Source of the DNA: Bacillota bacterium
GTDB lineage: Bacteria; Bacillota; Clostridia; Acetivibrionales; JANLFN01
Direction of reading: 5' to 3'
Length of the DNA stretch: 64,000 nt
Assembly: GCA_030705825.1 (NCBI GenBank)
Contig: JAUZPR010000001.1
Location: 17,772-81,771, forward strand
Part shown: positions 1 to 64,000 of the stretch, in pieces
Position numbering within the stretch: position 1 is the first letter of the stretch
How the letters are laid out: each line of letters begins with the position of its first letter
Notes under the pieces: generated by a model
What the model saw: the letters and a program-made list of their open reading frames with translations, nothing else
The model's database searches: none
What the model was told of the DNA's origin: nothing
Program-made: the position numbers and the translations under genes

Positions 1-2100
1 ATAAAAAAGCGTTACAAAATAGTATTTATTTTATTTCTGGTTTTAGCTGCCGGGTTATTAGTCAGGCTGTTTTTTCTGCAGATAGTCAATGGGGCATGGT
101 ATCAAAAAATGGTTTACCAGCAGCACAATTCCGACCAGGTTACCAATCCGGACCGCGGAGCTATTTATGACAGGAACGGAACGGCACTGGCTATAGATAT
201 TCCTGCAAATACTATTACAATTGACCCTTCCATCGTGCAAAAATCAAAGCTTTCATTGGAGCAGATAGCAGATAGCATGTCACAGATTCTCAATTTAAAA
301 AAAGAAGATATATTAAAAAAGCTTAAGGAAACCAACAAGTATCAGTTGATTGTAAAGAGAACAGATACTAAAAACGGAGATGCCTTAAAGGACTGGTCAG
401 ATAAAAATAAGGTAGATGGAATTTACATATATGATGATGTAAAAAGGTACTACCCTTATAAAAACCTGGCATCTCAGGTCATTGGATTTACAGGTACCGA
501 TAATCAGGGCTTATCCGGAATAGAACTGGAAATGGAAAGCAGCCTTAAGGGTGAACCTGGAAAAATACTCAACGAAGTGGACCGGAGGGGTAATGCCATT
601 CCCTTCGGACAACAAAAACAGATTAACGTTCAGAATGGGCTTAACGTAGTCCTTACTATAGATGAAACAATACAGGATATCGCTGAAAAAGCACTTCAAA
701 AGGCTATGGACAACTATAAGGTCTTAAAGGGCGGAACAGCGATAGTAATGGACCCAAGAAACGGGGACATATTAGCCATGGTCTCAAAGCCCGATTTTGA
801 CCTTAATAGTCCATTTTTGGTTTCGGATAACCTATGGCGCAATAATGGCTTAAATACATATGAACCAGGCTCCACCTTTAAAGCCGTAACCGCTTCAGCA
901 GCTTTAGAGGAAGGTCTGATTTCACCTTCCACCACCTTTGTAGACGTTCCCATCACAGTACAGGAAAATACAATATACTGCTGGAGAGATGGAGGACACG
1001 GGAGAGAGACCTTTACCCAGGCTATGTATAACTCCTGCAATCCTGTACTTGTACAGGTTGCTCAAAAACTTGGAATAAGCAGATTCTATAAATATGTCAA
1101 GGCCTTCGGCTTTTATAATAAAACAGGCGTAGATTTGCCTGGTGAAGCCCCTGGCGTAATGCATCCCAAGCCGACAGAAATAGATATGGCTACAGGTTCC
1201 TTCGGTCAGAGCTTTGAAGTTACACCGCTTCAGATGGTAACTGCCTACTCGGCAATCGCGAATGGAGGAAACCTTGTTAAACCAAGAATTATCAAAGAAC
1301 TAACCGATTCCCAGGGAAATATCGTAAAGGAATACGCACCTGAACTGGTTAGAAACGTTATATCAAAACAAACCTCAGATACAATGAAAACAATTCTTCA
1401 GGGTATAGTCAACCAGGGTACCGGCGTTAATGCATATGTCAACGGGTATAAGGTGGCAGGAAAGACAGGTACATCACAGACCTTTGAAAATGGAGTCCGC
1501 AGTAAGGAACGGTTTATTGCTTCGTTTGAGGCGTTCGCACCGGCAGATAACCCTGTTTTATGCGTACTTGTCGTTATGGACTATCCAAGTGTGATATCTC
1601 ATTCGGGTGGTACCGTTTGTGCGCCTGTCGCAGCAAAAATCATAGAGGATTCTCTTGACTACCTGGGAGTAGAAAGACAGTATGATGCTTTGGATTCGGC
1701 ACGAATGTCTCAAATGGCAAGCGTACCCGATGTAAGGAATCTTGACACCGAAGAGGCACAGAGCAGATTATCGCAGGCAGGACTTAAATATAAAGTAATC
1801 AATAATTCCAATAACACTGCATCAAAGGTTCTTAAGCAATTGCCGGCAGCCGGAGTCGTACTGCCTCAAAAATCGGTGGTAGTCTTATATACCGACAACA
1901 GTAAGGAGGTTACGGCAAAAATGCCCGATCTGACCGATAAATCCATATCGGAGGCAACGCAGGTTCTCAACAACCTGGGATTGAATATAAAGGTCAGAGG
2001 CAGCGGAGTTGCAGTAATCCAGCAATTTAAAAAGGATACCGATGTTCCTTTGGGTACTGCGGTTGAGGTCGAGTTTGTCAACAAAACACCTGATGATTGA
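1..2100 (+). CDS. Class B penicillin-binding protein (FtsI/PBP2B/SpoVD-type transpeptidase), 5' end outside window
   Basis: The frame is open from base 1 (IKKRYKIVFILFLVLAAGLLVRLFFLQ membrane anchor precedes the track ATG at 109). Transpeptidase motifs are present: STFK (GSTFKAV), SxN (NSCN) and KTG (AGKTGTS). There are two C-terminal PASTA-like repeats. Confidence 0.9.
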   Translation: MKKRYKIVFILFLVLAAGLLVRLFFLQIVNGAWYQKMVYQQHNSDQVTNPDRGAIYDRNGTALAIDIPANTITIDPSIVQKSKLSLEQIADSMSQILNLKKEDILKKLKETNKYQLIVKRTDTKNGDALKDWSDKNKVDGIYIYDDVKRYYPYKNLASQVIGFTGTDNQGLSGIELEMESSLKGEPGKILNEVDRRGNAIPFGQQKQINVQNGLNVVLTIDETIQDIAEKALQKAMDNYKVLKGGTAIVMDPRNGDILAMVSKPDFDLNSPFLVSDNLWRNNGLNTYEPGSTFKAVTASAALEEGLISPSTTFVDVPITVQENTIYCWRDGGHGRETFTQAMYNSCNPVLVQVAQKLGISRFYKYVKAFGFYNKTGVDLPGEAPGVMHPKPTEIDMATGSFGQSFEVTPLQMVTAYSAIANGGNLVKPRIIKELTDSQGNIVKEYAPELVRNVISKQTSDTMKTILQGIVNQGTGVNAYVNGYKVAGKTGTSQTFENGVRSKERFIASFEAFAPADNPVLCVLVVMDYPSVISHSGGTVCAPVAAKIIEDSLDYLGVERQYDALDSARMSQMASVPDVRNLDTEEAQSRLSQAGLKYKVINNSNNTASKVLKQLPAAGVVLPQKSVVVLYTDNSKEVTAKMPDLTDKSISEATQVLNNLGLNIKVRGSGVAVIQQFKKDTDVPLGTAVEVEFVNKTPDD

Positions 2101-2257
2101 TATAAGATTTGAATGGACTCATTTTAGTGGGCTCTTTAGATAAGGATAAATCAGGAAGAATGTATTACTGCTGACAGAGGAAATAATAAGTAGGATATAA
2201 ATAGGAGAAGAACTGTCATTTTTCGAATATGAATTAAAAGAACGGGAGGATCTAATT

Positions 2258-2473
2258 ATGGCTAAACTGATGGAAACTTTAAAGGTTGAAGGTATGTCCT
2301 GCAGTCATTGTGAAGATGTCGTAAAAAAATCGGTGGGAGCTTTGAATGGTGTATATACTGTAAATGTAGACCTGAAAGCCAAGAAAGTAAGAGTAGAATT
2401 TGACGAAGACAAGGTTAGCCTGGTTACTATAAAAGATACTATTGAGGACCAGGGCTATGAGGTAAAATTATAA
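2258..2473 (+). CDS. copZ: Heavy-metal-associated (HMA) copper chaperone, CopZ-like
   Basis: 71 aa with the GMSCSHC metal-binding MxCxxC motif and the HMA pattern (GVYTVNVDL...VRVEFD). SD GGGAGGA lies upstream. No copA is adjacent. Confidence 0.8.
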   Translation: MAKLMETLKVEGMSCSHCEDVVKKSVGALNGVYTVNVDLKAKKVRVEFDEDKVSLVTIKDTIEDQGYEVKL

Positions 2474-2503
2474 TTGCTTTTACTCCATAAAAAATATATT
2501 AGA

Positions 2504-2543
2504 TAAAAAAAGGCAAGCAGTTCAATACCGCTTGCCTTTTTTA
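2504..2543. terminator. Bidirectional rho-independent terminator between copZ and metQ
   Basis: AGGCAAGC (2511-2518) pairs with GCTTGCCT (2530-2537). An A-run lies 5' and a T-run 3'. Confidence 0.8.
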
Positions 2544-2548
2544 TATAC

Positions 2549-3427
2549 TTAGAATGCGGGTACTATGGCGCCTTTATATTTATCTTCAATAAATTTCTTA
2601 ACATCGTCTGATGTAAGAACCTTTACCAATTCCTGAATTGCCGGATCGTTCTGGTTATCAGGCCTTACTGTCAGAACATTTGCATATGGGGAATCCTTGT
2701 CTTCTATGAACAATGCATCCTTTATAGGATTAAGCTTGGTTTCCAATGCAAAATTTGTATTTATTACAGCAAGGTCAACATCCTGAAGAACTCTTGGCAG
2801 CTGTGCAGCTTCAAGCTCTGAAAATTTCAGCTTTTTGGGGTTGCTCACTATATCCTTTTGTGTCTGGGATAACCCTGATGGATCCTTTAAGGTTATCAGT
2901 CCCTGCTTCTGAAGTAGAAGAAGTGCTCTGCCTTCATTTGTAGCATCATTTGGTACGGCAACCGTTGACCCGTCCTTAAGCTCACTTATATTTTTTATCT
3001 TTTTTGAGTAGGCTCCCATAGGTTCAACATGAACTTTTACAGCAGCAACAAGCTGTATGTTGTTCTTCTTGGCGAAATCCTCCATGTAAGGTACATGCTG
3101 AAAGAAATTTGCATCCAGCTGTTTGTCATTCAATGCTGTGTTAGGAGTTACGTAATCTGTAAATTCCTTGACTTCCAGTTCAATACCCTTTTCTTTCAAT
3201 ATAGGTTTTATGTAGTTTAGAATTTCAGCATGAGGTACAGGTGTTGCACCTACTACAAGCTTAACTGTTTTCCCTGTAGTTGTTGATGATACTGTAGCCT
3301 GAGAGGAAGAAGCCGATACCGAAGATGCCGATTTGCTGTCTGTGTTGCTGGAACCGCAGCCTGCAAGTATAAGTGTAAATAATGCCGTAACTGCTAAAAC
3401 CAGTACTAAAAATTTGTTCTTTTTCAT
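2549..3427 (-). CDS. metQ: Methionine ABC transporter substrate-binding lipoprotein (NlpA/MetQ family)
   Basis: Signal peptide with lipobox LAGC, a Ser/Thr-rich linker, and a MetQ-like core (GATPVPHAEIL, DANFFQH). It is the last gene of the metN-metI-metQ operon. Confidence 0.9.
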   Translation of the reverse strand: MKKNKFLVLVLAVTALFTLILAGCGSSNTDSKSASSVSASSSQATVSSTTTGKTVKLVVGATPVPHAEILNYIKPILKEKGIELEVKEFTDYVTPNTALNDKQLDANFFQHVPYMEDFAKKNNIQLVAAVKVHVEPMGAYSKKIKNISELKDGSTVAVPNDATNEGRALLLLQKQGLITLKDPSGLSQTQKDIVSNPKKLKFSELEAAQLPRVLQDVDLAVINTNFALETKLNPIKDALFIEDKDSPYANVLTVRPDNQNDPAIQELVKVLTSDDVKKFIEDKYKGAIVPAF

Positions 3428-3442
3428 AATAACGCCTCCAAA

Positions 3443-4102
3443 TTATTTTTTATTGAATTTTCTGGCAAGAAAATTGCCAATGGTTTGAATTAACTCTACT
3501 ACTATTATCAAGACAACAATTGTTGCCAGTAATACATCTGTCTGGAACCTCTGATAGCCGTATCTGATAGCAAGATCCCCAAGCCCTCCGCCACCTATGG
3601 CGCCGGCCATTGCTGAATATCCGATTATGTTTATTATGGTAAGAGTAATACCAAGTATAATTGACGGTAAAGCTTCGGGTATCAAAACATTGAATATTAC
3701 CTGGGGGATGTTTGCACCCGCAGCAAGGGAAGCTTCAACTACTCCCCAGTCCACATCCTTAAGAGAAGACTCTATAACCCTGGCTACAAATGGAGCAGCA
3801 GCTATGGATAATGGAACAATTGCAGCCGTTGAACCTATTGTTGTTCCTACAATAAGCCTGGACAGCGGGAAAATAGCAATAATAAGTATTATAAAAGGTA
3901 TAGAGCGTGCAATATTTATAATAGACCCCAGGATTTTATTCAATTGGGGTTTTTCACAAATGTGGCCTCTTTCGGTTATAACTAAAATTACACCCAGAAT
4001 AGAACCTATAATTACCGAAAAAAGTGTTGAGAAAAATACCATGTACAAGGATTCCCAGAATGATGGAAGGATAAGCTCCAGTAAATGCTGTAATTCACTC
4101 AT
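3443..4102 (-). CDS. metI: Methionine ABC transporter permease
   Basis: 219-aa polytopic MetI-type permease. It overlaps the metN stop by 4 nt. Confidence 0.9.
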   Translation of the reverse strand: MSELQHLLELILPSFWESLYMVFFSTLFSVIIGSILGVILVITERGHICEKPQLNKILGSIINIARSIPFIILIIAIFPLSRLIVGTTIGSTAAIVPLSIAAAPFVARVIESSLKDVDWGVVEASLAAGANIPQVIFNVLIPEALPSIILGITLTIINIIGYSAMAGAIGGGGLGDLAIRYGYQRFQTDVLLATIVVLIIVVELIQTIGNFLARKFNKK

Positions 4103-5121
4103 TTGTTCAGCACCTCGATTCCAACTTCATTGGCTTCCAGAAAAGCAACCGCTTCATCAATACTTTTTTCACTACCTGATATCTTGATGACAAGGTTTCC
4201 CACCTGGGTATCCTGTATGTTTTCTATATTTCCAGCCAGAATATTAGCTTCAATATCGCACTTCTTTATCATGCTGGAAATAACAGGCTTGTTGCTGCTG
4301 TTTCCTATAAAAGATGCACGTATTACTCGCTGCTTGTTGTTTTCGGTGTTTATAAAAAAGCTTTTTGCTAATGTTGAAAAAGAATCCTTAAGAAACGATC
4401 TTGAGGTTTCTGTCCGGGGGTTTGCATATATATCCAGAACGTCACCCTTTTCAACTACAGACCCGTTTTCAAGAATGGCTACCCGGCTGCATAACCTTTT
4501 TATCACCTGCATTTCATGAGTAATGACTATTACAGTAATTCCAAACTTTTTGTTTATATCCTTGAGAAGATCAAGTATATACTCAGTAGTGACCGGATCC
4601 AGTGCAGAGGTAGCCTCATCCGAAAGTATAATTTCAGGATTGTTTGCCAGAGCTCTTGCTATACCAACTCTTTGCTTCTGCCCGCCCGAAAGCTGTGCCG
4701 GATATGCATAGGCCTTATCCTTCAAATCCACCAGTTCGAGAAGGTTGTTTACTCTTTGGAAAATTTCATTTTTGGGCAAATGGGAAATTCTCAACGGGAA
4801 AGCAATGTTCTCAAAAACGGTTGAGTTTGACAGAAGATTAAAATGCTGAAAAATCATACCGATTTTTTTACGCGATTCTCGCAGTGAAGCAGGCTTCAGT
4901 CTTGTAATGTCGGTACCTTTTATTAAAATTTCTCCTGAATCGGGTGCTTCAAGCATGTTTATGCATCTTACCAGCGAGGATTTTCCTGCACCGCTCAGGC
5001 CGATTATTCCAAAAATATCTCCATTGTTGATGGATAGGTTTATATCATTTAATGCGATTATTTTTCCGCTATCAGTCTGATAAGTCTTTTTTAGATTTCT
5101 TATTTCAATCAAACCGGCCAC
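4099..5121 (-). CDS. metN: Methionine ABC transporter ATP-binding protein
   Basis: Walker A GLSGAGKS, signature LSGGQKQR, Walker B IILSDEATSALD, and the C-terminal NIL-type domain typical of MetN. The start is GTG 5121 or, better spaced from the GAGGTGG SD, TTG 5112 (MIEIRNLKK). Confidence 0.9.
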   Translation of the reverse strand: MAGLIEIRNLKKTYQTDSGKIIALNDINLSINNGDIFGIIGLSGAGKSSLVRCINMLEAPDSGEILIKGTDITRLKPASLRESRKKIGMIFQHFNLLSNSTVFENIAFPLRISHLPKNEIFQRVNNLLELVDLKDKAYAYPAQLSGGQKQRVGIARALANNPEIILSDEATSALDPVTTEYILDLLKDINKKFGITVIVITHEMQVIKRLCSRVAILENGSVVEKGDVLDIYANPRTETSRSFLKDSFSTLAKSFFINTENNKQRVIRASFIGNSSNKPVISSMIKKCDIEANILAGNIENIQDTQVGNLVIKISGSEKSIDEAVAFLEANEVGIEVLNK

Positions 5122-5184
5122 CTCATTTATGTATATTCTGTGTAAATAAAATCTAATTCCTAGTAAGCATATATGTTTAATAGG

Positions 5185-5214
5185 ATTTTACTCTATAAGG
5201 TAATATGATGTCAA
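5185..5214 (-). promoter_or_regulatory. Putative sigma-A promoter of metNIQ
   Basis: On the minus strand, TTGACA (5214-5209) is followed by an 18-nt spacer and TAAAAT (5190-5185). Confidence 0.5.
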
Positions 5215-5265
5215 TAGTTTGAAGAAAAATATTTGCAAACAAATAGGAATACTAGGAAAAATTTA

Positions 5266-5295
5266 TTGACAGTATATCTTGGGTAATAGTATGAT
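5266..5295 (+). promoter_or_regulatory. Putative sigma-A promoter of the PLP-enzyme operon
   Basis: TTGACA (5266-5271), an 18-nt spacer, then TATGAT (5290-5295). Confidence 0.5.
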
Positions 5296-5395
5296 GTGTA
5301 CAATACATATAGGAATAATAGGAATAACGGGTTAAATATTTAAATAAGAATTGGTATAACTACTATTGAGTTTCATTATAAAGGAAGTGAACCGT

Positions 5396-6529
5396 ATGAA
5401 GATAAGCACGAGATTGGTCCATGGTCATAAGGGGGTTGACAAGGAAACCGGAGCCGTAAGTTTTCCTATATATCAGAGTGCCACATTCAGGCATCCCGGA
5501 CTTAACCAGACTACCGGCTATGATTATTCCAGACTCCAAAATCCGACCAGAGAAGAACTTGAAAATACCATTGCAAGCCTTGAAAACGGGACTACAGGAT
5601 TTGCATTTTCCAGTGGAATGGCAGCCATATCCACAGCTTTGTCTCTTTTTGTACCGGGAGACCATATAATAGTGTCCGACGATTTATATGGAGGTACCTA
5701 TAGATTATTTGAGGAAATGTATAAAAAATACGGTATTGAATTTTCTTATTTGGATACAAGCAATATAGATAATGTTAAAACTGCTGTTAAAAAGAATACA
5801 AAAGCACTTTTTATAGAAACCCCTTCAAATCCTATAATGAAGGTTACAGATATAGCTGCGGCGGCTGAGTTGGCTAGAAGTTCGGGAATACTTACAATTG
5901 TGGACAATACATTTTTGACCCCTTATTATCAAAGACCCATTGAACTGGGAGCAGATATAGTACTGCACAGCGGTACCAAATACCTTGGGGGCCATAATGA
6001 TACCCTGGCCGGGTTAATAGTAGTAAAAAATGAAGAGCTTGCCGCCAGGATAAAGTTGATACAAAAAACAGAGGGGGCTATGCTTGCTCCGTTTGATAGC
6101 TGGCTTATACTGCGCGGTATAAAAACTCTTTCAGTACGGATGGACCGTCAGCAGAAAAATGCCGCAGAGGTTGCAAATTGGCTTAGAAGTAATAATAATG
6201 TGGAAAGGGTCTACTATATCGGTCTTGAAGATCATGAAGGCTATGAAATTTCAAAAAGGCAAGCATCAGGTTTTGGCGCTATGATATCATTTTCTGTGAA
6301 GGATGCTTCATTGGTAGAAAAAGTGCTGGAACGCATCAGGTTGGTTTTATTTGCCGAGAGCCTAGGAGGGGTGGAAAGTCTTATAACCTATCCTATGGTA
6401 CAGACGCATTCTGCCATACCTGCTGAAATGAGAGAAAGGCTTGGAGTTGATGAGAAGCTCCTAAGACTTTCAGTGGGTATAGAAGCAGCTGAAGATATTA
6501 TAGCTGATCTTGAGCAGGCTTTGGAATGA
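5396..6529 (+). CDS. Cys/Met-metabolism PLP-dependent enzyme (cystathionine beta-lyase / gamma-synthase family)
   Basis: YSRLQNPTR, FSSGMAAI, and the HSGTKYLGGH PLP-lysine motif. I placed the start at ATG 5396 (SD AAGGAAG) rather than the track TTG 5366. Confidence 0.85.
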   Translation: MKISTRLVHGHKGVDKETGAVSFPIYQSATFRHPGLNQTTGYDYSRLQNPTREELENTIASLENGTTGFAFSSGMAAISTALSLFVPGDHIIVSDDLYGGTYRLFEEMYKKYGIEFSYLDTSNIDNVKTAVKKNTKALFIETPSNPIMKVTDIAAAAELARSSGILTIVDNTFLTPYYQRPIELGADIVLHSGTKYLGGHNDTLAGLIVVKNEELAARIKLIQKTEGAMLAPFDSWLILRGIKTLSVRMDRQQKNAAEVANWLRSNNNVERVYYIGLEDHEGYEISKRQASGFGAMISFSVKDASLVEKVLERIRLVLFAESLGGVESLITYPMVQTHSAIPAEMRERLGVDEKLLRLSVGIEAAEDIIADLEQALE

Positions 6530-6571
6530 GTAGATTATAACAAAAAGATTTAATATTGGGGTGATTTTGAA

Positions 6572-7705
6572 ATGAAATTCGGGACCAAACTTATTCATAA
6601 CGGAAATGAAATCGATAAGACCACCGGGGCTTTAAGTATACCGGTGTATCAGGTATCTACCTATCATCAGGAGGATATTGACAAGGGACAGGAATTTGAT
6701 TATTCCAGATCCGGCAATCCTACAAGAAAAGCTCTTGAAGATACCATAGCAAAGCTGGAAGGAGGAGACAGGGGCTTCGCATTTTCATCGGGCATGGCTG
6801 CAACCTCCTCGGTTCTGTCAACTTTTTCTTCGGGAGATCACATAATAGTATGTGAAGACGTATATGGCGGCACCTATAGGATAACTACAAACTTTTTCAA
6901 CAGGTTTAAACTTGATATAACTTTTGTTGATGCTTCAGATATAAATGCGATTAAAGGAAGTATAAGAAACAATACTAAAGCACTATTTCTGGAAACTCCA
7001 TCCAATCCTTTAATGAAAATTATAGATTTGAAAAGTGCAGTTGAAATTGCTAAACAGCATGGAATACTAGTAATTGTTGATAATACTTTCATGTCGCCTT
7101 ATCTTCAAAGACCGTTGGAGTTGGGAGCTGATATAGTAGTTCATAGTGCAACCAAATTCATAGGAGGCCACAGCGATGTAATAGGCGGCCTTGCTGCAGT
7201 AAAAGGTGCTGAACTGGCTAAAAGAGTCTATTTTGTTCAGAATGGCTTTGGTGCTGTACTTGGACCTCAGGATTCCTGGCTGTTACTCAGGGGACTCAAA
7301 ACCTTGAAGGTAAGGATGGACTACCAGCAAAATAACGCAAACAGGCTGGCACAATGGCTTAAGACAAATAAGCATGTTAAAAAGGTTTATTATCCGGGGC
7401 TTGAGGAGCACCCTGGACGCAATATTCATATGTCCCAGGCTGACGGCGCCGGGGCGGTTTTATCCTTTGAGACTGTTGATACCGAAATGGCAAAACGTTT
7501 CATGAAGAATGTAAAAATGGCGGCAGTTGCAGTAAGCTTGGGAGGTGTCGAAACTATAGCCTCTTACCCGGTAAAGATGTCCCACGCTTCAATACCCAAG
7601 CCTGAAAGGGAAAGGCTGGGGATTTCGGACAGTCTTATACGTATTTCGGTTGGACTTGAAGAAATAGACGATTTGATTGAGGATTTTGAGAGAGCATTGA
7701 GCTGA
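6572..7705 (+). CDS. Second Cys/Met-metabolism PLP-dependent enzyme (cystathionine gamma-synthase/lyase family paralog)
   Basis: YSRSGNPTR, FSSGMAAT, and the HSATKFIGGH PLP-lysine motif. It is collinear with the preceding paralog. Confidence 0.85.
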   Translation: MKFGTKLIHNGNEIDKTTGALSIPVYQVSTYHQEDIDKGQEFDYSRSGNPTRKALEDTIAKLEGGDRGFAFSSGMAATSSVLSTFSSGDHIIVCEDVYGGTYRITTNFFNRFKLDITFVDASDINAIKGSIRNNTKALFLETPSNPLMKIIDLKSAVEIAKQHGILVIVDNTFMSPYLQRPLELGADIVVHSATKFIGGHSDVIGGLAAVKGAELAKRVYFVQNGFGAVLGPQDSWLLLRGLKTLKVRMDYQQNNANRLAQWLKTNKHVKKVYYPGLEEHPGRNIHMSQADGAGAVLSFETVDTEMAKRFMKNVKMAAVAVSLGGVETIASYPVKMSHASIPKPERERLGISDSLIRISVGLEEIDDLIEDFERALS

Positions 7706-7797
7706 TATTATGGGATACAGAAAAAGAGCAGGGGTTTGCTTGCTCTGACCATAAATATTATCTGTATCCTTTTATTTATACAAATACCTACTAAACC

Positions 7798-7902
7798 TAT
7801 AGGAATAATAAAAATATTTTGAAAATGTATTGACAATAATTTCTTAGGGGGATAAAATAAAAGCATATTAAAACCAAGTAAACAAATAAGAATACTAGGA
7901 AA
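7798..7902 (+). promoter_or_regulatory. cysK promoter with two operator-like motifs
   Basis: TATAGGAATAATA at 7798-7810. TTGACA (7830-7835), a 17-nt spacer, then TAAAAT (7853-7858). AAACAAATAAGAATACTAGGAAA at 7880-7902 matches 5238-5259 at 22 of 23 positions. Confidence 0.6.
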
Positions 7903-7921
7903 TAATTTTGGAGGCGATATT

Positions 7922-8854
7922 ATGTCAAAGGTAGCTAAAAATTTGACCGATTTAATTGGAAACACCCCACTTCTTGAACTTTCAAACTATAATGCGGAAA
8001 ATAAACTTGAAGCAAAGGTAATTGCAAAACTTGAATATTTCAATCCGGCAGGAAGCGTAAAGGACAGGATCGGATACGCAATGATCAAGGATGCAGAGGA
8101 AAAAGGCTTGTTAAAAAAGGATTCTGTAATAATTGAACCTACAAGCGGAAATACAGGTATAGCCCTTGCATTTGTTTCAGCAGCCAAAGGCTACAGATTG
8201 ATACTGACCATGCCTGAAACCTTCAGTATAGAAAGAAGAAATCTTCTCAAGGCATACGGTGCAGAACTGGTACTCACTCCCGGTTCGGAAGGCATGAAGG
8301 GTGCAATTAGGAAAGCTGAAGAACTGGCAGCAGAAATCCCGAATTCGTTTATACCCCAGCAGTTCAAAAATCCCGCTAATCCGGAAATCCATAGAAAAAC
8401 AACAGCAGAGGAAATATGGAGGGATACCGACGGCCAGGTGGATATTATTGTGGCCGGAGCAGGAACTGGAGGAACTATAACAGGTATAAGCGAGGTACTT
8501 AAACAGAAGAAACCCGGTATCCTGTCGGTTGTTGTGGAACCGTTTGATTCCCCAGTAATTTCAGGAGGAAATCCGGGGCCTCATAAAATCCAGGGAATAG
8601 GACCTGGTTTTGTACCTGATGTATTAAACAAGAGTATCCTCGATGAGATTTACAAGGTAAAAAATGAAGAAGCCTTTGAAACTGCAAGAAAACTAGCCAG
8701 AACAGAAGGACTTCTTGTGGGGATATCCTCGGGTGCTGCGGCTTTTGCAGCAACACAGCTTGCCCAGAGACCTGAAAATAAGGGCAAGACAATAGTTGTA
8801 ATTCTTCCGGATACAGGTGAAAGATACCTTTCAACTCCTGTATTTCAGGACTGA
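7922..8854 (+). CDS. cysK: Cysteine synthase A / O-acetylserine sulfhydrylase (PALP family)
   Basis: SVKDR PLP-lysine motif, TSGNTG, and the [10 protein letters not shown] loop. 310 aa. Confidence 0.9.
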
Positions 8855-8885
8855 TAACTAGTAAAAAATTTAATATCATTAAGAC

Positions 8886-8920
8886 ATTAGGGGGAATTAT
8901 TTAATCCCCCTAATATTTTA
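8886..8920 (+). terminator. Rho-independent terminator after cysK
   Basis: ATTAGGGGGA (8886-8895) pairs with TCCCCCTAAT (8905-8914), followed by an AT/T-rich tail. Confidence 0.7.
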
Positions 8921-8961
8921 ACCAGATTCAGGGTAAGGCATTAAGAAAGGAGGCCAAAGCA

Positions 8962-9726
8962 TTGCAAAAATCAATTGAAATACAAAGCAGGGGATTAACA
9001 TTAAGAGGAACATTACATTTACCTGACAACCAAAAGGGAAAAATTCCGGTAATTATTATTTTTCATGGTTTCGCAGGAAATAAAACAGGGCCTCATTTCA
9101 TATTTGTAAGATTATCAAGACTGCTTGAAGCAAAGGAAATTGCAACTGTACGCTTTGATTTTGGCGGTAGCGGTGAAAGTGACGGAAAATTTAAAGAAAT
9201 GACTATCACCGGAGAGCTTGAGGATGCAAAAAACATCCTCAATTATGTAAAAGTTCAAGAGTTTACAGATACCGGCAATATTGGAGTATTAGGCCTTAGT
9301 ATGGGAGGAGCGGTTGCAGGTATGCTGGCTGGTGAAAGAAAGAATGATATAAAAGCATTGTGCTTATGGGCACCTGCCGGCAATATGGGTGAAATCGCAG
9401 TAAATGACTTTATCGGCAGGCAGAACCTGCCAAAGCTTAATGATGATGGCTTTTATGATGTGGAAGGACTGCTTTTGGGAAAAGTGTTTGTGGACGATGC
9501 CGAAAAGCTTGATATATATGGTAAGTCGGCAGTTTTTGATAAAAAAATTCTGATAATTCACGGAGATTCGGATGAGGTTGTAAAACTGGACGCCTCCAAA
9601 AGGTATGTCGAGTATTATGGAAACAGGTCAAAGCTCATAGTCATTGAAGATGCCGATCATACCTTTAACGGAAGAATCTGGGAAGACCAGGTTATAGCCC
9701 ATACTTTGAAATTCTTTGAGTTTTGA
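8962..9726 (+). CDS. Alpha/beta-fold hydrolase
   Basis: HGFAGN oxyanion region, nucleophile elbow GLSMGG, HGDSDEVV and DADHTF (Ser-Asp-His triad). TTG start 8 nt after AAAGGAGG. Confidence 0.75.
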   Translation: MQKSIEIQSRGLTLRGTLHLPDNQKGKIPVIIIFHGFAGNKTGPHFIFVRLSRLLEAKEIATVRFDFGGSGESDGKFKEMTITGELEDAKNILNYVKVQEFTDTGNIGVLGLSMGGAVAGMLAGERKNDIKALCLWAPAGNMGEIAVNDFIGRQNLPKLNDDGFYDVEGLLLGKVFVDDAEKLDIYGKSAVFDKKILIIHGDSDEVVKLDASKRYVEYYGNRSKLIVIEDADHTFNGRIWEDQVIAHTLKFFEF

Positions 9727-9916
9727 ACCAACATTGAAATAAAATGCATATTAATATATAAATGACAGTTTAGGATTTATCCCAGGCTGTTTTACTGTTT
9801 AGCAGATATATCATTCCAATAAATTTTACCATTTGTCTTATTATATCGAATTAAGTAATTATTCCTATAATATATTGTTTGATGTGTTATAAGTTGATAT
9901 AATTTTCTTTGTACTA

Positions 9917-11089
9917 ATGTATCAGGGGGGGATTACTATTAAAAAGTATGTTTATATTAATGGAAATGAAAGAGTTGCTATTGAAAATGTTGAGTTGTTT
10001 CAGGTCTTTTTGAGATCAGGTAAAATAACAAAAGATACGTTTCTCTTCGATGAAGAAATACAAAACTGGGTAAGTGTATTGCAAATTCCTGAATTTGCCA
10101 CGTTTTTTCAATATGCACCAAACAGTCAGCCTTTCTATGGAAATAATCAACAGCAAGGTTTTCCTCAAAATCAGCCTTATCAAGCCAGTTATCAGAACTT
10201 TCAGCCACCAGTTCCTGTTAAGAAAACGCCGCTTTACGTAACAATAGCAATAATTGCAGGTATAGCAGCATTTGTGGCAGTTGGATTCCTGACTGGTCTG
10301 TTCAAAAAGCATACTGACACTACTACTGCTGCTCATATAACTGATATTTTCAGCAGTACGACACAATCTGAAAGCACATCATCGGGCTCTGATTCTTCAG
10401 ATAACAGTAGTTCGTCAAGTAAGGAAATGCGTGCCGTTCAAAAGATGGTTTCGATTATGCAGGATTTGAACAATAATGTACCTATAAGTGAAGAACAATA
10501 CTCTTCATCCGAATACGGTCAGCTGGCTCCGGTGCTCAAAGAATTCCAAAATTATTATATAAAGCTCCAGAAAGAAAGGAACCGGATTCAGGATGAGGTT
10601 ACAAAATTAGATGTAAATTCAATATTTACCGAAGAAAACCTTGGCAATCTTGATAATATAAAGACTACCGAAGATAATCTCAGGAATTATCTTGATGATT
10701 ATAAAACCTATGAACAGAATTATAAGCAGTATACTGCCGAATACAAGGATAATATTATGAAGCTGGATTTACCGGAAGCATCAAAGAATAATTTCCTGCA
10801 GAGTTTCAACAAGAGTAACGACCAGGTTATGGTATTAATGGATAAGTTCTTTACCGCCGAAGAATCCTTTATAAACAATATGATTCAGATTATGACCTTC
10901 CTTGAAGGAAAACAGGGTGAATATGATTTCAGCGGAGGACAGATACAATTTTATTCGGATGATGATGTAAACACATATAACAATTATTATACTGAAATGC
11001 AAAATGCAGCAAACCAGGAAGTTGATATACAGAAACAGATGACTCAAATGTCACAAAAGACACTTGATAATCTTAAAAGTGCACAATAA
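9917..11089 (+). CDS. Membrane-anchored protein with an N-terminal GYF_2-like domain, Q/P-rich linker, one TM, a Ser-rich tract and a coiled-coil ectodomain
   Basis: YVYINGNERVAIENVELFQVFLRSGKITKDTFLFDEEIQNWVSVLQIPEF resembles the GYF_2/DUF4339 pattern. The TM is LYVTIAIIAGIAAFVAVGFLTGLF. The exact start is uncertain. Confidence 0.5.
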   Translation: MYQGGITIKKYVYINGNERVAIENVELFQVFLRSGKITKDTFLFDEEIQNWVSVLQIPEFATFFQYAPNSQPFYGNNQQQGFPQNQPYQASYQNFQPPVPVKKTPLYVTIAIIAGIAAFVAVGFLTGLFKKHTDTTTAAHITDIFSSTTQSESTSSGSDSSDNSSSSSKEMRAVQKMVSIMQDLNNNVPISEEQYSSSEYGQLAPVLKEFQNYYIKLQKERNRIQDEVTKLDVNSIFTEENLGNLDNIKTTEDNLRNYLDDYKTYEQNYKQYTAEYKDNIMKLDLPEASKNNFLQSFNKSNDQVMVLMDKFFTAEESFINNMIQIMTFLEGKQGEYDFSGGQIQFYSDDDVNTYNNYYTEMQNAANQEVDIQKQMTQMSQKTLDNLKSAQ

Positions 11090-11110
11090 GATTTATATAT
11101 TTACTAACAG

Positions 11111-11157
11111 GAAGCCATATGAAGAGTAAGTTCACTTCATACGGCTTCTTTTATTTT
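11111..11157 (+). terminator. Rho-independent terminator after the GYF-domain gene
   Basis: GAAGCCATATGAAG (11111-11124) pairs with CTTCATACGGCTTC (11135-11148), followed by a T-run. Confidence 0.75.
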
Positions 11158-11166
11158 ACATTTTTT

Positions 11167-11195
11167 TTGACAAAAGCTTCCTTTTTTCATAAATA
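11167..11195 (+). promoter_or_regulatory. Putative promoter of the Tad-like operon
   Basis: TTGACA (11167-11172), a 17-nt spacer, then TAAATA (11190-11195). Confidence 0.4.
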
Positions 11196-11239
11196 TATTG
11201 TAAAATAAAATATAATATGTAAAAATAAGGGATATAAGT

Positions 11240-11917
11240 ATGAAAATAGCAGATAATAAAAATGGAAGCATTACGGTTGAAGCTTCGCTGGTAGTGCCGA
11301 TAGTTATATTTTGTATATTTGCAGTAATGTACTTTGCAATACTTCTCTATCAGCAGGTTCATCTTCAGGCTACTGCCGATTTGACCTCGGAAAAGGGAGC
11401 AGAATCCTGGTATAACAGCAAGATAAATATTGAAACAGGAAAGCTGGATATGAAATACTTGGACAATGACGGCTTATACTGGCAGCTGCTGGATTTGAAC
11501 AAGGATAAAAAGCTCAATAAAATTAACAATTTTGTTCTTGCAGGTAAAAATAAGGGCTTGGGAATGCTGGACATGAGCAGTATCCTGGTAAGCCGGATGG
11601 AAAATAGAAATCAAAGGGTAAACGTTGTAATCAAGGATTTTGTTATATATAAAAAACTTGAGGTGTCGATCCGGGACAGGTATGGAATACCGGCTGCAAA
11701 CATACTGCAGGTGTTTGGAAAAGGTGATTCGCTTAACATACCTGAGGCATCTGAGTATGTAATAAGCCAACCCTCTGAATTCATAAGAAATATAGATTTC
11801 GTCGATGACTTGGGGAAGGAAATCGGTAGAAAATATCCCGGTATAGGCAGTACTTTTCAAAAGATAGCAGATACCATAGGAAATATTAAGGGGAAAATTT
11901 CAGAATTCTTTAATTAA
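11240..11917 (+). CDS. TadE-like pseudopilin (class III prepilin-type N-terminus)
   Basis: The N-terminus MKIADNKNG|SITVEASLVVPIVIFCIFAVMYFAILL has Gly, Glu at +5 and a hydrophobic helix. Confidence 0.65.
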   Translation: MKIADNKNGSITVEASLVVPIVIFCIFAVMYFAILLYQQVHLQATADLTSEKGAESWYNSKINIETGKLDMKYLDNDGLYWQLLDLNKDKKLNKINNFVLAGKNKGLGMLDMSSILVSRMENRNQRVNVVIKDFVIYKKLEVSIRDRYGIPAANILQVFGKGDSLNIPEASEYVISQPSEFIRNIDFVDDLGKEIGRKYPGIGSTFQKIADTIGNIKGKISEFFN

Positions 11918-11993
11918 AACTCAACTTTTCCAAGTCAATGAAAGTGTATTTTCAGATATTTTTAATCAAGCTGATTTATACCGGGGGGATAAA

Positions 11994-14363
11994 GTGAAAA
12001 TTTCGAGTCAAAGAGGTCAGATTACAGTTTTCTTATGTTTTATACTGGTGGCGATTCTTATCTTTTCGGGAGTTCTGGTCGACGGATCAAGAGTGGCGGC
12101 TGCCAGAGCCCAGACAAGAAGAGCGGTTTCAGCCAGTGCCGAGTCGGCTCTTTCGTTGTTTGACAGTAAGCTGAAGGACGATTATGGTATTTTTTGCTTA
12201 AACCGAAATGACCAGAATGAATTACAGGAAATTATAAGTGAATATTTGAAAAAGAATTTGATGATAGATGAAAATCCAGGGCAAAAGGGATTTGATCCGT
12301 ATAATTTCCGGATCGAAAGCTTGAATGTATCCCCTCTATATAATTTGACCGAAAATGACGTTGTAAAGAATCAAATACTACAATACATGAAGTACAGGGC
12401 ACCTAAAGCCATTATTGAAGGAATTCTGGACAGGCTTGCAATTGTTAAGGACGGCAGCAATATGGCAGAGGCATATAAAAGAAAATCTAAAATAGATAAG
12501 CTGGCAAGTAAGGTCGCAAAGCTTCAGGAAAAGCTGAAAAAGCTTGTAAATGGTAAAAACGGTGATGGAAAGAATATAAAAACATTTGTCGACGGTTTTA
12601 ATCTTAATGGAGTATGGAATAGTCTGACTGAAAAGTATGCAAGTCTGGCAGACCAGTACAAAAGCCTGGTGCAGGCCAAGAGTGAAATAGACCAAAGTAT
12701 ACAAAGTGCAAGCTTTCAGTTGGATAACGATAGTGACGGCAGCCAGCTTGCTGAGCTTATGAAGCAGTCAGGACAAATTTCGGCACAGATTTCAGCAGTT
12801 TATGAGGATATAAAGAATACATATACGGAACTTAAAATAGACCAGACCGATTCATTTATTGCTCCCAACAATTCATCAATAGATTGTATACAAGAAATAC
12901 TCAAGTTAAAAGATGATTTGACAGCCCAAATCAATGATCTTAAGGATTATTTGGGTAAAACCTTCGGTAGTAGTAATGGAACAGAGTCAGGAGGTTTTGG
13001 AGAATTACTCGGAAAGGACCTTAAAGACATTGAAGATGCTTTGTTTCCCGAGGGTGAAGATATAAAACTAATTGATGGACTTAAGGCGAACTGTGGTGTA
13101 CTTAAAAATGCAGTTTCAAAGCTTGACTTGATAAGTGCAGATTCAGTCGGTTCGGGTAGTGTAAACGGAAGCTATATCCGGCAGGTATTGGACGGAATTG
13201 TCTCAGATTATAAAGGAATTACATACGATTATAAAAATGCAGGACCCGGAAATAACCAGGAGGATACCAGAGAACAGCAGGCAGAGGCGGCGAAAAAAAG
13301 ACTGAACGAGCCCAAAAATGAAGATAAGGAGTTGGGAGAAAATGAAGCCCAGCTTCCATCTCATAAAAAGATTGCTTCCAGGGTATTCAGCGATCAGGAG
13401 GATGGAGAAACCGGCTCGGAAGGTATTGGGGATAATTCCGGTCCTTCAGATGAAACACCGGAGGCTGAGACCAAATATGAAGGAGATATTGGAAATCTTG
13501 GTGATGAAGTAGGGTTTGACGAGGATAGCGGATTTTCAGAAGATGCATTAGGCTTTTTGGGGTCATTCGGGGATTTGCTGGGGAAGGGTATATCACAGCT
13601 TATGGACAATCTTTATATAAATGAATATATAATGGGTACGTTTAAAAATGCAGTGCCTTATATCTTAAGGGACGGTCAACAGGAGAAGGACTTAAACCTT
13701 AGAGGATTAGCCAAAACAGAGAATAAAAGCTATTTTGATTATGAGACTGAATATATACTTAACGGTGCCAAATCCCAGAATACAAATAAAACTATAGTCG
13801 AGGGAGAAATTCTTCTTATCAGGTTTGCTATGGACACACTTCATGTTTATATGGATCCTCAAAAAAAACAACTGGCATTAGGCATCGCTGCTGCGGTGGC
13901 GGGGTGGTGGACCGGCGGACTGGGAATTCCCATTGTGTCAAACCTGATAATGTGTGGTTGGGGAATGGGAGAGGCAATCATAGACCTGAACCATCTGATG
14001 AAAGGTGAATTGGTTCCGTTTTATAAGCTTAAAGGTGATTGGGAACTGAACCTTGGATTGGTGAAGGCTTCAAGTCCCAAGACAGAAAACAAATTGAAGT
14101 TTTCCTATTATGATTATCTAAGATTGTTTCTGCTATTTACAAGTACAGAGAACAAAATAAACAGAATTGAAGACCTGATTCAGCTCAACAGACAGTTGGA
14201 AACCCCGGGGTTTATGATGGGAAACTGTAATACAATGCTTCGGGTGGATGCCGTTATATCAATGAAGTATAACCTTTTGACAGGCCTTTTCTCACCAAAA
14301 TCGAGCAAAACTTCCGACGGCAGGCACAAGTTCAGAGTTGTACTGTATGACGGCTATAAATAA
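11994..14363 (+). CDS. Large TadG-like protein (Tad/pfam13400-like N-terminus, coiled coil, acidic low-complexity region, hydrophobic Gly-rich C-terminal domain)
   Basis: The N-terminus is SSQRG|QITVFLCFILVAILIFSGVLVDGSRVAAARAQ. GTG start after GGGGGG. The acidic tract is EDGETGSEGIGDNSGPSDETPEAE. The C-terminal segment is LGIAAAVAGWWTGGLGIPIVSNLIMCGWGMGEA. Confidence 0.6.
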   Translation: MKISSQRGQITVFLCFILVAILIFSGVLVDGSRVAAARAQTRRAVSASAESALSLFDSKLKDDYGIFCLNRNDQNELQEIISEYLKKNLMIDENPGQKGFDPYNFRIESLNVSPLYNLTENDVVKNQILQYMKYRAPKAIIEGILDRLAIVKDGSNMAEAYKRKSKIDKLASKVAKLQEKLKKLVNGKNGDGKNIKTFVDGFNLNGVWNSLTEKYASLADQYKSLVQAKSEIDQSIQSASFQLDNDSDGSQLAELMKQSGQISAQISAVYEDIKNTYTELKIDQTDSFIAPNNSSIDCIQEILKLKDDLTAQINDLKDYLGKTFGSSNGTESGGFGELLGKDLKDIEDALFPEGEDIKLIDGLKANCGVLKNAVSKLDLISADSVGSGSVNGSYIRQVLDGIVSDYKGITYDYKNAGPGNNQEDTREQQAEAAKKRLNEPKNEDKELGENEAQLPSHKKIASRVFSDQEDGETGSEGIGDNSGPSDETPEAETKYEGDIGNLGDEVGFDEDSGFSEDALGFLGSFGDLLGKGISQLMDNLYINEYIMGTFKNAVPYILRDGQQEKDLNLRGLAKTENKSYFDYETEYILNGAKSQNTNKTIVEGEILLIRFAMDTLHVYMDPQKKQLALGIAAAVAGWWTGGLGIPIVSNLIMCGWGMGEAIIDLNHLMKGELVPFYKLKGDWELNLGLVKASSPKTENKLKFSYYDYLRLFLLFTSTENKINRIEDLIQLNRQLETPGFMMGNCNTMLRVDAVISMKYNLLTGLFSPKSSKTSDGRHKFRVVLYDGYK

Positions 14364-14384
14364 TTTATATTTCGGAGGCTGTAA

Positions 14385-15560
14385 ATGAGGCGAAATCTTG
14401 TCAAGGGCTCGGTAACTGTAGAAGCATCATTGGTACTGCCAATTTTTATCGGTGCTGTACTGACTATAGTCTTTTTAATTAAGCTGGTATTCATTAATGA
14501 AGTGTTTCAGCATGCAATAAACGGAGCAGCCCATGAAATGGCTTCCACAAGCTATATTTATTATATATCCGGAGTAATGGGAATACATGATACAGTCAGA
14601 GACGGTTTGGAAAACGGTACTCAGGACATTAATAACAAAATTTCATCAATATCAGGGTTGGCCGACGGTCTGGAAAACCTGATTGGAAACGGGAATTCCG
14701 AGAACCAGGCCGAAAGTATAGATCAGCTGAAAAATAACTTTAATACCAGTCTTACAAATACAGCCGATGTTATTAATAACCCCTTGAAGTTTCTCAAGGA
14801 TGCAGCATGTCTCATAGCAGGAGGGGCTTTTGATGATTTGAAAAATGAACTGTGTATACCGGTTGTCAAGCTATATATGAAAAAGTACCTTTCCACTCCT
14901 GATATATCCTTTGAAAACAGAATCAAGGGGCTCAATATAGCAGGAGGTGCCGATGGGATTGATCTGAACAGCTCAAGCTTTTTTGAGGATGAAAAATGCA
15001 ATATTGATATTATTGTAAGGTATAAAGTGAATCTTCCCTTTCCCTTCAGAATTTTTAACGGCATAAATGTTGAACAAAGGGCAGTTGAAAGGGCATGGAC
15101 TTATGGAGATAAAGACAACGGTCCGACCGGAAAGGATGAACAGGAGGATGTATGGGCTCTTGGTAATCTGGAGAGGGGCCGGCTGATAAGAGAGAGATTC
15201 GGAGCAAACCTGCCGTTTGACTTTCCAGTTATAGCGGCATTTGACTCGGGAAAGGCTACAATGATAAAAAGCATGGATCTTACAACAGTTTATTATCAGA
15301 GCAGTTTTAATGTTAAGGACAAAATTTTAGACTATATCAATGAATTAAGGAAATTCAACGGCGGAAAGAGGGGCAGTGTTGAAATAGGTAGTACCGAAAT
15401 AACACAAAAGGTACTTAAACTTGTAATCCCGGAAAATGAGCTTAAGCAGGAAACAAATTCTGTGCTGGAGGAGTGCAGAGGAATTGCTGCAGGCTATGGT
15501 ATACAACTGGATATTAATAAGTACCAGACTAAAAAAACAAGTGATGAAAGCGGTGAATAG
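14385..15560 (+). CDS. TadE-like pseudopilin, long form
   Basis: The N-terminus MRRNLVKG|SVTVEASLVLPIFIGAVLTIVFLI has the same G/xxxxE pattern as 11240-11917. Confidence 0.6.
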   Translation: MRRNLVKGSVTVEASLVLPIFIGAVLTIVFLIKLVFINEVFQHAINGAAHEMASTSYIYYISGVMGIHDTVRDGLENGTQDINNKISSISGLADGLENLIGNGNSENQAESIDQLKNNFNTSLTNTADVINNPLKFLKDAACLIAGGAFDDLKNELCIPVVKLYMKKYLSTPDISFENRIKGLNIAGGADGIDLNSSSFFEDEKCNIDIIVRYKVNLPFPFRIFNGINVEQRAVERAWTYGDKDNGPTGKDEQEDVWALGNLERGRLIRERFGANLPFDFPVIAAFDSGKATMIKSMDLTTVYYQSSFNVKDKILDYINELRKFNGGKRGSVEIGSTEITQKVLKLVIPENELKQETNSVLEECRGIAAGYGIQLDINKYQTKKTSDESGE

Positions 15561-15563
15561 AAT

Positions 15564-16193
15564 ATGGAAAGTCTTCTGTTCCCGTTTATGGCAGTTATAT
15601 ATGCAAATCTTCTTTACAAAATAAATCTCATAGATGATTTGAAAAAAACAAGGTATATTAATTGGCTGTTTTCAGGCTTTTACAGCTCAGCAGAAGGTAT
15701 TGCCTGCGAAATTAGTGCTGCATTGTCGGCGGTGCTTTTGTTCAAAAGATATGGTATTACTGCAGAATGCATATTATATGCATTTATGTGCCAGATTCTT
15801 ATTACTGCTGCTATTCTGGAATTCAAAAATGAATTTTCCGCAAGGATAGAATTTATGGCAGCTGTAACAGCTACAGCGGCTTTTTTGATACGGTTGTGGG
15901 GATACGGCATATCCCTTCAGGAATCCATTTTGGGGATATTGGTCTCAGGAATATCCCTTTCTGTAATTTCGCTTCTTACCAAGGGCGGAGTCAATATTAA
16001 AGATATTATTCTCATCTCTTTTTCGGGTTATATTTTGGGGCTGCAGCAATCTCTTGAAGCCCTGCTTACAGCATCTGTCCTGTCTGCCGTGATATCTCTC
16101 GTGGGTATCGTTCGGGGCAGGTATGATAAAAAAAGCTCAATCCCCTTTGTAATTTTGTTTTACATAGGATACCTGTCTGTTCTTTGCATGTAA
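15564..16193 (+). CDS. A24-family prepilin peptidase-like membrane protein (CpaA/TadV-like)
   Basis: Polytopic, 209 aa. IDDLKKTRYINWLF resembles the first Asp box (D-x-R-x-R-x-I-P-N). NIKDIILISFSGYILG resembles the second (GxGDvKLlaalG). Confidence 0.55.
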   Translation: MESLLFPFMAVIYANLLYKINLIDDLKKTRYINWLFSGFYSSAEGIACEISAALSAVLLFKRYGITAECILYAFMCQILITAAILEFKNEFSARIEFMAAVTATAAFLIRLWGYGISLQESILGILVSGISLSVISLLTKGGVNIKDIILISFSGYILGLQQSLEALLTASVLSAVISLVGIVRGRYDKKSSIPFVILFYIGYLSVLCM

Positions 16194-16396
16194 GATACAT
16201 ATGGGATTACATCTCTAATAATTTATTTCTATAAGACTCTCCTTCCCATTCACATAATTTAATTTAAAAAATCATATTTGTTTAATACCATCTATGCTTA
16301 AATTTGGGGGCGCATTTTATATCAAAACTGAATATATTACATTAACAATTATTTTATGTGAAGCTTTTATTTATAAGAATGGAGGGGTGTTTTTAT

Positions 16397-17446
16397 ATGA
16401 GAAGGGGACCTGTATACATACTTATCTGCATAGTTATGATAATTGCGTTTGTTTTTACAGCATGCGGGAAATCTGCTTCCGGTGCCGATACAACCAAGCT
16501 TACTACTGTAAAGGTTGCATTTGATGATGCAGTAACCGAGGCAGGAGTTATTCTGGCCGACAAGCTGGGTTATTTTGAAAAACAAGGGATAAAAATGGAA
16601 TATGTCAGATTCAATTCAGGTTCAGATGAACTATCTGCCATAATTTCAAACCAGGTGGATGTGAGCAGAGGTATTATCAATGCCGCCCTGTTTAATGCCT
16701 CGAGTCAGGGTTTTAATGTAAAAGTGGTTGCTGACGGAGCATATAATATACCGGGAAAGGGTTTTTTCCAAATAGCTCTGAAAAAAGGACTGGGAGAAAA
16801 GGTTAAGGATTTCAAGGATTTGAAGGGCTTGAAAATTGCTATTGCCTCACGGGGCTCCATTAATGAATTGTTTGTGGAAAAAGCTCTCGAAAAAGGCGGA
16901 TTGTCTGAAAAAGATATCAGTTTTGTTGTGGTAGATTCCTTCCCGGATATGCTGACTGCGGTAGCCAACGGTAATGCCGATGCTACCATGCAGCTGGAAC
17001 CTCTTATTACAAAAGGTGTTGATGAAGGAATACTGGAATGGTGGAAAGACCCTGATACATATGCGACAGGCGAAGAAATGTCTGTTTTAATGTACAGCCC
17101 CAACTTAGTGAAGAAGCCTGAGCTGGGTAAGAAATTCATGGTTGCATACCTTAAGGGAGTCAGGGCATATTGTGATGCTCTTGTATATGGTAATAAAGAT
17201 CAGGCTAAAATAGTTGACATTCTTGCCAAAAACACTTCTGTAAATGATCCTGCTACACTTTTAAAAATGAAAACTCCGGGTCTGGAACCCAATGGTAAAC
17301 TGCTTAAGGAAGGTATTGCCTCCGACCAGCAGTGGTATATGAACAAGGGTCTTGTTAAGTCACCGGCTGATATAGGTAAGTTGATTGATGAAAGCTATGC
17401 AAAATATGCAGTAGGAATTCTTGGAGAATATAAGCAGCCAAAATGA
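16397..17446 (+). CDS. ABC transporter substrate-binding lipoprotein (NMT1/SsuA/TauA-like)
   Basis: Start moved to ATG 16397 (SD GGAGGGG). Lipoprotein signal MRRGPVYILICIVMIIAFVFTAC. The gene is followed by a cognate permease and ATPase. Confidence 0.75.
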   Translation: MRRGPVYILICIVMIIAFVFTACGKSASGADTTKLTTVKVAFDDAVTEAGVILADKLGYFEKQGIKMEYVRFNSGSDELSAIISNQVDVSRGIINAALFNASSQGFNVKVVADGAYNIPGKGFFQIALKKGLGEKVKDFKDLKGLKIAIASRGSINELFVEKALEKGGLSEKDISFVVVDSFPDMLTAVANGNADATMQLEPLITKGVDEGILEWWKDPDTYATGEEMSVLMYSPNLVKKPELGKKFMVAYLKGVRAYCDALVYGNKDQAKIVDILAKNTSVNDPATLLKMKTPGLEPNGKLLKEGIASDQQWYMNKGLVKSPADIGKLIDESYAKYAVGILGEYKQPK

Positions 17447-17456
17447 GGGATAGACA

Positions 17457-18275
17457 ATGATTACGGAGAAGAAATTGCAGCTTCAACAAAAACATAAAAT
17501 CAAACATACCAATGGATTGGATTCAGTAGCAGCAAGAAGAGTACTTTCAATAGTATCTCCGTTTGCTCTGCTTTTGATATGGGAGCTCCTGGTCAGAGTT
17601 CACCTTTTGGACAGCAGGTTCTTTCCTGCTCCCTCCAAGGTACTTTCAACGCTATTTGAAATGGCCAGGAACGGTATTTTATTCTCTGATATTTGGGTAA
17701 GTCTTACCAGGATTATGGGGGGATTTTTACTTGGAGCTGTTCCTGGACTGCTGCTGGGGCTGACAATGGGATTGTTCCCGACAGTCAAGGCAGTATTCGA
17801 TCCGCTTGTGGCATCGACCTATCCTATACCAAAGCTGGCTTTAATGCCTTTGATAATGATAATTTTCGGCTTGACTGAATTTGAAAAAATGATTGTAATT
17901 GCCCTGGGAACCTTCTTTCCCGTACTTATGAACACAGTATCGGGAGTTGTCAATATCAACAAGATATACTGGGACGTCGCAAAAAACTATGGTGCTACCA
18001 GAAAACGTTTTTATCTTACAGTTGCCTTACCCGGTGCGCTGCCAACTATTTTTACCGGTATAAAGCTGGGTATGGGAATGGCCCTCCTTTTAATTGTGGC
18101 AGCAGAGATGAATGGCGCTACCCAGGGTATTGGTTACAGGATATGGGAATCATACTCCATATTTAACATTCCTGAGATGTTTGTTTCATTTATAGTTATG
18201 TCTTTGTTAGGATATATTTTTACTATAATTCTGGATGAAGTGGAGCACCTGTTTGTTCCATGGAGGCGTGATTAG
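17457..18275 (+). CDS. ABC transporter permease (SsuC/TauC-type)
   Basis: Six predicted TM segments and a binding-protein-dependent transport signature region (GATRKRFYLTVALPGALPTIFTGIKLG). Confidence 0.8.
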   Translation: MITEKKLQLQQKHKIKHTNGLDSVAARRVLSIVSPFALLLIWELLVRVHLLDSRFFPAPSKVLSTLFEMARNGILFSDIWVSLTRIMGGFLLGAVPGLLLGLTMGLFPTVKAVFDPLVASTYPIPKLALMPLIMIIFGLTEFEKMIVIALGTFFPVLMNTVSGVVNINKIYWDVAKNYGATRKRFYLTVALPGALPTIFTGIKLGMGMALLLIVAAEMNGATQGIGYRIWESYSIFNIPEMFVSFIVMSLLGYIFTIILDEVEHLFVPWRRD

Positions 18276-18289
18276 GAGAGGGATGCAGT

Positions 18290-19114
18290 ATGAGTAGAGC
18301 ATATGTGATGGAGGATATTATAGCAGAGACTGTTGAAAGCAGTGCAGCTAAAAATGTAAAAATTGAGATGGATAGTCTTGCAAAAAAATTTTTGGTTAGA
18401 AAAAAAGAAATAGTGGCATTTCATAATGTAAGCTTGAAAATACATGAGGGTGAGTTCTGGTGCTTTGTCGGACCAAGCGGGTGTGGAAAAACTACGCTGC
18501 TGAGAGTATTGGCAGGATTGGAGACCCCAACTTCAGGTACGCTTGCAATACATAGAAACAACCCTGAGAAGCCTTTAAACTCCATGGTGTTTCAGGAATA
18601 TGCCATATTTCCGTGGATGACTGTCTGGGATAATATTGCATACGGACTTAAAAACAGAAAGGTTGAACAGGCCATAATCCAGAGAAATGTATCTGAATAT
18701 GTTGAGAAAATGGGACTTCAAAAATTCGTTAAAGCCTATCCGCACCAACTTTCAGGAGGCATGAAGCAAAGGGTAAGTATCGCAAGGGCATTTGCCAACG
18801 ATGCTGAGATACTACTTATGGATGAACCCTTTGCTTCTCTTGATGAACAGAATAGAATGATTCTGCAGCAGGAGCTTCTTCAGATTTGGGAAAATAATAA
18901 AAAGACAGTGGTTTTTATTACACACAGTATAGGAGAGGCAATCTTTCTGTCTGACCATATAATGGTTATGACAGGCCATCCAGGAGAGATTAAGGACGTA
19001 CTTGATGTTAAGCTTCCAAGGCCCAGAAATATGACGGAATTGCGTTCAAAACCGGTATTCAACATACTTTTTTCAAATATATGGTCGGAAATCAAGGAAG
19101 AAGTTACCAGATAA
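18290..19114 (+). CDS. ABC transporter ATP-binding protein (SsuB/TauB-type)
   Basis: Walker A GPSGCGKTT, signature LSGGMKQR, Walker B ILLMDEPFASLD. Confidence 0.85.
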   Translation: MSRAYVMEDIIAETVESSAAKNVKIEMDSLAKKFLVRKKEIVAFHNVSLKIHEGEFWCFVGPSGCGKTTLLRVLAGLETPTSGTLAIHRNNPEKPLNSMVFQEYAIFPWMTVWDNIAYGLKNRKVEQAIIQRNVSEYVEKMGLQKFVKAYPHQLSGGMKQRVSIARAFANDAEILLMDEPFASLDEQNRMILQQELLQIWENNKKTVVFITHSIGEAIFLSDHIMVMTGHPGEIKDVLDVKLPRPRNMTELRSKPVFNILFSNIWSEIKEEVTR

Positions 19115-19248
19115 AAAAGCAAAAACAAGTACAATCAAAAGTTAAGTAATTTGTTATAACAATGGCACTTAAAACAAATAATAAAATTAGGAATATCAAA
19201 ACCTTTTGGTGTTTATGGATATTTAAAATATGTACGGGAGATGATGCT

Positions 19249-19428
19249 TTGAATAGGGAAAGAGCAAAAGAAATAATGGAATCCCAGGGAATCATACAGG
19301 TACTGTACGGGAGTTCACCTGTTTGGATAGAGGATTTAAATGGTGATAACGCCCAGGTATCCTATATCGGCTCTAATAACAGAATACAAGTACCTCTGAA
19401 TAAATTGAATGAGACCCATCCTATGTAG
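19249..19428 (+). CDS. sspH: Small acid-soluble spore protein, SspH family
   Basis: MNRERAKEIMESQGIIQVLYGSSPVWIEDLNGDNAQVSY matches the SspH pattern (RAKEIxES...V.Y.G.PV.I). The in-frame TTG at 19249 gives the family-typical ~59 aa, so the track ATG 19162 extension is unlikely. Confidence 0.7.
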   Translation: MNRERAKEIMESQGIIQVLYGSSPVWIEDLNGDNAQVSYIGSNNRIQVPLNKLNETHPM

Positions 19429-19447
19429 ACATGCAAAATAATAAAAA

Positions 19448-19518
19448 GGGACTGCCTGAAGAAACTCACGGATAAGGATTATCCATCATCCGTTAAAATT
19501 CTCAGGAGTCCCTTTTTT
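19448..19518 (+). terminator. Compound hairpin terminator after sspH
   Basis: GGGACTGCCTGAAG (19448-19461) pairs with CTCAGGAGTCCC (19501-19512), followed by TTTTTT. An inner hairpin is ACGGA...TCCGT. Confidence 0.6.
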
Positions 19519-19644
19519 ATTGGACTATAAGTGGGAAAGTTGAATTATTAACTTAATTTACAATATGATATAATATGGTGGTAACCAAACGGGCAAATAA
19601 GGCTGAAAATATGAGAACAAATTTGGACAATCAGGGGTGTTATA

Positions 19645-19998
19645 ATGAAATTACACGAGATTATTGAAATATTAAAAGCTGAGGTCCTGACCGGAGACAG
19701 AGAGTCACAAATGGAAATACTCTCGGCATGTGGTTCAGACCTTATGAGTGATGTAATGGCATATGTAAAAGATAATGTTCTTTTACTGACAGGTCTGATT
19801 AACCCACAAGTGATAAGGACGGCAGAAGTTATGGACATAAAGGTTGTAGCTTTTGTAAGAGGAAAAATTCCAGATTCAAATATTCTCGAACTGGCCAGAG
19901 AAAAAGATATAACGGTAATCAGAACGGAATATCCGATGTTTATAGCATGCGGAAAGCTTTACAAGGCAGGAATAACCGGAAGAGGTGCGGATTGTTGA
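19645..19998 (+). CDS. DRTGG domain protein
   Basis: 117 aa. ACGSDLMSDVM...LLLTGLINPQVIRTAEVMDIKVVAFVRGK is the DRTGG-type pattern. It is the first gene of the hydrogenase-associated module. Confidence 0.7.
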   Translation: MKLHEIIEILKAEVLTGDRESQMEILSACGSDLMSDVMAYVKDNVLLLTGLINPQVIRTAEVMDIKVVAFVRGKIPDSNILELAREKDITVIRTEYPMFIACGKLYKAGITGRGADC

Positions 19999-20423
19999 GC
20001 GAGAATCTGATTAATCTCTACTATGTTATAAATGCAAATGACTTTTCGGCTGCCGGTGAAGCATCGGGCAATGTAAAAAAGAAGCTCGTACAGCTGGGTA
20101 TAGATCCTGCAATAATAAAAAAAACTGCAATTTCAATGTATGAAGCCGAAATGAATGCATTTATTCACGCCAATGGCGGAGAGATAAATGTTGAGATAAG
20201 CAATAACAGAATAGTTATTGTAATATCAGACAAAGGTCCCGGAATAGCCGATCTGGATCTGGCTATGAAAGAAGGTTACTCCACAGCTTCCGACAAGGTG
20301 AGGGAAATGGGATTCGGCGCCGGAATGGGCCTTCCCAATATAAAAAGATACTCAGATGAACTGGATATACAAACAGAAGTAGGAAAAGGAACGACGGTAA
20401 GAATTATAGTTTATATAAATTAG
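19995..20423 (+). CDS. RsbW/SpoIIAB-like HATPase_c protein (anti-sigma-factor-type Ser/Thr kinase fold)
   Basis: TTG 19995 overlaps the upstream TGA (TTGA). N-box EAEMNAFIHAN, G1 DKGPGI, G2 GFGAGMGL. Confidence 0.7.
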   Translation: MSENLINLYYVINANDFSAAGEASGNVKKKLVQLGIDPAIIKKTAISMYEAEMNAFIHANGGEINVEISNNRIVIVISDKGPGIADLDLAMKEGYSTASDKVREMGFGAGMGLPNIKRYSDELDIQTEVGKGTTVRIIVYIN

Positions 20424-20777
20424 GTTCATAGTTCATAGTTCAGAGTTCGGAGTTAGGAGTTCAGAGTTCGGAGTTGAGAGTTCAGAGTTCGGGGTTTAGA
20501 GTTTAGAGTTCGGAGTTTAGAGTTCAGAGTCCGGGGTTCAGAGTCCAGAGTTCGAAGCTTTGTAAGTTAAAGTTCATGGTTTGGAGTTTGTAGATTTTAG
20601 AATAACTAAAGTTCGGTTTTATTGGTCGTGATAGTGTTAGCGTTCAGAGTTAGGGGTTGCAATTAAATGTTATGAGTTTAGTATTAATAGCTAAAAGAGT
20701 AATTTAAAAGCTTAAACTCTCAACTCCAAACTTTCAACCCTCAACCCTCAACCATCAACCATCAACTCCGAACTTGA
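20424..20777 (+). repeat. Inverted heptamer-array element A
   Basis: 19 phase-perfect heptamers GTTNNRA (units start at 20424 and then every 7 nt through 20550). Degenerate copies continue to ~20660. Nine heptamers AACNNNN (mostly AACYCTC) at 20715-20777 are reverse-complement types. The SD AGGAGG lies at 20779. Confidence 0.9.
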
Positions 20778-20790
20778 CAGGAGGTTTACA

Positions 20791-22125
20791 ATGGGGACAT
20801 ATTTTCACTCGGTAACTTTAAATGAAGAAAAATGCAGGGGCTGTACCAACTGTATCAAACGGTGCCCTACTGAAGCTATCCGGGTAAGAAAGAGTAAAGC
20901 GCGTATTATTAATGAAAGATGTATAGACTGCGGTGAATGCATCAGAATATGTCCGTATCATGCAAAAAATGCCATAACAGATAAACTTGAAACGATAAAT
21001 TCGTATAAATATAAAGTAGTTATACCTGCCCCATCCTTATATGGGCAGTTTAAGACCATGTACACCAGAAATCATATTCTTACGGCATTGAAGCAGCTCG
21101 GGTTCGATGAGGTTTTTGAAGTCGCAAGAGCTGCCGAGATTGTAAGTGACGCCACAAGAAAGCTGATAGGAAAGGGAGAATTGAAAAAGCCGGTTATTTC
21201 TTCTGCTTGCCCGGCTGTTGTAAGATTGATACAGGTTAGATACCCAAATCTTATTGATAATATTCTAAAGCTGGAATCTCCAATGGAGGTTGCGGCCAAA
21301 ATAGTTAAAAACAAGGTATTGCATGAGAAAAAATTGGATCCTGCCGATATAGGCGTATTCTTTCTGACACCGTGTGCCGCCAAGGCAACAAGTGTAAAAG
21401 CTCCTTACGAAATGGAAAAATCAAATGTAGATGGTGTAATATCTATTAAGGATATTTATTTAAAGCTTTTGTATTTGCTGGAACATGGAACAAGTACTGA
21501 ACAACTTGAAACAGCAGGTTTTGAAGGAATAAGATGGGCTAACCCGGGTGGTGAAAGCCTTGCACTTAACACCGAAAAATTTCTGGCTGTTGACGGAATT
21601 CACAACGTAATTACAATTCTTGAAGAAATAGAAAATGATAAGCTGGAGGATGTTGAATTTATAGAGGCACTTGCCTGCAGCGGAGGTTGCCTTGGTGGAC
21701 CGCTTACCGTAGAAAATGCATACGTTGCAAAAACCAAATTGAAAAAGCATATAGACCAGGCAAAACAAAAGGGTATTGAGGTAGGTCAGACAGATAAGCT
21801 TGACGATGATTTGGTCTGGACAGGCAACATTGAATACAAGCCTGTTATGAAGCTTGACAGTGATTTTGCAAAAGCAATGAAAATGCTTGAGGATCTGGAA
21901 TCAATAAATAATATTCTGCCGGGGTTGGACTGTGGCGCATGCGGCGCACCAAGCTGCAGAGCTCTTGCAGAAGATATAGTCAGGGGTATCGCAAACGAAA
22001 CCGATTGTATTTTCAAGCTCAGGGAAAAAGTCAGAGACCTTGCTTCCCAGATGATAGAGCTGGAAGCAAAAATGCCTCCGGTTCTGGACAGGGAAAATGA
22101 CGACAAACAGGAACAGGAGAGTTGA
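20791..22125 (+). CDS. [FeFe]-hydrogenase-like protein, putative sensory type (2x[4Fe-4S] ferredoxin + Fe_hyd_lg_C + C-terminal Fe-S domain)
   Basis: CRGCTNCIKRCP and CIDCGECIRICP. H-cluster-type motifs SSACP, TPCAAK and ALACSGGCLGGP. The C-terminal LPGLDCGACGAPSCRALAEDI is an RnfB/pfam04060-like Fe-S motif. Confidence 0.75.
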   Translation: MGTYFHSVTLNEEKCRGCTNCIKRCPTEAIRVRKSKARIINERCIDCGECIRICPYHAKNAITDKLETINSYKYKVVIPAPSLYGQFKTMYTRNHILTALKQLGFDEVFEVARAAEIVSDATRKLIGKGELKKPVISSACPAVVRLIQVRYPNLIDNILKLESPMEVAAKIVKNKVLHEKKLDPADIGVFFLTPCAAKATSVKAPYEMEKSNVDGVISIKDIYLKLLYLLEHGTSTEQLETAGFEGIRWANPGGESLALNTEKFLAVDGIHNVITILEEIENDKLEDVEFIEALACSGGCLGGPLTVENAYVAKTKLKKHIDQAKQKGIEVGQTDKLDDDLVWTGNIEYKPVMKLDSDFAKAMKMLEDLESINNILPGLDCGACGAPSCRALAEDIVRGIANETDCIFKLREKVRDLASQMIELEAKMPPVLDRENDDKQEQES

Positions 22126-22126
22126 A

Positions 22127-22501
22127 ATGACAGTAAGAGAGTTGACTGAAAAATTAAACTTGAAACCGGTTACTGCCAAAGCCGGACTGGACAAGCAAGT
22201 AACAGGGCTATATATATGTGACCTCTTAAGTTGGGTAATGTCCCATGCCGGCAGCAGCAATGCATGGATTACTGTACTCACAAATCTTAATACAGTTGCC
22301 GTTGCACTGCTGACCGAGATTTCCTGCATAATCATTCCTGAAGGTATAAAAGCAGAAGAGACAATGGTCAAAAGAGCTGAAACTGAAGACATCGCAGTAC
22401 TTGAAACCGATGACGATGCATACAGCATATGCTGCAAAGCGTACAAAGCGGGAATAGGTAAGGCAGTTGATAGTAGAAAATTGTTGACAGTTGATAGATG
22501 A
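22127..22501 (+). CDS. DRTGG domain protein (second copy)
   Basis: ATG 22127 lies after SD AGGAGAG. YICDLLSWVM...WITVLTNLNTVAVALLTEISCIIIPEG is paralogous to 19645-19998. The last ~7 codons lie inside heptamer array B. Confidence 0.7.
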   Translation: MTVRELTEKLNLKPVTAKAGLDKQVTGLYICDLLSWVMSHAGSSNAWITVLTNLNTVAVALLTEISCIIIPEGIKAEETMVKRAETEDIAVLETDDDAYSICCKAYKAGIGKAVDSRKLLTVDR

Positions 22502-22645
22502 CAATTGACAGTTAAAAACAGCTGAGAATACGTTTTTTTAAAATATTAGTTACATTTATTATATAATTATACGGATGGAGTAGAACCCCATCCCTACTTT
22601 TAAGTTGGTTCAACTGTACACTGTCCTCTGTCAACTGTCAACTAA
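22480..22645 (+). repeat. Inverted heptamer-array element B
   Basis: The left array is ATTGTTG ACAGTTG ATAGATG ACAATTG ACAGTTA AAAACAG (22480-22521). The right array is CAACTGT ACACTGT CCTCTGT CAACTGT CAACTAA (22611-22645), the exact complement family. A central GGATGG/CCATCC hairpin lies at ~22573-22593. Confidence 0.85.
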
Positions 22646-22657
22646 TTAGAGGTGTTT

Positions 22658-23374
22658 ATGAAATTTGCAACTGATCTTCATATCCATTCAGCATTATCAC
22701 CATGTGCGGATAAGGATATGACTCCAAATAACATAGTTAATATGGCAAGATTAAAAGCCTTGGATATAATCGCGGTAACCGATCATAATTCGGCTGAAAA
22801 CATTGAAGCAGTGCTCTCATGCTGCGAAGGCTCGGATGTTTTGACTATTCCGGGAATGGAGATAGAAACAAGGGAGGAAGTACATTTGATTTGTCTTTTC
22901 CCGGACCTTGAGTCGGTTCTTGCAATGCAGAAGAAAGTTTATGATGCACTTCCCGGTTTTAAAAATAATGAAAAAATATTCGGTGAGCAAATCATATTTA
23001 ACAGCAGTGATGAAATTACAGGCAGTGTGGATCAGCTGTTGCTTACAGCAACAAGACTCAGTCTTGAGGAAACAGTATTAAATGTATTAGAATTGGGTGG
23101 GGCAGTGATACCTGCTCATATCGACCGGAATTCCTACAGCATATTATCCAATCTTGGCGGAATTCCTGAAAATCTTAATATTAGGTGGCTGGAAGTCTCC
23201 AGGGGAGGCGATAGGGAAAAATTACTGAAGGAAGTTGATTATTTGTCAAAATATTTCCTATTAACATCTTCCGATGCACACTCTCTGGAAAATATTCTGG
23301 AACGTGAAAATTTTATTGAACTTAGTAATAAGACTGTTGAGAGTCTTTTATGTACCTTACGTAATGGATATTGA
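22658..23374 (+). CDS. PHP-domain (polymerase/histidinol-phosphatase-like) metal-dependent phosphoesterase
   Basis: DLHIHSALSPC, AVTDHNS, PAHIDR and TSSDAHS metal-ligand motifs. ATG 22658 after GAGG. Confidence 0.75.
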   Translation: MKFATDLHIHSALSPCADKDMTPNNIVNMARLKALDIIAVTDHNSAENIEAVLSCCEGSDVLTIPGMEIETREEVHLICLFPDLESVLAMQKKVYDALPGFKNNEKIFGEQIIFNSSDEITGSVDQLLLTATRLSLEETVLNVLELGGAVIPAHIDRNSYSILSNLGGIPENLNIRWLEVSRGGDREKLLKEVDYLSKYFLLTSSDAHSLENILERENFIELSNKTVESLLCTLRNGY

Positions 23375-23492
23375 AAATTTAAAAGGAAATGCTGAAATAG
23401 TAACATTAGTACTACCATTTCTTTGACAAAATCCCTTTTGTTAAAAAAATCAAATTCAAAACAATAAATGCTTTGCTTTTTTGTTATCTGTA

Positions 23493-23521
23493 TTGAATGT
23501 TTTACGAAAATTTGTTATAAT
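23493..23521 (+). promoter_or_regulatory. Promoter of the hydrogenase operon
   Basis: TTGAAT (23493-23498), a 17-nt spacer, then TGT-TATAAT (extended -10, 23513-23521). Confidence 0.65.
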
Positions 23522-23529
23522 GTTAACGA
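23512..23529 (+). promoter_or_regulatory. Rex (redox-sensing repressor) operator 1
   Basis: TTGTTATAATGTTAACGA compared with the clostridial Rex consensus TTGTTAAnnnnTTAACAA. It overlaps the -10. Confidence 0.65.
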
Positions 23530-23532
23530 AAT

Positions 23533-23550
23533 TTGTTAAATACTTAACAC
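23533..23550 (+). promoter_or_regulatory. Rex operator 2
   Basis: TTGTTAAATACTTAACAC matches TTGTTAAnnnnTTAACAA at 13 of 14 specified positions. Confidence 0.7.
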
Positions 23551-23602
23551 ATCTTACGGACAATCACAAAAAATTACATCTTTTATTGGGAGGTTGTATT
23601 CA

Positions 23603-24103
23603 ATGGGTGACAATATGTGCTGCTGCGGGTCTGCTGACGTAATGGACCAGAAGCTGCAGGAAATCATTGAGAGGTACAAGGATACCAATGGCGCACTAAT
23701 TCCGGTTTTGCACGAAGCTCAGGAGTTGTACGGATACCTGCCTATGGAAGTTCAGATGAAAATATCTGAAGGGCTTGGTATTACTCTTTCTGAGATATAT
23801 GGGGTCGTGACATTCTATACCCAGTTTTCATTGAAGCCAAAGGGAAAAAACAGAATATCGGTTTGTCTGGGTACAGCATGTTATGTTAAAGGCGCAAACC
23901 ATATCCTTGATAAACTTAAGGAGAAGCTGGGAATAGAAGTTGGTGACTGCACCGAGGATGGAAAATTCTCGCTTGATGCTTGCAGATGTATAGGCGCATG
24001 TGGCCTTGCACCTGTTATGATGATCAATGACGATGTTTATGGGAGACTGACTCCGGATGAAATAGAAGGTATAATCGAGAAGTATAAAAACAGGCAGGAC
24101 TAA
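23603..24103 (+). CDS. hydC: NADH-linked [FeFe]-hydrogenase, NuoE-like [2Fe-2S] subunit
   Basis: CLGTACYVKG...CRCIGACGLAPVMMIND is the thioredoxin-like 2Fe-2S pattern. ATG 23603 lies 9 nt after GGGAGG. Confidence 0.85.
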   Translation: MGDNMCCCGSADVMDQKLQEIIERYKDTNGALIPVLHEAQELYGYLPMEVQMKISEGLGITLSEIYGVVTFYTQFSLKPKGKNRISVCLGTACYVKGANHILDKLKEKLGIEVGDCTEDGKFSLDACRCIGACGLAPVMMINDDVYGRLTPDEIEGIIEKYKNRQD

Positions 24104-24675
24104 TGAGAGATCTGTCGTTGCATTTATTGGACATTTTACAGAATTCTATTTCAGCAAAAGCGGACAATGTTTCCATAGAATTGGCGGTAGATACCAGTAC
24201 TGACAAGCTTGCATTGAAAATAGCAGATAATGGTATAGGGATGAATGAAAAATTGTTAAAAAGTGTGACCGACCCATTTACCACTACCCGAACCAGCAGG
24301 AAGGTTGGGTTGGGTATATCCCTTCTTAAAGCATCGGCTGAAAGAGCTGGTGGAGAACTAATGATCCAATCGTCTGAGGGGAATGGTACCACAATAAGTG
24401 CAAACTTCAGTATTTCAAATATAGACAGGCTGCCACTGGGTGATTTGACTGAAACAATTTGCAGCATAATTGCTGCCTATATGGAAATTGAAATCGATTT
24501 AACCCTTATAAATGGCAGTAAAACATTCCAATTTAGTACAATTGAAATTAAAAAACAGATTAGCGGTATTCCAATAAATCATTATGATGTGCTTGAGTGG
24601 ATCAGGGAATTCATAAATGAAGGAATAACCACCATATTTGGAGGTGTTTTGAATGAAATCGTTAGCGGAACTTGA
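24103..24675 (+). CDS. Histidine-kinase-like ATPase (HATPase_c only) embedded in the hydrogenase operon
   Basis: LLDILQNSISA (N-box-like), DNGIGM (G1), GLGISL (G2). There is no HisKA or sensor domain. ATGA overlap with hydC. Confidence 0.7.
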   Translation: MRDLSLHLLDILQNSISAKADNVSIELAVDTSTDKLALKIADNGIGMNEKLLKSVTDPFTTTRTSRKVGLGISLLKASAERAGGELMIQSSEGNGTTISANFSISNIDRLPLGDLTETICSIIAAYMEIEIDLTLINGSKTFQFSTIEIKKQISGIPINHYDVLEWIREFINEGITTIFGGVLNEIVSGT

Positions 24676-25039
24676 AGAAATCAGAAAAAAGGCTCTGGAC
24701 AAAATAAATATAAGAAAAGAGAATAACGGAGTAAGAATAGTGGTAGGTATGGCCACCTGTGGAATAGCAGCAGGAGCAAGGCCTGTAATGAACACCATTG
24801 TTGAAGAACTGAAAAAAAGAAATATCAATGATGTAACAGTTACAATGACCGGATGTATCGGTGTATGCAGACTGGAACCCATAGTTGAGGTTCTGGATCC
24901 CGACGGAAGCAGAGTTACTTATGTCAATATGACTCCTGAAAAAGCTCAGCATATTGTTTCCGAGCATATAGTCAATGGTAGGATTTGTTTGGATTATACG
25001 ATTGGTGAAGTAGAAAAAAAGGAAAAAAGTAAAGCTTAA
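24653..25039 (+). CDS. Thioredoxin-like [2Fe-2S] ferredoxin subunit
   Basis: GMATCGIAAGA...TGCIGVCRLEP. 128 aa. It overlaps the upstream gene by 23 nt. Confidence 0.75.
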   Translation: MKSLAELEEIRKKALDKINIRKENNGVRIVVGMATCGIAAGARPVMNTIVEELKKRNINDVTVTMTGCIGVCRLEPIVEVLDPDGSRVTYVNMTPEKAQHIVSEHIVNGRICLDYTIGEVEKKEKSKA

Positions 25040-25052
25040 AGGGGGGTAAAAA

Positions 25053-26852
25053 ATGCAGATATATAGATCTCATGTTCTTGTATGCGGCGGAACAGGCTGT
25101 ACTTCATCAAATTCTGAAAAGATTATCAAAGAATTTGAAGTGCAATTAAGTAAGGAGAAAATAGATAATGAAGTCAAGGTTGTTAAAACCGGATGCTTCG
25201 GCTTGTGTGCACAAGGCCCGGTAGTTGTTGTGTATCCGGAAGGCGCAATGTATACCATGGTTAAGGTAGAAGATGTCAAGGATATAGTATCCGAGCATCT
25301 GGTAAAAGGTAGGATTGTAAAAAGACTGCTGCCCAAGGATAACATGGATATAGACAAGGACGATGCTTCGCTGGAAAAGGTTGAATTTTTCAAGAAACAG
25401 GTAAGGATTGCCTTGAGAAACTGCGGAGTCATAAACCCTGAAGATATAGATGAATATATAGCATTCGACGGTTACAAGGCACTTGGTAAAGTATTGACCG
25501 AAATGACACCCGATCAGGTTATTGATTCCGTTAAGAAATCGGGTTTGAGGGGAAGAGGGGGCGGAGGTTTCCCAACCGGTCTGAAATGGGAGTTTACCGC
25601 AAAATCTCAAAACCAGCAGAAATATGTTTTGTGTAACGCCGATGAAGGAGATCCTGGAGCATTCATGGACAGAAGTGTCCTGGAGGGTGATCCCCACTCG
25701 GTAATAGAGGCAATGACTATTGCAGGCTATGCTGTAGGGGCAAGCCAGGGTTATATATATGTAAGGGCTGAATATCCGATAGCCGTAAAAAGACTTCAGA
25801 TAGCAATAAAACAGGCCAAGGAGTATGGCCTTTTAGGTAACAATATATTTGATTCGGGTTTTAGCTTTGACCTGGAGATAAGACTTGGTGCAGGAGCATT
25901 TGTCTGTGGTGAGGAAACTGCTCTTATGACTTCAATAGAAGGTAAAAGAGGAGAACCAAGACCAAGACCTCCATTCCCGGCTGTAAAGGGATTATGGCAG
26001 AAGCCGACACTGCTTAACAATGTTGAGACCTATGCCAATATTCCGGTAATATTCCTAAAAGGTGCAGAATGGTTTGCAAGTATAGGAACTGCAAAGAGCA
26101 AGGGAACCAAGGTATTCGCATTAGGTGGAAAAATCAATAATACCGGGCTTGTAGAAGTTCCTATGGGTACAACCATGAGAGAAGTAATTTACGAAATAGG
26201 CGGAGGAATACCTAACGGCAAGAAGTTCAAAGCCGCCCAGACAGGCGGACCTTCAGGCGGCTGTATTCCGGCAAGCCATATCGATGTTCCCATAGATTAT
26301 GATTCGCTGATAGAACTGGGTTCCATGATGGGCTCAGGCGGACTTATCGTAATGGATGAAGATAACTGTATGGTGGATATAGCAAAATTCTTCCTTGAAT
26401 TTACTGTGGATGAATCCTGTGGTAAATGTCCTCCGTGCAGAATCGGTACAAAGAGAATGCTCGAGATTCTTGAGAGAATAACCGACGGAAAAGGTGAAGA
26501 AGGGGATATCGAGAAGCTGGAAATACTTGCGAAGAACATCAAGGCTTCCGCTCTGTGCGGCCTCGGACAGACAGCTCCTAATCCGGTCTTGAGTACTCTC
26601 AGGTATTTCAGGAACGAGTATGAAGCGCATGTAAAGGATAAGAAGTGTCTTGCAGGCGTATGCAAATCCCTGATGCGCTATGTAATCCAGCCGGATGCAT
26701 GTAAAAAGTGCGGAATTTGTGCGAGAAACTGTCCGGTTAACTGTATAGAAGGCGACAAGACAAAAGCTTATGTTATAGATCAGGAAAAGTGCATCAAATG
26801 CGGAACATGTATGGAAAAATGTCCATTTAAAGCAATATTCAAAAATGCGTAA
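25053..26852 (+). CDS. hydB: NADH-linked [FeFe]-hydrogenase, NuoF-like FMN/NADH-binding subunit
   Basis: GRGGGGFPTGLKW, CGKCPPCR, and a C-terminal 2x[4Fe-4S] (CKKCGICARNCP, CIKCGTCMEKCP). Confidence 0.9.
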   Translation: MQIYRSHVLVCGGTGCTSSNSEKIIKEFEVQLSKEKIDNEVKVVKTGCFGLCAQGPVVVVYPEGAMYTMVKVEDVKDIVSEHLVKGRIVKRLLPKDNMDIDKDDASLEKVEFFKKQVRIALRNCGVINPEDIDEYIAFDGYKALGKVLTEMTPDQVIDSVKKSGLRGRGGGGFPTGLKWEFTAKSQNQQKYVLCNADEGDPGAFMDRSVLEGDPHSVIEAMTIAGYAVGASQGYIYVRAEYPIAVKRLQIAIKQAKEYGLLGNNIFDSGFSFDLEIRLGAGAFVCGEETALMTSIEGKRGEPRPRPPFPAVKGLWQKPTLLNNVETYANIPVIFLKGAEWFASIGTAKSKGTKVFALGGKINNTGLVEVPMGTTMREVIYEIGGGIPNGKKFKAAQTGGPSGGCIPASHIDVPIDYDSLIELGSMMGSGGLIVMDEDNCMVDIAKFFLEFTVDESCGKCPPCRIGTKRMLEILERITDGKGEEGDIEKLEILAKNIKASALCGLGQTAPNPVLSTLRYFRNEYEAHVKDKKCLAGVCKSLMRYVIQPDACKKCGICARNCPVNCIEGDKTKAYVIDQEKCIKCGTCMEKCPFKAIFKNA

Positions 26853-26870
26853 AGGAAGGGGAGTGTTTAT

Positions 26871-28619
26871 ATGGAAATGGTAAATATAACGATAGATGAC
26901 AGGAAGCTCCAGGTTCCAAAGAACTATACCGTCTTGGAAGCTGCCAGGTATGCGAATATAGCTATTCCTACACTTTGCTTCCTAAAGGATATAAACGAGA
27001 TCGGTGCCTGCAGAATGTGCGTAGTAGAGGTGCAGGGAGCAAGAAGCCTGCAGGCGGCTTGTGTTTTCCCGGTTTCAGAGGGCTTGGTCATATCCACAAA
27101 ATCGCCGGCGGTAAGAGAAGCCAGAAAGGTTACACTTGAACTTATCCTGTCCAACCATGACAGGAAATGCCTGACCTGTGTCAGGAGCAGAAGCTGTGAA
27201 CTTCAAAAGCTGGCTGAAGACTTGAATATCAAGGATATACGTTTTGAAGGTGAAGCTTCAAAGCATCCTATTGATAATTTCTCCCCGTCCATAGTAAGGG
27301 ATCCCAACAAATGTGTATTGTGCAGACGCTGCGTAAGCATGTGCAAGAATGTACAGGGAGTAGGAGTTATCGATACCAATGAAAGAGGCTTTAATACAAT
27401 AGTATCCTCGGCTTTTAATAAATCCTTGAACAGCGTACCCTGTACAATGTGCGGACAGTGTATAGCGGTTTGTCCCGTAGGCGCCCTGAAGGAAAAGGAT
27501 GATACCGACAAGGTTTGGGAGGCTCTCTCAAACAAGGATCTTCATGTTGTAGTACAAACAGCACCTGCAGTAAGGGTAGCTCTTGGTGAAGAATTCGGAA
27601 TGCCTATAGGTTCAAGGGTTACAAGCAATATGATTGCTTCGTTGAGAAGGCTGGGCTTTAAAAAGGTATTTGATACAGATACTGCTGCCGACCTTACAAT
27701 TATGGAGGAAGGAACCGAGCTGATAGACAGGCTGAAAAACGGGGGGAAGCTGCCCTTGATAACCTCCTGCAGCCCCGGATGGATTAAATTCTGTGAACAC
27801 AATTATCCCGAATTCATAGACAATCTCTCTTCGTGCAAATCTCCGCACGAAATGTTCGGTGCGGTTTTGAAGTCCTATTATGCCGAAAAAGAGGGAATAG
27901 ACCCGGCAAAGGTATTTGTAGTATCCATAATGCCGTGTACTGCAAAGAAGTATGAAGCTAAAAGACCTGAGCTATCATCTACCGGTTATCCTGATGTAGA
28001 TGTTGTTCTTACAACAAGAGAGCTTGCAAAAATGATTAAGGAAGCGGCAATTGACTTTACCGAGCTGCCTGAGAGACATTTTGACGATCCCATGGGTGAA
28101 GCAACAGGTGCCGGTGTTATTTTCGGCGCAACAGGTGGCGTAATGGAGGCTGCCTTAAGGACAGTGGTAGAGATTCTGGAAGGAAAATCCTTTGATAAAA
28201 TAGAGTATAATGCTGTCAGAGGTATAGATGGTATCAAGGAGGCAGTTGTCGAGGCAGGCGGGTATAAAATAAAGGCTGCCGTTGCACATGGCCTTGGAAA
28301 TGCCAGAAAGTTACTGGACAGGATTAAAGCAGGCGAAGCTCAGTATGATTTCATAGAAATCATGGCTTGCCCAGGAGGATGCGTAAATGGCGGAGGACAG
28401 CCTATTCAGCCTTCATATGTAAGAAGCTGGGTTGACCTGAGAAGTGAACGTGCCAAGGCTATATATGAAGAGGAAAGGGATCTGCCTATCAGGAAGTCCC
28501 ACGAAAATCCAAGAATACAGATGCTGTACAAGGAATACTTCGGAGAGCCGGGCAGCCATAAGGCTCATGAGCTTCTGCATACGCATTATGAGCAGAAAGA
28601 GAAATACCCTGAGAAATAG
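26871..28619 (+). CDS. hydA: [FeFe]-hydrogenase catalytic subunit
   Basis: N-terminal 2Fe-2S and 4Fe-4S domains. H-cluster motifs TSCSPGW, MPCTAKKYE and EIMACPGGCVNGGGQP. Confidence 0.9.
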   Translation: MEMVNITIDDRKLQVPKNYTVLEAARYANIAIPTLCFLKDINEIGACRMCVVEVQGARSLQAACVFPVSEGLVISTKSPAVREARKVTLELILSNHDRKCLTCVRSRSCELQKLAEDLNIKDIRFEGEASKHPIDNFSPSIVRDPNKCVLCRRCVSMCKNVQGVGVIDTNERGFNTIVSSAFNKSLNSVPCTMCGQCIAVCPVGALKEKDDTDKVWEALSNKDLHVVVQTAPAVRVALGEEFGMPIGSRVTSNMIASLRRLGFKKVFDTDTAADLTIMEEGTELIDRLKNGGKLPLITSCSPGWIKFCEHNYPEFIDNLSSCKSPHEMFGAVLKSYYAEKEGIDPAKVFVVSIMPCTAKKYEAKRPELSSTGYPDVDVVLTTRELAKMIKEAAIDFTELPERHFDDPMGEATGAGVIFGATGGVMEAALRTVVEILEGKSFDKIEYNAVRGIDGIKEAVVEAGGYKIKAAVAHGLGNARKLLDRIKAGEAQYDFIEIMACPGGCVNGGGQPIQPSYVRSWVDLRSERAKAIYEEERDLPIRKSHENPRIQMLYKEYFGEPGSHKAHELLHTHYEQKEKYPEK

Positions 28620-28656
28620 TAATAAAGATTACTAAGATAAAATAAATAAGTTTTGA

Positions 28657-28694
28657 ATAAGGTTGAAACCTTTAAGGTTTCAACCTTATTTTTT
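28657..28694 (+). terminator. Rho-independent terminator after hydA
   Basis: ATAAGGTTGAAACC pairs with GGTTTCAACCTTAT, followed by TTTTT. Confidence 0.85.
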
Positions 28695-28759
28695 GACTGT
28701 ATCCAATGCGTTAAATATGCTAAAATATAGAAAAGAGCTTATATCCGGGGGATAGATGA

Positions 28760-29938
28760 TTGAGCAGCAGAATAAGGGAAGTATACCTGATTGTTTTGTA
28801 TATACTTGGCTTTGCGGGGATTGCTATTCTAATAGCTACAGGACTTGAATCTATTTGGATCAGTATTATTTTTTCCTTGGGCTGGCTGTTATCGTTTACA
28901 ATAAGAAATCTATTGATTTATAATACTGATAACTATCGAAAGTTTGGACTCTTAACATATTTATTCGAAACCGTTATACTGATATGCATCGGTAAGGCAG
29001 GTGCCGGAGGGGCAATAAAGCTGCTTCTGCTTATAACTTATTCAGATTGCTTTATTGTTTGGGGCTTGGTTTATGGAGTATTTTTCTTCTTAATTATTCT
29101 TCTTGGATTAATAATTATTTCAAAAGATATAACTTTTTCTTCTATTTTTAAGGACTTACTTATGGTGATACTTAAAGAATCTCCTGTTTTACTTCTGACA
29201 GGAATAGTATCTTATCTAATAGGCAAAGTTTTCAGAATCAACTTTTTGTTGGAGAATTCGGTAAATGATATTGGAGAAAGAGAAGTTAAACTAACAGCTG
29301 CATATGAGGATTTGAACGCAGCATTCAAAAGCCTTGAAGAAATTACCATATTAAAAGAACGAAACAGGATAGCGCGTGAAATTCACGATACTGTTGGACA
29401 TACTTTGACAAATGTAATTGTTGAAATGGAAGCAGCAAAGTTGAATTCTGATAAACAACCCGAATTAGCAAAGAAAAGTTATGAAATGGCACAGAGTCAG
29501 GTAGTTAAGGCACTTAACGAAATGAGGCATTCTGTAAGGATGTTATCTGAGGATAAGACCAAAGGTGATCTAATACAATTAGTTACAGATATTATTGAAG
29601 ATACCTGCAAGCATACAGGCGTTTCTATTAAATACGAAATTGAAGCGATGCGTGGAATCAGAACCAGATTTGATGATTTGGTAGTAAGGGCTTTAAAAGA
29701 GGGAATTTCAAACAGCATTAGGCATGGCGCAAGTAACGTTTTTCTATTTAAACTTGTTATAAATGAGGACAGGCTTTATTTCCTCCTACAGGACAATGGA
29801 ACCGGTTGCACGGAATTTTCACCTGGTTTTGGCCTAAGTAACATGAGAAAAGGTATTGAACAGTCCGGAGGAAATATAATGTTCAGAACAGAGCCGGATG
29901 AAGGTTTTGAAATAGAATTTATATTGCCATTGAAATAA
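28760..29938 (+). CDS. Intramembrane-sensing histidine kinase (HisKA_3 / NarL-partner type)
   Basis: About 5 N-terminal TM segments with no large extracytoplasmic loop. H-box REIHDTVGHTLT. HATPase motifs DNGTG and GFGLSNM. TTG start after GGGGGA. Confidence 0.85.
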   Translation: MSSRIREVYLIVLYILGFAGIAILIATGLESIWISIIFSLGWLLSFTIRNLLIYNTDNYRKFGLLTYLFETVILICIGKAGAGGAIKLLLLITYSDCFIVWGLVYGVFFFLIILLGLIIISKDITFSSIFKDLLMVILKESPVLLLTGIVSYLIGKVFRINFLLENSVNDIGEREVKLTAAYEDLNAAFKSLEEITILKERNRIAREIHDTVGHTLTNVIVEMEAAKLNSDKQPELAKKSYEMAQSQVVKALNEMRHSVRMLSEDKTKGDLIQLVTDIIEDTCKHTGVSIKYEIEAMRGIRTRFDDLVVRALKEGISNSIRHGASNVFLFKLVINEDRLYFLLQDNGTGCTEFSPGFGLSNMRKGIEQSGGNIMFRTEPDEGFEIEFILPLK

Positions 29939-29955
29939 TAAAGGAGCCAACCTAA

Positions 29956-30603
29956 TTGAAAGAAATAAAAATATTGATTGTGGATGATCAGAAAATCCTA
30001 CAGGACGGATTAAAGGCAATACTGGAAACTAATCCGGAAATCAAGGTGATATCTACTGCTTCAGGAGGGGAAGAAGCTATTTTGGCAATTGAGAAGGATA
30101 CCCCTGATTTGGTACTAATGGATATACGTATGCCCCGGATGAACGGGGTTGAGTGTACCAGGATTATTAAGGAACGGTGGCCTTCCCTGGCTGTACTTGT
30201 ACTTACTACATTTGACGATGAGGATTATATCTCGGATGCATTGAAATTTGGAGCCAGTGGTTACCTTCTAAAGGACATAAGCGGTGAAAAATTGATACAG
30301 GCTGTTAAAGATGCATATAAAGGTGATACGTTGCTGCCATCAAAAATAGCGGCAAAAATAGCAGGAAAAATGAAGGAAAGCTCAGTCAAACTTGATTACA
30401 AACTGAAAACAGAGCTGAACTTATCCGACCGTGAGGCAGAGATAGCACAGATGATTGCAGAGGGATATACTAACAGACAGATAGCATCCTCTTTATACAT
30501 ATCAGAAGGGACAGCCAAAAATTATGCAAGTTCGGTTTACAATAAGCTGGGGGTATCAGACCGGACGGCAGCAGTGATAAGATTAAGAAAGATGATAGAG
30601 TGA
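29956..30603 (+). CDS. Response regulator, NarL/LuxR family
   Basis: Receiver domain (ILIVDDQ, LVLMDIRMP, LTTFDD) plus a LuxR-type HTH (LSDREAEIAQMIAEGYTNRQIA). Confidence 0.9.
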   Translation: MKEIKILIVDDQKILQDGLKAILETNPEIKVISTASGGEEAILAIEKDTPDLVLMDIRMPRMNGVECTRIIKERWPSLAVLVLTTFDDEDYISDALKFGASGYLLKDISGEKLIQAVKDAYKGDTLLPSKIAAKIAGKMKESSVKLDYKLKTELNLSDREAEIAQMIAEGYTNRQIASSLYISEGTAKNYASSVYNKLGVSDRTAAVIRLRKMIE

Positions 30604-30627
30604 GTTGGTAAGTCGGCTCACTTTTTT
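30599..30627 (+). terminator. Weak rho-independent terminator after the response regulator
   Basis: AGTGAG (30599-30604) pairs with CTCACT (30617-30622), followed by TTTTT. Confidence 0.5.
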
Positions 30628-30636
30628 AATGCCTAT

Positions 30637-30673
30637 ATTACTGGAGTAATATATTTTGATTACTCTTGGTACT
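30637..30673 (+). promoter_or_regulatory. Palindromic operator candidate upstream of the ABC exporter
   Basis: ATTACTGGAGTAAT (30637-30650) is a perfect 6-2-6 inverted repeat. A half-related ATTACTCTTGGTACT follows at 30659-30673. Confidence 0.45.
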
Positions 30674-30726
30674 AAAAAATGGAGAAATATGCTGATACAA
30701 TTGTATTAGAAAGGAGTTGGACATAT

Positions 30727-31869
30727 TTGAGACTAACTAAAACCATTACTGAACATAAACCATTGTCAGCTTATAAATATTTCTTGAACAATAAGAAAAG
30801 GTCATTTTCAATGATATTGGCTATTGCTGTAAGTATTCTGGCCGCCATGGTCTTTCAGCTTGTTTTTTATGCAGTTGCTGAAAGCGGACGGATGTCAATG
30901 TCAGGACGGCTGGATTATCTGACTGTAGTATATCCGGGAGATAACGGAATTGTCACCAAAAATATAACAGATAAAATAAAAGGTAGCTCTAATCTGGAAA
31001 AAATAGTTCCTATGTTGGTTTCAACTACTGATTATTACCATTTGTTCGGTAATTTGAATATACCTGTTTATGAAATAAACTCTGAAAATTTAAGTTACGT
31101 GATCGACCGCCTTGGTATGAAACTTGTAACAGGAAGTCTTCCAAAACCTGATAGTAACGAAATTTTACTGGACGAAAAAACTTTAAAAAATAAAGGGAAG
31201 CGTCTTGGAGATTATTTTGGTCGTGAAATTAACCCTGATGAAAAAATGCCTGGAAAGAATAAAATTGCGGGAGTTCTAAAGGGTGATTGCCTTATTGGCT
31301 TAATGATAACCAATAATTCATTATACCAACAGAATGGATATCTAATGTTTGCAAAAGATGGCAAACTTGATAGCCTTAACCAGGTAGTGACAAATGTAAG
31401 TTCCTTGGATGCTAAAATCCAGACAAAGGAATATGCTGAAAAATTTCGTAAGGAAGAATTGGGAACGCTTCTTACCGCTTCTTCTATTATTGCAGTAATC
31501 ATAATATTTATCATGTCGTTTGCAGCTGGTAACTCCAGCTATGCTCAGTATTTTTCAAGAAGATATGAATTTGCGATGCTGCAGTCTTTGGGCTACAGCA
31601 GGTTTAGGATTTTGATCAGAGCTGCCAAAGAAATTTTACTAATAAATATAGCAGGTCTTATAATGGGTATTTTACTACTACTGATTGTAGCATTGGGACT
31701 TAAAATCCTTATATTTGACCCCAAAGGGTATCCGTTTGTTTTTATTTCACCAGGCGGGTTGTTTTTAGCTCTTATAATACCCATGTGCACTATGGTTTTC
31801 AGCCTGATTCCGGCTTGGTGGACGTTATCCAGGGTAGACCATATGGATATTGTTGAAAAATATGAATAG
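30727..31869 (+). CDS. FtsX-like ABC transporter permease (MacB-type), copy 1
   Basis: N-terminal TM, a large extracytoplasmic domain and 3 C-terminal TM segments. TTG 30727 lies 9 nt after AAAGGAG; the track ATG 30679 is the alternative start. Confidence 0.75.
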   Translation: MRLTKTITEHKPLSAYKYFLNNKKRSFSMILAIAVSILAAMVFQLVFYAVAESGRMSMSGRLDYLTVVYPGDNGIVTKNITDKIKGSSNLEKIVPMLVSTTDYYHLFGNLNIPVYEINSENLSYVIDRLGMKLVTGSLPKPDSNEILLDEKTLKNKGKRLGDYFGREINPDEKMPGKNKIAGVLKGDCLIGLMITNNSLYQQNGYLMFAKDGKLDSLNQVVTNVSSLDAKIQTKEYAEKFRKEELGTLLTASSIIAVIIIFIMSFAAGNSSYAQYFSRRYEFAMLQSLGYSRFRILIRAAKEILLINIAGLIMGILLLLIVALGLKILIFDPKGYPFVFISPGGLFLALIIPMCTMVFSLIPAWWTLSRVDHMDIVEKYE

Positions 31870-31886
31870 TGAGGAGAGCTGTCAGA

Positions 31887-32585
31887 ATGTTTGAATTAAA
31901 AAATGTAAATCTTGTATATGATTTGGGAAAGGAAGACGTGACTTATGCATTAAAAAATATCAACTTTAATTGTGAGGATAAAGGCCTGATTGGAATTATC
32001 GGACCGTCAGGCAGCGGCAAAAGTTCAATTTTGTATGTAATGTCGGGACTAAAAAGGCCAACATCAGGAACAGTAGTCTATAATGGAAGATCTATTGATA
32101 AAATGCAATTGGACATGAAGGCAGGCATCAGATTAAAAGAGTTTGGATTTATTTTTCAAAGAGGATTTCTTATAGAATATCTTTCCGTTATTGATAATGT
32201 ACTGGTACCTGTAAATGAAAAAGGTATAGAAGCTAAATCAAAAGCAGCTATACTTCTTGATAAGCTTGGAATTCTAAAACTTGCTGATAAAAAGCCTTAT
32301 CAATTATCTGGTGGACAAAGACAGAGAGTTGCTATTGCCAGAGCTCTTATTAACAATCCCAAGGTGGTATTTGCAGATGAGCCGACAGCTGCCCTTGATC
32401 ATAAATCAGCCTCTGAGGTTATGCAAATATTGGCTGAATATTCTCAAAGTGCGCTGGTATTTGTAGTTACTCATGATACAAGCATTATTGGCGATGCAGT
32501 AAGGGTCATATCTATTTGGGACGGCAGTCTGGATTTAGGTATAGAAAACAAAATTCAAAATACAAGGCAGGGTGATAGGAAATGA
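31887..32585 (+). CDS. ABC transporter ATP-binding protein (MacB/LolD-type)
   Basis: Walker A GPSGSGKSS, signature LSGGQRQR, Walker B VVFADEPTAALD. ATG 31887 after GAGGAG. Confidence 0.9.
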   Translation: MFELKNVNLVYDLGKEDVTYALKNINFNCEDKGLIGIIGPSGSGKSSILYVMSGLKRPTSGTVVYNGRSIDKMQLDMKAGIRLKEFGFIFQRGFLIEYLSVIDNVLVPVNEKGIEAKSKAAILLDKLGILKLADKKPYQLSGGQRQRVAIARALINNPKVVFADEPTAALDHKSASEVMQILAEYSQSALVFVVTHDTSIIGDAVRVISIWDGSLDLGIENKIQNTRQGDRK

Positions 32586-33679
32586 AACCACTTTCTGCAT
32601 TTGCTTTTATAAAAGGGAGTATTCCAAAGCTGCTACCAATGGCAATAACAGTATGTCTGGCTGTTGCCGTCCTCTACTTCATGGCAATGTTTACACAACA
32701 AATTAATACAGGGGTTGAAGAAGCCGGTATTTATCCACTAGAAAAAATGTCTCTCATTTTGGGTGATAAGTCAGGTGTTTCAAAAGATGATATCAATAAT
32801 ATCGGTAAAAATATCAGTAATAGTAAAATATTTGTTATTAATCCAATTGATGTAACTTATTACAACATCATAGGATATACAAGTGCATTTATTATTATGT
32901 CCGGGCAAAAAGATATTGAACCCATAATGAAAATGCAGAACTTTAAATTGATTGAGGGGTGCTTGCCCCAAAAGCCTATGGAGATTGTATTGAACAAAAA
33001 GCTTGCAGAAAATTACGGCTTCAAGCTTGGTACTGTAATAAGGAAAAACACTAAAGGCTGGCGCATTGAAAAAGATCTGAAGGTTGTAGGGATATTTGAG
33101 GGAAGAGCAGTTACAGGTATGGGCATGGAAGATGAAAGCATCTTAAAACCGCGGAACCCGTATATTTCATTGCTGGTTGGTAGTGATGCCGGTTCGTTGC
33201 AGCCTGTAAATAAATATATAGAAAAAAACTTTTCTGGTAAATATCAAACCTTAACTTTGGAAGCAGAAAAAAATACGTTGAATAATTTTAATGGTCCGAT
33301 TAATGCATTGGAACTTTTTATCGGTTTAGTATTAATATGTGTTATAGGAGTTTTTCTGTCAAATATCACATCAATCCAATATTCCCTTCGCAGAAAGGAG
33401 CTTGAGCTGCTAAATGCAATAGGCTATACAAGAAAATACATCGTTAAAAAAGCTTTGAAGGAAATAGCAGTTGCGGCAGGTTTAGGGTATATAGTCGGTA
33501 TTTTGCTAGCTGTTGCCCTCGGCTGGGGAATGAATATATGTTTCTTAAGTGAAAAGGGAATGAGTTTTCCATTGTTTCTAGGCGGAAGCATGTTTAGTGT
33601 GCTAATAGTGCCGGCGGCAATAATATTATTCAGTATTAAAGCACCTTTGAAGCTGACCAAGTTTAGGGATCTGGCGTAA
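32582..33679 (+). CDS. FtsX-like ABC transporter permease, copy 2
   Basis: Same architecture as 30727-31869. ATGA overlap with the ATPase gene. Confidence 0.75.
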   Translation: MKPLSAFAFIKGSIPKLLPMAITVCLAVAVLYFMAMFTQQINTGVEEAGIYPLEKMSLILGDKSGVSKDDINNIGKNISNSKIFVINPIDVTYYNIIGYTSAFIIMSGQKDIEPIMKMQNFKLIEGCLPQKPMEIVLNKKLAENYGFKLGTVIRKNTKGWRIEKDLKVVGIFEGRAVTGMGMEDESILKPRNPYISLLVGSDAGSLQPVNKYIEKNFSGKYQTLTLEAEKNTLNNFNGPINALELFIGLVLICVIGVFLSNITSIQYSLRRKELELLNAIGYTRKYIVKKALKEIAVAAGLGYIVGILLAVALGWGMNICFLSEKGMSFPLFLGGSMFSVLIVPAAIILFSIKAPLKLTKFRDLA

Positions 33680-33710
33680 TTGCCCTTAATTTTGATAGCA
33701 TTTAAATTTT

Positions 33711-33735
33711 AAGCTGCCATACGGGCAGCTTTTTC
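33711..33735 (+). terminator. Rho-independent terminator
   Basis: AAGCTGCC pairs with GGCAGCTT, followed by TTTT. Confidence 0.75.
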
Positions 33736-33857
33736 TTGGTTGTAGCTAGTTAAATAATTCATAATTAAAAAAGCTAGCACTTCTTAGTTTTATATAATAA
33801 AGTGTCCTAAATTTTGGTATACTGTATCTGTACAATTTGTTAAAAGGAGGCTGCTCT

Positions 33858-34256
33858 ATGGATGAAATTCATGTCGTGGGAGCTGCAATAAGAGATGGGG
33901 AAAGGATACTGACGGCACAGCGTTCTGAAAAAATGGATGAAGCCATGAAGTGGGAATTCCCGGGAGGTAAGGTTGAAAAAAATGAAACCCATAAGGAAGC
34001 TCTTAAACGGGAATTACGGGAGGAACTTGACATCAAGGTAGATGTTGGGGAACATATAGCAACCGGCTATTCGCTGAAAGACGACCGCAAAATAGTCCTG
34101 CACGTTTATAACGCAAATATCACTTCAGGCCGGCTTGTGGTAAAGGAACACAAACAGGTAAAATGGATAAAGGTTTGTGATATAATGGATATGGATTGGG
34201 CTGAAGCTGATGTACCTGCTTGCAGGAAGATATTAGAGAATGAAGGTCTGATTTAG
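33858..34256 (+). CDS. NUDIX hydrolase (MutT-like)
   Basis: Nudix box GGKVEKNETHKEALKRELREELDI. ATG 33858 after AAAGGAGG. Confidence 0.85.
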   Translation: MDEIHVVGAAIRDGERILTAQRSEKMDEAMKWEFPGGKVEKNETHKEALKRELREELDIKVDVGEHIATGYSLKDDRKIVLHVYNANITSGRLVVKEHKQVKWIKVCDIMDMDWAEADVPACRKILENEGLI

Positions 34257-34370
34257 TTTTACAGAAAAATATTATGGTAATGAACTTTTTATATAGTTTA
34301 TCCGTATTATTAATATATTTTGAATATTTATTTGATTATGTCGGTAGTATTCAAGACACGGAGGTAAAAT

Positions 34371-35090
34371 ATGATAGAGATAAGCAATATATCCAAGAGC
34401 TACAGTAAAGGGGAAATTAAGGCTGTAGACAATTTAAGCCTCAAGGTCAACAGAGGTGAAATTTTCGGTTTTCTCGGGCCCAACGGAGCAGGGAAGACTA
34501 CAACTATTAAAATGATCGTAGGACTTTTAAATCCCGACCAGGGAAGTATAACGGTCAACGGGCTTGATATCAGGCATCAGATGCTTCAGGCTAAAAAATG
34601 TATGGGATACGCCCCGGACAACCCTGATGTATATGAAAAGCTGACAGGAATTGAATACTTGAATTTTATTGCCGATGTATACGATGTTCCATTGAAGGAA
34701 CGCAGAGAAAGAATGGAATATTTTCTGGATATGTTCGGATTGACCGATGCGGCTCCAGATCTGATAAAAAGCTACTCCCACGGAATGAAACAAAAGATAG
34801 TACTTACAGGTGCATTAATACATAACCCTGAATTATGGATTCTTGATGAACCTATGGTAGGTCTTGACCCAAAGTCGGCATTTCAGCTCAAAGAACTGAT
34901 GCGTAAACACTGCGACAACGGTAATACAGTATTTTTCTCAACCCATATCATGGAGGTGGCTGAAAAGCTGTGTGACCGAATTGGCATAATAAACAAAGGC
35001 AAGCTTGTCGCAATTGGTACGCTTGATGAATTGAAAAAGAAAGAGCATGCAGAGTCTCTTGAAAATATTTTCCTGGAGTTGACTGAATAA
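34371..35090 (+). CDS. ABC-2-type transporter ATP-binding protein
   Basis: Walker A GPNGAGKTT, signature YSHGMKQK, Walker B LWILDEPMVGLD. Confidence 0.85.
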   Translation: MIEISNISKSYSKGEIKAVDNLSLKVNRGEIFGFLGPNGAGKTTTIKMIVGLLNPDQGSITVNGLDIRHQMLQAKKCMGYAPDNPDVYEKLTGIEYLNFIADVYDVPLKERRERMEYFLDMFGLTDAAPDLIKSYSHGMKQKIVLTGALIHNPELWILDEPMVGLDPKSAFQLKELMRKHCDNGNTVFFSTHIMEVAEKLCDRIGIINKGKLVAIGTLDELKKKEHAESLENIFLELTE

Positions 35091-36772
35091 TGAGTATATT
35101 TTGGAAAATGATAAAAGTAAGCTTGAGGGTCAATTTTGGAATTTCGGTATTGAAATACCGCTTTACCAGAGAAAAGAAAAAGCTGTGGGAACCTATATTG
35201 ATAGGTATCAGTGCGCTTTTGGGCCTGGGCTTTTTTACAGCCATGTCTACGTTAATAATGATTGTTTTATACAAGGGCGCGTCGCAGCCACAGGTAGGAA
35301 GCCCGGAATTAGTCCTGACATTTGCCTTCCTGGCAGGACAGCTTGTAATCTTTTTCTTTGGAATATTCTACATAATCAGTTCGTTTTACTTTTCAAAGGA
35401 CATGAATATCCTTGTACCACTGCCCTTAAAGCCTTACCATATACTTGGAAGCAAGTTTGTTGTAGTAATGGTAAATGAATATCTGACGCTGATACCGTTT
35501 CTTATTCCGGCTATAATTATTTACGGCTGCGGTACTTCACAGGGGATAGTTTATTGGCTGAAGGCCCTGTTGCTGTTTATTACATCGCCGGCAATACCTC
35601 TTATAATAGCTGCACTTTTTGATGTGGTAATAATGCGTTTTATAAACTTAAGAAAAAGCCGGGATTTGCTTGCTATTATCGGGGGATTGTTTGGTTTGTT
35701 CCTGGCACTTGGAATAAACTTTTTAGCACAAAGCATACCTAAAAATGCGGGTATGAATACACTGACCAGTTTTGCAGCCGATAAGGCACATATAATTGAA
35801 TCAATAGGAAAGAATTTTCCGCCAAGTATATGGGCAACCTTCTCTCTATCAAAGAACGGATTTGCGGGTATCGGATATCTGTTGCTATTTATAGGCGTGG
35901 CTATAGTTCTTTTCCTGCTACTGCTGAAATTGGCCGATTTGGTTTTCTTCAAGGCAGTACTTGCCGGACAGGAATCCATCAAAAAGAAGAAGGCTATGAG
36001 CAGGGAAAAAAGAGAAGCATTGTACAGCCAATCATCCTCTACCGTACGTGCAATATTTAAAAGAGAATGGAAGCTTTTATTCAGGACTCCGGTATTTGCC
36101 ATGAACTGCCTTGCAGGAATGCTGGTTGGTCCAATATTTGCGGTTATGCCCATGCTTGCCAAAAACAGCAATATGAAGTTTCTGACCGATATCATATCAA
36201 ACAAGGCAAATGCAATGCCTGCAAGTCTTGCGGCACTTGGACTCATGCTTTTTTCTGCATCAATGAATATGGTATCCAGTACTTCAGTATCAAGGGAAGG
36301 CAATATGTTCTGGATTTCCAAGCTGATTCCTGTTAGTGCTGAAGAGCAGATTAAGGGTAAGCTTATCCATAGCATACTTATAACTTTAATAGGAGTCATA
36401 GTAACAGGTGTAGTGCTGATTTTGATGTTCCATCTGTCCTTTATCAGGGTTTTGGTTATAATGATACTTGGTATTATAGGAACAGTACCTATGTCGATTT
36501 ATGGGCTGCTTATAGACTTATCACACCCCAAGCTTGTCTGGACCAATCCTCAGGAAGCTGTCAAGTCCAATCTTAATGGAATACTCGGAATGGCAGCATC
36601 GTTATTGATAATTGGAATACTCGCTGTTGTTTCCATACTTATTGTGACTTCACATTTTCAGGATTGGTTTTGTTATCTTGCAATTGGAGTAATAATGGTG
36701 GTCATTTCGATACCGGGATATTACGGTCTTATTAATACGGCAAAAAGAAAGTATTTTACTATTGAAGTTTAA
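35090..36772 (+). CDS. Polytopic ABC-exporter membrane protein (about 12 TM), unknown substrate
   Basis: 560 aa and highly hydrophobic. It is translationally coupled (TAATG) to the ATPase. Confidence 0.65.
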   Translation: MSIFWKMIKVSLRVNFGISVLKYRFTREKKKLWEPILIGISALLGLGFFTAMSTLIMIVLYKGASQPQVGSPELVLTFAFLAGQLVIFFFGIFYIISSFYFSKDMNILVPLPLKPYHILGSKFVVVMVNEYLTLIPFLIPAIIIYGCGTSQGIVYWLKALLLFITSPAIPLIIAALFDVVIMRFINLRKSRDLLAIIGGLFGLFLALGINFLAQSIPKNAGMNTLTSFAADKAHIIESIGKNFPPSIWATFSLSKNGFAGIGYLLLFIGVAIVLFLLLLKLADLVFFKAVLAGQESIKKKKAMSREKREALYSQSSSTVRAIFKREWKLLFRTPVFAMNCLAGMLVGPIFAVMPMLAKNSNMKFLTDIISNKANAMPASLAALGLMLFSASMNMVSSTSVSREGNMFWISKLIPVSAEEQIKGKLIHSILITLIGVIVTGVVLILMFHLSFIRVLVIMILGIIGTVPMSIYGLLIDLSHPKLVWTNPQEAVKSNLNGILGMAASLLIIGILAVVSILIVTSHFQDWFCYLAIGVIMVVISIPGYYGLINTAKRKYFTIEV

Positions 36773-36800
36773 TTACCGGATACCCGGTTTGCCTTTAAAT

Positions 36801-36828
36801 AAAAATGCCTTCATATGAAGGCATTTTT
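36801..36828. terminator. Bidirectional terminator between the ABC-2 operon and the TetR gene
   Basis: AAAAATGCCTTCATATGAAGGCATTTTT is a perfect palindrome. Confidence 0.85.
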
Positions 36829-36864
36829 ATTTAAGCATTATTAAGCTATATTTCTTACTTGTGT

Positions 36865-37521
36865 TCAAGTTGATGGATGACGGTCTGCCTTGATGTACTC
36901 GACAATCATCTCAATGACCTGGAGTACCTGTTCATCTGGATCGATATTCTGTTCATGCCTTAATATATTCCCCCTTGAAGCCATCCTTTCAGCCACGCTG
37001 ATAAATGAATTACCTATAAAAACAGCTAATTTGTGGGCAGGAATATCCGAACGGATTGAACCGTCCTCAAGCCCTTCGTTTATTAATTCGGGAATAGGGG
37101 GGCAGTCCTTTAGAAAATCCCTGTATCTTTCTTCCAGCTCTTTGGTTGGGTAGTTGTGGCGGTAATAATGATCAAACAAGCCTATATATCTGAATGAGTC
37201 GGTTCTTTTACGGTACAAGTCAAACTGTGCCAAAAGCACATTCCTTACCTTCTCCAGTGCATTTGTTCCAATAGCGGCTGCTTTCCTCGAAACTATCTCT
37301 TTAGCTTTAAGTATCTTCATTTGTACTTCGAAAGCTATTTCATCTATTGAATTATAATATTTGTATAATGTAACACGGCTTATTCCTACATTGCTTGCGA
37401 TATCCATCATTGATACTCCAGGTAAATCCCTTAATAAAAATAGTTTTTCAGCAGAGCATATTATTTCATTCCTGCGGGAATCACGCTGCCTGTTAAGTTC
37501 TTTTTCCCAATCATCCTTCAT
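36865..37521 (-). CDS. TetR/AcrR family transcriptional regulator
   Basis: N-terminal HTH VSMMDIASNVGISRVTLYKYY. Confidence 0.85.
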   Translation of the reverse strand: MKDDWEKELNRQRDSRRNEIICSAEKLFLLRDLPGVSMMDIASNVGISRVTLYKYYNSIDEIAFEVQMKILKAKEIVSRKAAAIGTNALEKVRNVLLAQFDLYRKRTDSFRYIGLFDHYYRHNYPTKELEERYRDFLKDCPPIPELINEGLEDGSIRSDIPAHKLAVFIGNSFISVAERMASRGNILRHEQNIDPDEQVLQVIEMIVEYIKADRHPST

Positions 37522-37578
37522 AGAAAGAAACCTCCGATATTATAATACGATTTTAACCTTAATTACACATTGAAAGCA

Positions 37579-37599
37579 GTATTTACAACATGTAAATAC
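37579..37599. promoter_or_regulatory. Palindromic operator candidate in the TetR / flavin-reductase divergent region
   Basis: GTATTTACA-aca-TGTAAATAC has perfect 9-bp arms. Confidence 0.5.
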
Positions 37600-37708
37600 A
37601 ACCCGATGATATATGAAAAAAATATCAGTGTCAATATTTTTATTTATTTTTTTTACTTGAAATAATATACTATTTTATAGCTATATAAAGAAAGGATGAT
37701 ATTAATTT

Positions 37709-38323
37709 ATGTTTAAACAGCAGTGGAAACCTTCAACCCTGTTAAATCCGGTTCCGGTTGTGATGGTTACATGCTCGGATAAAGACGGGAAGTCTAACAT
37801 TATAACTCTTGCCTGGGCAGGCACGGTTAACTCGGAGCCGCCAATGGTATCAATTTCCGTAAGAAAGGAACGCTATTCCCACCAATTGATCAAGGACAGG
37901 GGGGAATTTGTTATTAACCTTACAACACGTAAACTGGCTCGTGCTACTGACCTTTGTGGAGTCAAATCCGGCAGGGATACTGATAAATTTGAATTGACAA
38001 AACTTACTAAGGAAAAGGCGTCAAAGGTAGATGTACCTCTTATAAAGGAGAGCCCTGTCAATCTGGAATGTGTTGTGAGGCAGATAATAGAACTGGGATC
38101 TCACGATATGTTTATTGCAGAAATTACAGCTGTTGATGTAGATGAAACCCTTATCGATGAAAAGGGTCGGCTTGATTTAGGAAAGGCAGATCTGATTGCT
38201 TATTCCCATGGTGAATACTGGAGCCTTGAAAAGCCTTTGGGTTATTTCGGTTATTCGGTAGCCAAAAGAAAAAGCATTAGAAAAACAGGAAATATAAGGA
38301 AGAAGAAGGATTTAAGAAAGTAA
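37709..38323 (+). CDS. Flavin reductase-like (FMN-binding split-barrel) protein with a Lys/Arg-rich C-terminal tail
   Basis: PVPVVMVTCSDKDGKSNIITLAWAGTVNSEPPMVSISVR is a flavin_reduct-type pattern. The tail is KRKSIRKTGNIRKKKDLRK. Confidence 0.7.
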   Translation: MFKQQWKPSTLLNPVPVVMVTCSDKDGKSNIITLAWAGTVNSEPPMVSISVRKERYSHQLIKDRGEFVINLTTRKLARATDLCGVKSGRDTDKFELTKLTKEKASKVDVPLIKESPVNLECVVRQIIELGSHDMFIAEITAVDVDETLIDEKGRLDLGKADLIAYSHGEYWSLEKPLGYFGYSVAKRKSIRKTGNIRKKKDLRK

Positions 38324-38497
38324 CGGCGAATAAATATAAGTTGGTGTATGTTTATAAGTTTGTTCTAAAAAAGGGGCATGAGCTCCTGATTTTGCTTTAA
38401 TGATCTTTGATATGCTGGAAATCTTTTATTATTAATTGCTTTAGTGGTTAATATAACAGGATTTCCTATATGAGTTCATATGGGAGGGGGATTATCC

Positions 38498-38869
38498 ATG
38501 TCTCTGCTGAATGATGTAAGAGAAAAGATATCCGATACTGCCAGGGCGGCTGTGAAAGCCTCCAGGGAGCTTGCAGAGATATCAAGACTAAATGCGGCTG
38601 TCAAATCGGAAGAGGAGAAAATTAAAACGCTTCTTCAGGATATAGGCCTGGCTGTATTTGAAACTTACAGAGACAATAAACCTGTAATGGTTGATTTGGA
38701 ACTGAAATGCAAAGAGATAATGGAATGCCGGCAAAACATTGTAGAACTCAAGGAGAGGATTCTGGACGTTAAAAATCTGGTTGCCTGTCCAAACTGTAAA
38801 GCGTCGGTCGAAAGGGTTTTCGTGTATTGTCCCGAATGCGGGACTCAGCTTGAAAGTTCGGAACAGTAG
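38498..38869 (+). CDS. Coiled-coil protein with a C-terminal zinc ribbon
   Basis: CPNC...17 aa...CPEC. ATG 38498 after GGAGGGGG. Confidence 0.55.
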   Translation: MSLLNDVREKISDTARAAVKASRELAEISRLNAAVKSEEEKIKTLLQDIGLAVFETYRDNKPVMVDLELKCKEIMECRQNIVELKERILDVKNLVACPNCKASVERVFVYCPECGTQLESSEQ

Positions 38870-38890
38870 CCGGAACTGGAACACTAAAGA

Positions 38891-38925
38891 AAAGGGTGCG
38901 GATTTATATTCGCACCTTTATTTTT
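38891..38925 (+). terminator. Rho-independent terminator
   Basis: AAAGGGTGCG pairs with CGCACCTTT, followed by a T-run. Confidence 0.8.
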
Positions 38926-38942
38926 ATGGGTAAAATTTTATA

Positions 38943-38967
38943 CTAAAAGGGGGCTTGATGCCCCCTT
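38943..38967 (-). terminator. Terminator of pfp (minus strand)
   Basis: GGGGGC/GCCCCC hairpin followed by TTTTA on the minus strand. Confidence 0.6.
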
Positions 38968-38981
38968 ATGTTTATTAATAT

Positions 38982-40229
38982 TTATTTAGCTGCAAGTACC
39001 TTCTTTAGTTTTGTAAACCTTGGAAGTCCATTCTCCAACGGAACCTTTGATTCTCCCTGTATAAGGGGAAGAGCATAGTTGATGAAATTTTCATTAAGAC
39101 CGTTGCCTTCCTTATTGATCCATTCTCTGGGGATCTTCTTTTCAGTATTTGCAACATCAGTAAGATTGATAAGCTTTATGTTACATTTGTATTCAGGTCC
39201 ATCTGCTCTTTCAAAGGCTACCATGTAGTCTGTCTTACCTTCGACAGCATATCTTACCGCCATCTGGCCGGCATAGAATGCTTCATTGACATCGGTTGCA
39301 GAACCAACGTGCGCGGCACATCTCTGGAGAAGGCTGAACTCAATACCACGAACCTTGGCACCTGTATGCTGTTTTGCTATGTTTGCAAGAGTTGAAGCGA
39401 GACCGCCGAGCTGAGAATGTCCGAATGAATCCTTGTTCTGTGCGAGGTCTGAACCGTATTCGGAAATGTATTTGCCGTTCTTGTCCCTTATACCTTCGGA
39501 AACAGCTACTATACAGTGGCCATTCTTGCTGTATACATCTTTAACTTCTGATATAAACTTGTCCATATCAAAATCAATTTCAGGAAGATAAACAAGGTCA
39601 GGACCTGCGCCCATATGCTTTGCAAGTGCGGAAGAGGCGGTAAGCCAGCCTGCGTTTCTTCCCATTATTTCAAGAATTGTTACCATACCTTTATCATAAA
39701 CCCTTGCATCATGATAAACTTCCATAGTTGAAGTTGCTATATATTTTGCAGCACTTCCATAACCGGGACAGTGGTCGGTTCCCCAAAGGTCGTTATCAAT
39801 TGTTTTTGGAACGCCCATTACTCTGCACTCGTAACCGGATTTCTGCATATACTTGCTGATTTTGTTGCAGGTATCCATTGAGTCGTTTCCGCCGTTATAA
39901 AAGAAATACCTGATATTGTATTTTTTGAAAACTTCAAGAATTCTCTTATAATCGGTTTCATCATCTTCAGCACTCTTAAGCTTATAACGTACAGAACCAA
40001 GTGCGGACGAAGGAGTAGTCTTTAATAATTCGAGCTCATATGGATCTTCTTTGCTCATATCATAGAACTTTTCATCAAGAACTCCCTTAATTCCGTGTGC
40101 TGCACCATAAACTGCAGTTATGTTTCCCTGCTTTAGAGCTTCTGTAAATACTCCTGCGGCACTGGCATTGATAACCGATGTAGGACCGCCGGATTGTCCG
40201 AATATGCAGGCCCCTTTCAATTCACTCAT
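38982..40229 (-). CDS. pfp: 6-phosphofructokinase, probably PPi-dependent
   Basis: 415 aa. GGNDS (Asp where ATP-PFKs have Gly104) and PKTIDND (Lys where ATP-PFKs have Gly124) are the residues associated with PPi use. Confidence 0.85.
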   Translation of the reverse strand: MSELKGACIFGQSGGPTSVINASAAGVFTEALKQGNITAVYGAAHGIKGVLDEKFYDMSKEDPYELELLKTTPSSALGSVRYKLKSAEDDETDYKRILEVFKKYNIRYFFYNGGNDSMDTCNKISKYMQKSGYECRVMGVPKTIDNDLWGTDHCPGYGSAAKYIATSTMEVYHDARVYDKGMVTILEIMGRNAGWLTASSALAKHMGAGPDLVYLPEIDFDMDKFISEVKDVYSKNGHCIVAVSEGIRDKNGKYISEYGSDLAQNKDSFGHSQLGGLASTLANIAKQHTGAKVRGIEFSLLQRCAAHVGSATDVNEAFYAGQMAVRYAVEGKTDYMVAFERADGPEYKCNIKLINLTDVANTEKKIPREWINKEGNGLNENFINYALPLIQGESKVPLENGLPRFTKLKKVLAAK

Positions 40230-40439
40230 TATATTACCCTCCCATTTGTATAAATGTAATTGTATATGTAAACCTTACCTGTCTAACAGGTTATTTTAGC
40301 GGCATAAATGCGCGCTTAAAGACTACAGGGCATATATTGCCCAGTTCCTAATCAAATTAAAATATAACACAAACATATCCAAATTGCAATTCCGAGCTTG
40401 CTAAATTTTTATCAAAATATACAGGGGGAATATACATTT

Positions 40440-41426
40440 CTATAAAAGTTTTTTTAGACTTTCACAGGAATTTATGAGAAGTTCTCCGAGGCATACCGCA
40501 TCAGTATAGAGTGATTCGATTTGAGGATACTTTTTATATATTTCCTTTAAGTCCAGGCTTTCCAGCTTTTTTAATACGGATTCTGCATTCAATATATCAG
40601 ACAGACTTTGCTGCCTGATATTTCCGATCAGGAACTCAGGTGTAGAAAGAACATGACATGGATATACTGAACCATCCTGAAGTATATTGATATAACACCC
40701 GATGCCGCAGCTTCCACAGGTCTTAAGCATGTAACTTTCAGCATCCTTTTTCACATGGATAAAACCATAACGTTTTTCCCAGAACCTGAAAATAACAGAC
40801 TGCGCATATGTCCATGAGCACAGAAGGTCATTTCTGTTAAAACCGCGACCAACAGGTCTGAAGGGGGAAAAGTGGAATTGGTTGACATGCATGTTATCAA
40901 CGGCATATTCCATAAAGGCTTCCAGTTTACCAGAATTCTCTGATGTTAATGTGACTGATATGCCCGGTGAAATTCCTGCAAGGTTAAGCAGCCTGATTGC
41001 ACGTTCAGCTTTGCTAAAAACACCTTCGCCCCTTAGCCGGTCGTTTGTATAAGGGAGCCCGTCGACACTTATGCGTATCTCGTCGAAGTGCTTTGCAATC
41101 TGAAAAGCCTGGTTCTCGTCAATCAATGTACCGTTGGACATAAGGCACAGTCTTGTCCTACGTGAAGCGTCAATACTTCGGAAAGCAGCTGCTATAGGAT
41201 ATATGTCATCTCTTAACAGGGGCTCACCTCCGGTGAAGACAAGCTTTTCTGGAGAAAGAGCTGCAATGTCTTTAAAAAGCCCATTAAACTCCTCGAAAGA
41301 TAATTCGGTATTAACTGTATGATCGGCATCTGAATTATCACCGGCATTGAAGTAGCAGTATGAACACTTTAAATTACACTTTCTTGTCATATGTATATAT
41401 ATGTTTTTAATTTTATTTTCAACCAT
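40440..41426 (-). CDS. Radical SAM protein with a C-terminal SPASM/twitch-like Cys cluster
   Basis: CNLKCSYC (Cx3Cx2C), GGEPLL, and C-terminal CGSCGIGC...VYPCH. The start lies 2 nt after the HEAT-gene stop. Confidence 0.8.
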   Translation of the reverse strand: MVENKIKNIYIHMTRKCNLKCSYCYFNAGDNSDADHTVNTELSFEEFNGLFKDIAALSPEKLVFTGGEPLLRDDIYPIAAAFRSIDASRRTRLCLMSNGTLIDENQAFQIAKHFDEIRISVDGLPYTNDRLRGEGVFSKAERAIRLLNLAGISPGISVTLTSENSGKLEAFMEYAVDNMHVNQFHFSPFRPVGRGFNRNDLLCSWTYAQSVIFRFWEKRYGFIHVKKDAESYMLKTCGSCGIGCYINILQDGSVYPCHVLSTPEFLIGNIRQQSLSDILNAESVLKKLESLDLKEIYKKYPQIESLYTDAVCLGELLINSCESLKKLL

Positions 41427-41428
41427 AG

Positions 41429-43600
41429 TTAGGCCCTTATACGTTCCTGAATCATTTTAATTACCGATGAATACAACTGAGGCCATAGCCCTTGAAGAGG
41501 ATACATAATAGTTTTAGCCTCTGCTGACCCGATGCTTTCGCCTACCTGCACCAGCAGCCACTCAAAGTGGTTCAGATCTCCCATTGGTATCATTTTGTAT
41601 TTTGAAAGGTCGCTTACTAAAAGGCGCATAACTTCTGGTGTTTTAAAATCTTTTACCAGCTCGTCAAAGAACTTCCACTTCTCTCCTTCGGATTCTCTAA
41701 CCGAATTCATTGCTCCCTGCAGCAAACGACGGTACCTTCTTTCATTTTCATTATTCAATTCGTCCTGTATTTGCCGACTTAAATTGCCTTGCTGTGAAAT
41801 ATACCATTCCATTTTATATGGAGGATTACCCCTTGCTTGCAATTCACTAAGCGCAATATTTCTCTGCTCCTGGAAATTGACACTTTCAGACCATTCCCCT
41901 CCGCAACCGTTGCTCATATGAACAGAAACATCCTTTTTTTGAGCTACAATATGTAGTATATTACTTGTTACATTGGATTTTATATTGCATAAGCTTCTAA
42001 TGGCATCATTTGAAGGTTCAAGCGTTATATATCCTGGGTCATGGCTGTAGCCATGATATTTGTGATCATACGTAGAGGCTTTTATTGCCCAGTCTATAAT
42101 TTCTTCACTAAGAAGTGAATATCCTATGAATTCTTTCAGTTTTCCTCTTATATCTGAAGATGTATCAGCATGTGGTGCATAAAACATATTGCGAAGCAGA
42201 ATGTCGATCACAGTGGGCTCATGCATTTTACATAGAGCTGTCAGGGCATTAACATTCCCTCTTTGTTTCCATATATTCAATAGTTTGGGGGCAATCGGCC
42301 TGGCGGCAGAACCAATGCTTCCTATAGCCAAAATGGCATTTGAGACTACACCATTGTCATTATCATTAAGTGCTTTTTCCAGGGCAGGCATTGCTTCCAA
42401 AGCATTTTCGCCAAACTTCTCAAGTGTGAACGCGGCATTTCTTCGAACTATAGGAGAATCATATGCAAGCCTTTCTATAAGAGGTGGAATTACCGTTTTA
42501 CCTAGTGCAGCCAATGCAGCAGATGCATATTTGTATATATTTGAGTCGTTTTCGGACAGAGTCCCAAGAAGGTATAGTACGCCATCCAGATCTGCTCCTA
42601 TGCTGCTGATTGCCTTGACACATGCTATCTTTACTTTTGGATCGTTGTCAGACAACAGCCTGTAAAGAACGGGAAGAGCAGGAGCTGCTGTCCTGCCTAT
42701 AGTTTCCAACACTTCTGCGGTTACTGTTCTGACTGAGGAATTAGCGTGGGTTAAGCCGTTAAGCAGCAAATTTATATTGTTTTTGCTTATTTTACCAAGG
42801 GTTGATTCAACTTGAGCCAAGTTTTCATCAAAATGCTGCATATTGAATATGGAAGGGATTGACTCTGCTGCAAGCTCTCCCATTTTTCCAAGGAGTGTCA
42901 GTATCTTGTTCCTGATATCGCGGGAATTGTCAGAAAGGGCCGCTGCCAGATAAGGAACAGCTTCCTTGGATTTAATATCAATACTTTCCAAAACGGCTAT
43001 AATTTTGGTTTTAAGAGCAGTATCCTGGATTTTTAAAAGCTGTATCAGATATGGTACTGAAGTATTGCCCATTTTGATAAGAGTATCTTTTGCAGAGTTG
43101 GAAACATCATAGTTTTTACCTGTAAAAGCATTAATTAGCGACTGGATAACCTGGGGGATGTTGGCGTATGGGATACCTATACTACTCAAAAGATTAATTG
43201 CTGTTATACGCTGGGTGGTTGACATTTCCCGGGCTTTTTTAAGTTCTGCAAGAGATTCAATCATCATCCTTCCGTCCGGGGGAAGCTTTTTCAACCTCTT
43301 TTCCGCATTTTTCAGTCTTTCAGTGTTACTACTATTCAAATCATATAATAAATCGTTAATACCGCTCCTTAGTGAATAGTCAAGTTGATCTATATAATTT
43401 TGGGTTTCCTGCCATTCATTATCAACCTGAGTGCTGTTTATAATATCAATAAGTGTGGGAATAATAGTCTGACCGACGCCAAGCACCGTCTTAATTGAGG
43501 TATCACGTAGCTTATCATTTGCACTTCCCAGATTTCGCAGAGCTGTAATAATGGGGTCCTCCTTTTGTTGTGAGGCGGATGGTTTTCTGAATAGACCCAT
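41429..43600 (-). CDS. HEAT-repeat (PBS-lyase HEAT-like) protein with an unassigned ~240-aa C-terminal domain
   Basis: Repeated ~31-aa units such as DPKVKIACVKAISSIG, SPIVRRNAAFTLEKFG and DNGVVSNAILAIGSIG. SD GGGGGG. Confidence 0.65.
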   Translation of the reverse strand: MGLFRKPSASQQKEDPIITALRNLGSANDKLRDTSIKTVLGVGQTIIPTLIDIINSTQVDNEWQETQNYIDQLDYSLRSGINDLLYDLNSSNTERLKNAEKRLKKLPPDGRMMIESLAELKKAREMSTTQRITAINLLSSIGIPYANIPQVIQSLINAFTGKNYDVSNSAKDTLIKMGNTSVPYLIQLLKIQDTALKTKIIAVLESIDIKSKEAVPYLAAALSDNSRDIRNKILTLLGKMGELAAESIPSIFNMQHFDENLAQVESTLGKISKNNINLLLNGLTHANSSVRTVTAEVLETIGRTAAPALPVLYRLLSDNDPKVKIACVKAISSIGADLDGVLYLLGTLSENDSNIYKYASAALAALGKTVIPPLIERLAYDSPIVRRNAAFTLEKFGENALEAMPALEKALNDNDNGVVSNAILAIGSIGSAARPIAPKLLNIWKQRGNVNALTALCKMHEPTVIDILLRNMFYAPHADTSSDIRGKLKEFIGYSLLSEEIIDWAIKASTYDHKYHGYSHDPGYITLEPSNDAIRSLCNIKSNVTSNILHIVAQKKDVSVHMSNGCGGEWSESVNFQEQRNIALSELQARGNPPYKMEWYISQQGNLSRQIQDELNNENERRYRRLLQGAMNSVRESEGEKWKFFDELVKDFKTPEVMRLLVSDLSKYKMIPMGDLNHFEWLLVQVGESIGSAEAKTIMYPLQGLWPQLYSSVIKMIQERIRA

Positions 43601-43863
43601 ATAAATTCCCCCCTAAATTCCATAAATTACATATAAATACATTCGAACTAATTAAATGTTAACATACAGCCTGATATTTTTAAAGTAAAAATGATAAACA
43701 AATGGAATTACAAATAATAACTTGATTTTGAGTTCAAATCTGGTAAAATTATATTGACAAAAACTTGACAATACATCTATAAAAGACGCAGGGTACTAGA
43801 AAATCAAAGTTTTATATCACTTTGGAATTATTGTTTTAACTGCATTATTTACATATACAGCTT

Positions 43864-43892
43864 TTGTAACATGTATCTAGTACATATATAAT
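43864..43892 (+). promoter_or_regulatory. fba promoter
   Basis: TTGTAA (43864-43869), a 17-nt spacer, then TATAAT (43887-43892). Confidence 0.65.
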
Positions 43893-43983
43893 ATGTGGTT
43901 AAAATTGAGTGTTAAAGGTTAAATTATAATAAATGCGTCTAGTATCGCCAAGAAAAACTATACCATAGAAGGAGTTGTTCAAT

Positions 43984-44913
43984 ATGCCGTTGGTTACGAC
44001 AAAAGAAATGTTTAAAAAGGCCTATGAAGGCGGGTATGCAATCGGTGCGTTCAACGTTAATAACATGGAAATCATACAGGGTATAACCGAAGCTGCCAAG
44101 GAAGAAAATGCACCATTGATACTTCAGGTATCATCAGGGGCAAGAAAGTATGCCAACCATACTTACCTTGTAAAATTGGTTGAAGCTGCAATTCAGGAAA
44201 CAAATCTTCCTATATGCCTCCATCTTGATCATGGTGACACATTTGAACTTTGTAAATCCTGTGTTGACGGAGGATTTACTTCAGTTATGATTGACGGATC
44301 ACATCATCCGTTTGAGGAAAATATCAAGCTGACAAAACAGGTTGTTGAATATGCACACGATAAGGGTGTAGTCGTTGAAGCTGAGCTTGGAAGACTTGCC
44401 GGCATAGAAGATGCTGTTAACGTTAACGACAAGGATGCAGCATTTACAAAGCCTGAAGAAGTTGAAGAATTTGTAAGCAAAACAGGTGTTGATTCACTTG
44501 CAATTGCAATCGGAACTAGCCATGGAGCATATAAATTCAAGGGTGAAGCCAGACTGAGATTTGATATTCTTGAGGAAGTCCAGAAAAAACTTCCCGGCTT
44601 CCCGATAGTACTTCACGGAGCATCATCGGTTATTCCGGAGTTTGTTGACATGATCAACCAGTTCGGCGGACAGATGCCAGGAGCAAAGGGTGTTCCTGAA
44701 GATATGCTGAGAAAAGCTGCTTCAATGGCAGTTTGCAAAATCAACATAGACTCTGACTTAAGGCTTGCAATGACTGGTACTATAAGAAAGTATTTTGCTG
44801 AAAATCCATCACACTTCGATCCAAGACAATACCTTGGACCAGCTAGAAATGCAATCAAGGGCCTGGTTAAGCATAAACTTGTTGACGTACTTGGCTGCAA
44901 CGGAAAAGCATAA
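43984..44913 (+). CDS. fba: Class II fructose-1,6-bisphosphate aldolase
   Basis: GAFNVNN, HLDHG and VLHGASS motifs. ATG 43984 after GAAGGAG. Confidence 0.9.
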   Translation: MPLVTTKEMFKKAYEGGYAIGAFNVNNMEIIQGITEAAKEENAPLILQVSSGARKYANHTYLVKLVEAAIQETNLPICLHLDHGDTFELCKSCVDGGFTSVMIDGSHHPFEENIKLTKQVVEYAHDKGVVVEAELGRLAGIEDAVNVNDKDAAFTKPEEVEEFVSKTGVDSLAIAIGTSHGAYKFKGEARLRFDILEEVQKKLPGFPIVLHGASSVIPEFVDMINQFGGQMPGAKGVPEDMLRKAASMAVCKINIDSDLRLAMTGTIRKYFAENPSHFDPRQYLGPARNAIKGLVKHKLVDVLGCNGKA

Positions 44914-44934
44914 TAGTTTTCAAAGCGAATCTTT

Positions 44935-44969
44935 AAACTGCCGACAAACTTGTCGGCAGTTTTGTTTTT
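44935..44969 (+). terminator. Rho-independent terminator after fba
   Basis: AAACTGCCGACA pairs with TGTCGGCAGTTT, followed by a T-run. Confidence 0.85.
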
Positions 44970-45111
44970 AATAAAATAACAGAGTTAACATCAATAATCC
45001 TGGAGGGAAATACCCTCTAATCAAATCTAAAATCCTTTTATCCAATTGTAGATAATATCAAGTATAAAATAACCCTGCAAAGGTAAATAATAGTTCGTGG
45101 GGGTGTTTTAT

Positions 45112-46089
45112 GTGCCGGCAAAAGTAGGTATTCCAAGAAGTCTTTCATATTATCAGTTGTTTCCGCTCTGGAAAACCTTTTTTGAAGAAATGGGTGCAGA
45201 GCTTGTTGTTTCAGGCCCAACAACTAAAAAAATCCTTGATGACGGCGTGAAATGCTGCGTGGATGAAGCTTGTCTGCCTGTGAAGCTTTTTCATGGGCAT
45301 GTTGCAGATATTAAGGATAGGGTTGACTATTTGTTTATACCCAGGCTGACAAGCATCTCAAAGGGAGAGTATATATGTCCCAAATTCGGTGGCTTGCCCG
45401 ACATGGTAAGAACCTCACTGCATGGGCTTCCTGAAATAATAAGTACAGAAATCAACCTGAGAAAAAATAAAAGAAATTCATTAAAAGCTGCAATGGAAAT
45501 AGGCCATTATTTTACCGATAAGGATTCCCAAATAAAATCAGCCTATAAAAAAGCTGTGGGTTGCTACAACCTGGTAAAAGATAATTTTGAAAAAGGTTAT
45601 ATCCCGGATTTTATACGTCCGGGAAAAACAGCAGAAACCAAATCTTTAGAAAAAGATAGAAATTTAAATATTGCTCTGGTCGGACATACATATAATATTT
45701 ATGATAGTTTTGTAAATATGAATATATGGAGAAAACTTGAGAATAAAAATGCAAACATCATCACTATAGAAATGGTGGACGAAAAAGCAATAAATAGAAA
45801 TGCCAGGCAGCTTCCTAAAAAAATATTCTGGAATTACGGAAGAAAAGCTGTAGGCTCGGCTATGCATTTACTTAATGAGAAAAACCTTGATGGAGTTATT
45901 TACGTGATGTCATTTGGCTGCGGTATTGATTCATTTGTATGTGACCTGGTAGAAAGAAGAATCAGGAGAACTACAGACCTGCCTTTTATAGTTATCACTC
46001 TGGATGAGCATTCAGGAGAGGCCGGACTTGATACAAGACTTGAAGCTTTTATTGATATGGTAAGATGGAGGTGCACAGACAAAAAATGA
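45112..46089 (+). CDS. Acyl-CoA dehydratase activase-related protein (DUF2229-like)
   Basis: KVGIPRSLSYYQLFPLWKTFFEELG, CLPVKLFHGH and SFGCGIDS are typical of the 'CoA enzyme activase uncharacterised domain'. GTG 45112 after GGGGG. Confidence 0.6.
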   Translation: MPAKVGIPRSLSYYQLFPLWKTFFEEMGAELVVSGPTTKKILDDGVKCCVDEACLPVKLFHGHVADIKDRVDYLFIPRLTSISKGEYICPKFGGLPDMVRTSLHGLPEIISTEINLRKNKRNSLKAAMEIGHYFTDKDSQIKSAYKKAVGCYNLVKDNFEKGYIPDFIRPGKTAETKSLEKDRNLNIALVGHTYNIYDSFVNMNIWRKLENKNANIITIEMVDEKAINRNARQLPKKIFWNYGRKAVGSAMHLLNEKNLDGVIYVMSFGCGIDSFVCDLVERRIRRTTDLPFIVITLDEHSGEAGLDTRLEAFIDMVRWRCTDKK

Positions 46090-47183
46090 AGCTCACATTT
46101 CCACACCTGGGTAATGCGTATATAGCGGTTAAGGCTCTGTTGGATGAGCTTGGGGTTGATTATATAATACCGCCCTTCAATAATAAAAAAGCATTGGAGA
46201 TAGGAATAAAAAATTCACCTGAGTTTGCATGCCTTCCATTGAAAATTAATATCGGAAATATAATCCAGGCATACAGGGAAGGTGCTGACACTGTTTTAAT
46301 AACAGGAGGCTGCGGTCCATGCAGATTCGGCTACTATTGCGAAATGGAAAGAGAGATATTACAGGATGCGGGTTATGATATTGGATTCATAACCATTGAT
46401 GCACCGCGGGGAATAAGTTTAAAGGAATATTTTTCTCAGCTGCTCAAAATAACTAATGGAATAAATATTTACAAGATAGCGAAAGCAGTAAAAAACACAA
46501 CCGAAATAGCAATACTAGTGGACCAGCTTGAAAAGCTGACTTTCAAAATGCGTTCAATTGAAGCATGTAGAGGAGACACAGATAGCGTTTACAGGGATTT
46601 TCAGCAGGAGATACGTTTAATTAACGGTGCCCAAAGCATTAAAAAATATATTTCTCAAACCAGCCAAAAGCTTACCAATATAAGGTGCAATACCGGAATA
46701 AAACCGTTAAAGGTAGGCATTGTAGGTGAAATTTATACTACCATTGATTCCTATACGAGTTTTAACCTGGATGCCAGATTGGGTAACATGGGTGTTGAAG
46801 TAGACCGTTCGGTAACTGTCAGCAACTGGGTAGTGGAGCATATGCTGAAAAAGGTATTTCACCTTCCGCGGGACCTGAAATATGCCGAGGCTGCGAAGCC
46901 CTATCTTGGAGCAATGATAGGAGGCCACGCACAGGAGACCATAGGCAATTCGATAATGTATTCACAAAAAGGCTATGACGGAATAGTACAAATATATCCT
47001 TTGACATGCATGCCTGAAATAGTTGCTCAAAGCATACTGCCTGCTGTTGAAAATGATTACGGCATACCTGTATTGACTCTGATTATTGATGAAATGACAG
47101 GTGAAGCCGGTTATCTTACCAGATTGGAAGCATTTGTCGATTTATTGAATAAACGAAGGGAGATGGCGGCATCTGATAGGTAA
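46086..47183 (+). CDS. Second activase-related / 2-hydroxyacyl-CoA-dehydratase-D-like protein
   Basis: FPHLGNAYIAVKALLDELG, ACLPLKINIGN, GGCGPCRFGYY and YPLTCMPE. ATGA overlap with the upstream gene. Confidence 0.6.
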   Translation: MKLTFPHLGNAYIAVKALLDELGVDYIIPPFNNKKALEIGIKNSPEFACLPLKINIGNIIQAYREGADTVLITGGCGPCRFGYYCEMEREILQDAGYDIGFITIDAPRGISLKEYFSQLLKITNGINIYKIAKAVKNTTEIAILVDQLEKLTFKMRSIEACRGDTDSVYRDFQQEIRLINGAQSIKKYISQTSQKLTNIRCNTGIKPLKVGIVGEIYTTIDSYTSFNLDARLGNMGVEVDRSVTVSNWVVEHMLKKVFHLPRDLKYAEAAKPYLGAMIGGHAQETIGNSIMYSQKGYDGIVQIYPLTCMPEIVAQSILPAVENDYGIPVLTLIIDEMTGEAGYLTRLEAFVDLLNKRREMAASDR

Positions 47184-48159
47184 AACATATTATCTGGGCG
47201 TTGATGTTGGTTCGGTTAGTACAAACCTGGTTGTAATCGATGAAAATGATAATATAATTAAAAAATTATATTTGAGGACCGGCGGGCAGCCTATAGAAGC
47301 TTTACGAAAAGGTATGGAATATCTTGCCGGCCAGCTTGGAAATATTGAAATAAGAGGTGCCGGTACTACCGGCAGCGGAAGACAGCTGGCAAGCGTCATA
47401 ATTGGAGCCGACATCGTTAAAAATGAAATAACTGCCCATGCAGTGGCAGCGCAAAATTTGGTTCCCGAGGTAAAAACAATACTTGAAATAGGCGGACAGG
47501 ACTCTAAAATAATAATTTTAAAAAATGGAGTAGTTTATGATTTCGCCATGAATACCGTCTGCGCAGCAGGAACAGGTTCTTTCCTTGACAGGCAGGCCTC
47601 CAGGCTCAATATACCGATTGAAGAATTCGGCAGCTATGCTCTGCGTTCTGATTCTCCGGTAAGGATTGCAGGTAGATGTGCGGTATTTGCAGAATCCGAT
47701 ATGATACATAAACAGCAGATGGGGCACCGGGTTGATGATATAGTAAGGGGCTTGTGCCAGGCTCTGGTAAGAAATTATCTTAACAATCTTGCAAAAGGCA
47801 AGCTCATAGCCGAACCTATACTTTTCCAGGGTGGAGTAGCCGCTAATGTGGGCATTACAGCTGCCTTTGAAGAGGCACTGGGCAAAAAGGTAATAATACC
47901 TGAGTATTATGATGTTATGGGTGCATATGGAGCTGCACTTATAGCAAAAAGGAAAATGGAGAAGAGTATAGACACCAATTTTAAAGGTTTTGATGCCTGC
48001 CTGAGGGATTATTCAGCCAGGAGCAGGGAATGTTCAGGCTGCTCCAATGTATGTGAAGTTATTGAGTTGTTTTCAAATGACGAATTACTTGCAAGCTGGG
48101 GTGACAGATGCGGTAAATGGAGCAGCAGGCTGGAAGGGCGACCTTTGGTCGCCCGTTAA
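47173..48159 (+). CDS. BadF/BadG/BcrA/BcrD-type ATPase (CoA-substrate-specific enzyme activase); start codon non-canonical or unresolved
   Basis: YYLGVDVGSVSTN (phosphate-1), GTTGSGR, EIGGQDSK and a C-terminal CSGCSNVC. The conserved N-terminus lies upstream of the first ATG/GTG/TTG (47272). The frame is open from 47149. CTG 47173 lies 10 nt after GGGAG. Confidence 0.7.
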   Translation: MIGKTYYLGVDVGSVSTNLVVIDENDNIIKKLYLRTGGQPIEALRKGMEYLAGQLGNIEIRGAGTTGSGRQLASVIIGADIVKNEITAHAVAAQNLVPEVKTILEIGGQDSKIIILKNGVVYDFAMNTVCAAGTGSFLDRQASRLNIPIEEFGSYALRSDSPVRIAGRCAVFAESDMIHKQQMGHRVDDIVRGLCQALVRNYLNNLAKGKLIAEPILFQGGVAANVGITAAFEEALGKKVIIPEYYDVMGAYGAALIAKRKMEKSIDTNFKGFDACLRDYSARSRECSGCSNVCEVIELFSNDELLASWGDRCGKWSSRLEGRPLVAR

Positions 48160-48173
48160 TGGCTCTGCAGGGT

Positions 48174-50285
48174 TTATTTTGGAACATTTGTTTTAAATGT
48201 ATTGGATGTGGCTATAATCCGTCCTATTGTATCCTTTACTCCAACACTGATTTCAAGCTCACTTCCTGCCTTGTACTTGTCGGGAAGCTCTGCCGTCAGG
48301 CTTGTATCAGTTTTGAAATCAGTTTTTATCAATTTTCCGTTTATACTGATCGAGCTTGTTTGAGTAAAATTCTTTCCGCTGACGGTTATCTCGTTTTTAC
48401 CTCCGGATGAATTAAAGGAGGCTGAGTCAATTCCTATTTTTCCAAGTCCCAAATAGAAGCCGGAAGGGTCTTTTGGAGGATTATTTCCATATGAATAACC
48501 TTTGCCGAACATCATATCGTATTGAAGCTGATTAAAGTCTGCCAGCGCAGTTTCATTAAGACCAAAACTTGCATCATAGGCTTTAGCCATAGGGATAATT
48601 TTTATTCCCTTGTTGAACAATTGGTTGTCATAATCCATTATTGTATTGCCTTTAAGTCCAATTTGGTTAAATAAATCTGGTAAAAGGAAGTTTGCGCTTA
48701 AATCCATAGTCTTTTTCTCAAGACCTATATTATTCCAGACAATATATGGCGTACTGTACATCTTGTCATATTTTTCTCTTGAAGTTCCCGAGTAATAGCC
48801 TGTTTCCTTGTACGCCTGATAGTCGGCTCCAAGGTAAGGCAGATGGTCACCGTATATTATTACTATTGTAGGAGTACTTTCTTTCTGTATTTCTGTTATC
48901 AATGATTTCAATGAACTGTCAACATCACACAAGTTATCTGAATATCTTTCAATCATTTCTCTGGACGACTCGCTGATGTTACCTTGCACCGTTACATTAG
49001 CCTTATAGTTTCCACTTACCGGATAAGGCCCATGGTTTTCCATAGTTACTGCAAAAATAAATTTAGGGTCACTTCCCTGATGCAGCACATCAAGTATTTT
49101 ATTGGTTATCTCCTGATCCTTTATATAATTTTCACCCTTTTGCGGGTTGTTGAAAAATTCCGCACTATCAAAATTATCAAATCCGAAGTGCTTGTATACC
49201 TGATCCCTTTTATAGAACCAGTTCATATAGCTGTGAATTGCAGTTGCACCATAGCCGTCATCCTTTAAGGCTGTTACAGCTGTTTCCAGAGGGTTGTGTA
49301 TATATTGGTTGTAAACCAATACTCCAGGTGGTAAAAAATGTTCTGTCATTCCGGTCAGTACCTGGAATTCCGTATTTGTAGTACCGCCGCCAAAAACAGG
49401 TGTATACAGGTATCCTGACGGATATTCATTTTGCAGGGTATGAAAATAAGGTAAAGGATCCTTTGAAAATTTAACATTGGGAAGCTTTGTAATATCCCAG
49501 AAAGCTTCACTTTGTATAACAATAATGTTTGGCTTTTGGCTTGCAGTAGTTGCAGAGGCTTGAGTGCCGTTTACTATAGACGCTATTTTTTCTTTACTGT
49601 AGCCTACAGGTTTTTGTATATTCAGCCATTTAATATTCATATCAAAACCTAGAAGAAATCCATTCTGCTGGTAATTCTGCCCCTGGTCCCAGGCTATCTC
49701 CGAAAGGTTGAAAATTTTAACGGGTTTTATTGGCTTACTGTAAGTGATAGTAAATATTAGAAAGATTGAAAGCACCGGTATATAAATTCTTGAGGCTTTG
49801 AACCTTTTATCTTTAGGGAAAAACAGGAGGCCCAATACTATTCCTGCCGCCAACAGGATAACGCAAATTATTATCTTCAAAATGCTTGGATGAAGAAAAT
49901 TCTGCTGTATATTCATTCCCTCCTTACCAAGGTTGAGGTCGGAAGGCATTAAAGGTTCTCCCCTGTACATGTATTTTACTTTACTTATATATGCAGCAAT
50001 TGTAAAAACTGCTGACACAACGAAAAACAAAGTTATGTATATTTTTTTCTTGAAAATATAGAATAAGTTTACTATTCCGAATGATAAGAAATATGTCAGA
50101 ATAAACGGCTTTTTATTGTGGTATACCCATTTTAAGGTACTTACAAAACCAGCATTGCTGATAAATACCGCCGCCAGACTGAACAGCAGAGGAAGTATCA
50201 AAATAGCAGCAAGATTAATAAGACTTTCCTTGGCGTACAATTTCTTTAAGTTACCAATTATTTTTTCTTTATTCAGCTTTAGCAT
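48174..50285 (-). CDS. LTA-synthase/sulfatase-family membrane protein (phosphoglycerol-transferase-like) with a C-terminal IPT/TIG-like domain
   Basis: Five N-terminal TM segments. PNIIVIQSEAFWD, GGGTTNTEFQVLTG and YGDHLP. Confidence 0.75.
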   Translation of the reverse strand: MLKLNKEKIIGNLKKLYAKESLINLAAILILPLLFSLAAVFISNAGFVSTLKWVYHNKKPFILTYFLSFGIVNLFYIFKKKIYITLFFVVSAVFTIAAYISKVKYMYRGEPLMPSDLNLGKEGMNIQQNFLHPSILKIIICVILLAAGIVLGLLFFPKDKRFKASRIYIPVLSIFLIFTITYSKPIKPVKIFNLSEIAWDQGQNYQQNGFLLGFDMNIKWLNIQKPVGYSKEKIASIVNGTQASATTASQKPNIIVIQSEAFWDITKLPNVKFSKDPLPYFHTLQNEYPSGYLYTPVFGGGTTNTEFQVLTGMTEHFLPPGVLVYNQYIHNPLETAVTALKDDGYGATAIHSYMNWFYKRDQVYKHFGFDNFDSAEFFNNPQKGENYIKDQEITNKILDVLHQGSDPKFIFAVTMENHGPYPVSGNYKANVTVQGNISESSREMIERYSDNLCDVDSSLKSLITEIQKESTPTIVIIYGDHLPYLGADYQAYKETGYYSGTSREKYDKMYSTPYIVWNNIGLEKKTMDLSANFLLPDLFNQIGLKGNTIMDYDNQLFNKGIKIIPMAKAYDASFGLNETALADFNQLQYDMMFGKGYSYGNNPPKDPSGFYLGLGKIGIDSASFNSSGGKNEITVSGKNFTQTSSISINGKLIKTDFKTDTSLTAELPDKYKAGSELEISVGVKDTIGRIIATSNTFKTNVPK

Positions 50286-50480
50286 TTAATTTTCCCGCTT
50301 CCTTTTTATTATGACAAATAAGCTAGATTTAGAGACATAAAATTAACCCCTTTAAAAATATAATTATATTATGGAATAGTTGAGGTGGTTTTGTAAACTA
50401 TTTATTAATAGAATATTAAAAACTTGTAAAGGAAAAATCGGGAAAAGATGATAACGGATTAAATTGAACCGATATATAAA

Positions 50481-50678
50481 TTATTTATAATCATCAATTA
50501 TATCTTTCAATAAAATGTCGGAGATGATTTCAGAATCGTATTCAACAACCACCTTCCTAAGCTCTGGAATTTCATTAATACTAACTATGCCGTTTAAAGC
50601 AGCAATAGAATTCTTTACATTGTCCATTTCGCCTGATGATATTTTGTTGGTGGATAAGGATAATATTTCAATAGCCAT
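50481..50678 (-). CDS. Small hypothetical protein with an HMA/ferredoxin-like pattern but no Cys
   Basis: 65 aa. NVKNSIAALNGIVSINEIPELRKVVVEYD resembles an HMA fold, but SSGE replaces the CxxC. SD CAGGAG. Confidence 0.4.
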   Translation of the reverse strand: MAIEILSLSTNKISSGEMDNVKNSIAALNGIVSINEIPELRKVVVEYDSEIISDILLKDIIDDYK

Positions 50679-50894
50679 AATATAACTCCTGTTTAATTCC
50701 TCTTATTATTAATATATTATGGACAAAGAAATTAAAGACCTAAACAATTCAATGAAATAAATTTAGAAAAAATTGATTTATAAACAATACTTAAGGCAAA
50801 ACATACGAGTGATTTATCACAATTTGACCATATTGGAAAATACTGATATATTACTTTAGGGAATGTATATAAAAAATTAAAGGAGAAAATTAAG

Positions 50895-51131
50895 ATGTCA
50901 CAGCTTACACTTTTGCTATTTCTTATAATTGCCGTGAGTTTAATGGCAGGGTTTATTATTTTAGTATTAAGAAAAGGAATTTCAGGGGTAAAGGTTATGC
51001 TTCTTGGAATAAATATTACTTTATTGGGAGGAATACTTGCAGTTGACCCTAATTCTAATCTTGGCGGCTTTGAATACTTGATAGTACTTATAGGTTTAAT
51101 TATTTCTATCTTTGGACTAGTAAATGATTAG
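50895..51131 (+). CDS. Small membrane protein (3 TM)
   Basis: 78 aa and hydrophobic. SD AAAGGAG lies 9 nt upstream. Confidence 0.5.
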   Translation: MSQLTLLLFLIIAVSLMAGFIILVLRKGISGVKVMLLGINITLLGGILAVDPNSNLGGFEYLIVLIGLIISIFGLVND

Positions 51132-51190
51132 TAATTAGCCTACCCTTAATGGACTATCAGACTTATGAGGCAATATAAATAACAACACTT

Positions 51191-51237
51191 ATATATTGAA
51201 ACGGAAGGTTATATATTAACCTTCCGTTTCAATATAT
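51191..51237. terminator. Bidirectional terminator (long perfect palindrome)
   Basis: ATATATTGAAACGGAAGGTTA-tatat-TAACCTTCCGTTTCAATATAT. Confidence 0.85.
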
Positions 51238-51243
51238 TGCTGT

Positions 51244-53811
51244 TTATTGCACTACCCACCTGACAAGGCCTGTTTCATAGCGGTTGATCATATCCGGATG
51301 ATACGGCATTACTCTGAATGTATAGCCGTATTCACCACCGTCGTACAATTTTATGTCTGCACAATATTTATAAGTTCCATCATCAGCTTTTTCAGTCATT
51401 TGCATTTCCAGAACTTCCGGATTTTCAATTATGTTGTTTTTACCTATAAGGCCATAATATACTTCTACCTTTACATCCGCCGGGCTTATACTTCCAAGGC
51501 GGACTGAAGCATAGACCTTTACAGGTTCACCTGAAACTGAATTCAGGTCCTTGAGCTGACTGACGGATCTGTCGGCTGATATTTCCACAGAAGGCCAATT
51601 CCTTTCAATATTTTGCTTCCAGTTTGAAAGTCCGCGTGCAAGCTCATAATTACTGGATTCTATTTTGCTCATACGTCCTATAAGGGGCATATACATTTTC
51701 CCGGTATATTCCTGTACCATTCTATGGGTACTATACTGCGGCAGCAGGGATCTTATGGACTCCTTCATGATTTTTACCCACTTGACGGGAATTCCTTTTT
51801 CGTCCTTATAGTAATACGATGGTATTATTTGATTTTCAAGAGTGTCATATATTGATTCGCTATCGGCATTGTCCTGGTAAAACTCATTTCCGTAGAAGGT
51901 GTCATCACCAATAGGCCAACCGTTTTTACCGTTGTAACCTTCACACCACCAGCCGTCAAGCACACTGAAATTTACAACGCCGTTAATACAAACCTTTTGT
52001 CCGCTGGTTCCGCTTGCTTCAAGCGGACGTCTGGGATTATTAAGCCATATATCAACGCCCTGGACCAGGTTCCTTGCCAACGTCATATTATAATTTTCAA
52101 CAAGTATGACTTTACCCTTGAAACCTTCCTGCCTGGCTATATCGTGTATGTTCTTGATAATCTCGTGGGCAGGCCTGTCAGCCGGATGTGCTTTGCCGGC
52201 AAAAATAATCTGGACAGGCATATTGGGGTTATTAAGTATTCTTTGTATTCTGGCTGCATCTCTAAAAATGAGGTTTGCCCGTTTATAGGTTGCAAATCTC
52301 CTGGCAAAACCTATGGTAAGAGCATCAGGACTTAATAATGAATCAACCTCTCTAAGGCTCTCAATTGAATCTCCGTTTTCCGTTCTTTGTCCCTTAAGCC
52401 TTTGACGTAAAAAATCTATCATTTTTGATTTGAGCGCACAGTGTATTTTCCATATTTCTTCATCGGGTATCTTTTCTATGTCATCCCAGATATCTTTTTG
52501 ATATAGTTTATCCAGCCACTCGGGATTCAAATACTTGTCAAAAAGGTATTTAAAGCTTGGGGACAGCCAGGTCAGTGTATGAATACCGTTTGTGATATGT
52601 GTTATTGGGACATCTTCTTCCGGCAGGCCCGGCCATACATTGTTGAAAATATTGCGTGAAACCGCTCCGTGAAGTTCGCTTACGCCGTTCTTTTTACCGG
52701 CAAGAGTAAGCGCAAGGACTGTCATGTTGAAATTCTGGTTATCATTTATTTTTGTACCCAAGTCAAGAAATTCATGACGACTTATCCCTATTCTGTTCCA
52801 GAAATTACTGAAATATTTGTCAATCATCTGTATTGGGAAAACATCATTACCTGCAGGGACAGGTGTATGCGTTGTAAATATTACCGACGACGAAACTGTC
52901 TCCTTGGCATCCCTGAATGACAGATTCTTCTCCTGCATGTACTTTTTAATCAACTCTAGTCCAAGAAAGGCTGAATGTCCTTCATTCATATGAAATACGG
53001 AGGGTTTTAATCCCATTGTTTCAAGAACACTTACTCCGCCCATACCAAGAAAGATTTCCTGCTGTATTCTGGTTTCCTGATCGCCGCCGTAAAGTCTGGA
53101 AGTAAGAACTCTGTCTCCAGGACTGTTATCCTCAATATCAGTATCCATAAGGTAAAGAGAAATCCTTCCAACCTTTACCTCCCAAATTATGGCGTGTACC
53201 ATCCTGCCAGGAAGTTCAACACTTATTCTGGCTTGCTTGCCGTCGGGAAGAAGCACCGGCCTTATTGGCAGCTGTGAAACATTCAATTCGGGGTAATTTG
53301 TTTCCTGCCAGCCATCATGGTTTATCCGCTGGTTAAAATAGCCCTGTTTATAAAACAAGCCTATTGCAGTAAAAGGAATTCCAAGGTCACTTGCCGATTT
53401 GCAGTGGTCACCTGAAAGAACTCCCAAACCACCCGAGTAAATGGGCAAAACCTCATGAAGTCCATACTCTGCAGAAAAATAAGCAACCATACAGTTCTTA
53501 TTATCGGGGTATGTTCTGTTAAACCAGGTATCTGTATTTGCCAGATAACTGTCAAATTTTTTAACTACTTCATCATACCTTTTCATAAATCCGGAGTCAT
53601 TTAATTTTTCCTCAAGTTTCTTTTGGCTTAATTCATGCAGAAACCTAACCGGATTTTTACCCAGCTTTTCCCATAATACCAGATCTATTTCTCTGTATAA
53701 ATCAATTGCTTCGGAATTCCAGGACCACCAAAGATTATAAGCAATGTCTCTCAAGCGTGCCAATTTTTCCGGTAAAACGGAAGTGACTGTGATTTTCCCT
53801 AAAAGATACAT
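51244..53811 (-). CDS. glgP: Alpha-glucan (glycogen/maltodextrin) phosphorylase, GT35
   Basis: N-terminal LARLRDIAYNLWWSW (DUF3417-type) and EASGTSGQK (PLP-lysine region). ATG 53811 lies 6 nt after GGAGG. Confidence 0.9.
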   Translation of the reverse strand: MYLLGKITVTSVLPEKLARLRDIAYNLWWSWNSEAIDLYREIDLVLWEKLGKNPVRFLHELSQKKLEEKLNDSGFMKRYDEVVKKFDSYLANTDTWFNRTYPDNKNCMVAYFSAEYGLHEVLPIYSGGLGVLSGDHCKSASDLGIPFTAIGLFYKQGYFNQRINHDGWQETNYPELNVSQLPIRPVLLPDGKQARISVELPGRMVHAIIWEVKVGRISLYLMDTDIEDNSPGDRVLTSRLYGGDQETRIQQEIFLGMGGVSVLETMGLKPSVFHMNEGHSAFLGLELIKKYMQEKNLSFRDAKETVSSSVIFTTHTPVPAGNDVFPIQMIDKYFSNFWNRIGISRHEFLDLGTKINDNQNFNMTVLALTLAGKKNGVSELHGAVSRNIFNNVWPGLPEEDVPITHITNGIHTLTWLSPSFKYLFDKYLNPEWLDKLYQKDIWDDIEKIPDEEIWKIHCALKSKMIDFLRQRLKGQRTENGDSIESLREVDSLLSPDALTIGFARRFATYKRANLIFRDAARIQRILNNPNMPVQIIFAGKAHPADRPAHEIIKNIHDIARQEGFKGKVILVENYNMTLARNLVQGVDIWLNNPRRPLEASGTSGQKVCINGVVNFSVLDGWWCEGYNGKNGWPIGDDTFYGNEFYQDNADSESIYDTLENQIIPSYYYKDEKGIPVKWVKIMKESIRSLLPQYSTHRMVQEYTGKMYMPLIGRMSKIESSNYELARGLSNWKQNIERNWPSVEISADRSVSQLKDLNSVSGEPVKVYASVRLGSISPADVKVEVYYGLIGKNNIIENPEVLEMQMTEKADDGTYKYCADIKLYDGGEYGYTFRVMPYHPDMINRYETGLVRWVVQ

Positions 53812-54147
53812 ATACAACCTCCAAAATGATGATTATTAATGCCAATAAACTGTCATTTTTACTAAAGCTGCAACAGCAACTCAATTAATTATTATTATCC
53901 ATTAATAAAAGAATAATATTAAAAATAAGTAAAAAATAATATTATATCTTATCATGTTTATAATAACATAATAGTTAATAAATTGGCAGTATTTATAATA
54001 TTTACCCTAAACAGCCTGTACAAAATCATGGATTCTTAAAAAACGGGGAATTATAAATATCAGATCCGGTCCAACAAATGGAGCGGATCTTAAGCAATAG
54101 GTGAATTTATGTGATAACAAATAAAAAAATACAAAGGAGCCGATCTT

Positions 54148-54279
54148 ATGGAGCAAAAAATGAAAAGCAAGGATCATCCATGGGATGATAATCTTCCCGG
54201 AAACAAAAAGTATATTAAAAAATTCTATAAGAAGTCTGAAAAGGAGATTAAACGGCAGGAAGGTGAGTCAAAGATATAA
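54148..54279 (+). CDS. Unannotated 43-aa Lys-rich small protein
   Basis: MEQKMKSKDHPWDDNLPGNKKYIKKFYKKSEKEIKRQEGESKI. SD AAAGGAG lies 8 nt upstream and a terminator 20 nt downstream. It is below the track's 60-aa cutoff. Confidence 0.5.
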   Translation: MEQKMKSKDHPWDDNLPGNKKYIKKFYKKSEKEIKRQEGESKI

Positions 54280-54299
54280 TACGCTGTATCATATTTATT

Positions 54300-54327
54300 G
54301 AAAGGACAATCAAGTCCTTTCTTTTTA
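54300..54327 (+). terminator. Rho-independent terminator after the small ORF
   Basis: GAAAGGAC pairs with GTCCTTTC, followed by TTTTT. Confidence 0.75.
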
Positions 54328-54532
54328 TTTACAGCTGTTTTACTATATATTTTATAAGAGATATCCAAGTTAAATATTAAATTTTTATAAATAATTGTAT
54401 ATTTTTATTTAAAAGTCGACCAAAATCTATTATTATATACTTGGTATGCTTGTAAGATTGCTAAACTGGCTTTATATAAACTTATATTTTTGAGCATTTA
54501 ATATATAAATTAATTTGTAGGGGGTTTCCCTT

Positions 54533-55627
54533 TTGTTGGAGCAGGATGTATCTATAAGACGTAAGAGAAGTGATTTGAATAGAAGTAAAAAAAAGAAACA
54601 GCCGTTATGGAAAAAGCTAGTTATTTTCCTTGCCTTTGAACTCATTTTTTCCACTGTAACAATGCCTTTGATTGTTTTCTACGGTCCTTTCCAAACCGTA
54701 AAGAAGACACTGGTGGGAATGTCCTGGAATACTCTCAATCATCAATGGATTGCCAAACTGTTTCTTTCAGACAAGGCTATAAAGAATATACTTGGCAACA
54801 GCTTTGTTGTAGATCCGGTTGAACATGGAGAAGAAATCCAACAGCTCAATTTTGCAGAAAATCACAGTGACAAGATTGAGGTCTTTAATATAGATGGTGG
54901 TAACTTCGAAGGTAAACTGATGGTTGTTCACGACCCGACAAAATTGGTTGTAGGTTATTCAAACAAGTTATCCAGCGGTGACGATGCTTCGGCAAATCTT
55001 GCTGCAGGAGAGACTACCAGCGCTATAGCAAAGGAAAACGGTGCAATTGCTGCAATTAATGCGGGCGGTTTTATGGATGCGGCACCTTCAGGCTCAAATA
55101 AATGGACAGGTACCGGCGGAATTCCAATGGGCTTTATAATTCATGACGGTAAGGTGGTATTCAATCAATACGACAGTGAGGAAAAGAAGCTTGATACAGC
55201 AGCTTTTGACGATATGGGAAGGTTGATTGTCGGAAAACATTCAATAACACAGCTTAAAAGACTAAATGTCAAGGAAGGCGTAAGCTTTGGGCCGCCGTTG
55301 ATAGTTAACGGCAAACCGACTATAACCCAAGGTGACGGAGGTTATGGACTTAATCCAAGGACTGCAATCGGACAAAGACAGGATGGTGCGGTTCTACTGC
55401 TGGTTATAGACGGCAGAAGCTTGAAATCCCTGGGGGCATCCTTAAGGGATGCTCAGGATATACTTCTTAAATATGGCGCAGTTAATGCCGTAAATCTGGA
55501 CGGAGGATCGTCTACAACAATGTACTATAAAGGCAAGCTTATCAACACTCCTTGTGACACACTGGGTGAACGTACAGTTCCTACGGTATTTATGGTAGCT
55601 CCCGGAGAGGGAGGAAGCGGTCAATGA
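54533..55627 (+). CDS. Phosphodiester glycosidase family protein (DUF2233/NAGPA-like), membrane-anchored
   Basis: N-terminal basic segment plus a TM. AINAGGF, GIPMGFIIHDGKV, PRTAIGQRQDG and NLDGGSST. Confidence 0.65.
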   Translation: MLEQDVSIRRKRSDLNRSKKKKQPLWKKLVIFLAFELIFSTVTMPLIVFYGPFQTVKKTLVGMSWNTLNHQWIAKLFLSDKAIKNILGNSFVVDPVEHGEEIQQLNFAENHSDKIEVFNIDGGNFEGKLMVVHDPTKLVVGYSNKLSSGDDASANLAAGETTSAIAKENGAIAAINAGGFMDAAPSGSNKWTGTGGIPMGFIIHDGKVVFNQYDSEEKKLDTAAFDDMGRLIVGKHSITQLKRLNVKEGVSFGPPLIVNGKPTITQGDGGYGLNPRTAIGQRQDGAVLLLVIDGRSLKSLGASLRDAQDILLKYGAVNAVNLDGGSSTTMYYKGKLINTPCDTLGERTVPTVFMVAPGEGGSGQ

Positions 55628-56658
55628 AAAAAACGGCTAGAATATACTCATGGGTAATTCTCTCCATATTTTTGCAGGTAGTTATACTTTTTTATATAAA
55701 TGACATATTTTTGGTCAGCAAAACTACATTCAAAGCTACAAGTATTGATGTTGTGGATGATAAGCCCAAGGAAAACATGGATATAAACATTCCGGATGGG
55801 GCTACAGATTTAAAAGTATCTTTTGACGGATCATACCTGGCTTATTTTAAAAACGGTAATCTTGAGCTTTATGATATCAAAAACAAAAAGGAAAAGAAGA
55901 CTATATCTGGAGACGGTAATATTATTAGCTATTACAGGTGGCTGCCCGACAGAAATATGATAATCTATGCCGTGGCCGCGCCTGAGTCACAAGCAGGCAG
56001 AGTGCAGATTTATACAGATGAAATGGATACCGATGTAGTTAGGGATTTTCCCGAAATCAGGAGAAATTTGACCAGGGGAAGCAAAATTGTTGCCATTGAG
56101 CTTTCACCGCTGACTAACGTTATATACTGCAAAATTGCAACCAGCGATACCAAAGCTGTAATATACAAATTTGACGTCAACAGAAATGTAGATTTTGTTA
56201 TGAGTGCGCTACAGGGAACCTTAATAAAGGAAACAGCATATGTTGATAATCTGATTTATCAGGATTCACGAAACAAAATAAATGTAAGGAGCGGAGCAAA
56301 CGCCAATACAACGGTCCTTCCGCTCAAAAACAAGGGTGCCCTGCTGGAAGTAGATGCCCATGACATGGTATACGCCGGTGAATTAGACAATAACGGGGAT
56401 GTTACCAAAGTATATTATGGAAATCTGACATCGGACTTTAAGGATTGGTCAACGGTAAACCTTGAAAAGCCGGTGAAACCCGAAGAAATATACGTATCTC
56501 AAAATGGTATCATATTTGAGGTTGATGAAAGTTCAAATACCTTATATGATATTACACACAGCAAAAATATTGCCTATAAAGGTAAAATGGTTACAGTGCT
56601 TGATGATTATATAGTTTCGGTGGATAGCGGTAAATTGATACTTGACGTTATAAAATAA
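55624..56658 (+). CDS. Membrane-anchored hypothetical protein (probably beta-rich ectodomain)
   Basis: ATGA overlap with the upstream gene, and a single N-terminal TM. I recognise no motifs. Confidence 0.5.
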   Translation: MKKTARIYSWVILSIFLQVVILFYINDIFLVSKTTFKATSIDVVDDKPKENMDINIPDGATDLKVSFDGSYLAYFKNGNLELYDIKNKKEKKTISGDGNIISYYRWLPDRNMIIYAVAAPESQAGRVQIYTDEMDTDVVRDFPEIRRNLTRGSKIVAIELSPLTNVIYCKIATSDTKAVIYKFDVNRNVDFVMSALQGTLIKETAYVDNLIYQDSRNKINVRSGANANTTVLPLKNKGALLEVDAHDMVYAGELDNNGDVTKVYYGNLTSDFKDWSTVNLEKPVKPEEIYVSQNGIIFEVDESSNTLYDITHSKNIAYKGKMVTVLDDYIVSVDSGKLILDVIK

Positions 56659-56720
56659 TAATAATTACGAATATTAAAACTTATAGGATATGAGGAAATT
56701 CTCTTATAGGGAGGTTTATT

Positions 56721-57050
56721 ATGGCTAGTGAAAAAATTGTTAAATTGTCAAAAGGCAACTTCGAACAGGAGGTTGAAAAATCGGAAATACCGGTGCTTGT
56801 TGATTTCTGGGCACAATGGTGTGGACCCTGCAGGGCTGTTGCACCTGTTGTAGAGCAATTGGCAGAGGAATTTGACGGAAAAGTAAAAATCGGTAAGGTA
56901 AACGTTGATGAAGAGGGAGAACTGTCGGCAAAATTCAGAGTAATGAGCATTCCCACGCTAATGGTTTTCAAAGGCGGAGAAATGGTAGAAAAGATGGTGG
57001 GAGCAAGACCCAAGGAAGAACTGGCAAAATTGCTGGAAAAAAATATTTAA
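56721..57050 (+). CDS. trxA: Thioredoxin
   Basis: WCGPC active site. 109 aa. Confidence 0.95.
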   Translation: MASEKIVKLSKGNFEQEVEKSEIPVLVDFWAQWCGPCRAVAPVVEQLAEEFDGKVKIGKVNVDEEGELSAKFRVMSIPTLMVFKGGEMVEKMVGARPKEELAKLLEKNI

Positions 57051-57072
57051 TCGGAAAAGCGACCTATGACCG

Positions 57073-57102
57073 AAAAGGAGCATACACAATGCTTCTTTTT
57101 TT
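57073..57102 (+). terminator. Rho-independent terminator after trxA
   Basis: GGAGCAT pairs with ATGCTTC, followed by TTTTTTT. Confidence 0.7.
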
Positions 57103-57268
57103 GGGCCGGTTGGTCCGGATGAAACCCAGCCCGAATCGGACGAAGTTCGATACCTGCGTATTTTTTAGCGGTCGTCGGTTCTTTTATTGTTGAAAAAAGA
57201 GGATTTTTGAAGTAAACATTGAATATATATAATAAGCTGTAATAACAATTTGGCAGAGGAGGATTCAG

Positions 57269-57712
57269 ATGGCAGGAGAAAAACGTTTCAGAACATCATT
57301 TATGGGAGGATTCAAAAAATCCGACGTCAATTCATACATAGAAAAGATGCTGACTGAATTTGATGATAAATTAAAAGAGAAGGATAATGAAATTAGTGCC
57401 TTGAAAAACCAACTCAGAGAAACCAGATTTAAATACGATGAGATTGTTAAAAATGCCGATCAGATAAATGAAGACCGCGCCAAAATTGCTAATGTTCTGA
57501 TTAAAGCTCAGGAAAAAGCTGAATTGATATTGGAAGAAGCAAAACAGCAGGCTTTTGATGAGAAGAAAAAGCTGGAATCGATGGTTGAAGACGAAAAGGA
57601 AAAGCTTGTCGATATAAAGGAAGAATTAAGAGTTTTGAAAGGCGAAGTAATAAGTACGTTAAAAAAATATGAACAGCAGCTTGATGGATTTATTGATGAA
57701 GAAGCCGAATAA
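57269..57712 (+). CDS. DivIVA-domain coiled-coil protein
   Basis: FRTSFMGGFKKSDVNSYIEKM (DivIVA N-terminal pattern) followed by a coiled coil. Confidence 0.6.
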   Translation: MAGEKRFRTSFMGGFKKSDVNSYIEKMLTEFDDKLKEKDNEISALKNQLRETRFKYDEIVKNADQINEDRAKIANVLIKAQEKAELILEEAKQQAFDEKKKLESMVEDEKEKLVDIKEELRVLKGEVISTLKKYEQQLDGFIDEEAE

Positions 57713-57789
57713 GTACTTGAAATTGATAACATTTTTTTGTATAATTGTAATAATATCTTTTTAAAGAATACTAAATAATATAAATACAA

Positions 57790-58046
57790 TGATGGAGAAG
57801 AGTATATTCGGGGATTTTAAGAGAGCCGGCGGTTGGTGCAAGCCGGTAAAAAACCGGATTGAACGCAGCTCCTGAGTATCTCCTTGAGAAATTTGAATTA
57901 CTTTCAAAGAATAGAGGAAGACGGTTAACTCCACGTTACAGGGGTACAATGTGAATGCATTGGTTAAAGTTGACGCTTAAAGCGTAATTAGGGTGGTACC
58001 GCGATTTACTCCTTCGTCCCTTGTACAGGGACCGAGGAGTTTTTAT
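57790..58046 (+). promoter_or_regulatory. T-box leader (tRNA-sensing transcription attenuator)
   Basis: Stem I has a GA/K-turn (TGATGG / CCTGAGTA), the specifier-loop 5' side AAGAGTA, an AGAGAG bulge and the distal loop GGTTGGTGCAA. The T-box sequence AATTAGGGTGGTACCGCG lies at 57986-58003. The terminator is CTCCTTCGTCCC / GGGACCGAGGAG plus TTTTT (58009-58045). Confidence 0.85.
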
Positions 58047-58143
58047 TTTACCCGAAAACTCAAAAAGAAGTTGTCTTATCGTTTGATAAATAATTGCATA
58101 AAGAAAATAACTAATATTATATTAGAATAAGGAGTGGATATTA

Positions 58144-58623
58144 ATGGAAGAAATTCTGGAAATCCTGGAAAAGAACAATAAGCTTACCGAAGAGCAGATA
58201 GCGGTCATGCTGGGTAAAAGTGTACAGGAAGTAAAAGAAGCCATAAAAAAGTACGAAGATGAAAAAGTAATAGTAGGTTACAGTACGTTGATTAATTGGG
58301 ATAAGACCAACAAGGAAAAGGTTATAACACTTATAGAAGTCAAAGTGACTCCACAGAGAGGAGAGGGCTTTGATAAGGTGGCAGAGAGGATATACAGGTA
58401 TCCTGAAGTAAAGGCATGCTATCTGATGTCTGGTGGTTTTGATCTTACAGTCATAATCGAAGGGAAAACAATGAAAGAAGTAGCCCTGTTCGTTGCAGAA
58501 AAGCTTGCGCCATTGGAATCTGTTTTGAGTACGGCTACACATTTTGTTCTTAAAAAATATAAGGACGAGGGCATAACGTTTGAAGACAAGGAAAAGGATG
58601 ACAGGGAGGCTGTTGTCTTATGA
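58144..58623 (+). CDS. Lrp/AsnC family transcriptional regulator
   Basis: N-terminal wHTH (ILEILEKNNKLTEEQIAVMLGKSVQEV) plus an RAM/ACT-like C-domain. Confidence 0.85.
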   Translation: MEEILEILEKNNKLTEEQIAVMLGKSVQEVKEAIKKYEDEKVIVGYSTLINWDKTNKEKVITLIEVKVTPQRGEGFDKVAERIYRYPEVKACYLMSGGFDLTVIIEGKTMKEVALFVAEKLAPLESVLSTATHFVLKKYKDEGITFEDKEKDDREAVVL

Positions 58624-59789
58624 ACATAGGGGATATGATTCTTCCGCATGTTAAAAGTGTACCTCCTTCCGGTATAAGAAAATACTTTGATATGATCAAT
58701 GAAATGAAGGACGCAATTTCTCTTGGTATAGGCGAGCCTGACTTTGTTACTCCATGGAATATCAGAGAAGCTGGAATATATTCACTTGAGCAGGGGCATA
58801 CCCACTATTCGGCAAACGCAGGCTTTATTGAGCTGAGGGAAGAGATATCAAGGTACATGAAAAGAAAACATGGCCTTGAATATAAACCGAGAGAAGAAAT
58901 TGTTGTAACGGTTGGGGGAAGTGAGGCCATAGATGCAGCGCTCAGGGCGCTGGCCGGACCTGGTGATGAGGTGATCATACCGGAACCGAGTTTTGTTGCA
59001 TACAAGGGCTGCGCATCATTTTGCGGTGCAACACCGGTAGTAATAGACTTAAAAGCCGAGAACCAGTTCAGGTTGACTCCGGAGCAGCTTGAAAACGCAT
59101 TGACGCCAAAAACCAAGGTTGTCATAATACCTTTCCCAAACAACCCGACAGGTGCCATAATGCCAGGGGAGGATATGGCCCGGATTGCAGAAATACTTAA
59201 AGACAGGGATGTAATTGTATTATCGGATGAGCTGTACTCCGAACTTACGTATGAGGGCAGGCATATGTCGATAGCAAGCTATCCTGGAATGAAAGAAAAG
59301 ACTATTGTCATAAATGGTTTTTCAAAGGCTTATGCAATGACCGGCTGGAGGATAGGCTATGCCTGCGGACACAGAGATCTGATCAGCGTCATGACTAAAA
59401 TACATCAGTACGCAATAATGTGTTCACCTACAACCGCACAGCATGCTGCGATTGAAGCCCTCCGCAACAGCGATCATGATGTGGAAAGTATGAAAAGAGA
59501 ATATAACAGGCGCAGACGGGCTATGGTTGATGGGTTTAGAAGAATGGGGCTTGACTGCTTCGAACCTCTGGGCGCTTTTTATGTATTTCCGTGTATTAAA
59601 TCGACAGGTCTGACTTCGGATGAATTCTGTGAAAAGCTTCTTGCAGAGGAAAAAGTCCTGGTTGTACCGGGAAATGCATTTGGAGAATGCGGAGAAGGAT
59701 TTGTAAGAGCCACCTATGCAAACTCGATAGAGAATATATTTGAAGCAATTAAAAGGATAGAAAGGTTTGTTAATAACTGCAGAAAATAA
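58620..59789 (+). CDS. Class I/II PLP-dependent aminotransferase (AspC/AlaT-like)
   Basis: GEPDF, NPTG and the SFSKAYAMTGWRIGY PLP-lysine motif. ATGA overlap with the regulator gene. Confidence 0.85.
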   Translation: MNIGDMILPHVKSVPPSGIRKYFDMINEMKDAISLGIGEPDFVTPWNIREAGIYSLEQGHTHYSANAGFIELREEISRYMKRKHGLEYKPREEIVVTVGGSEAIDAALRALAGPGDEVIIPEPSFVAYKGCASFCGATPVVIDLKAENQFRLTPEQLENALTPKTKVVIIPFPNNPTGAIMPGEDMARIAEILKDRDVIVLSDELYSELTYEGRHMSIASYPGMKEKTIVINGFSKAYAMTGWRIGYACGHRDLISVMTKIHQYAIMCSPTTAQHAAIEALRNSDHDVESMKREYNRRRRAMVDGFRRMGLDCFEPLGAFYVFPCIKSTGLTSDEFCEKLLAEEKVLVVPGNAFGECGEGFVRATYANSIENIFEAIKRIERFVNNCRK

Positions 59790-59799
59790 GGAGTATCGA

Positions 59800-60618
59800 A
59801 TGTATAAACTTATAGCAATAGATTTGGATGGTACGCTGCTCAATTCGCAAAAAGAAATTTCGGGAAAGAATATTAAAGCTATTCAGGATGCAATGAATAA
59901 AGGCATCAAGGTAATAATCTGTTCAGGCAGGATATACAAGGGTGCCAGGCTGTATGCGAGGCAGATAGGCAGCAGGGAACTGGTTATCGCCTGCAACGGG
60001 GCAATAATAAGGGATATGGCTACTGAAGAGGCGCTTTATGACAATTCATTAAGTACAGAGGATTGTATAAATGTAATAGACATATGCCATCAGGAAAACG
60101 TATATTTTCACGTTTATGCAAATGATATCATGTACACTGAAAAGCTTGCGTTCGGTTCCACCTTTTATGTAAAGCTGAATGAGAAACTGAAAGAGGAAGA
60201 CAGGATAGATGTAAGGCTGGTAGACAATGTGGCAGACGTTATCAGAGATAACAGTATTAAAGCCTCAAAATTAATAGTGGTGTCGGAGGACGGTAGTATA
60301 CTGAGCAGGGTCAGGGAAAAAGCAGAAAGTATAAAATCAATAGATGTGGTTAGTTCTTTCTATGACAATTTTGAAGTTTTAAACAAAGGCGTAAGTAAGA
60401 GAAAGGCTTTGGAATATGTATCGCAGAGATATGGCATAGACAGCAGTGATATGATAGCTATCGGTGATAACGAGAACGATATCTCCATGATTACATATGC
60501 CGGTCTCGGAATAGCAGTAGGCAATGCGGAGGATTCACTCAAAGAGGCTGCCGGATATATAACCCAGGCAACAAATGATGAGGATGGGGTGGCAGAGGCT
60601 ATAAACAGATTTATTTAG
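59800..60618 (+). CDS. Cof-type HAD-IIB phosphatase
   Basis: MYKLIAIDLDGTLL (motif I), SGR, and GDNENDISM (motif IV). ATG 59800 after AAGGAG. Confidence 0.85.
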   Translation: MYKLIAIDLDGTLLNSQKEISGKNIKAIQDAMNKGIKVIICSGRIYKGARLYARQIGSRELVIACNGAIIRDMATEEALYDNSLSTEDCINVIDICHQENVYFHVYANDIMYTEKLAFGSTFYVKLNEKLKEEDRIDVRLVDNVADVIRDNSIKASKLIVVSEDGSILSRVREKAESIKSIDVVSSFYDNFEVLNKGVSKRKALEYVSQRYGIDSSDMIAIGDNENDISMITYAGLGIAVGNAEDSLKEAAGYITQATNDEDGVAEAINRFI

Positions 60619-60635
60619 TATTTTACTTACATAAT

Positions 60636-60670
60636 AAAAATACTGCCGTATCTGGACAGCAGTATTTTTT
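60636..60670. terminator. Bidirectional terminator between the HAD gene and glnB
   Basis: AAAAATACTGC pairs with GCAGTATTTTT. Confidence 0.8.
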
Positions 60671-60679
60671 ATTTTATTA

Positions 60680-61018
60680 CTAGATTGCGTTTTCTCCTCT
60701 TTCTCCGGTTCTTATCCTGACTACATCCTCGATTTCATAGACGAATATTTTGCCGTCTCCTACTTCACCTGTTTTTGCTTCGTCACTGATAAGCTTGATT
60801 ATTTCATCAACATGTTCGTCCTTGGCCACGATTTCAACTTTGATTTTAGGAAGTAAATTTAATGTAATTTCTGTACCTCTGTAATATTCTTTTCTGCCTT
60901 TCTGAAGGCCGCATCCCATAACCTGGCTTATGGTCAAGCCATGTATATTGAATTTGTTAAGGGTATCTTTTATATCTTCCAGTTTTCCGGGACGTATAAT
61001 TGCCTCGATTTTCTTCAC
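60680..61018 (-). CDS. glnB: Nitrogen regulatory protein P-II
   Basis: MKKIEAIIRPGKL...T-loop GRKEYYRGTE...GDGKIFV. GTG 61018 lies 7 nt after GAGGTGA. No amtB or glnA is adjacent. Confidence 0.9.
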   Translation of the reverse strand: MKKIEAIIRPGKLEDIKDTLNKFNIHGLTISQVMGCGLQKGRKEYYRGTEITLNLLPKIKVEIVAKDEHVDEIIKLISDEAKTGEVGDGKIFVYEIEDVVRIRTGERGENAI

Positions 61019-61040
61019 TGAAATCACCTCACTTGAATTT

Positions 61041-61069
61041 ATTATAATTTATATCCTGTAATTTGTTAA
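61041..61069 (-). promoter_or_regulatory. Proximal glnB promoter
   Basis: On the minus strand, TTAACA (61069-61064), a 17-nt spacer, then TATAAT (61046-61041). Confidence 0.55.
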
Positions 61070-61140
61070 CATATATTTACAGATTAATTAATTTGCTGCC
61101 CGTATTATTAGCTGTCAAAATAACTCCGACAGGGTTCAGT

Positions 61141-61247
61141 AAAATAAAAAGGCACTATATTAAGAGCATACTTCCCTCAATAAGCGCCTTCACTTATTTT
61201 CACCATAGTAATAAAAATATTATAACACCAAGACACTGAATTTACAA
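61141..61247 (-). promoter_or_regulatory. Distal promoter followed within ~30 nt by a terminator-like hairpin (candidate attenuator or ~60-80-nt sRNA)
   Basis: On the minus strand, TTGTAA (61247-61242), a 17-nt spacer, then TGT-TATAAT (61224-61219). AAGGCGC (61190-61184) pairs with GTGCCTT (61155-61149), followed by TTTTATTTT. Confidence 0.45.
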
Positions 61248-61551
61248 TAAGCAGTATTAATAGAGCTTGTAATACGACAGTACCCATGTTATTATTTAAA
61301 AAAATTTTTCTTTAATTTAATAGGCATTTTTGATATATTAACCTATGTGATAATGTTTTTAATTGAATATATATTGGAAATACGAAATTAAGCGGAACTA
61401 CAAAACAGCTGTTAGATAATTAAGCCGGGTAAGTATTTGTAAATATATATGAATATAATATAATACGTATTGAAGCAATTGTAACCTGCAGGTTGAACAA
61501 GAAATTTGTTCAAAGATTATTTCAGGTCGGAAACTATGGAAGGCGGTTGTA

Positions 61552-62136
61552 ATGGCTGGAGAAAAATATATCGTCGCTACACTGGACAATCCGTCACAAA
61601 TTAATATTCGTAATATTTTAAATCCGGGTGGTTACATATTTCTGGGTAATTGCTTTGATCCTGTTTCTCTTCTAAGGTTAATAAGAAGTTATAATCCGGA
61701 TTTTGTTGTAGTAGATTTGGGTATGCAGCCCAGAGAACTCAGAAAGACAATAGAAACAATAGATGATGAAATGCTGTGTGCCTGCATAGCATTAGGTGAT
61801 TACAGGGATATTGAAAACGAAAATCTTGTTCAAAGATGCAAGGTACTTACATTATGCCAAAAGCCTCTAAGCAGGGAAATATTTTTGAACACGGTTGAAT
61901 TGGCTAATATGTATTACAAAAGACTGAGCGAAACCGAACAGAAACTAAAGGAAATGACAGAAAATTATGAAACAAGAAAATCGGTAGAGCGTGCAAAGTG
62001 GATTCTCATTAAAAGGGATGGTATCAGCGAAGCAGAGGCTTATGAACGTATGAGGAAAAAGAGTATGGATTCAAGGCTTACAATGAAAGCAATTGCAGAG
62101 GCAATTATATTTACCCATGAGATAGAAGGAAAGTAA
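61552..62136 (+). CDS. ANTAR-domain RNA-binding antiterminator with an N-terminal pseudo-receiver
   Basis: The C-terminal RKSVERAKWILIKRDGISEAEAYERMRKKSMDSRLTMKAIAEAII is the ANTAR pattern. The N-terminal domain has VVVDLG but lacks the acidic DD pair. Confidence 0.8.
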   Translation: MAGEKYIVATLDNPSQINIRNILNPGGYIFLGNCFDPVSLLRLIRSYNPDFVVVDLGMQPRELRKTIETIDDEMLCACIALGDYRDIENENLVQRCKVLTLCQKPLSREIFLNTVELANMYYKRLSETEQKLKEMTENYETRKSVERAKWILIKRDGISEAEAYERMRKKSMDSRLTMKAIAEAIIFTHEIEGK

Positions 62137-62384
62137 GTAAATAGTTAGGAGTTAAGAGTTAAGAGTTAAGAGTTAAGAGTTGGGAGTAGTGAGTAAGGAG
62201 TTAGGGGTTTATGGTTCAGAGTTCGGAGTAAAATAGTTGGGAGTTGGGAATTTAGGAGTGATATCCTGTAGGGAACGGCGCCCCGCCATTCCGCTATAGT
62301 TAAAGGAATATTTCTAACTCTGAACTCCTAACCCCGAACTATGAACCCTGTAACTCCAAACTACGAACCACAAACCCCGAACTA
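62137..62384 (+). repeat. Inverted heptamer-array element C
   Basis: The element starts at the base after the stop codon. It has 14 in-phase heptamers (GTAAATA GTTAGGA GTTAAGA x4 GTTGGGA ... GTTCAGA GTTCGGA GTAAAAT, 62137-62234) plus 2 more after a +1 slip (62236-62249). The central GC hairpin is GGAACGGCG-ccc-CGCCATTCC (62272-62292). Ten complementary heptamers (TAACTCT GAACTCC TAACCCC ... CGAACTA) lie at 62315-62384. Confidence 0.9.
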
Positions 62385-62412
62385 ATCAATTATATTTTAG
62401 GAGATGATTTTT

Positions 62413-63532
62413 GTGATTGAACTTGATCAATTCAAGCTTGAAATTGACGAAATTAAAGGTGTTCTGGACGAAATGAGGGCTTCACTTTGACATCGCCAGG
62501 TTAAATGACGAAATAGCAGAACTGGAGATGAAATCAACAGAACCGGATTTTTGGAATGACATTGAAAATTCACAGAAAATACTTCAGAGGACCAAAAACC
62601 TTAAGACCAAGCTGGAACAGTTCCAGAAGATGGAGATGCAGTGCGACGATTTAAAAACCTTGAATGAGCTTGGTATTGAAGAAAATGATGATAGTGTAAT
62701 ACCTGAAATACAGGAAGGTTTGAAAAAGCTCAAAGAAAATTATGAAAAGCTTAAGCTTGAAACACTCCTGACAGGTCCATATGATAAAAACAATGCCATC
62801 ATAACAATGCATGCGGGTGCCGGTGGAACCGAAGCCCAGGATTGGGTACAGATGCTTCTGAGAATGTATACACGCTGGGGTGAAAGCAGGGGCTTTACCG
62901 TAAAAATTCTGGACTTCCTTGACGGTGAAGAGGCAGGAGTCAAGAGTGTGACAATTCACGTCATAGGCGACAATGCATACGGCTATCTAAGATCTGAGAA
63001 GGGAGTCCACAGGCTTGTCAGGATATCTCCTTTTGATGCATCAGGAAGAAGGCACACATCTTTTGCTTCGGTAGATGTTATGCCCGAATTGGATGATACG
63101 GTGGAAGTTGATATAGACCCTGACGACCTCCGTGTTGATACCTACCGTGCAAGTGGGGCTGGTGGACAGCACATTAACAAGACCGAATCCGCAATCAGAA
63201 TTACACATATTCCCACCGGCGTTGTCGTATCATGTCAGACTGAACGTTCACAGTTCCAAAACAGGGATACGGCTATGAAAATGTTGAAGGCCAAGCTTTT
63301 GGAATTAAAAGAGCGGGAACATAAAGAAAAGATAGAGGATTTAAAAGGAATACAAATGGAAATTGCATGGGGCAGCCAGATAAGATCTTATGTTTTTTGT
63401 CCCTATACACTTGTAAAAGACCACAGAAGCAACTATGAAGAAGGTAATGTCCAGTCTGTTATGGATGGGGAATTGGATGGCTTCATAAATTCCTACCTCT
63501 CAATGGGCGCTTTAAAGAAGGAAGAGCAATAA
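62413..63532 (+). CDS. prfB: Peptide chain release factor 2, programmed +1 frameshift (62413-62487 joined to 62489-63532)
   Basis: ORF0 is VIELDQFKLEIDEIKGVLDEMRASL-stop. The CTT TGA C shift site lies at 62485-62491 with an internal SD-like GAGGG at 62475-62479. The downstream frame gives DIARLNDEI...SPF...GGQHINKTESAIRITH (the GGQ motif). Confidence 0.9.
62475..62491 (+). promoter_or_regulatory. prfB autoregulatory +1 frameshift site
   Basis: GAGGG-cttca-CTT TGA C has the classical RF2 recoding architecture. Confidence 0.85.
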
Positions 63533-63536
63533 TAAC

Positions 63537-63567
63537 AGAAAAGCCTGGTTTTATAACCAGGTTTTTC
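63537..63567 (+). terminator. Rho-independent terminator after prfB
   Basis: CCTGGTT pairs with AACCAGG, followed by TTTTT. Confidence 0.8.
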
Positions 63568-63759
63568 TTTATGTTTTTTGCATTAACTTATTTATCCGGG
63601 TGCATAATTTTGCTGTGCCATGGAATTTACTTACATTTATATTATGCAATTAGGCAAGATTCTCATATACTTATCTATATAAAAATGTGATATTATCAAT
63701 TTGGTAACTCTTAAAAGAGTTTTGTTTTAAAAATCAAACAAAATCAGGAGCGGCTAAAT

Positions 63760-64000
63760 ATGGAACCAAACGAAAAATTGAACTTACTTAAAAATAATAT
63801 AAGGGAACTTGGAAGCCTTGCAGTAGCCTTTTCAGGTGGTGTTGACAGTACGTTTCTCCTTAAGGCGGCACATGAAGTATTGGGGGATAATGTCATAGCT
63901 GTCACAGCACGTTCTTCTACATATCCGGAAAGAGAATTCAAAGAGGCTGTGGCTTTTATAAAAGAGCTGGGAATCAGGCATTTCGTAATTATATCTGAAG
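63760..64000 (+). CDS. PP-loop ATP pyrophosphatase (LarE / TIGR00268-like), 3' end outside window
   Basis: MEPNEKLNLLKNNIRELGSLAVAFSGGVDSTFLLKAA contains the SGGxDS PP-loop. SD CAGGAG. There is no stop before the window end, which is why it is absent from the ORF track. Confidence 0.7.
   Translation, partial: MEPNEKLNLLKNNIRELGSLAVAFSGGVDSTFLLKAAHEVLGDNVIAVTARSSTYPEREFKEAVAFIKELGIRHFVIISE

Follow-up and report, generated by a model that had tools for sequence, protein, structure and literature searches.

A clostridial cassette of Tad-type minor pilins located apart from pilus motor genes

The cassette and its transcription signals

The stretch of DNA analysed here (the window, 64 kb) holds a compact cassette of four genes on the forward strand. 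The first, G1 (11240..11917), encodes a TadE-like minor pilin or pseudopilin of 225 aa. It is followed by G2 (11994..14363), encoding a large TadG-like protein of 789 aa, and by G3 (14385..15560), encoding a TadE-like minor pilin of 391 aa. The last gene, G4 (15564..16193), encodes a polytopic membrane protein of 209 aa that is a degenerate paralogue of the A24 prepilin peptidases. The genes are co-directional, with intergenic gaps of 76, 21 and 3 nt, and all four reading frames are intact. An earlier note, made by a model from the sequence alone, described them as a tight and independent transcription unit, and the spacing together with a strong upstream terminator bears this out.

The terminator is that of the upstream gene and occupies 11109..11158 (forward strand), with a hairpin at 11109-11150 followed by a U-tract. 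In RNA folding it reaches a dG of -18.9 kcal/mol (z -6.2), 0 of 200 shuffled sequences fold equally well, and an equivalent hairpin is present in the related loci L001 and L003. It separates the cassette from its upstream neighbour at 9917-11089. That gene had been labelled a GYF-domain gene, but the match is weak (E 0.024), and the protein passes the DUF3053 profile instead. RNA folding found no terminator 3' of G4.

A promoter-like region lies upstream of G1 at 11184..11229 (forward strand). It contains TGTAAAAT at 11199-11206 and a second element, ATGTAAAAAT, at 11217-11226. TAAAAT occurs twice, as a hexamer at 11201-11206 and again at 11206-11211. A promoter scan also returned TTTTCA-N16-TAAAAT upstream of G1. 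The earlier note had given the cassette its own promoter behind a terminator. The terminator stands, but relatives do not share the TTGACA at 11168, whereas they do keep the extended -10-like TGTAAAAT. About 30 nt of the region are almost identical in the window, L001 and L003, whereas the encoded proteins are just 41-55% identical, and TGTWWWAT is enriched 14-fold upstream of G1 across 37 motor-less loci (see below). Judged by its letters, this conserved element resembles a promoter of the extended -10 kind.

Pfam scans identify the genes flanking the cassette as housekeeping genes. On the strength of these flanks and the strong upstream terminator, a tad locus immediately outside the operon was rejected. 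A mobile element or island was also rejected, as the GC content is like that of the flanks, the cassette is syntenic with its relatives and there is no integrase nearby. NCBIfam gave no significant match for any of five proteins tested. PADLOC gave no match to defence or toxin models, and a defence-system reading was dropped for this reason.

Features of the four proteins

Profile searches, which the earlier note had proposed, give a mixed result. The Pfam TadE profile (PF07811) is passed by G1 (32.5 bits, gathering cut-off 22.9) but not by G3, which at 19.3 bits falls just under the cut-off. The Tad profile (PF13400) is passed marginally by G2 (residues 8-49, 23.7 bits, cut-off 22.3), and Peptidase_A24 (PF01478) is failed by G4 (12.3 bits, E 0.24, cut-off 26.5). 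Many G3 homologues do carry PF07811, however. With a slash marking the predicted cleavage site, the G1 leader reads NG/SITVEAS (cleavage after Gly9, with Glu14 at +5) and the G3 leader reads KG/SVTVEAS (cleavage after Gly8, with Glu13 at +5). The class III prepilin pattern of a Gly, a Glu at +5 and a hydrophobic helix had been pointed out in two proteins, and it is indeed present in both. When all six frames of the window were scanned for G-x4-[E/D] with a hydrophobic helix behind it, only G1 and G3 were found. Nearly every listed G1 homologue visibly keeps a KGSxTVEA motif, the motor-less clade included, and Gly-1, Thr+3 and Glu+5 are 100% conserved among 63 aligned G3 sequences. By their leaders, G1 and G3 are TadE-type prepilins, and removal of these leaders is predicted.

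G2 was regarded as TadG-like in the earlier note, and the marginal Tad match agrees with its N-terminus, RG/QITVF (Gly8). This leads into a pilin-like helix without a Glu at +5. PF13400 is also present in several G2 homologues. A further match is to DUF5702 (PF18960) at residues 531-756 (nt 13584-14261; 154.3 bits, E 4e-45), and the NCBI name of a protein identical to G2 is 'DUF5702 domain-containing protein'. In the protein, the N-terminal helix is followed by long coiled coils, and a disordered, acidic linker (about 415-511) leads to the C-terminal DUF5702. An AF2 model (pLDDT 77) has an N-terminal helix of 49 residues and places DUF5702 distally. Foldseek of this model against the PDB found no solved structural relative at E <= 0.001, with coiled-coil noise only, and a literature search found no publication on DUF5702. 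With its DUF5702 head, G2 is the large, TadG-type subunit, which identifies DUF5702 as belonging to the TadG-like large subunit of clostridial Tad systems.

One aspect that the earlier note overlooked is the C-terminal head domain of G3 (residues about 256-380, nt 15150-15524, forward strand), which has the nuclease fold of CdiA-CT EC869. Pfam CDI_toxin_EC869_like (PF21111) matches residues 273-360 (35.2 bits, cut-off 27). Foldseek of a G3 model returned 4g6u_A (E 8e-8, rmsd 1.8 A) and 4zqu_A (E 2e-6, target-normalised TM 0.78), and phmmer relates the head to 4ZQU and 4G6U in sequence too. The catalytic residues of EC869, which we take to be E177, D198, S209 and K211, correspond in the 4G6U alignment to R269, A284, M293 and K295 of G3, so that only the Lys is kept. 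This RAMK pattern is fixed in 28 of 38 clade members. Because E, D and S are replaced by R, A and M, the G3 head is, on its residues, a dead toxin-nuclease fold. A head-domain motif, FPVIA..F..G.A.MIKSMDL, is highly conserved in the motor-less clade. A toxin-nuclease fold has here been recruited to serve as the head of a pilin; a few motor-linked systems have it in intact form, and the detached ones have it dead. No publication joining EC869 and a pilin was found in a literature search.

The last gene had been read as a polytopic prepilin peptidase with two Asp boxes. It is polytopic, with four to five hydrophobic segments, and it is related to A24 peptidases, but neither the catalytic signature nor the Pfam match is there. 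G4 clusters with canonical A24 genes of the same locus position in phmmer and blastp searches, and intact A24 genes occupy that position in the sister lineages L004 and L081. G4 descends from the A24 peptidase that, in complete Tad loci, comes immediately behind the minor-pilin genes. In an alignment of 22 members that includes 19 bona fide A24 relatives, the Peptidase_A24 match is found in 19 of the 22; the window G4 has none, and the other two members without it are presumably L001 and L003. The column of the first catalytic Asp holds Glu86 in G4 (nt 15819-15821) and the same Glu in L001 and L003. GxGD is replaced by N-I-K-D147 (Asp at nt 16002-16004) and by L-S-L-D in L001 and L003, so the second Asp is kept, and PFAPF is replaced by PFVILF. 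D24/D25, probably one of the two 'Asp boxes', sit in a non-conserved N-terminal extension. A24 prepilin peptidases need both Asp residues (PMC10191384). With its signature degenerate, the prepilin peptidase label is unsupported for the window lineage, where G4 probably no longer processes pilins. It may instead be a non-catalytic partner of the prepilins. As a natural degenerate A24 paralogue under selection, it is a candidate pseudo-enzyme for studying substrate recognition by prepilin peptidases.

Related loci with and without a motor

The earlier note had reported that Flp, TadA/CpaF, TadB/TadC and TadZ are missing from the window, and this holds. No CpaF, TadB/C, TadZ or Flp was found in the 64 kb by Pfam scans of 30 large ORFs or by tblastn with queries from related loci. 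What do related loci look like? Searching with G2 found 77 of them, and 17 of these are motor-linked. They belong to more distant Clostridia and carry a tadZ-like gene, cpaF, two tadB/C genes and a Flp of ~67 aa (G/MSTVE), directly followed by G1-G2-G3(-G4). This order in 17 genomes makes the cassette the distal half of a Tad locus. A Flp-like small ORF is present in all 17. By comparison, the 42 motor-less loci contain just 10 matches to the Flp motif, 0 of them adjoining G1, and the 10 kb around their cassettes are free of motor and flp genes. The search for motor genes covered 64 kb of the window genome and 10 kb on each side of the cassette in related genomes.

In a neighbour-joining tree of the DUF5702 domain, all sequences of the motor-less type-B and window-type loci fall into a single clade, which is nested in the motor-linked ones. 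This clade comprises about 42 species of spore-forming Clostridia, the window species included. Given the gene order in the motor-linked relatives, the nested position of the motor-less clade and the shared motifs, the cassette represents that half of a clostridial Tad locus which encodes the minor pilins, split from its motor genes across the clade. In type-B genomes the cassette is fixed between dacB-like and radical-SAM genes on one side and prkA-yhbH-spoVR on the other, and in the window group it lies near sspH. G4 is missing from most of the motor-less clade and the cleavage motif is retained; therefore, a peptidase encoded elsewhere must be available in most of these species. There is also one case of coexistence. 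In the metagenomic bin CAYPCH01, L074 is a full Tad locus and L078 is a second locus with G1-G2 but no motor, although of a 'long-G2' subtype unlike that of the window. The converse arrangement, motor-only tad-like loci without any prepilin gene, has been reported in several Clostridia (PMC3244431).

Could the cassette simply be what remains of a Tad locus after motor loss, on its way to becoming pseudogenes? Catalytic motifs have been lost in G4 and nuclease residues in G3, and between the window and L001 the cassette proteins diverge much faster (30-55% identity) than the flanking housekeeping proteins (76-91%). However, the dN/dS values between L001 and L003 are 0.10 for G1, 0.087 for G2, 0.147 for G3 and 0.19 for G4, indicating from sequence comparison that the cassette is under purifying selection. 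This largely refutes a decaying remnant. The four open frames, the retention of the block in about 42 species with invariant leader motifs and the conserved head-domain motif of G3 also speak against it, and we regard it as very improbable. The annotation lesson is that 'TadE/TadG family' genes with no nearby motor represent a conserved arrangement and not an assembly artefact.

Possible functions and comparison with known systems

Little is understood of Tad pili in monoderm bacteria, and TadE/F/G-type proteins have only recently been framed as exchangeable pilus tips. On balance, the cassette is best explained as a module of minor pilins (a 'tip' or priming module) that belongs to a Tad (type IVc) pilus of Clostridia and has been detached from its motor genes. 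Most likely, its three proteins would form a pilus tip or priming complex, and the filament machine and peptidase serving it would act in trans from elsewhere in the genome. The earlier note left the choice between subunits for a machine elsewhere and stand-alone surface proteins. Its family assignments and independent unit hold, and the former alternative is now the better supported, because the cassette forms the tail of 17 complete Tad loci, Gly-1 and Glu+5 are invariant in G3 and the leader motif is kept in nearly all G1 homologues, CAYPCH01 combines both kinds of locus, and tip clusters encoded away from the motor have been studied by experiment in Myxococcus. In Myxococcus xanthus, KilL, KilM and KilN are homologues of TadE, TadF and TadG predicted to form heterotrimeric Tips; there are four Tip gene clusters in distinct loci, with just one in the kil motor cluster, and the KilA peptidase serves the tips and not the major pilin (Herrou et al., 2025, PMC12075869).

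The following scheme can be proposed. An active prepilin peptidase would trim the short leaders of G1, G3 and perhaps G2; in the window lineage, cleavage would rely on a peptidase other than G4. The N-terminal helices of the three proteins would then bundle into a heterotrimer, capped by G2, which lacks Glu+5, with G1 and G3 beneath. The Glu+5 of G1 and G3 would pair with the free N-terminus of a neighbouring subunit. Glu5 serves the docking of subunits as in a filament, and the subunit that caps a tip complex lacks it (PMC10191384). The complex would prime and cap a filament whose ATPase, platform and major pilin are encoded elsewhere in the genome, and the DUF5702 and EC869-fold domains would be shown at the tip as binding modules and not as enzymes. 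If this is correct, an entire clade of Clostridia shows that a module of the tip type can be maintained at a distance from its motor, behind a conserved promoter-like element of its own.

Some observations count against a pilus tip. The 64 kb of this genome covered here show no motor, platform, Flp or intact peptidase. The separation is ancient and clade-wide and comes with the cassette's own promoter-like element, which also fits a pilus-independent function. G2 is mainly coiled coil, unlike the characterised TadG or KilN heads. The sole linked peptidase-like gene in the window lineage looks inactive.

Perhaps, then, no filament is involved. G1-G3 might be prepilin-like surface proteins that form a stand-alone envelope complex without a pilus motor, a short membrane-embedded stump or trimer with a part to play in the cell envelope, perhaps linked to sporulation, with G4 as a dedicated, if unusual, processing or chaperoning partner. 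The missing motor and flp genes, in the window and around the 42 related loci, and the conserved promoter-like element are as expected for such a complex, as are the fixed neighbourhoods by prkA-yhbH-spoVR and near sspH and the selection that keeps G4 although its A24 signature is gone. However, the invariant Glu+5 within a membrane helix is hard to account for without filament-type docking, the absence of G4 from most of the clade means that processing needs a peptidase elsewhere anyway, an unextended assembly would be buried by the thick Gram-positive wall, and the sporulation link is one of synteny alone. This is a possibility to keep in mind, although an unlikely one. A more elaborate form of it appears rather doubtful: a motor-independent envelope device of a large clade, in which a Glu5-joined, membrane-anchored trimer would display a DUF5702 head and an exapted, dead nuclease fold of polymorphic toxins, possibly a binder of nucleic acid or another ligand, with G4 (Glu/Asp for Asp/Asp, no GxGD) acting in the window lineage as a conserved pseudo-peptidase that handles prepilin helices without catalysis. 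By the same token, those motor-linked relatives in which E/D/S/K is complete would have Tad pili with an active DNase at the tip. For the window itself, G3 as an active EC869-type DNase toxin, which a device resembling a pilus would present to neighbouring cells or deliver into them, is scarcely credible. The PF21111 match and the structural matches to CdiA-CT of EC869 and YPIII invite the idea, as does the head taken alone, which is 35-40% identical to the C-termini of 2,000-aa toxins and Rhs-type fragments; the full E/D/S/K set is kept in five motor-linked G3 relatives. However, the loss of catalytic residues from the window G3 speaks against an active toxin here, and the RAMK pattern is fixed across much of the clade. 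In addition, no cognate immunity gene adjoins G3, given that G4 starts 3 nt later with no small ORF between, and PADLOC is silent on toxins.

The pilus-tip reading can be set beside several known systems. Among them are the complete clostridial Tad loci, for example those of Wukongibacter baidiensis (L049, CP138202), Paramaledivibacter caminithermalis (L043) and Alkaliphilus serpentinus (L071). They contain orthologous G1-G2-G3-G4 genes in the same order and with the same leader motifs, G2 being 28-34% identical. Unlike the window, they have tadZ-cpaF-tadB-tadC-flp before the block and FHA and PP2C genes after it, many have a second A24 peptidase, their G4 carries the canonical D...IPN, GxGD and PFAPF, and some of their G3 proteins retain the E/D/S/K nuclease set. 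For the G3 C-terminal domain, the relatives are the CdiA-CT domains of EC869 and YPIII (PDB 4G6U and 4ZQU; PF21111), with which it shares fold and sequence family. It differs from that of EC869 in the replacement of E177, D198 and S209, with K211 kept, in the lack of an immunity gene and in its fusion to a prepilin N-terminus instead of to CdiA, Rhs or another delivery domain.

The canonical tadE-tadF-tadG-tadV of Aggregatibacter and cpaJ-K-L of Caulobacter share with the cassette two pseudopilins with a class III leader (Gly-1 and Glu+5), a larger TadG-type protein with a PF13400 N-terminus and a short A24 peptidase gene without a methylase domain. However, these genes share a single operon with flp, tadA, tadB, tadC and tadZ, whereas the window cassette is separate; in addition, G2 carries DUF5702 and not the proteobacterial TadG domains, and G4 is without the two-Asp signature.

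A comparable arrangement is found in Myxococcus. Its Tips also combine two small TadE/F-like prepilins with one large TadG-like subunit bearing a distal domain, and several of the clusters sit apart from Tad motor genes. From its genes and the G2 model, the cassette has one trait of a Tip cluster in the sense of Herrou et al. (2025), namely a TadE/F/G-like triplet away from the motor whose large subunit has a distal domain. The short A24 peptidase KilA is paralleled by the two A24 paralogues of complete clostridial loci. However, there is no membership at the sequence level, the common features being the TadE and Tad N-terminal motifs only. The window organism is a monoderm spore-former and not a diderm predator, and the heads are different too, one being a dead EC869 nuclease fold and the other DUF5702, accompanied by coiled coils. 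In Myxococcus the motor is known and one tip cluster lies in the motor locus, whereas here the cassette genes alone are known and the linked peptidase is degenerate.

A Tad minor-pilin cassette without a motor

The cassette consists of four genes on the forward strand, G1 (11240-11917, 225 aa), G2 (11994-14363, 789 aa, with a GTG start and a GGGGGG ribosome-binding site ahead of it), G3 (14385-15560, 391 aa) and G4 (15564-16193, 209 aa), separated by 76, 21 and 3 nt. A hairpin and U-tract at 11109-11158 (dG -18.9 kcal/mol, z -6.2 by RNA folding) terminates the upstream gene, and the earlier note's description of an operon placed after a terminator has been corroborated. RNA folding found no terminator-like structure 3' of G4.

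The prepilin character of the products was also read correctly. When all six frames of the 64 kb are scanned, the pattern G-x4-[E/D] ahead of a hydrophobic helix occurs only in G1 (G9/SITVE14) and G3 (G8/SVTVE13). G1 passes the Pfam TadE model (32.5 bits, cut-off 22.9), whereas G3 falls below the cut-off (19.3 bits). Among 63 aligned G3 sequences the leader is KG[SA]xT[VL]EA, with Gly, Thr and Glu invariant, and the same motif is visibly kept in nearly all G1 homologues, including those of motor-less loci (types B and W, described below). G2 had been called TadG-like, and its residues 8-49 do match Tad PF13400 (23.7 bits, cut-off 22.3); its N-terminus (G8/QITVF) lacks Glu at +5, and residues 531-756 form a DUF5702 domain (154 bits). 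NCBIfam and PADLOC searches gave nothing further on the cassette proteins. In its AF2 model (pLDDT 77), G2 starts with an N-terminal helix of 49 residues and a small sheet; a coiled coil of about 240 residues, an acidic disordered linker and a helical DUF5702 domain follow. That domain includes a hydrophobic hairpin rich in Gly. Among solved structures, none was found to resemble the model.

What is missing from the window is the rest of the machine, as the earlier note had stated for Flp, TadA/CpaF, TadB/TadC and TadZ. A tblastn search with 17 CpaF, 34 TadB/C, TadZ and Flp queries from related loci returned only marginal noise. Pfam scans assign the 30 further large ORFs to housekeeping functions, among them a PBP, the metabolism of methionine and cysteine, ABC transporters, glycolysis, a phosphorylase, a two-component system, and Fe-hydrogenase and NADH dehydrogenase-like proteins. 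The ABC importer placed downstream of the cassette is indeed there, as an NMT1/THI5-type binding protein, permease and ATPase (16358-19114). It is missing at the syntenic site of four related loci (L001-L003 and L082), where sspH directly follows the cassette; it was therefore either inserted or lost in a lineage-specific way. In the window an ORF for an SspH-like small acid-soluble spore protein (19162-19428) follows the importer, and the organism probably forms spores.

The region upstream of G1 required correction. The proposed TTGACA promoter is not conserved. Instead, an TGTAAAAT element (11199-11206) is kept in the window, L001 and L003, and about 30 nt around it are near-identical although the proteins there are only 41-55% identical. 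Across 37 motor-less loci (type-B and window-type), the A/T-rich motif TGTWWWAT is enriched 14-fold ahead of G1, often as a pair about 18-20 nt apart; the region concerned is 11184-11229 in the window and about 9270-9320 in L001. This element may be an extended -10 promoter combined with an operator for some regulator. The product of the upstream gene itself (9917-11089) is a membrane protein that has a single transmembrane helix as well as a Q/P-rich linker and a Ser-rich stretch. The GYF domain reported for this neighbor corresponds to a weak match to GYF_2 at the N-terminus (E 0.024), and the protein also has a DUF3053-like region (27.4 bits). The gene is fast-evolving (32-35% identity), is duplicated in L001 (6535-7824 and 8160-9200) and has a homologue as the first gene of L074, upstream of a complete Tad locus. 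It may be functionally linked to the cassette.

Departures from enzyme signatures in G3 and G4

The earlier observation was upheld in part, with errors in the promoter position and the peptidase claim, and it overlooked a toxin-fold domain in G3. Residues 273-360 match CDI_toxin_EC869_like, PF21111 (35.2 bits, cut-off 27), and by phmmer residues 256-360 align to the YPIII CdiA-CT of Yersinia pseudotuberculosis (4ZQU, E 0.007) and to E. coli EC869 (4G6U). The AF2 model of G3 (mean pLDDT 78, above 90 in the C-terminal domain) retrieves the same structures, 4g6u_A (E 8e-8, rmsd 1.8 A over 132 columns) and 4zqu_A (E 2e-6, target-normalised TM 0.78). We take the EC869 catalytic residues to be E177, D198, S209 and K211. 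Through the 4G6U alignment these correspond to R269, A284, M293 and K295 of G3, a "RAMK" pattern shared by 24 of 34 type-B and all four window-type proteins among the 63 homologues. Searched alone, the domain matches 1,197 cluster representatives, 423 of them with E <= 1e-10. The majority are 300-430 aa long, with a prepilin N-terminus, this domain at the C-terminal end and degenerate catalytic residues, and some, with an intact E/D/S/K set, are 2,000-aa toxins or Rhs-type C-terminal fragments. The fold is therefore one that polymorphic toxins also have, and in G3 it is predicted to be a non-catalytic head. The strong conservation of FPVIA.F..G.A.MIKSMDL around the former catalytic positions suggests that the head keeps a binding function.

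Is any such head active? Five of the 63 G3 proteins carry the complete E/D/S/K set (example stretch: FPVIDIYDEKTKTGTSIKS). Three belong to motor-linked loci (L044, L063, L065) and two to short contigs where G4 is present and motor genes were not seen (L048, L067), with FHA and PP2C genes also on L048. No immunity-like gene was found 3' of G3 in any of the five. With these residues intact, the head borne by a Tad minor pilin may be an active DNase in these organisms.

G4 had been read as an A24 peptidase with two Asp boxes. This reading is not convincing for the window lineage; the match to Peptidase_A24 reaches only 12.3 bits (E 0.24, cut-off 26.5). In an alignment of the window, L001 and L003 proteins with 19 homologues, those 19 of the 22 members pass the Pfam model; window G4 does not, nor, by inference, do the L001 and L003 proteins. 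Where motor-linked homologues have D[IV]K..IPN, G.GD.KL and PFAPF, window G4 has ILE86FKN (Glu for the first catalytic Asp), N-I-K-D147 and PFVILF, and L001/L003 have Glu, L-S-L-D and PSLIYI. The D24/D25 pair of window G4 (NLIDDLKK) sits in a variable N-terminal extension. Both catalytic Asp residues are described as universally conserved and critical in A24 peptidases (PMC10191384). With Glu86 and the lost GxGD in a protein that is under selection, G4 of the window lineage is best described as an A24 paralogue of doubtful catalytic capacity. In neighboring lineages the G4 position is still occupied by an intact enzyme: L004 has D..IPD, GAGD and PFTPF, and L081 has a precomputed PF01478 match there. 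By tblastn, G4 is missing from most type-B loci.

Motor-linked and motor-less relatives

Proteins identical to G2 and G3 are recorded at NCBI from a Bacillota bacterium MAG, on a contig of 93.7 kb. Relatives of G2 were sought by pattern and tblastn with each species represented by one genome. Of the 280 recovered, the best 77 loci were analyzed by ORF calling and clustering. Among these 77, type A comprises 17 loci with G2 28-34% identical, including Wukongibacter, Paramaledivibacter, Alkaliphilus and several MAGs. The order is ParA/TadZ-like, a 412-aa CpaF, two TadB/C (about 290 aa), a 67-aa Flp (G/MSTVE), G1-G2-G3-G4, FHA and PP2C, and a small Flp-like ORF is found in all 17. Many have a second, short A24 peptidase. 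The G4 type, with its N-terminal extension, comes right after the minor pilins and the differing paralogue (about 173 aa) lies elsewhere in the locus (13413-14051 and 17733-18254 in L043; 14238-14846 and 3629-4177 in L071).

Type B comprises 39 of the best 77 loci, all from MAGs (Oscillospiraceae, Hungateiclostridiaceae, Acetivibrionales, Clostridia), with G2 36-43% identical and no Tad motor within 10 kb in any. G1-G2-G3 follow a DacB-like carboxypeptidase and a B12/radical-SAM gene (DUF4080) and precede a TrpB-like or PolX gene and PrkA-YhbH-SpoVR. This position, after DacB-like (Peptidase_S11) and DUF4080 and before prkA-yhbH-spoVR, is fixed (e.g., L079 3928-11146, L036, L015). The genes prkA, yhbH and spoVR are members of Bacillus sporulation regulons, and the synteny hints at a sporulation-linked role for the type-B cassette. 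The window type (W: the window, L001-L003, L082 and L083) has one or two GYF/DUF3053-like genes, G1-G4, sspH and DRTGG/hydrogenase genes. A motif scan of 42 type-B and window-type loci gave 10 Flp-motif matches, none beside G1.

A neighbor-joining tree built on the DUF5702 domain places types B and W together as a single clade nested in type A, with W inside B beside L004. Judging from this distance tree, detachment from the motor looks like one old event. Variants with a long G2 (1,000-1,140 aa) occur with and without motors; the MAG CAYPCH01 has both a complete Tad locus (L074, 1,124-aa G2) and a motor-less G1-G2 locus (L078), the latter beside genes for an ABC transporter and a LysM/M23 peptidase. 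L081 (4769-10768), from a lineage between the window type and type B, has a cassette with an intact A24 peptidase, followed by a roughly 2,000-aa ORF with no domain annotation on record.

A candidate tip acting in trans

Could the detached cassette be a decaying remnant? Window and L001 proteins are only 41, 51, 55 and 30% identical for G1 to G4, against 76-91% for flanking housekeeping proteins, and therefore the cassette evolves fast. For the closer pair L001 and L003 (dS 0.7-1.0), dN/dS is 0.10, 0.087, 0.147 and 0.19 for G1 to G4, compared with 0.02 for two housekeeping genes. Purifying selection thus acts on each of the four genes; decay is rejected and a remnant is unlikely. An active toxin, which the EC869 fold of G3 might bring to mind, is likewise unlikely for the window cassette, with three of the four catalytic residues replaced.

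In type IV filaments a minor-pilin tip complex initiates assembly; a subunit that lacks Glu5 forms its cap, and Glu5 of lower subunits pairs with the N-terminus of the subunit above (PMC10191384). G2, large, without Glu5 and with a distal domain, would be the cap, and G1 and G3, both with Glu5, would lie beneath it. Because of this fit, a tip or priming module acting in trans is ranked first, with slightly better than even confidence. A motor-independent envelope complex, to which the motor-less setting of types B and W would be suited, comes second and is a good deal less probable. The earlier note had left open accessory subunits for a locus elsewhere or a stand-alone, peptidase-processed set; the former is now favored, whereas a peptidase role of G4 is not supported for this lineage, and that interpretation as a whole is supported in part. 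For a trans-acting tip a complementary arrangement is expected, and motor-only tad-like loci without prepilin genes have been described in Clostridia (PMC3244431).

The closest parallel is found in Myxococcus, where KilL/M/N, homologues of TadE/F/G, are predicted to form heterotrimeric "Tips" encoded by four clusters at distinct loci, only one of them within a kil motor cluster (PMC12075869). KilA, a short peptidase, serves Tip2, Tip3 and Tip4, three of the four, and not the major pilin (PMC12075869), and the two A24 paralogues of clostridial Tad loci recall this division of labor between KilA and another peptidase. Like several of the Tip clusters, the cassette has a TadE/F/G-like triplet located away from motor genes, and it would be a variant of the known Tad minor-pilin tip modules.

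Follow-up and report, generated by a model that had tools for sequence, protein, structure and literature searches.

The window analyzed here, a stretch of 64,000 nt from a Bacillota MAG, contains three elements, A, B and C, which share a common layout of a stop codon, a G/T-rich heptamer array, a core, a complementary array and an SD (Table 1). The layout can be written as 5'-(AGTTNRG)n ... core ... (CYNAACT)m-3' and reads identically on both strands; the same order of parts had been given in a preliminary description of the locus and holds for the architecture of the elements. A and B lie in a hydrogenase-sensor cluster, C lies between an ANTAR response-regulator gene and prfB, and these host junctions have no functional theme in common. 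A and C are intergenic, and the overlap of B with coding sequence is limited to the last codons of an extended ORF. The G/T-rich array starts 0 nt after the upstream stop codon in A and 6 nt after it in C (TAA, 62134-62136, of the ANTAR gene), and overlaps the stop codon in B.

Table 1 Parts of elements A, B and C and their flanking signals (positions counted from the first nucleotide of the window).
Feature	Position	Strand	Description
TAG stop of HATPase_c (histidine-kinase-like) gene 19947-20423	20421-20423	+	Element A begins at the next base
Element A, left G/T-rich array	20424-20556	+	19 in-phase heptamers, consensus AGTTNRG, 21-nt higher-order period
Element A, core	20557-20714	+	Decayed heptamers to ~20662, then AT-rich non-repetitive stretch
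Element A, right C/A-rich array	20715-20777	+	9 in-phase AACNNNN units; other strand RGTTGAN-type
SD AGGAGG (20779-20784) and ATG (20791)	20779-20793	+	HydS-like [FeFe]-hydrogenase-domain gene 20791-22125
DRTGG gene, 14-codon extension and TGA stop	22457-22501	+	Read from the flank and left-arm sequence of B
Element B, left arm	22465-22516	+	AGTTGAT, AGTAGAA, (AATTGTTGAC), AGTTGAT, AGATGAC, AATTGAC, AGTTAAA
Element B, core	22517-22609	+	AT-rich; small hairpin GGATGG...CCATCC
Element B, right arm	22610-22643	+	GTCAACT-type units; ends 4 nt 5' of SD AGAGGTG (22648-22654)
Element C, left array	62143-62262	+	AGTTAGG, AGTTAAG x4, AGTTGGG ...
Element C, core	62263-62315	+	GC-rich hairpin (GGAACGGCG-CCC-CGCCATTCC)
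Element C, right array	62316-62383	+	AACTCTG, AACTCCT, AACCCCG ...

The HATPase_c protein encoded upstream of element A ends at the residue homologous to the C-terminus of the protein in the nearest relative. The 19 phase-perfect heptamers that had been described straight after its TAG were confirmed without a single phase slip, and in the AGTT phase they read GGTTCAT, AGTTCAT, AGTTCAG, AGTTCGG, AGTTAGG ... AGTTCGA. G2 and T3 are present in 19/19 units, A1 in 16/19 and T4 in 17/19, the variable positions being 5-6. TRF detects 18.6 copies with a period of 7 (78% match) and 6.0 copies with a period of 21 (85% match), the latter being the better fit. The sequence likewise agrees with the reported decay of copies to ~20660 (GTT-phase remnants at 20572-20592 and 20642-20662) and with the nine complementary units that follow, and the right array does end 1 nt before the SD, from which a single C (20778) separates it. 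The two arms of A carry variants of their own: at position 5, A-left has C and A-right has G.

Recurrence of the architecture at two further sites had also been proposed. Both sites are real and C (62143-62383) belongs to the same repeat family and has the same build as A, but B (22465-22643) has a different unit variant, AGTTGAC / GTCAACT, unlike A and C, and its left arm lies partly within the DRTGG ORF. C-left contains four identical AGTTAAG units in a row (TRF period 7, 5.6 copies, 96% match), and C-right ends 15 nt 5' of the SD AGGAGA (62399-62404) of prfB, the GTG start of which is at 62413. The DRTGG ORF enters the left arm of B and stops at 22499-22501, so this arm is partly coding; the alignment of its product to the 110-aa protein of the nearest relative stops at residue 120 of 134. 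An inverted-repeat search pairs the arms of B over 39 nt with 79% complementarity. For the PHP-domain gene downstream of B, an ATG start at 22658 was picked by homology to the nearest relative.

A search for four consecutive AGTTN3 units with up to one mismatch resulted in 20 matches in the window, all within A and C, compared with 0.00 in 100 shuffles, which excludes chance. Outside A, B and C the window holds no 3-unit AGTT chain, and 2-unit chains are no commoner than by chance (2 observed, 3.6 expected). The cores of A, B and C show no similarity to each other beyond that of shuffles.

All three elements are predicted to fold stably as RNA, A at -100.4 kcal/mol (z -3.7), B at -52.4 (z -3.0) and C at -90 (z -4.9). 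The arms of A can pair in three registers, 20-21 nt apart, with 78%, 74% and 73% complementarity, and together with the predicted folds of A, B and C these registers bear out the proposal of an imperfect hairpin able to slide through many registers. A-left RNA alone self-folds (-36.6 kcal/mol, z -6.3; its complement -8.1), and the A-right array alone is predicted to be unstructured (0 kcal/mol). The SD of the HydS-like gene is unpaired in the predicted minimum-free-energy fold, and the predicted hairpins of B and C likewise leave their SD free. Pairing of the A arms leaves a systematic C-C mismatch in most heptamers, by which RNase III cutting may be weakened. The number of terminator-like sites (GC-rich hairpin followed by a U tract) in 19000-24000 is 0, which rules out an intrinsic terminator in that interval.

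The arms include promoter-like hexamers, among them TTGACA (in B, and where A ends), and a promoter-like TTAAAA-18-TATAAT lies in the core of B (22538-22567). Compared with shuffles, the region shows no enrichment of such sites (18 vs an expected 13.9 +/- 3.7).

Several known classes of repeats and binding sites were compared with the elements. A CRISPR array is ruled out, as the units are contiguous 7-mers without spacers, not 24-48-nt repeats with unique spacers of about equal length between them. Rfam yielded no relevant match at the gathering cut-off or at E<=1, the sole hit being a plant miRNA (E=0.26; 24.6 bits vs an 83-bit cut-off). Integron attC sites have the form RYYYAAC ... GTTRRRY, with the inverse core first and the core last; some units fit GTTRRR, but in our elements the GTT arrays come first and the AAC arrays last, and attC is ruled out. 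A TRAP (mtrB) site consists of 9-11 (G/U)AG triplets 2-3 nt apart, whereas GAG every 7 nt leaves 4-nt spacers; a TRAP site is ruled out on this spacing, and the loose analogy to TRAP that had been drawn does not stand.

More generally, the arrays might bind an oligomeric protein, either on RNA (TRAP-like, or CsrA/Csp/S1-like) or on DNA. The nearly invariant AGTT core and final G beside variable positions 5-6 would suit a binding array, as would the 21-nt higher-order period, equal to two helical turns of DNA, and S1, Csp or CsrA binding was proposed by MacGregor for the TAACTGA repeats (PMC4679880). However, conservation of the core could go back to a small number of founder units that were amplified, relatives do not share the elements at these loci, and the GAG spacing is not that of TRAP; we regard a binding array as very improbable.

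A, B and C are lineage-specific, as none of the relatives examined has them at the corresponding sites. In the nearest relative (80% amino acid identity, syntenic) the spacers are 33 nt at the A site and 16 nt at the B site and contain no heptamers, and at the C site the spacers of three relatives are ~64-97 nt vs 277 nt here. No period-7 array was found at 75 orthologous metagenome junctions (426 kb), where the median spacer is 40 nt and the maximum 148. The ancestral junctions are 16-40 nt in relatives vs 190-370 nt here, and the absence of arrays from the same junctions implies that the elements originated recently inside very short intercistronic spacers. The elements do not constitute a conserved operon element, since every orthologous junction examined is without an array. 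No second strain was found by an exact look-up of the HydS-like protein and its identical database entry, which gave no contig, and an exact 29-mer spanning the SD and start of the HydS-like gene had no match in metagenomes. The locus provides a clean Bacillota example with a known ancestral state; in annotation, A, B and C should be treated as recent non-coding insertions; they should not be taken for a conserved element that regulates the hydrogenase cluster.

This absence bears on the possibility that the hairpins are a selected intercistronic RNA device, kept because they tune how stable or how well translated the flanking cistrons are relative to each other, be it through selective processing and stabilization of the RNA or through translational insulation or coupling, with the C/A-rich arm serving as a ribosome standby site. 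All three elements lie exactly between a stop codon and an SD, the predicted hairpins are stable and accompanied by no terminator, and the C/A-rich arm right before the SD is fully unstructured by prediction. Comparable placements are found elsewhere: in viral contigs L159 and L194, in which several such arrays occur, one junction or more has (CTCAACT)n directly 5' of an SD and start, and TAACTGA repeats are located just 5' of start codons in Beggiatoaceae. In addition, the hmw hairpin of Haemophilus influenzae is needed for expression, and intergenic stem-loops control transcript stability and operon stoichiometry in cellulolytic clostridia (PMC4423207, PMC8219983). Yet the elements are missing from every orthologous junction examined in relatives, their three host junctions have no common theme and their arms are poorly matched and evolve independently. 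Ancestral spacers of only 16-40 nt make adjacency to stop and SD expected for any insertion, and Rehm et al. found no regulatory role for the repeats of Xanthomonas and Nostoc (PMC4692102). We consider a selected device unlikely, albeit the strongest of the alternatives.

Arrays of four AGTTNRG units are widespread. At least 120 stretches were found in Nostocales, Bacteroidales, Clostridia, Planctomycetota, Verrucomicrobiota and others, and 101 in viral contigs; AGTTAGG-type arrays with the paired layout are abundant in Nostocales. One cultivable carrier is Haloimpatiens lingqiaonensis KCTC 15321, with an array in NZ_CP172402.1 (848-856 kb). By crude ORF calling, 146 of 175 arrays in a wider sample are intergenic though 83% of the sequence is coding (17% non-coding), and where array and upstream gene are on the same strand, the median distance from the stop codon to the array is 2 nt. 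Among the matches listed, a complementary partner is present for about 29% of the arrays, ~70% having no detectable one. Where the partner exists in genomes, it is 3' of the G/T-rich array 33 times vs 5' once among the matches listed, and in viral contigs it is downstream 11 times vs upstream once. Avoidance of Rho/rut as the cause of this polarity is rejected, because cyanobacteria, which to our knowledge lack Rho, are rich in arrays. The idea that AGTT is a unique recognition motif was withdrawn: in viral contigs permuted cores also form arrays (ATGT 42, GTTA 46 and TGTA 19 stretches vs AGTT 101), AGTT being only ~2-5 times commoner. One homologous pair of viral contigs, L159 and L194, shows no change of unit number, the 7-nt slots being equal. 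Some genomes carry multiple copies with a conserved core (L030, and viral contig L175), which hints at copy-and-paste spread beside local growth; a pair of copies in L030 with a common core differs in the unit, (AGTTGAG)4 in the first and (AGTTGAT)4 in the second.

Such copies raise the question of mobility. Like A, B and C, REP/BIME/REPIN sequences and MITEs are short, lineage-specific non-coding sequences that lie between genes and form hairpins. They are fixed 20-40-nt palindromes or elements that have defined ends along with target-site duplications and a transposase of their own; they are transcribed together with neighboring genes, and REP elements stabilize upstream mRNA. Around 41 paired elements we found neither target-site duplications nor common termini, and the proteins of the window that were scanned include no transposase, RAYT or IS200-like gene. 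REP/BIME/REPIN is ruled out by a unit that is a tandem 7-mer of variable number, by the unrelated cores and by the lack of duplications; MITEs are ruled out by the missing duplications and common termini and the unrelated cores of A, B and C. The earlier statement that the elements are not CRISPR, REP/BIME or classic MITE sequences is hence upheld by the tandem 7-mers, unrelated cores and absent duplications. A MITE-like non-autonomous element, with the heptamer arrays acting as terminal inverted repeats for some transposase or recombinase, would still be in line with the fixed polarity (33 vs 1 among the matches listed, 11 vs 1), with presence here and absence in relatives, with the conserved-core copies in L030 and L175 and with the arrays in viral contigs. 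The 41 paired elements without duplications or conserved termini, the unrelated cores, the widely different arm lengths (19 vs 9 units), the ~70% of arrays (among the matches listed) without a detectable partner and the lack of a transposase in the window argue against it. The abundance of arrays with permuted cores moreover indicates that no special recognition motif is needed, and we find a mobile element of this kind distinctly improbable.

We propose, with a probability of roughly 0.55, that A, B and C are locally amplified foldback heptamer repeats that are co-transcribed as long imperfect hairpins and tolerated, with a consequence for RNase III processing or stability as a side effect. 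The elements would have grown in place by slipped-strand amplification in steps of 7, 14 or 21 nt and not by transposition of a fixed element. The better fit of period 21 than of period 7 in A, the variants private to each arm, the unit divergence in L030 and the 7-nt-step variation on record may together be read as a signature of amplification. A, B and C would be transcribed with their flanking genes, and the base of the hairpin would bring the upstream stop codon and the downstream SD together, by which the insertion would be tolerated. The hairpins are probably a site of RNase III cleavage or a determinant of stability: by analogy to hmw, the main consequence would be double-strand-specific (RNase III-type) processing, protection of the 3' end of the upstream segment, or both, arising as a side effect and not as a conserved, selected regulatory device. 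The role in intercistronic RNA processing or stability that had been suggested is therefore plausible in view of the RNase III precedent of hmw (PMC12721329) and the clostridial stem-loops, although folding and cleavage at these junctions are predictions. A point against the proposed reading is that the arms are only 73-79% complementary.

Purely neutral slippage predicts weaker regularities than the near-absolute polarity and the placement of arrays directly at stop codons, both of which speak against local growth. Fixed polarity and the stop-adjacent G/T-rich array would be best read as a filter on tolerated RNA, in which a self-folding, SD-like G/U-rich arm may be tolerated after a stop codon and a C/A-rich arm, for its lack of structure, 5' of a ribosome-binding site; a G/T-rich nascent strand that expands more readily may add to the polarity. 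A more far-reaching conjecture, which we put forward with little confidence and by analogy to hmw, is that AGTT-core foldback arrays are more than passive by-products of slippage and form a cross-phylum class that propagates and resizes itself via its own transcript, through RNA hairpin- and RNase III-dependent repeat dynamics, and that the elements set the stoichiometry of the hydrogenase-sensor module by mRNA segmentation. If true, such transcript-driven resizing would account both for the near-absolute polarity and for G/U-rich arms that begin at stop codons.

The preliminary description also suggested a slippage-prone contingency tract, in which changes of unit number would switch or tune the neighboring gene by phase variation. 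The hmw heptamer repeat of H. influenzae does so, and C-left, with its four identical units and 96% match, would suit such a role. However, degeneracy such as that of A (78% match) suppresses slippage, the arrays are located outside reading frames and do not set promoter spacing, their neighbors are housekeeping or regulatory genes and do not encode surface antigens, and Rehm et al. were likewise negative about contingency in their own repeats (PMC4692102). We give this role very low credence.

Local amplification, the reading we prefer, can be set against the heptamer repeats of other organisms. A search of the literature for the literal array sequences gave only unrelated primer matches. Over-representation of intergenic heptamer repeats in bacteria has reportedly been noted since 2007, as the LSSR of Mrazek, and we know of no accepted function or origin for them. 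The elements fit this class of intergenic heptameric simple-sequence repeats (Mrazek 2007 LSSR; Rehm 2015) in their 7-nt units, non-coding bias, convergence and adjacency to stop codons. The supposition that they are of an undescribed type does not hold, since convergent intergenic heptamer repeats have been described in Xanthomonas (PMC4692102) and heptamer hairpins in Nostoc (PMC3488679); the class is described, its function is not, and the refuting match that had been named beforehand, to a described family of known function, thus applies only by half.

The intergenic heptameric repeats GGGAATC of Xanthomonas and GGGGAYT of Nostoc (Rehm et al. 2015, PMC4692102) are 89-93% intergenic and form 70-75 convergent inverted pairs per genome; the G-rich array in Xanthomonas is on average 28 nt from the 5' ORF vs 160 nt to the next ORF, and array lengths differ between related species. 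Similarly to these repeats, A, B and C consist of tandem 7-nt units with some positions conserved and others variable, and their arrays are convergent, the G-rich arm coming first and adjoining the 3' end of the upstream ORF. Unlike them, A, B and C reside in a low-GC host and have units without G-tracts, hence without G-quadruplex potential; the arrays are longer and more degenerate, and A and B lie inside an operon between stop codon and SD.

The hmw hairpin is the sole experimentally dissected relative of A, B and C. In the 5'-UTR of H. influenzae hmw1A, a phase-variable (ATCTTTC)n repeat forms a long hairpin that is cut by RNase III and required for expression, and repeat-number change, as argued from its data, likewise depends on transcription and on the RNA hairpin (Rapun-Araiz et al. 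2025, PMC12721329). Our elements share with hmw1A a heptamer repeat that makes up one side of a long, imperfect hairpin 5' of a gene, the opposite side being complementary to it. In hmw1A, in contrast, the repeat arm is pyrimidine-rich and precedes a G-rich arm that is not repetitive, its units are perfect and undergo active phase variation, and the site is the 5'-UTR of an adhesin gene and not intercistronic.

According to PMC3488679, which cites Costa et al. [quoted passage not shown] P6b differs from A, B and C in being embedded in a group I intron and not between protein genes, in its unit classes and in its cyanobacterial host. The STRR sequences of cyanobacteria, reportedly described by Mazel et al. 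in 1990, are ruled out, their units being CCCCAGT, TTGGTCA and CAACAGT (STRR1-3) in heterocystous cyanobacteria vs AGTTNRG and AGTTGAC in a Bacillota MAG here.

The TAACTGA repeats of Beggiatoaceae, Cyanobacteria and Bacteroidetes (MacGregor 2015, PMC4679880) are intergenic, immediately 5' of start codons and phylogenetically sporadic, are missing from the same spacers in close relatives, and occur in sets of 2-6 units (169 direct vs 1 inverted), often in place of an SD. They share the AACT core, which they carry on the sense strand, and a sporadic, lineage-specific distribution with A, B and C, but the unit differs and the repeats are direct, so that identity is ruled out. Variation of length in 7-nt steps is on record for the heptamer class (PMC4679880, PMC3488679, PMC4692102). 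Our survey suggests that the regularities of one Xanthomonas motif, convergent polarity and a G-rich arm against the upstream stop codon, extend to an unrelated motif, that with the AGTT core, across many phyla and viral contigs. In Bacillota, A, B and C correspond to the heptamer repeats of Xanthomonas, Nostoc/Calothrix, Beggiatoaceae/Bacteroidetes and the hmw locus of H. influenzae.

Element A, like B and C a set of facing heptamer arrays in a gene-gene gap, consists of a G/T-rich left array in AGTT phase, a core, and a complementary, C/A-rich right array in AAC phase. The sequence agrees with the preliminary description of A as an uninterrupted run of heptamers starting right after the stop codon, with decayed copies and complementary units reaching to the SD. 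Among the left units (AGTT phase), G2 and T3 are invariant (19/19), A1, T4, and G7 are found in 16/19, 17/19, and 16/19, respectively, position 5 is chiefly C, and either A or G occupies position 6. Decayed copies extend as far as ~20662 and are followed by an AT-rich stretch. The elements are tandem 7-mers with a higher-order period: Tandem Repeats Finder describes the left array of A better with period 21 (6.0 copies, 85% match) than with period 7 (18.6 copies, 78% match), which implies that triplets of units were amplified together.

Positions of the heptamer elements and adjoining features
Feature	Position	Description
HATPase_c gene	19947-20423	TAG stop at 20421-20423
Element A, left array	from 20424	19 consecutive 7-nt units, no phase slip
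Element A, right array	20715-20777	9 in-phase AAC units
Element A, downstream side	20779-20784 (AGGAGG)	1 nt between right array and AGGAGG; ATG at 20791
Element B	arms 22465-22516 and 22610-22643	unit AGTTGAC/GTCAACT
Element C	left 62143-62262; core 62263-62315; right 62316-62383	family common to A

The four-core pattern (at most 1 mismatch) matched 20 times in the window, always within A and C, and 0 times in 100 shuffles; outside A, B, and C the window contains no 3-unit chains, and 2-unit chains occur there at chance level. The proposed recurrence of the architecture at two further sites is borne out: C shares the family of A, and B uses another unit, its left arm being partly coding. B is not wholly intergenic because the upstream DRTGG ORF overlaps its left arm: 14 extra codons are read via the flank into the arm, up to a TGA at 22499-22501, the ancestral stop codon having been replaced by the B insertion. 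The resulting 14-residue C-terminal tail of the DRTGG protein, encoded at 22457-22501 (flank and B left arm), is GKAVDSRKLLTVDR. The three elements have mutually unrelated cores.

Between A and B lie a HydS-like [FeFe]-hydrogenase-domain gene and a DRTGG gene, in a cluster (DRTGG, HATPase_c, HydS-like, DRTGG, PHP) located upstream of NuoE/NuoF/HydA-type hydrogenase genes; C separates an ANTAR response-regulator gene from prfB. The window belongs to a Bacillota MAG (protein MDP4091763.1), the relatives of which include Pseudobacteroides, Herbivorax, and Anaerobacterium. In the closest database relative, which keeps the gene order and has a HydS-like protein 80% identical, the HATPase_c stop lies 33 nt from the HydS-like start, the DRTGG-PHP spacer is 16 nt, and neither the A nor the B junction contains heptamers. 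The HATPase_c proteins of the window and the relative terminate at a homologous residue, therefore A starts exactly after the ancestral stop. Across 75 further orthologous metagenome junctions (47-74% identity), upstream spacers are at most 148 nt long, with 40 nt as the median, and no period-7 array was found in the 426 kb of loci holding them. At the C site the spacer is about 64-97 nt in three relatives versus 277 nt in the window. As the junctions of the relatives are short and heptamer-free, the elements did not belong to these operons ancestrally; A, B, and C are recent and lineage-local, and do not represent a conserved trait of the operon. Alongside this distribution, and despite the strong folding predicted for A, B, and C, a selected intercistronic RNA device appears unlikely.

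C may have displaced the promoter of prfB, since the ANTAR-prfB spacers of two of the three relatives (L525 3086-3182 and L528 3086-3149) carry an extended -10-like box, GTTATAAT, of which only the remnant CAATTATATTTT is found in the window at 62384-62412, adjoining C. The prfB gene (62413-63532) appears to carry the classic programmed +1 frameshift, with ORF0 running from GTG 62413 to CTT TGA C at 62485-62491 and the PCRF/RF-1 frame continuing to 63532; CTTTGAC is also found in L525 and L528. A full-length T-box leader (125 bits versus a gathering score of 93) is located at 57780-58024 (+), upstream of ORFs 58144-59789. Just 5' of the NuoE-like gene, a 21-nt direct repeat (23490-23550) with two TTGTTA(N5-6)TTAAC boxes (TTGTTATAATGTTAACG and TTGTTAAATACTTAACA) overlaps a promoter-like TTGAAT-17-TATAAT with extended TG. 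The box pair resembles paired Rex-type operators, putatively of the HydABC-type hydrogenase operon. Two perfect palindromes, one between convergent genes (36795-36834, 20+20 nt arms, no loop) and one directly 3' of the HydA-like gene (28656-28690, 17+17 nt arms), are likely (bidirectional) terminators.

In RNA, each of the three elements has a long, imperfect hairpin as its predicted fold, at -100.4 kcal/mol for A (z -3.7), -52.4 for B (z -3.0), and -90.0 for C (z -4.9), energies that no shuffle equalled. The SD is unpaired in the predicted fold of A. Terminator-like sites were absent from 19000-24000 and no enrichment of promoter-like hexamers was found; the predicted structures are long hairpins without terminators. 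Pairing of the arms, which are only 73-79% complementary, is possible in several registers spaced by about 21 nt; together with the predicted folds, this supports the sliding hairpin suggested previously. The mismatch in A is systematic: position 5 is mostly C in the left array and G in right-arm units read on the other strand, hence a C-C mismatch in most heptamers. The arms differ when folded alone. The G/U-rich array of A reaches -36.6 kcal/mol (z -6.3) through G-U pairs, its complement -8.1, and in both A and C the C/A-rich right arm is predicted to be unstructured (0 kcal/mol). DNA ensemble energies are weak, those of the G/T-rich strands being about twice those of their complements. Rfam gave no match at gathering score or E<=1, except one chance plant miRNA hit. 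An array serving for protein binding is a very remote prospect.

An exact AGTTNRG x4 scan, one genome per species, found at least 120 stretches, the matches listed including many Nostocales, rumen/gut Bacteroidales, Planctomycetota, Verrucomicrobiota, and Acidobacteriota, as well as Clostridia (Haloimpatiens, Acutalibacteraceae, and MAGs). Viral contigs contained 101 stretches, versus 19-46 for permuted cores; the AGTT core is common, not unique. Among the matches listed, 146/175 arrays were intergenic although 83% of the DNA was coding (by a crude ORF caller). For the 115 listed arrays with full flanks, a complementary AAC-phase partner (at least 3 units within 350 nt) was found on the 3' side in 33 cases and on the 5' side in one (11 versus 1 in the viral set); a stricter 4-letter partner gave 22 versus 0 among the listed genome matches and 6 versus 0 in viruses. 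This polarity is genuine, with the G/T-rich arm 5' on either strand, because a paired element reads alike on both strands. Additional period-7 tracts within 250 nt were mostly C/A-rich downstream and G/T-rich upstream.

Placement is likewise asymmetric among the matches listed. The 155 intergenic arrays lie a median of 10 nt from the 5'-side gene versus 93 nt from the 3'-side gene; arrays start a median of 2 nt past the stop of a same-strand 5' gene (4 nt in convergent spacers), for those on the non-coding strand the median distance to the next start is 70 nt, and divergent spacers show no placement preference. A, B, and C follow the polarity and placement rules of heptamer repeats elsewhere.

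The AGTT array-core-AACT array arrangement occurs in Limisphaerales, Planctomycetota, Bacteroidales, Nostoc, and a Clostridia MAG, the core frequently containing a small hairpin rich in GC. A rumen Bacteroidales MAG (L030, 6152-6676) has two copies 430 nt apart with a common core and right arm, both falling, by a crude ORF call, within an opposite-strand ORF of 311 aa; the left units, four per copy, read AGTTGAG throughout in one and AGTTGAT throughout in the other, the whole array having changed in concert. The viral contig L175 (IMGVR_UViG_3300035688_000092) has four or more paired AGTTGRG elements, the core of which, GGCCGGATYTTCGACTCT, is conserved. Such shared cores might recall a MITE-like element; however, 41 paired elements had neither target-site duplications nor common termini, no transposase was found among the scanned window proteins (the others having ordinary chromosomal functions), and A, B, and C are without transposon marks, a MITE-like origin being quite improbable. 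The related viral contigs L159 and L194 contain five or more (AGTTGAG)4-7 arrays; at one junction the opposite strand of the array gives (CTCAACT)n immediately 5' of SD and start. In Rivularia and Plectonema (L039, L069, L113) a small hairpin, GTAGAGACG...CGTCTC, recurs a little way 3' of AGTTAGG arrays and is reminiscent of the small dispersed repeats reportedly nested in Nostoc heptamer arrays. Many arrays lie at contig ends (L007, L008, L038, L051, L081, L090, L100, and others), thus short-read assemblies commonly break there, and unit counts in short-read MAG assemblies may be unreliable. That the arrays are contingency tracts, varying in unit number, is highly improbable.

We propose, with a probability of roughly 0.55, that A, B, and C are recent heptamer hairpins grown in place, with processing or protection as their main consequence rather than a conserved regulatory role; the observation made in the preliminary description is confirmed and its interpretation partly supported. 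The growth would proceed by slipped-strand amplification, and the elements would be transcribed together with their neighbours. The hairpin would keep the downstream SD in physical proximity to the upstream stop, so that a 190-370-nt insertion into a 16-40-nt junction would be tolerable. The main consequence would be RNase III-type processing or 3'-end protection. The polarity may mirror tolerance in RNA: a self-folding arm rich in SD-like GGAG would be harmless after a stop and harmful before a start, and an unstructured C/A-rich arm harmless or helpful ahead of a ribosome-binding site. Mutational bias may contribute, because slipped-out units can gain stability in a nascent strand rich in G and T.

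The structure itself is already known. According to Mrazek's finding, as summarised by MacGregor (2015, PMC4679880), heptanucleotides are the commonest type of long simple-sequence repeat in most genomes, with polymerase slippage as a possible cause. TAACTGA repeats occur just 5' of start codons and are missing from the same spacers in close relatives (MacGregor 2015, PMC4679880). In Xanthomonas, GGGAATC repeats (~185 per genome, 89-93% intergenic) form convergent array pairs on opposite strands in 70-75 cases, the G-rich array averaging 28 nt from the 5' ORF as against 160 nt from the one that follows; repeat lengths are not conserved between species and a regulatory role was not found (Rehm et al. 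2015, PMC4692102). The P6b hairpin of the Nostoc tRNA-Leu intron is formed by pairing of degenerate heptanucleotide repeats of variable unit number (PMC3488679). In H. influenzae, (ATCTTTC)n upstream of hmw1A is transcribed and pairs with a complementary arm into a long, imperfect hairpin that RNase III cuts on one strand; the data argue for a dependence of both hmw expression and repeat-number change on transcription, folding, and RNase III (PMC12721329). In cellulolytic clostridia, intergenic stem-loops fix the relative stability of operon segments (PMC4423207, PMC8219983). The cross-phylum polarity and the stop-codon rule sharpen the question posed by this still-unexplained repeat class. 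The type of repeat, unrecognised in the preliminary description, does differ in unit and host, but its kind had already been described in Xanthomonas, Nostoc, and H. influenzae; in view of these earlier descriptions, A belongs to the known kind of intergenic heptamer repeats, with another unit and another host.

What the first reader, a model, noticed from the sequence alone, without database searches (positions are those of the whole stretch)
20791..22125. The hydrogenase-like protein keeps the H-cluster cysteines but replaces the proton-relay Cys and carries an RnfB-type Fe-S tail instead of PAS
Seen in sequence: the L1-type motif reads SSACP where the canonical form is TSCCP, so the first Cys is Ala and the second, the cluster ligand, is kept. 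L2 reads TPCAAK, with the Cys and Lys kept. L3 reads ALACSGGCLGGP, with both Cys kept but GGGQP degenerated.

Loss of the relay cysteine is what I recall being reported for putative sensory [FeFe] hydrogenases (HydS type). This protein, however, has no PAS domain. It ends with LPGLDCGACGAPSCRALAEDI, the Fe-S motif of RnfB N-termini and CODH/ACS subunits.

Inference: it is a sensor or slow-turnover variant that signals through partner proteins rather than through its own output domain.
Basis: partly seen in the sequence, partly recalled or inferred. Interest (0 to 1): 0.55.

Follow-up and report, generated by a model that had tools for sequence, protein, structure and literature searches.

The report
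Group D sensory-type [FeFe] hydrogenase
This gene encodes an ordinary member of an already described class of hydrogenase-like proteins (Group D / M2e "HydS") that are thought to sense hydrogen rather than produce it; its conserved neighbour genes suggest which proteins might receive the signal.

Summary
ORF 20791-22125 (+, 444 aa) has two N-terminal [4Fe-4S] motifs, an H-domain with all four H-cluster cysteines and Ala at the proton-relay position (SSACP), a C-terminal Cx2Cx4Cx16C Fe-S motif (PF04060), and no PAS domain.

This is not a new architecture. It is the published M2e / phylogenetic Group D [FeFe] hydrogenase. The protein is 55% identical over its full length to the characterised TamHydS. 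It shares that group's signatures: M353->Thr, M497->Leu, and the alternative Glu-based proton path E255/E292/D268.

The Fe-S tail does not replace PAS. PAS-containing Group C HydS proteins carry the same motif.

The gene lies upstream of an electron-bifurcating-type HydABC operon, as reported for Cthe_0335 and TTE0887.

Beyond the finding, a five-gene cassette is conserved in roughly 92-99% of 80 related genomes: DRTGG, RsbW-like kinase, HydS, DRTGG, PHP phosphoesterase. Some relatives have HydS naturally fused to DRTGG or to the kinase. These proteins are the best candidates for the unknown signal output.

Verdict: a new member of a known kind, of low-to-moderate interest.

The parts
20791..22125 (+). 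hydS-type gene: Group D (M2e) [FeFe] hydrogenase-like protein, 444 aa
   Evidence: ORF and translation. Pfam architecture. 55% identity to TamHydS over the full length, E 2e-170. A 100% identical protein, P0001, is annotated in a Bacillota MAG.
20815..20964 (+). N-terminal F-domain: two CxxCxxCxxxCP [4Fe-4S] motifs (C15/18/21/25 and C44/47/50/54)
   Evidence: Pfam Fer4 families at aa 9-58. The eight Cys are conserved in 118-136 of 137 representatives. R31, R33, K36 and K59 correspond to TamHydS R30, R32, K35 and K58.
21013..21702 (+). H-domain (Fe_hyd_lg_C), shortened relative to Group A
   Evidence: Pfam PF02906 at aa 75-304, E 7e-39. The AF2 model has pLDDT 70-94 over most of this region, and all top Foldseek PDB hits are [FeFe] hydrogenases with TMq 0.54-0.63.
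21199..21213 (+). L1/P1 motif SSACP: A139 replaces the proton-relay Cys (CpI C299); C140 is the cluster ligand (C300)
   Evidence: Alignments. TamHydS has A137 at this position (PMC11803613). The column is Cys in only 1 of 137 relatives.
21367..21384 (+). L2/P2 motif TPCAAK: T193 (CpI M353), C195 (C355), K198 (K358)
   Evidence: Thr or Ser occupies this position in 118 of 137 relatives. A hydroxyl residue here is a stated M2e hallmark (PMC8163306).
21553..21666 (+). Group D alternative proton path: E255, D268, E292 (TamHydS E252, D265, E289); P252 at the position of TamHydS S249
   Evidence: Alignment to TamHydS using the numbering of PMC10407848. Conserved in 100, 94 and 124 of 137 relatives respectively.
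21667..21702 (+). L3/P3 motif ALACSGGCLGGP: L294 (CpI M497), C296 (C499), C300 (C503)
   Evidence: TamHydS has L291 at the M497 position.
21916..22014 (+). C-terminal Fe-S domain, Cx2Cx4Cx16C (C381, C384, C389, C406), flanked by D380, D405 and E394-D395
   Evidence: PF04060 E 2e-13. The same motif and the same acidic residues (D378, D403, E392, D393) occur in TamHydS, where it binds a [4Fe-4S] cluster (PMC13104023). The four Cys are conserved in 131-133 of 137 relatives.
19645..19998 (+). DRTGG-domain protein 1 (117 aa), first gene of the conserved cassette
   Evidence: Pfam PF07085 E 5e-7. Present upstream of hydS in 70 of 72 related loci. Has a conserved 'CGSDLMSDV' motif. Fused to the N-terminus of HydS in P0134 and P0178.
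19947..20423 (+). RsbW/SpoIIAB-like GHKL Ser-kinase/ATPase (HATPase_c_2). The true start is probably near 19995.
   Evidence: Pfam PF13581 and PF02518. Best PDB hits are anti-sigma F factor SpoIIAB, E 1e-6. Present upstream in 71 of 72 loci. N-box and G-boxes are conserved. Fused to HydS in P0154, a cluster seen in 7 members across independent assemblies.
22097..22501 (+). DRTGG-like protein 2. The conserved part starts at Met11 (nt 22127), 1 nt after the hydS stop codon.
   Evidence: Weak Pfam DRTGG and Hpr_kinase_N hits. Present downstream in 69 of 74 loci. Fused to the C-terminus of HydS in 7 representative clusters; one of these clusters has 80 members.
22652..23374 (+). PHP-family metal-dependent phosphoesterase (240 aa)
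   Evidence: Pfam PF02811. Present downstream in 68 of 74 loci. All PHP metal-ligand motifs are conserved: D8-H10-H12, D44-H45, E70, H78, H156, D208-H210.
23512..23550 (+). Two adjacent Rex-operator-like sites upstream of hydC/nuoE, overlapping a -10-like TATAAT
   Evidence: These are two of the three best matches in the window to TTGTTAANNNNTTAACAA, with 2 and 1 mismatches. Exact boxes sit at the same place, or upstream of DRTGG1, in 8 related loci. The consensus is recalled from my own knowledge (Ravcheev et al. 2012).
23594..28619 (+). hydC(nuoE) - HATPase_c - [2Fe-2S] ferredoxin - hydB(nuoF) - hydA: Group A multimeric NADH-linked/bifurcating-type [FeFe] hydrogenase operon, the presumed regulatory target
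   Evidence: Pfam and NCBIfam. HydA scores 937 bits against NF040763, 'NADH-dependent [FeFe] hydrogenase, group A6', above its cut-off of 765. This operon lies within 8 kb downstream of the cassette in 34 of 54 assessable loci.

Best explanation
The gene encodes an orthologue of the Group D (subclass M2e) [FeFe] hydrogenases typified by TamHydS of Thermoanaerobacter mathranii.

Shown by sequence: it has every ligand for an H-cluster, for two N-terminal [4Fe-4S] clusters and for a C-terminal Cx2Cx4Cx16C [4Fe-4S] cluster. It lacks the whole Group A proton-transfer pathway: C299, E279, S319, E282 and R286 become A139, A121, L159, K124 and K128. In its place it keeps the Group-D-specific Glu/Asp path (E255, E292, D268).

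Transferred from TamHydS biochemistry: such proteins bind the [2Fe] subsite, turn over H2 only slowly, have raised H2 affinity, stabilise the reduced H-cluster, and change secondary structure on H2 exposure.

Inferred: the protein reports H2 partial pressure or redox state by a conformational change rather than by catalysis. Having no PAS domain, it passes the signal to the proteins encoded with it in a conserved five-gene cassette. These are two DRTGG-domain proteins, an RsbW/SpoIIAB-like serine kinase/ATPase and a PHP phosphoesterase. The cassette is likely a kinase/phosphatase (partner-switching-like) module. It ultimately tunes the adjacent HydABC-type hydrogenase, whose promoter region also carries Rex-like operators.

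My probabilities for each step:
- membership of Group D, about 0.95;
- a sensory or regulatory rather than bulk catalytic role, about 0.6;
- the cassette proteins being the direct signalling partners, about 0.4.
For: Architecture and motifs:
- Pfam architecture and motif positions.
- Positional equivalence of the H-cluster ligands to CpI, DdH and the HydA in this window.
- 55% identity to TamHydS over the full length, E 2e-170, against 24% to the Group A HydA in the same window.
- Group D hallmark residues are present and conserved across 137 representatives. Their definitions are in PMC8163306, PMC10407848, PMC11803613 and PMC13104023.
- The predicted H-domain has the [FeFe] hydrogenase fold.

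Context:
- The gene lies upstream of a trimeric/tetrameric NADH-linked hydrogenase operon, as reported for the M2e genes Cthe_0335, TTE0887, Csac_1857 and Teth39_1463 (PMC3561251).
- Cassette conservation in 80 species-level genomes: kinase 71/72, DRTGG1 70/72, DRTGG2 69/74, PHP 68/74.
- The cassette also occurs without HydABC nearby, for example in L001.
- Natural fusions exist: HydS-DRTGG, DRTGG-HydS and kinase-HydS. They are reproducible across independent assemblies.
- ATP-binding motifs in the kinase and metal-binding motifs in the PHP protein are conserved.
Against: - No experiment has shown an in vivo sensory role for any Group D enzyme.
[quoted passage not shown] The route of any signal is therefore unknown.
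- The cassette encodes no DNA-binding protein, so the final output is unidentified.
- DRTGG domains have no established biochemical function.
- P252 replaces the moderately conserved Ser/Thr of the alternative proton path (consensus Ser).
- The AF2 model is of low confidence (pLDDT <50) in both terminal Fe-S domains. I could not test the N-terminal to C-terminal domain contact reported for TamHydS.
- I did not build an explicit tree that includes Group C sequences.
Confidence: 0.7

Rival explanations
1. It is a genuine but slow catalytic hydrogenase. It could act as an alternative H2-evolving or H2-oxidising module, or as an electron-entry subunit working with HydABC. On this view the neighbouring kinase and phosphoesterase regulate it rather than receive a signal from it.
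For: - TamHydS catalyses H+/H2 interconversion near the thermodynamic potential (PMC8163306).
- Two N-terminal [4Fe-4S] clusters form a standard electron relay.
- An intact, conserved alternative proton path argues that proton-coupled turnover is under selection.
- The gene is adjacent to hydABC in 34 of 54 loci.
Against: - Measured rates for TamHydS are low, comparable to the Group C sensor TmHydS.
- About 37% of loci have the cassette without hydABC within 8 kb. L001 has unrelated neighbours.
- The PDB chain names returned for the solved HydABC complexes (entries 7q4v/7q4w, 8a6t, 7p5h) were HydA and HydB only; no HydS-type chain was among the hits.
- Linkage and fusion are to signalling-type domains, not to redox partners.
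Confidence: 0.2
2. It is an Fe-S redox sensor that does not carry the [2Fe] subsite in vivo. It would be a Nar1/NARFL-like 'hydrogenase-like' protein responding to ferredoxin or NADH redox state rather than to H2.
For: - No native Group D protein has been isolated with its cofactor; TamHydS was matured artificially.
- The relay Cys and both active-site Met residues are lost.
- The module co-occurs with Rex-like operators, which points to redox control.
Against: - All four H-cluster Cys are nearly invariant and K358 is kept in about 70% of 137 diverse relatives, along with a Group-D-specific proton path to the adt bridgehead. That path would be pointless without the [2Fe] site.
- TamHydS takes up [2Fe]adt spontaneously and reacts with H2.
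- The genome encodes a Group A HydA, so by inference it needs HydEFG maturases. I did not search for them.
Confidence: 0.07
3. It is a truncated or decayed Group C (PAS-containing) HydS that has lost its output domain and is on its way to being a pseudogene.
For: It shares the N-terminal clusters, the loss of C299 and the Cx2Cx4Cx16C motif with Group C.
Against: - The roughly 440-aa PAS-less form is a large, old and well-conserved family. The word-index search returned 8000 hits, which is its cap. There are 618 50%-identity clusters with E<1e-30, and at least 587 species genomes hold a relative.
- The median length is 439 aa.
- It has its own signature residues (M353->S/T, E252), which PMC10407848 reports as not conserved in Groups A, B or C.
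Confidence: 0.02

Closest known systems
TamHydS (Thermoanaerobacter mathranii), Group D / subclass M2e [FeFe] hydrogenase
   Same: - 55% identity over the full length.
- Identical domain order: 2x[4Fe-4S], H-domain, Cx2Cx4Cx16C, no PAS.
- Ala at C299, a hydroxyl residue at M353, Leu at M497.
- The Glu/Asp alternative proton path.
- Conserved Arg/Lys residues around the N-terminal clusters and Asp/Glu residues around the C-terminal cluster.
- Encoded upstream of a multimeric Group A hydrogenase, next to a histidine-kinase-like ATPase.
   Different: - 45% of residues differ.
- Thr rather than Ser at the M353 position.
- Pro rather than Ser at the TamHydS S249 position.
- Lys rather than Glu at TamHydS E122.
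- The source is a mesophile-like, 39% GC Bacillota MAG, not Thermoanaerobacter.
- Nothing has been measured for this protein.
M2e genes listed in comparative genomics: Cthe_0335 (C. thermocellum), TTE0887, Csac_1857, Athe_1292, Cphy_3798, Teth39_1463 (Calusinska 2010; Carere 2012, PMC3561251)
   Same: The same class and the same position, a few genes upstream of the trimeric bifurcating-type hydrogenase with kinase genes in between. They were already labelled 'sensory, no PAS/PAC domain'. The closest named relatives here are Hungateiclostridiaceae-type organisms: Pseudobacteroides, Acetivibrio and Herbivorax.
   Different: Those papers did not describe the DRTGG and PHP cassette members or the fusions. 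I did not align those specific locus tags.
Group C (M2f) HydS: TmHydS, R. albus HydS, T. saccharolyticum HfsB
   Same: Two N-terminal [4Fe-4S] clusters, loss of the relay Cys and of the canonical proton path, and the same C-terminal Cx2Cx4Cx16C cluster. They are linked to Ser/Thr kinase and phosphatase genes and to bifurcating hydrogenases. Genetic evidence for a regulatory role exists for hfsB.
   Different: Group C proteins have a C-terminal PAS domain; this protein has none. TmHydS has Gly and Ser at M353 and M497, against Thr and Leu here. The E252-type proton relay is reported as not conserved in Groups A, B or C.
Prototypical Group A [FeFe] hydrogenases (CpI, DdHydAB, CrHydA1, and the HydA at 26871-28619 in this window)
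   Same: The H-domain fold and the four H-cluster Cys plus Lys358.
   Different: About 24% identity. The relay Cys, both Met residues and the whole proton pathway are replaced. The H-domain is about 55 residues shorter, and the GGGQP loop is shortened. NCBIfam scores are far below the Group A and B1 cut-offs: 126 against 406 and 149 against 450.
RsbW/RsbV and SpoIIAB/SpoIIAA partner-switching modules, and the regulatory [NiFe] hydrogenase HoxBC-HoxJ
   Same: These are analogies for the inferred mechanism: a small GHKL Ser-kinase paired with small alpha/beta partner proteins and an opposing phosphatase, or an H2-sensing hydrogenase that controls a kinase.
   Different: The cassette has no STAS domain and no PP2C phosphatase. 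DRTGG proteins and a PHP phosphoesterase stand in their place. No sigma factor or response regulator is encoded in the cassette. The resemblance is functional speculation, not homology of the whole system.

Membership tests
[FeFe] hydrogenase Group D (subclass M2e, 'HydS' without PAS) | Domain order: N-terminal 2x[4Fe-4S] F-domain, then H-domain, then C-terminal Cx2Cx4Cx16C motif | tested here: met
   Pfam finds Fer4 at aa 9-58, Fe_hyd_lg_C at 75-304 and PF04060 at 376-408. The motif is C381-x2-C384-x4-C389-x16-C406. The definition is in PMC8163306.
[FeFe] hydrogenase Group D (subclass M2e, 'HydS' without PAS) | Absence of a PAS domain, which distinguishes it from Group C / M2f | tested here: met
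   No PAS family at E<=0.01. Only about 38 residues follow the last Cys, too few for a PAS fold. All 120 listed close homologues have the same Pfam set.
[FeFe] hydrogenase Group D (subclass M2e, 'HydS' without PAS) | All four H-cluster Cys ligands retained, while the relay Cys (CpI C299) and the rest of the Group A proton pathway are not conserved | tested here: met
   C140, C195, C296 and C300 align to C300, C355, C499 and C503. A139, A121, L159, K124 and K128 lie at C299, E279, S319, E282 and R286.
[FeFe] hydrogenase Group D (subclass M2e, 'HydS' without PAS) | A hydroxyl residue (Ser/Thr) at CpI M353; M497 variable (Leu in TamHydS) | tested here: met
   T193 and L294. Ser or Thr occupies the M353 column in 118 of 137 relatives. 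The feature is stated in PMC8163306.
[FeFe] hydrogenase Group D (subclass M2e, 'HydS' without PAS) | Group-D-specific alternative proton pathway: E252, E289, S249, D265 (TamHydS numbering) | tested here: met
   E255, E292 and D268 are present. The moderately conserved S249 position is Pro252 here.
[FeFe] hydrogenase Group D (subclass M2e, 'HydS' without PAS) | Phylogenetic placement in the Group D clade | tested here: inconclusive
   Only similarity was measured: 55% identity over the full length to TamHydS against 24% to a Group A HydA. No tree with Group B, C or E-G references was built, because I could not obtain a Group C sequence.
[FeFe] hydrogenase Group D (subclass M2e, 'HydS' without PAS) | Genomic association with a multimeric Group A (bifurcating-type) hydrogenase and kinase genes | tested here: met
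   hydC-HATPase-fdx-hydB-hydA lies 1.5 kb downstream, and an RsbW-like kinase lies upstream. The same holds in 34 of 54 and 71 of 72 related loci. Matches PMC3561251.
[FeFe] hydrogenase Group D (subclass M2e, 'HydS' without PAS) | Biochemical behaviour: binds [2Fe]adt, low turnover, stabilised Hred, low CO sensitivity | not testable with these tools
   Known only for TamHydS. It requires expression, artificial maturation, and FTIR, EPR and electrochemistry.
[FeFe] hydrogenase Group C (M2f, PAS-containing HydS) | A C-terminal PAS domain after the Cx2Cx4Cx16C motif | tested here: not met
   No PAS hit; the protein ends 38 residues after C406.
[FeFe] hydrogenase Group A (prototypical/bifurcating) and Group B1 | Score above the NCBIfam curated cut-offs; TSCCP relay Cys; MPC and MAC methionines | tested here: not met
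   TIGR02512 scores 126.5 bits against a cut-off of 406. TIGR04105 scores 148.6 against 450. NF040763 scores 111 against 765. The motifs read SSACP, TPC and LAC.
RnfB (Rnf complex subunit B) | An N-terminal PF04060 Fe-S domain followed by ferredoxin-like domains; whole-protein score above the TIGR01944 cut-off | tested here: not met
   PF04060 is present but at the C-terminus, after an H-domain. TIGR01944 scores 67.0 bits against a cut-off of 68.7, in two separate stretches. Only the Fe-S module is shared.

The most novel reading that the evidence does not exclude
The conserved cassette DRTGG, RsbW-like kinase, HydS, DRTGG, PHP phosphoesterase may be the missing output device of Group D H2 sensors, described nowhere in the searched literature.

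In this reading, HydS docks the DRTGG proteins; in some lineages it is covalently fused to them or to the kinase. H2-dependent conformational change then gates phosphorylation of a DRTGG serine by the GHKL kinase. The candidate serine lies in the invariant DLMS/DLLS motif. The PHP enzyme resets the switch.

This would be a new type of partner-switching relay, in which DRTGG replaces STAS and PHP replaces PP2C. It would control bifurcating hydrogenase expression or activity together with Rex.
Probability: 0.3. Interest if true: 0.55.

Novelty: new member of a known kind. Interest (0 to 1): 0.27.

Why it matters
The protein adds nothing new to hydrogenase classification. The class, its PAS-less architecture and its position upstream of bifurcating hydrogenases have been in the literature since 2010-2012, and one member has been studied in detail since 2019.

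How Group D enzymes transmit a signal, or whether they sense at all, remains open. The authors of the TamHydS work say so explicitly.

The near-universal cassette and the reproducible natural fusions found here name concrete interaction partners that could be tested. Relatives of this protein occur in genetically tractable, biotechnologically relevant cellulolytic clostridia. Control of H2 against ethanol formation has practical value there.

Tried and rejected
- An apparent 769-aa triple fusion in L057, and long ORFs in L043 and L061, turned out to be open reading frame extended upstream of, or past, the real gene. They carry no extra domains. None of the 80 genome loci has a true fusion; fusions were found only among the metagenome representatives.
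- The promoter and terminator consensus scan of 19000-29000 gave counts at the level of shuffled controls and was uninformative.
- A literature search for DRTGG plus hydrogenase found nothing relevant. A broader search on gene neighbourhood, anti-sigma and PHP was too unspecific to use.
- The look-up of encoding contigs cannot take proteins from the representatives search, so I checked that the fusions are reproducible with the listing of cluster members instead.
- The AF2 model, built from a 47-sequence alignment at 70-80% identity, reached only mean pLDDT 68, with both terminal Fe-S domains below 50. I used it only for the H-domain fold match. I did not use it to test the N-terminal to C-terminal domain contact reported for TamHydS.
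- The TamHydS sequence was taken from a machine-read supplement. It has a few OCR errors: 434 instead of 435 aa, one lost Glu and duplicated Gly residues. I reconciled the numbering using the published residue numbers.
- I considered whether the heptamer repeat arrays upstream of hydS were a conserved regulatory leader. They are absent from the 80 related loci, so I treat them as a genome-specific element.
- Rfam finds no known RNA family in the cluster.
Full report
**1. The observation**

The ORF at 20791-22125 on the + strand is real. It encodes 444 aa, starts at ATG, and has a GGAGG Shine-Dalgarno sequence 6 nt upstream.

Pfam finds:
- a 4Fe-4S dicluster domain at aa 9-58;
- the [FeFe] hydrogenase H-domain, Fe_hyd_lg_C, at aa 75-304 (E 7e-39);
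- PF04060 'putative Fe-S cluster' at aa 376-408 (E 2e-13);
- no PAS domain.

- SSACP, aa 137-141;
- TPCAAK, aa 193-198;
- ALACSGGCLGGP, aa 293-304;
- LPGLDCGACGAPSCRALAEDI, aa 376-396.

Residue equivalences rest on HMMER alignments to solved structures (CpI, D. desulfuricans HydAB, HDCR HydA2) and on BLASTP against the Group A HydA encoded 5 kb downstream in the same window. A139 falls on the CpI proton-relay Cys299, C140 on ligand Cys300, C195 on Cys355, K198 on Lys358, and C296/C300 on Cys499/Cys503.

The protein does not end at the Fe-S motif. The fourth ligand is C406, so the motif is Cx2Cx4Cx16C, and a predicted helix follows.

**2. What the protein is**

The literature held in the library describes this architecture exactly:
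- Land et al. 2019 (PMC6984386) and 2020 (PMC8163306) define subclass M2e, which is phylogenetic Group D. It has two N-terminal [4Fe-4S] motifs, the H-domain, a C-terminal Cx2Cx4Cx16C motif and no PAS domain. The relay Cys and the entire Group A proton pathway are not conserved. M353 is replaced by a hydroxyl residue.
- PAS-containing Group C enzymes (M2f, such as TmHydS) carry the same C-terminal four-Cys motif between the H-domain and PAS.

The Fe-S tail is therefore a shared feature of both putative sensor groups. It is not a substitute for PAS.

I recovered the TamHydS sequence from the 2019 supplement. The window protein aligns to it end to end at 55% identity, E 2e-170. Against the Group A HydA of the same window the identity is 24%.

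Using published TamHydS residue numbers, every Group D hallmark is present:
- A139 corresponds to TamHydS A137 (CpI C299).
- T193 corresponds to S191 (M353).
- L294 corresponds to L291 (M497).
- The canonical pathway residues E279, S319 and R286 are A121, L159 and K128.
- The Group-D-specific alternative proton relay is E255, E292 and D268 (TamHydS E252, E289 and D265).
- Only the moderately conserved S249 differs; it is P252 here.
- The charged residues reported to surround the accessory clusters also match: R31, R33, K36, K59, D380, E394, D395 and D405.

NCBIfam scores are far below the curated cut-offs for Group A and Group B1.

An AlphaFold2 model is confident only in the H-domain. That part matches [FeFe] hydrogenase structures exclusively, with TMq 0.54-0.63. 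No Group C or D structure appeared among the 50 listed Foldseek PDB matches.

**3. How common it is**

The identical protein is already in NCBI from a Bacillota MAG, annotated generically.
- The exhaustive search of 50%-identity representatives found 618 clusters at E<1e-30.
- A scan of one genome per species found at least 587 genomes with a relative. They are mostly Clostridia but include Spirochaetes MAGs (L057, L060, L071).

Across 137 sequences (135 representatives 34-56% identical to the query, plus the query and TamHydS):
- the four H-cluster Cys are present in 134-136;
- the C-terminal four Cys in 131-133;
- Ser/Thr at the M353 position in 118;
- the E252 and E289 equivalents in 100 and 124;
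- the C299 column is Cys in a single sequence.

**4. Genomic context**

The gene sits in a co-directional cluster spanning 19645-28619. In order, the genes are:
- a DRTGG protein;
- an RsbW/SpoIIAB-like GHKL kinase;
- hydS;
- a second DRTGG-like protein, whose conserved start lies 1 nt after the hydS stop codon;
- a PHP phosphoesterase;
- nuoE-like hydC, an HATPase_c protein, a [2Fe-2S] ferredoxin, nuoF-like hydB, and a Group A hydA that passes the NCBIfam 'NADH-dependent [FeFe] hydrogenase' cut-off.

Carere et al. 2012 (PMC3561251) list the same arrangement. Examples are Cthe_0335 five genes before Cthe_0340-0342, and TTE0887 before TTE0892-0894. They already call these 'monomeric sensory hydrogenases' that lack PAS/PAC. 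The architecture and its context are therefore known.

**5. What I could add**

I ran tblastn with the window's neighbour proteins against the 80 fetched loci. The five-gene cassette is almost invariant:
- the kinase is upstream in 71 of 72 assessable loci;
- DRTGG1 is upstream in 70 of 72;
- DRTGG2 is downstream in 69 of 74;
- PHP is downstream in 68 of 74.

The HydABC operon follows within 8 kb in only 34 of 54 loci. In L001, the closest genome relative, the cassette stands among unrelated genes.

Ten of the longer proteins among the representatives were scanned, and all carry extra domains from the neighbour genes:
- HydS-DRTGG, seven clusters;
- DRTGG-HydS, two clusters;
- RsbW-like kinase-HydS, one cluster.

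None has PAS. These fusions recur across independent assemblies. One cluster has 80 members on contigs up to 515 kb, and one includes an NCBI record (MCB6993385.1, 'bacterium 210820-DFI.6.37'). They are not single-read artefacts.

The kinase keeps its N-box and G-box ATP-binding motifs. The PHP protein keeps the full set of metal ligands. Both DRTGG proteins share an invariant D-L-[ML]-S motif. A full-text search found no paper connecting DRTGG domains with hydrogenases.

**6. Mechanism**

Shown by sequence: the protein has the ligand set for an H-cluster plus three [4Fe-4S] clusters. The fast Group A proton pathway is replaced by the Group D Glu pathway.

Transferred from TamHydS: spontaneous uptake of [2Fe]adt, low turnover, higher H2 affinity, a stabilised reduced state, an H2-induced change in secondary structure, and a C-terminal cluster that H2 does not reduce.

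Inferred: the protein reports H2 or redox state by conformational change to the cassette proteins. These form a kinase/phosphoesterase switch acting on, or with, the DRTGG proteins. The output reaches the bifurcating-type hydrogenase.

The weak points are:
- there is no in vivo evidence for any Group D member;
- the cassette has no DNA-binding component;
- the biochemistry of DRTGG domains is unknown.

The main rival is that the protein is a slow but real catalytic module. TamHydS's reversible catalysis and the conserved proton path keep this rival alive. The frequent absence of hydABC nearby, and the exclusive linkage to signalling domains, weaken it.

**7. Verdict**

It treated as unusual what is the defining architecture of a known group, and it misread the Fe-S tail as a replacement for PAS.

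This is a new, uncharacterised member of a known kind. Interest is low to moderate. The only forward-looking element is the cassette and fusion evidence, which makes the open question of Group D signal transduction experimentally approachable.

Noticed in passing
window 20424-20553 and 20715-20775; 22483-22513 and 22610-22643; 62143-62229 and 62316-62384: Three intergenic regions carry paired, mutually complementary arrays of tandem heptamers: GTTCAGA x18.6 facing TCAACCA-type repeats, GTTGACA x4.4 facing TCAACTG x4.9, and AGTTAAG x5.6 facing its complement. Each pair brackets the spacer between two co-directional genes.

The first pair has 60-nt arms that are 78% complementary. It fills the unusually long 367-nt gap before hydS and ends 6 nt before its RBS. 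The RNA fold has MFE -100 kcal/mol and z -3.7. The arrays are absent upstream of hydS in 80 related loci, and there is no Rfam hit. This looks like a genome-specific repeat element of unknown function.
   Followed up: partly
window 23512-23529 and 23533-23550; loci L003, L006, L007, L018 (upstream of DRTGG1) and L011, L017, L029, L053 (upstream of nuoE): Two adjacent Rex-operator-like sites (2 and 1 mismatches to TTGTTAANNNNTTAACAA) lie in the 219-nt gap before hydC/nuoE and overlap a TATAAT box. They are two of only three matches with <=2 mismatches in the 64-kb window (0.97 expected).

Exact consensus boxes occur in 8 of the 80 related loci, always just upstream of either the sensor cassette or nuoE. 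This suggests redox (NADH/NAD+) control by Rex alongside the HydS cassette. The consensus is from my own knowledge, not from a tool.
   Followed up: partly
proteins P0127, P0131, P0188, P0190, P0247, P0254, P0264 (HydS-DRTGG); P0134, P0178 (DRTGG-HydS); P0154 (RsbW-like kinase-HydS): These are natural fusions of Group-D-type HydS with the domains encoded by its neighbour genes. They are reproducible across independent assemblies, with clusters of up to 80 members. None has PAS. This is Rosetta-stone evidence for physical partnership.
   Followed up: yes
window 24103-24675: A 190-aa HATPase_c-only protein, with no HisKA or sensor domain, is encoded between hydC and the [2Fe-2S] ferredoxin gene inside the hydrogenase operon. 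It is conserved wherever the HydABC genes follow the cassette (37-58% identity in the loci). It is a second orphan GHKL ATPase in the cluster, and its role is unknown.
   Followed up: no
window 22097-22501 and 19947-20423: The mechanical ORF starts are probably too far upstream. Conservation of DRTGG2 begins at Met11 (nt 22127), 1 nt after the hydS stop, which implies translational coupling. Conservation of the RsbW-like protein begins near residue 24, so its start probably abuts the DRTGG1 stop near 19995.
   Followed up: partly
window 11240-16193: Upstream of an ABC transporter lies a Tad/Flp-pilus-like set: a TadE-like protein and a 789-aa protein with DUF5702 and a TadE/G-like domain. It is followed by a 391-aa protein with a CDI-toxin EC869-like restriction-endonuclease domain and a 209-aa ORF with no Pfam hit, possibly a toxin/immunity pair.
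   Followed up: no
window 57780-58024: A T-box leader (Rfam RF00230, 125 bits, above the gathering score) lies upstream of the ORFs at 58144-59789.
   Followed up: no
window 28760-30603: A HisKA_3 histidine kinase and a LuxR/GerE-type response regulator lie immediately downstream of hydA, followed by an FtsX-like permease. This looks like a separate two-component/ABC module rather than part of the hydrogenase cluster.
   Followed up: no
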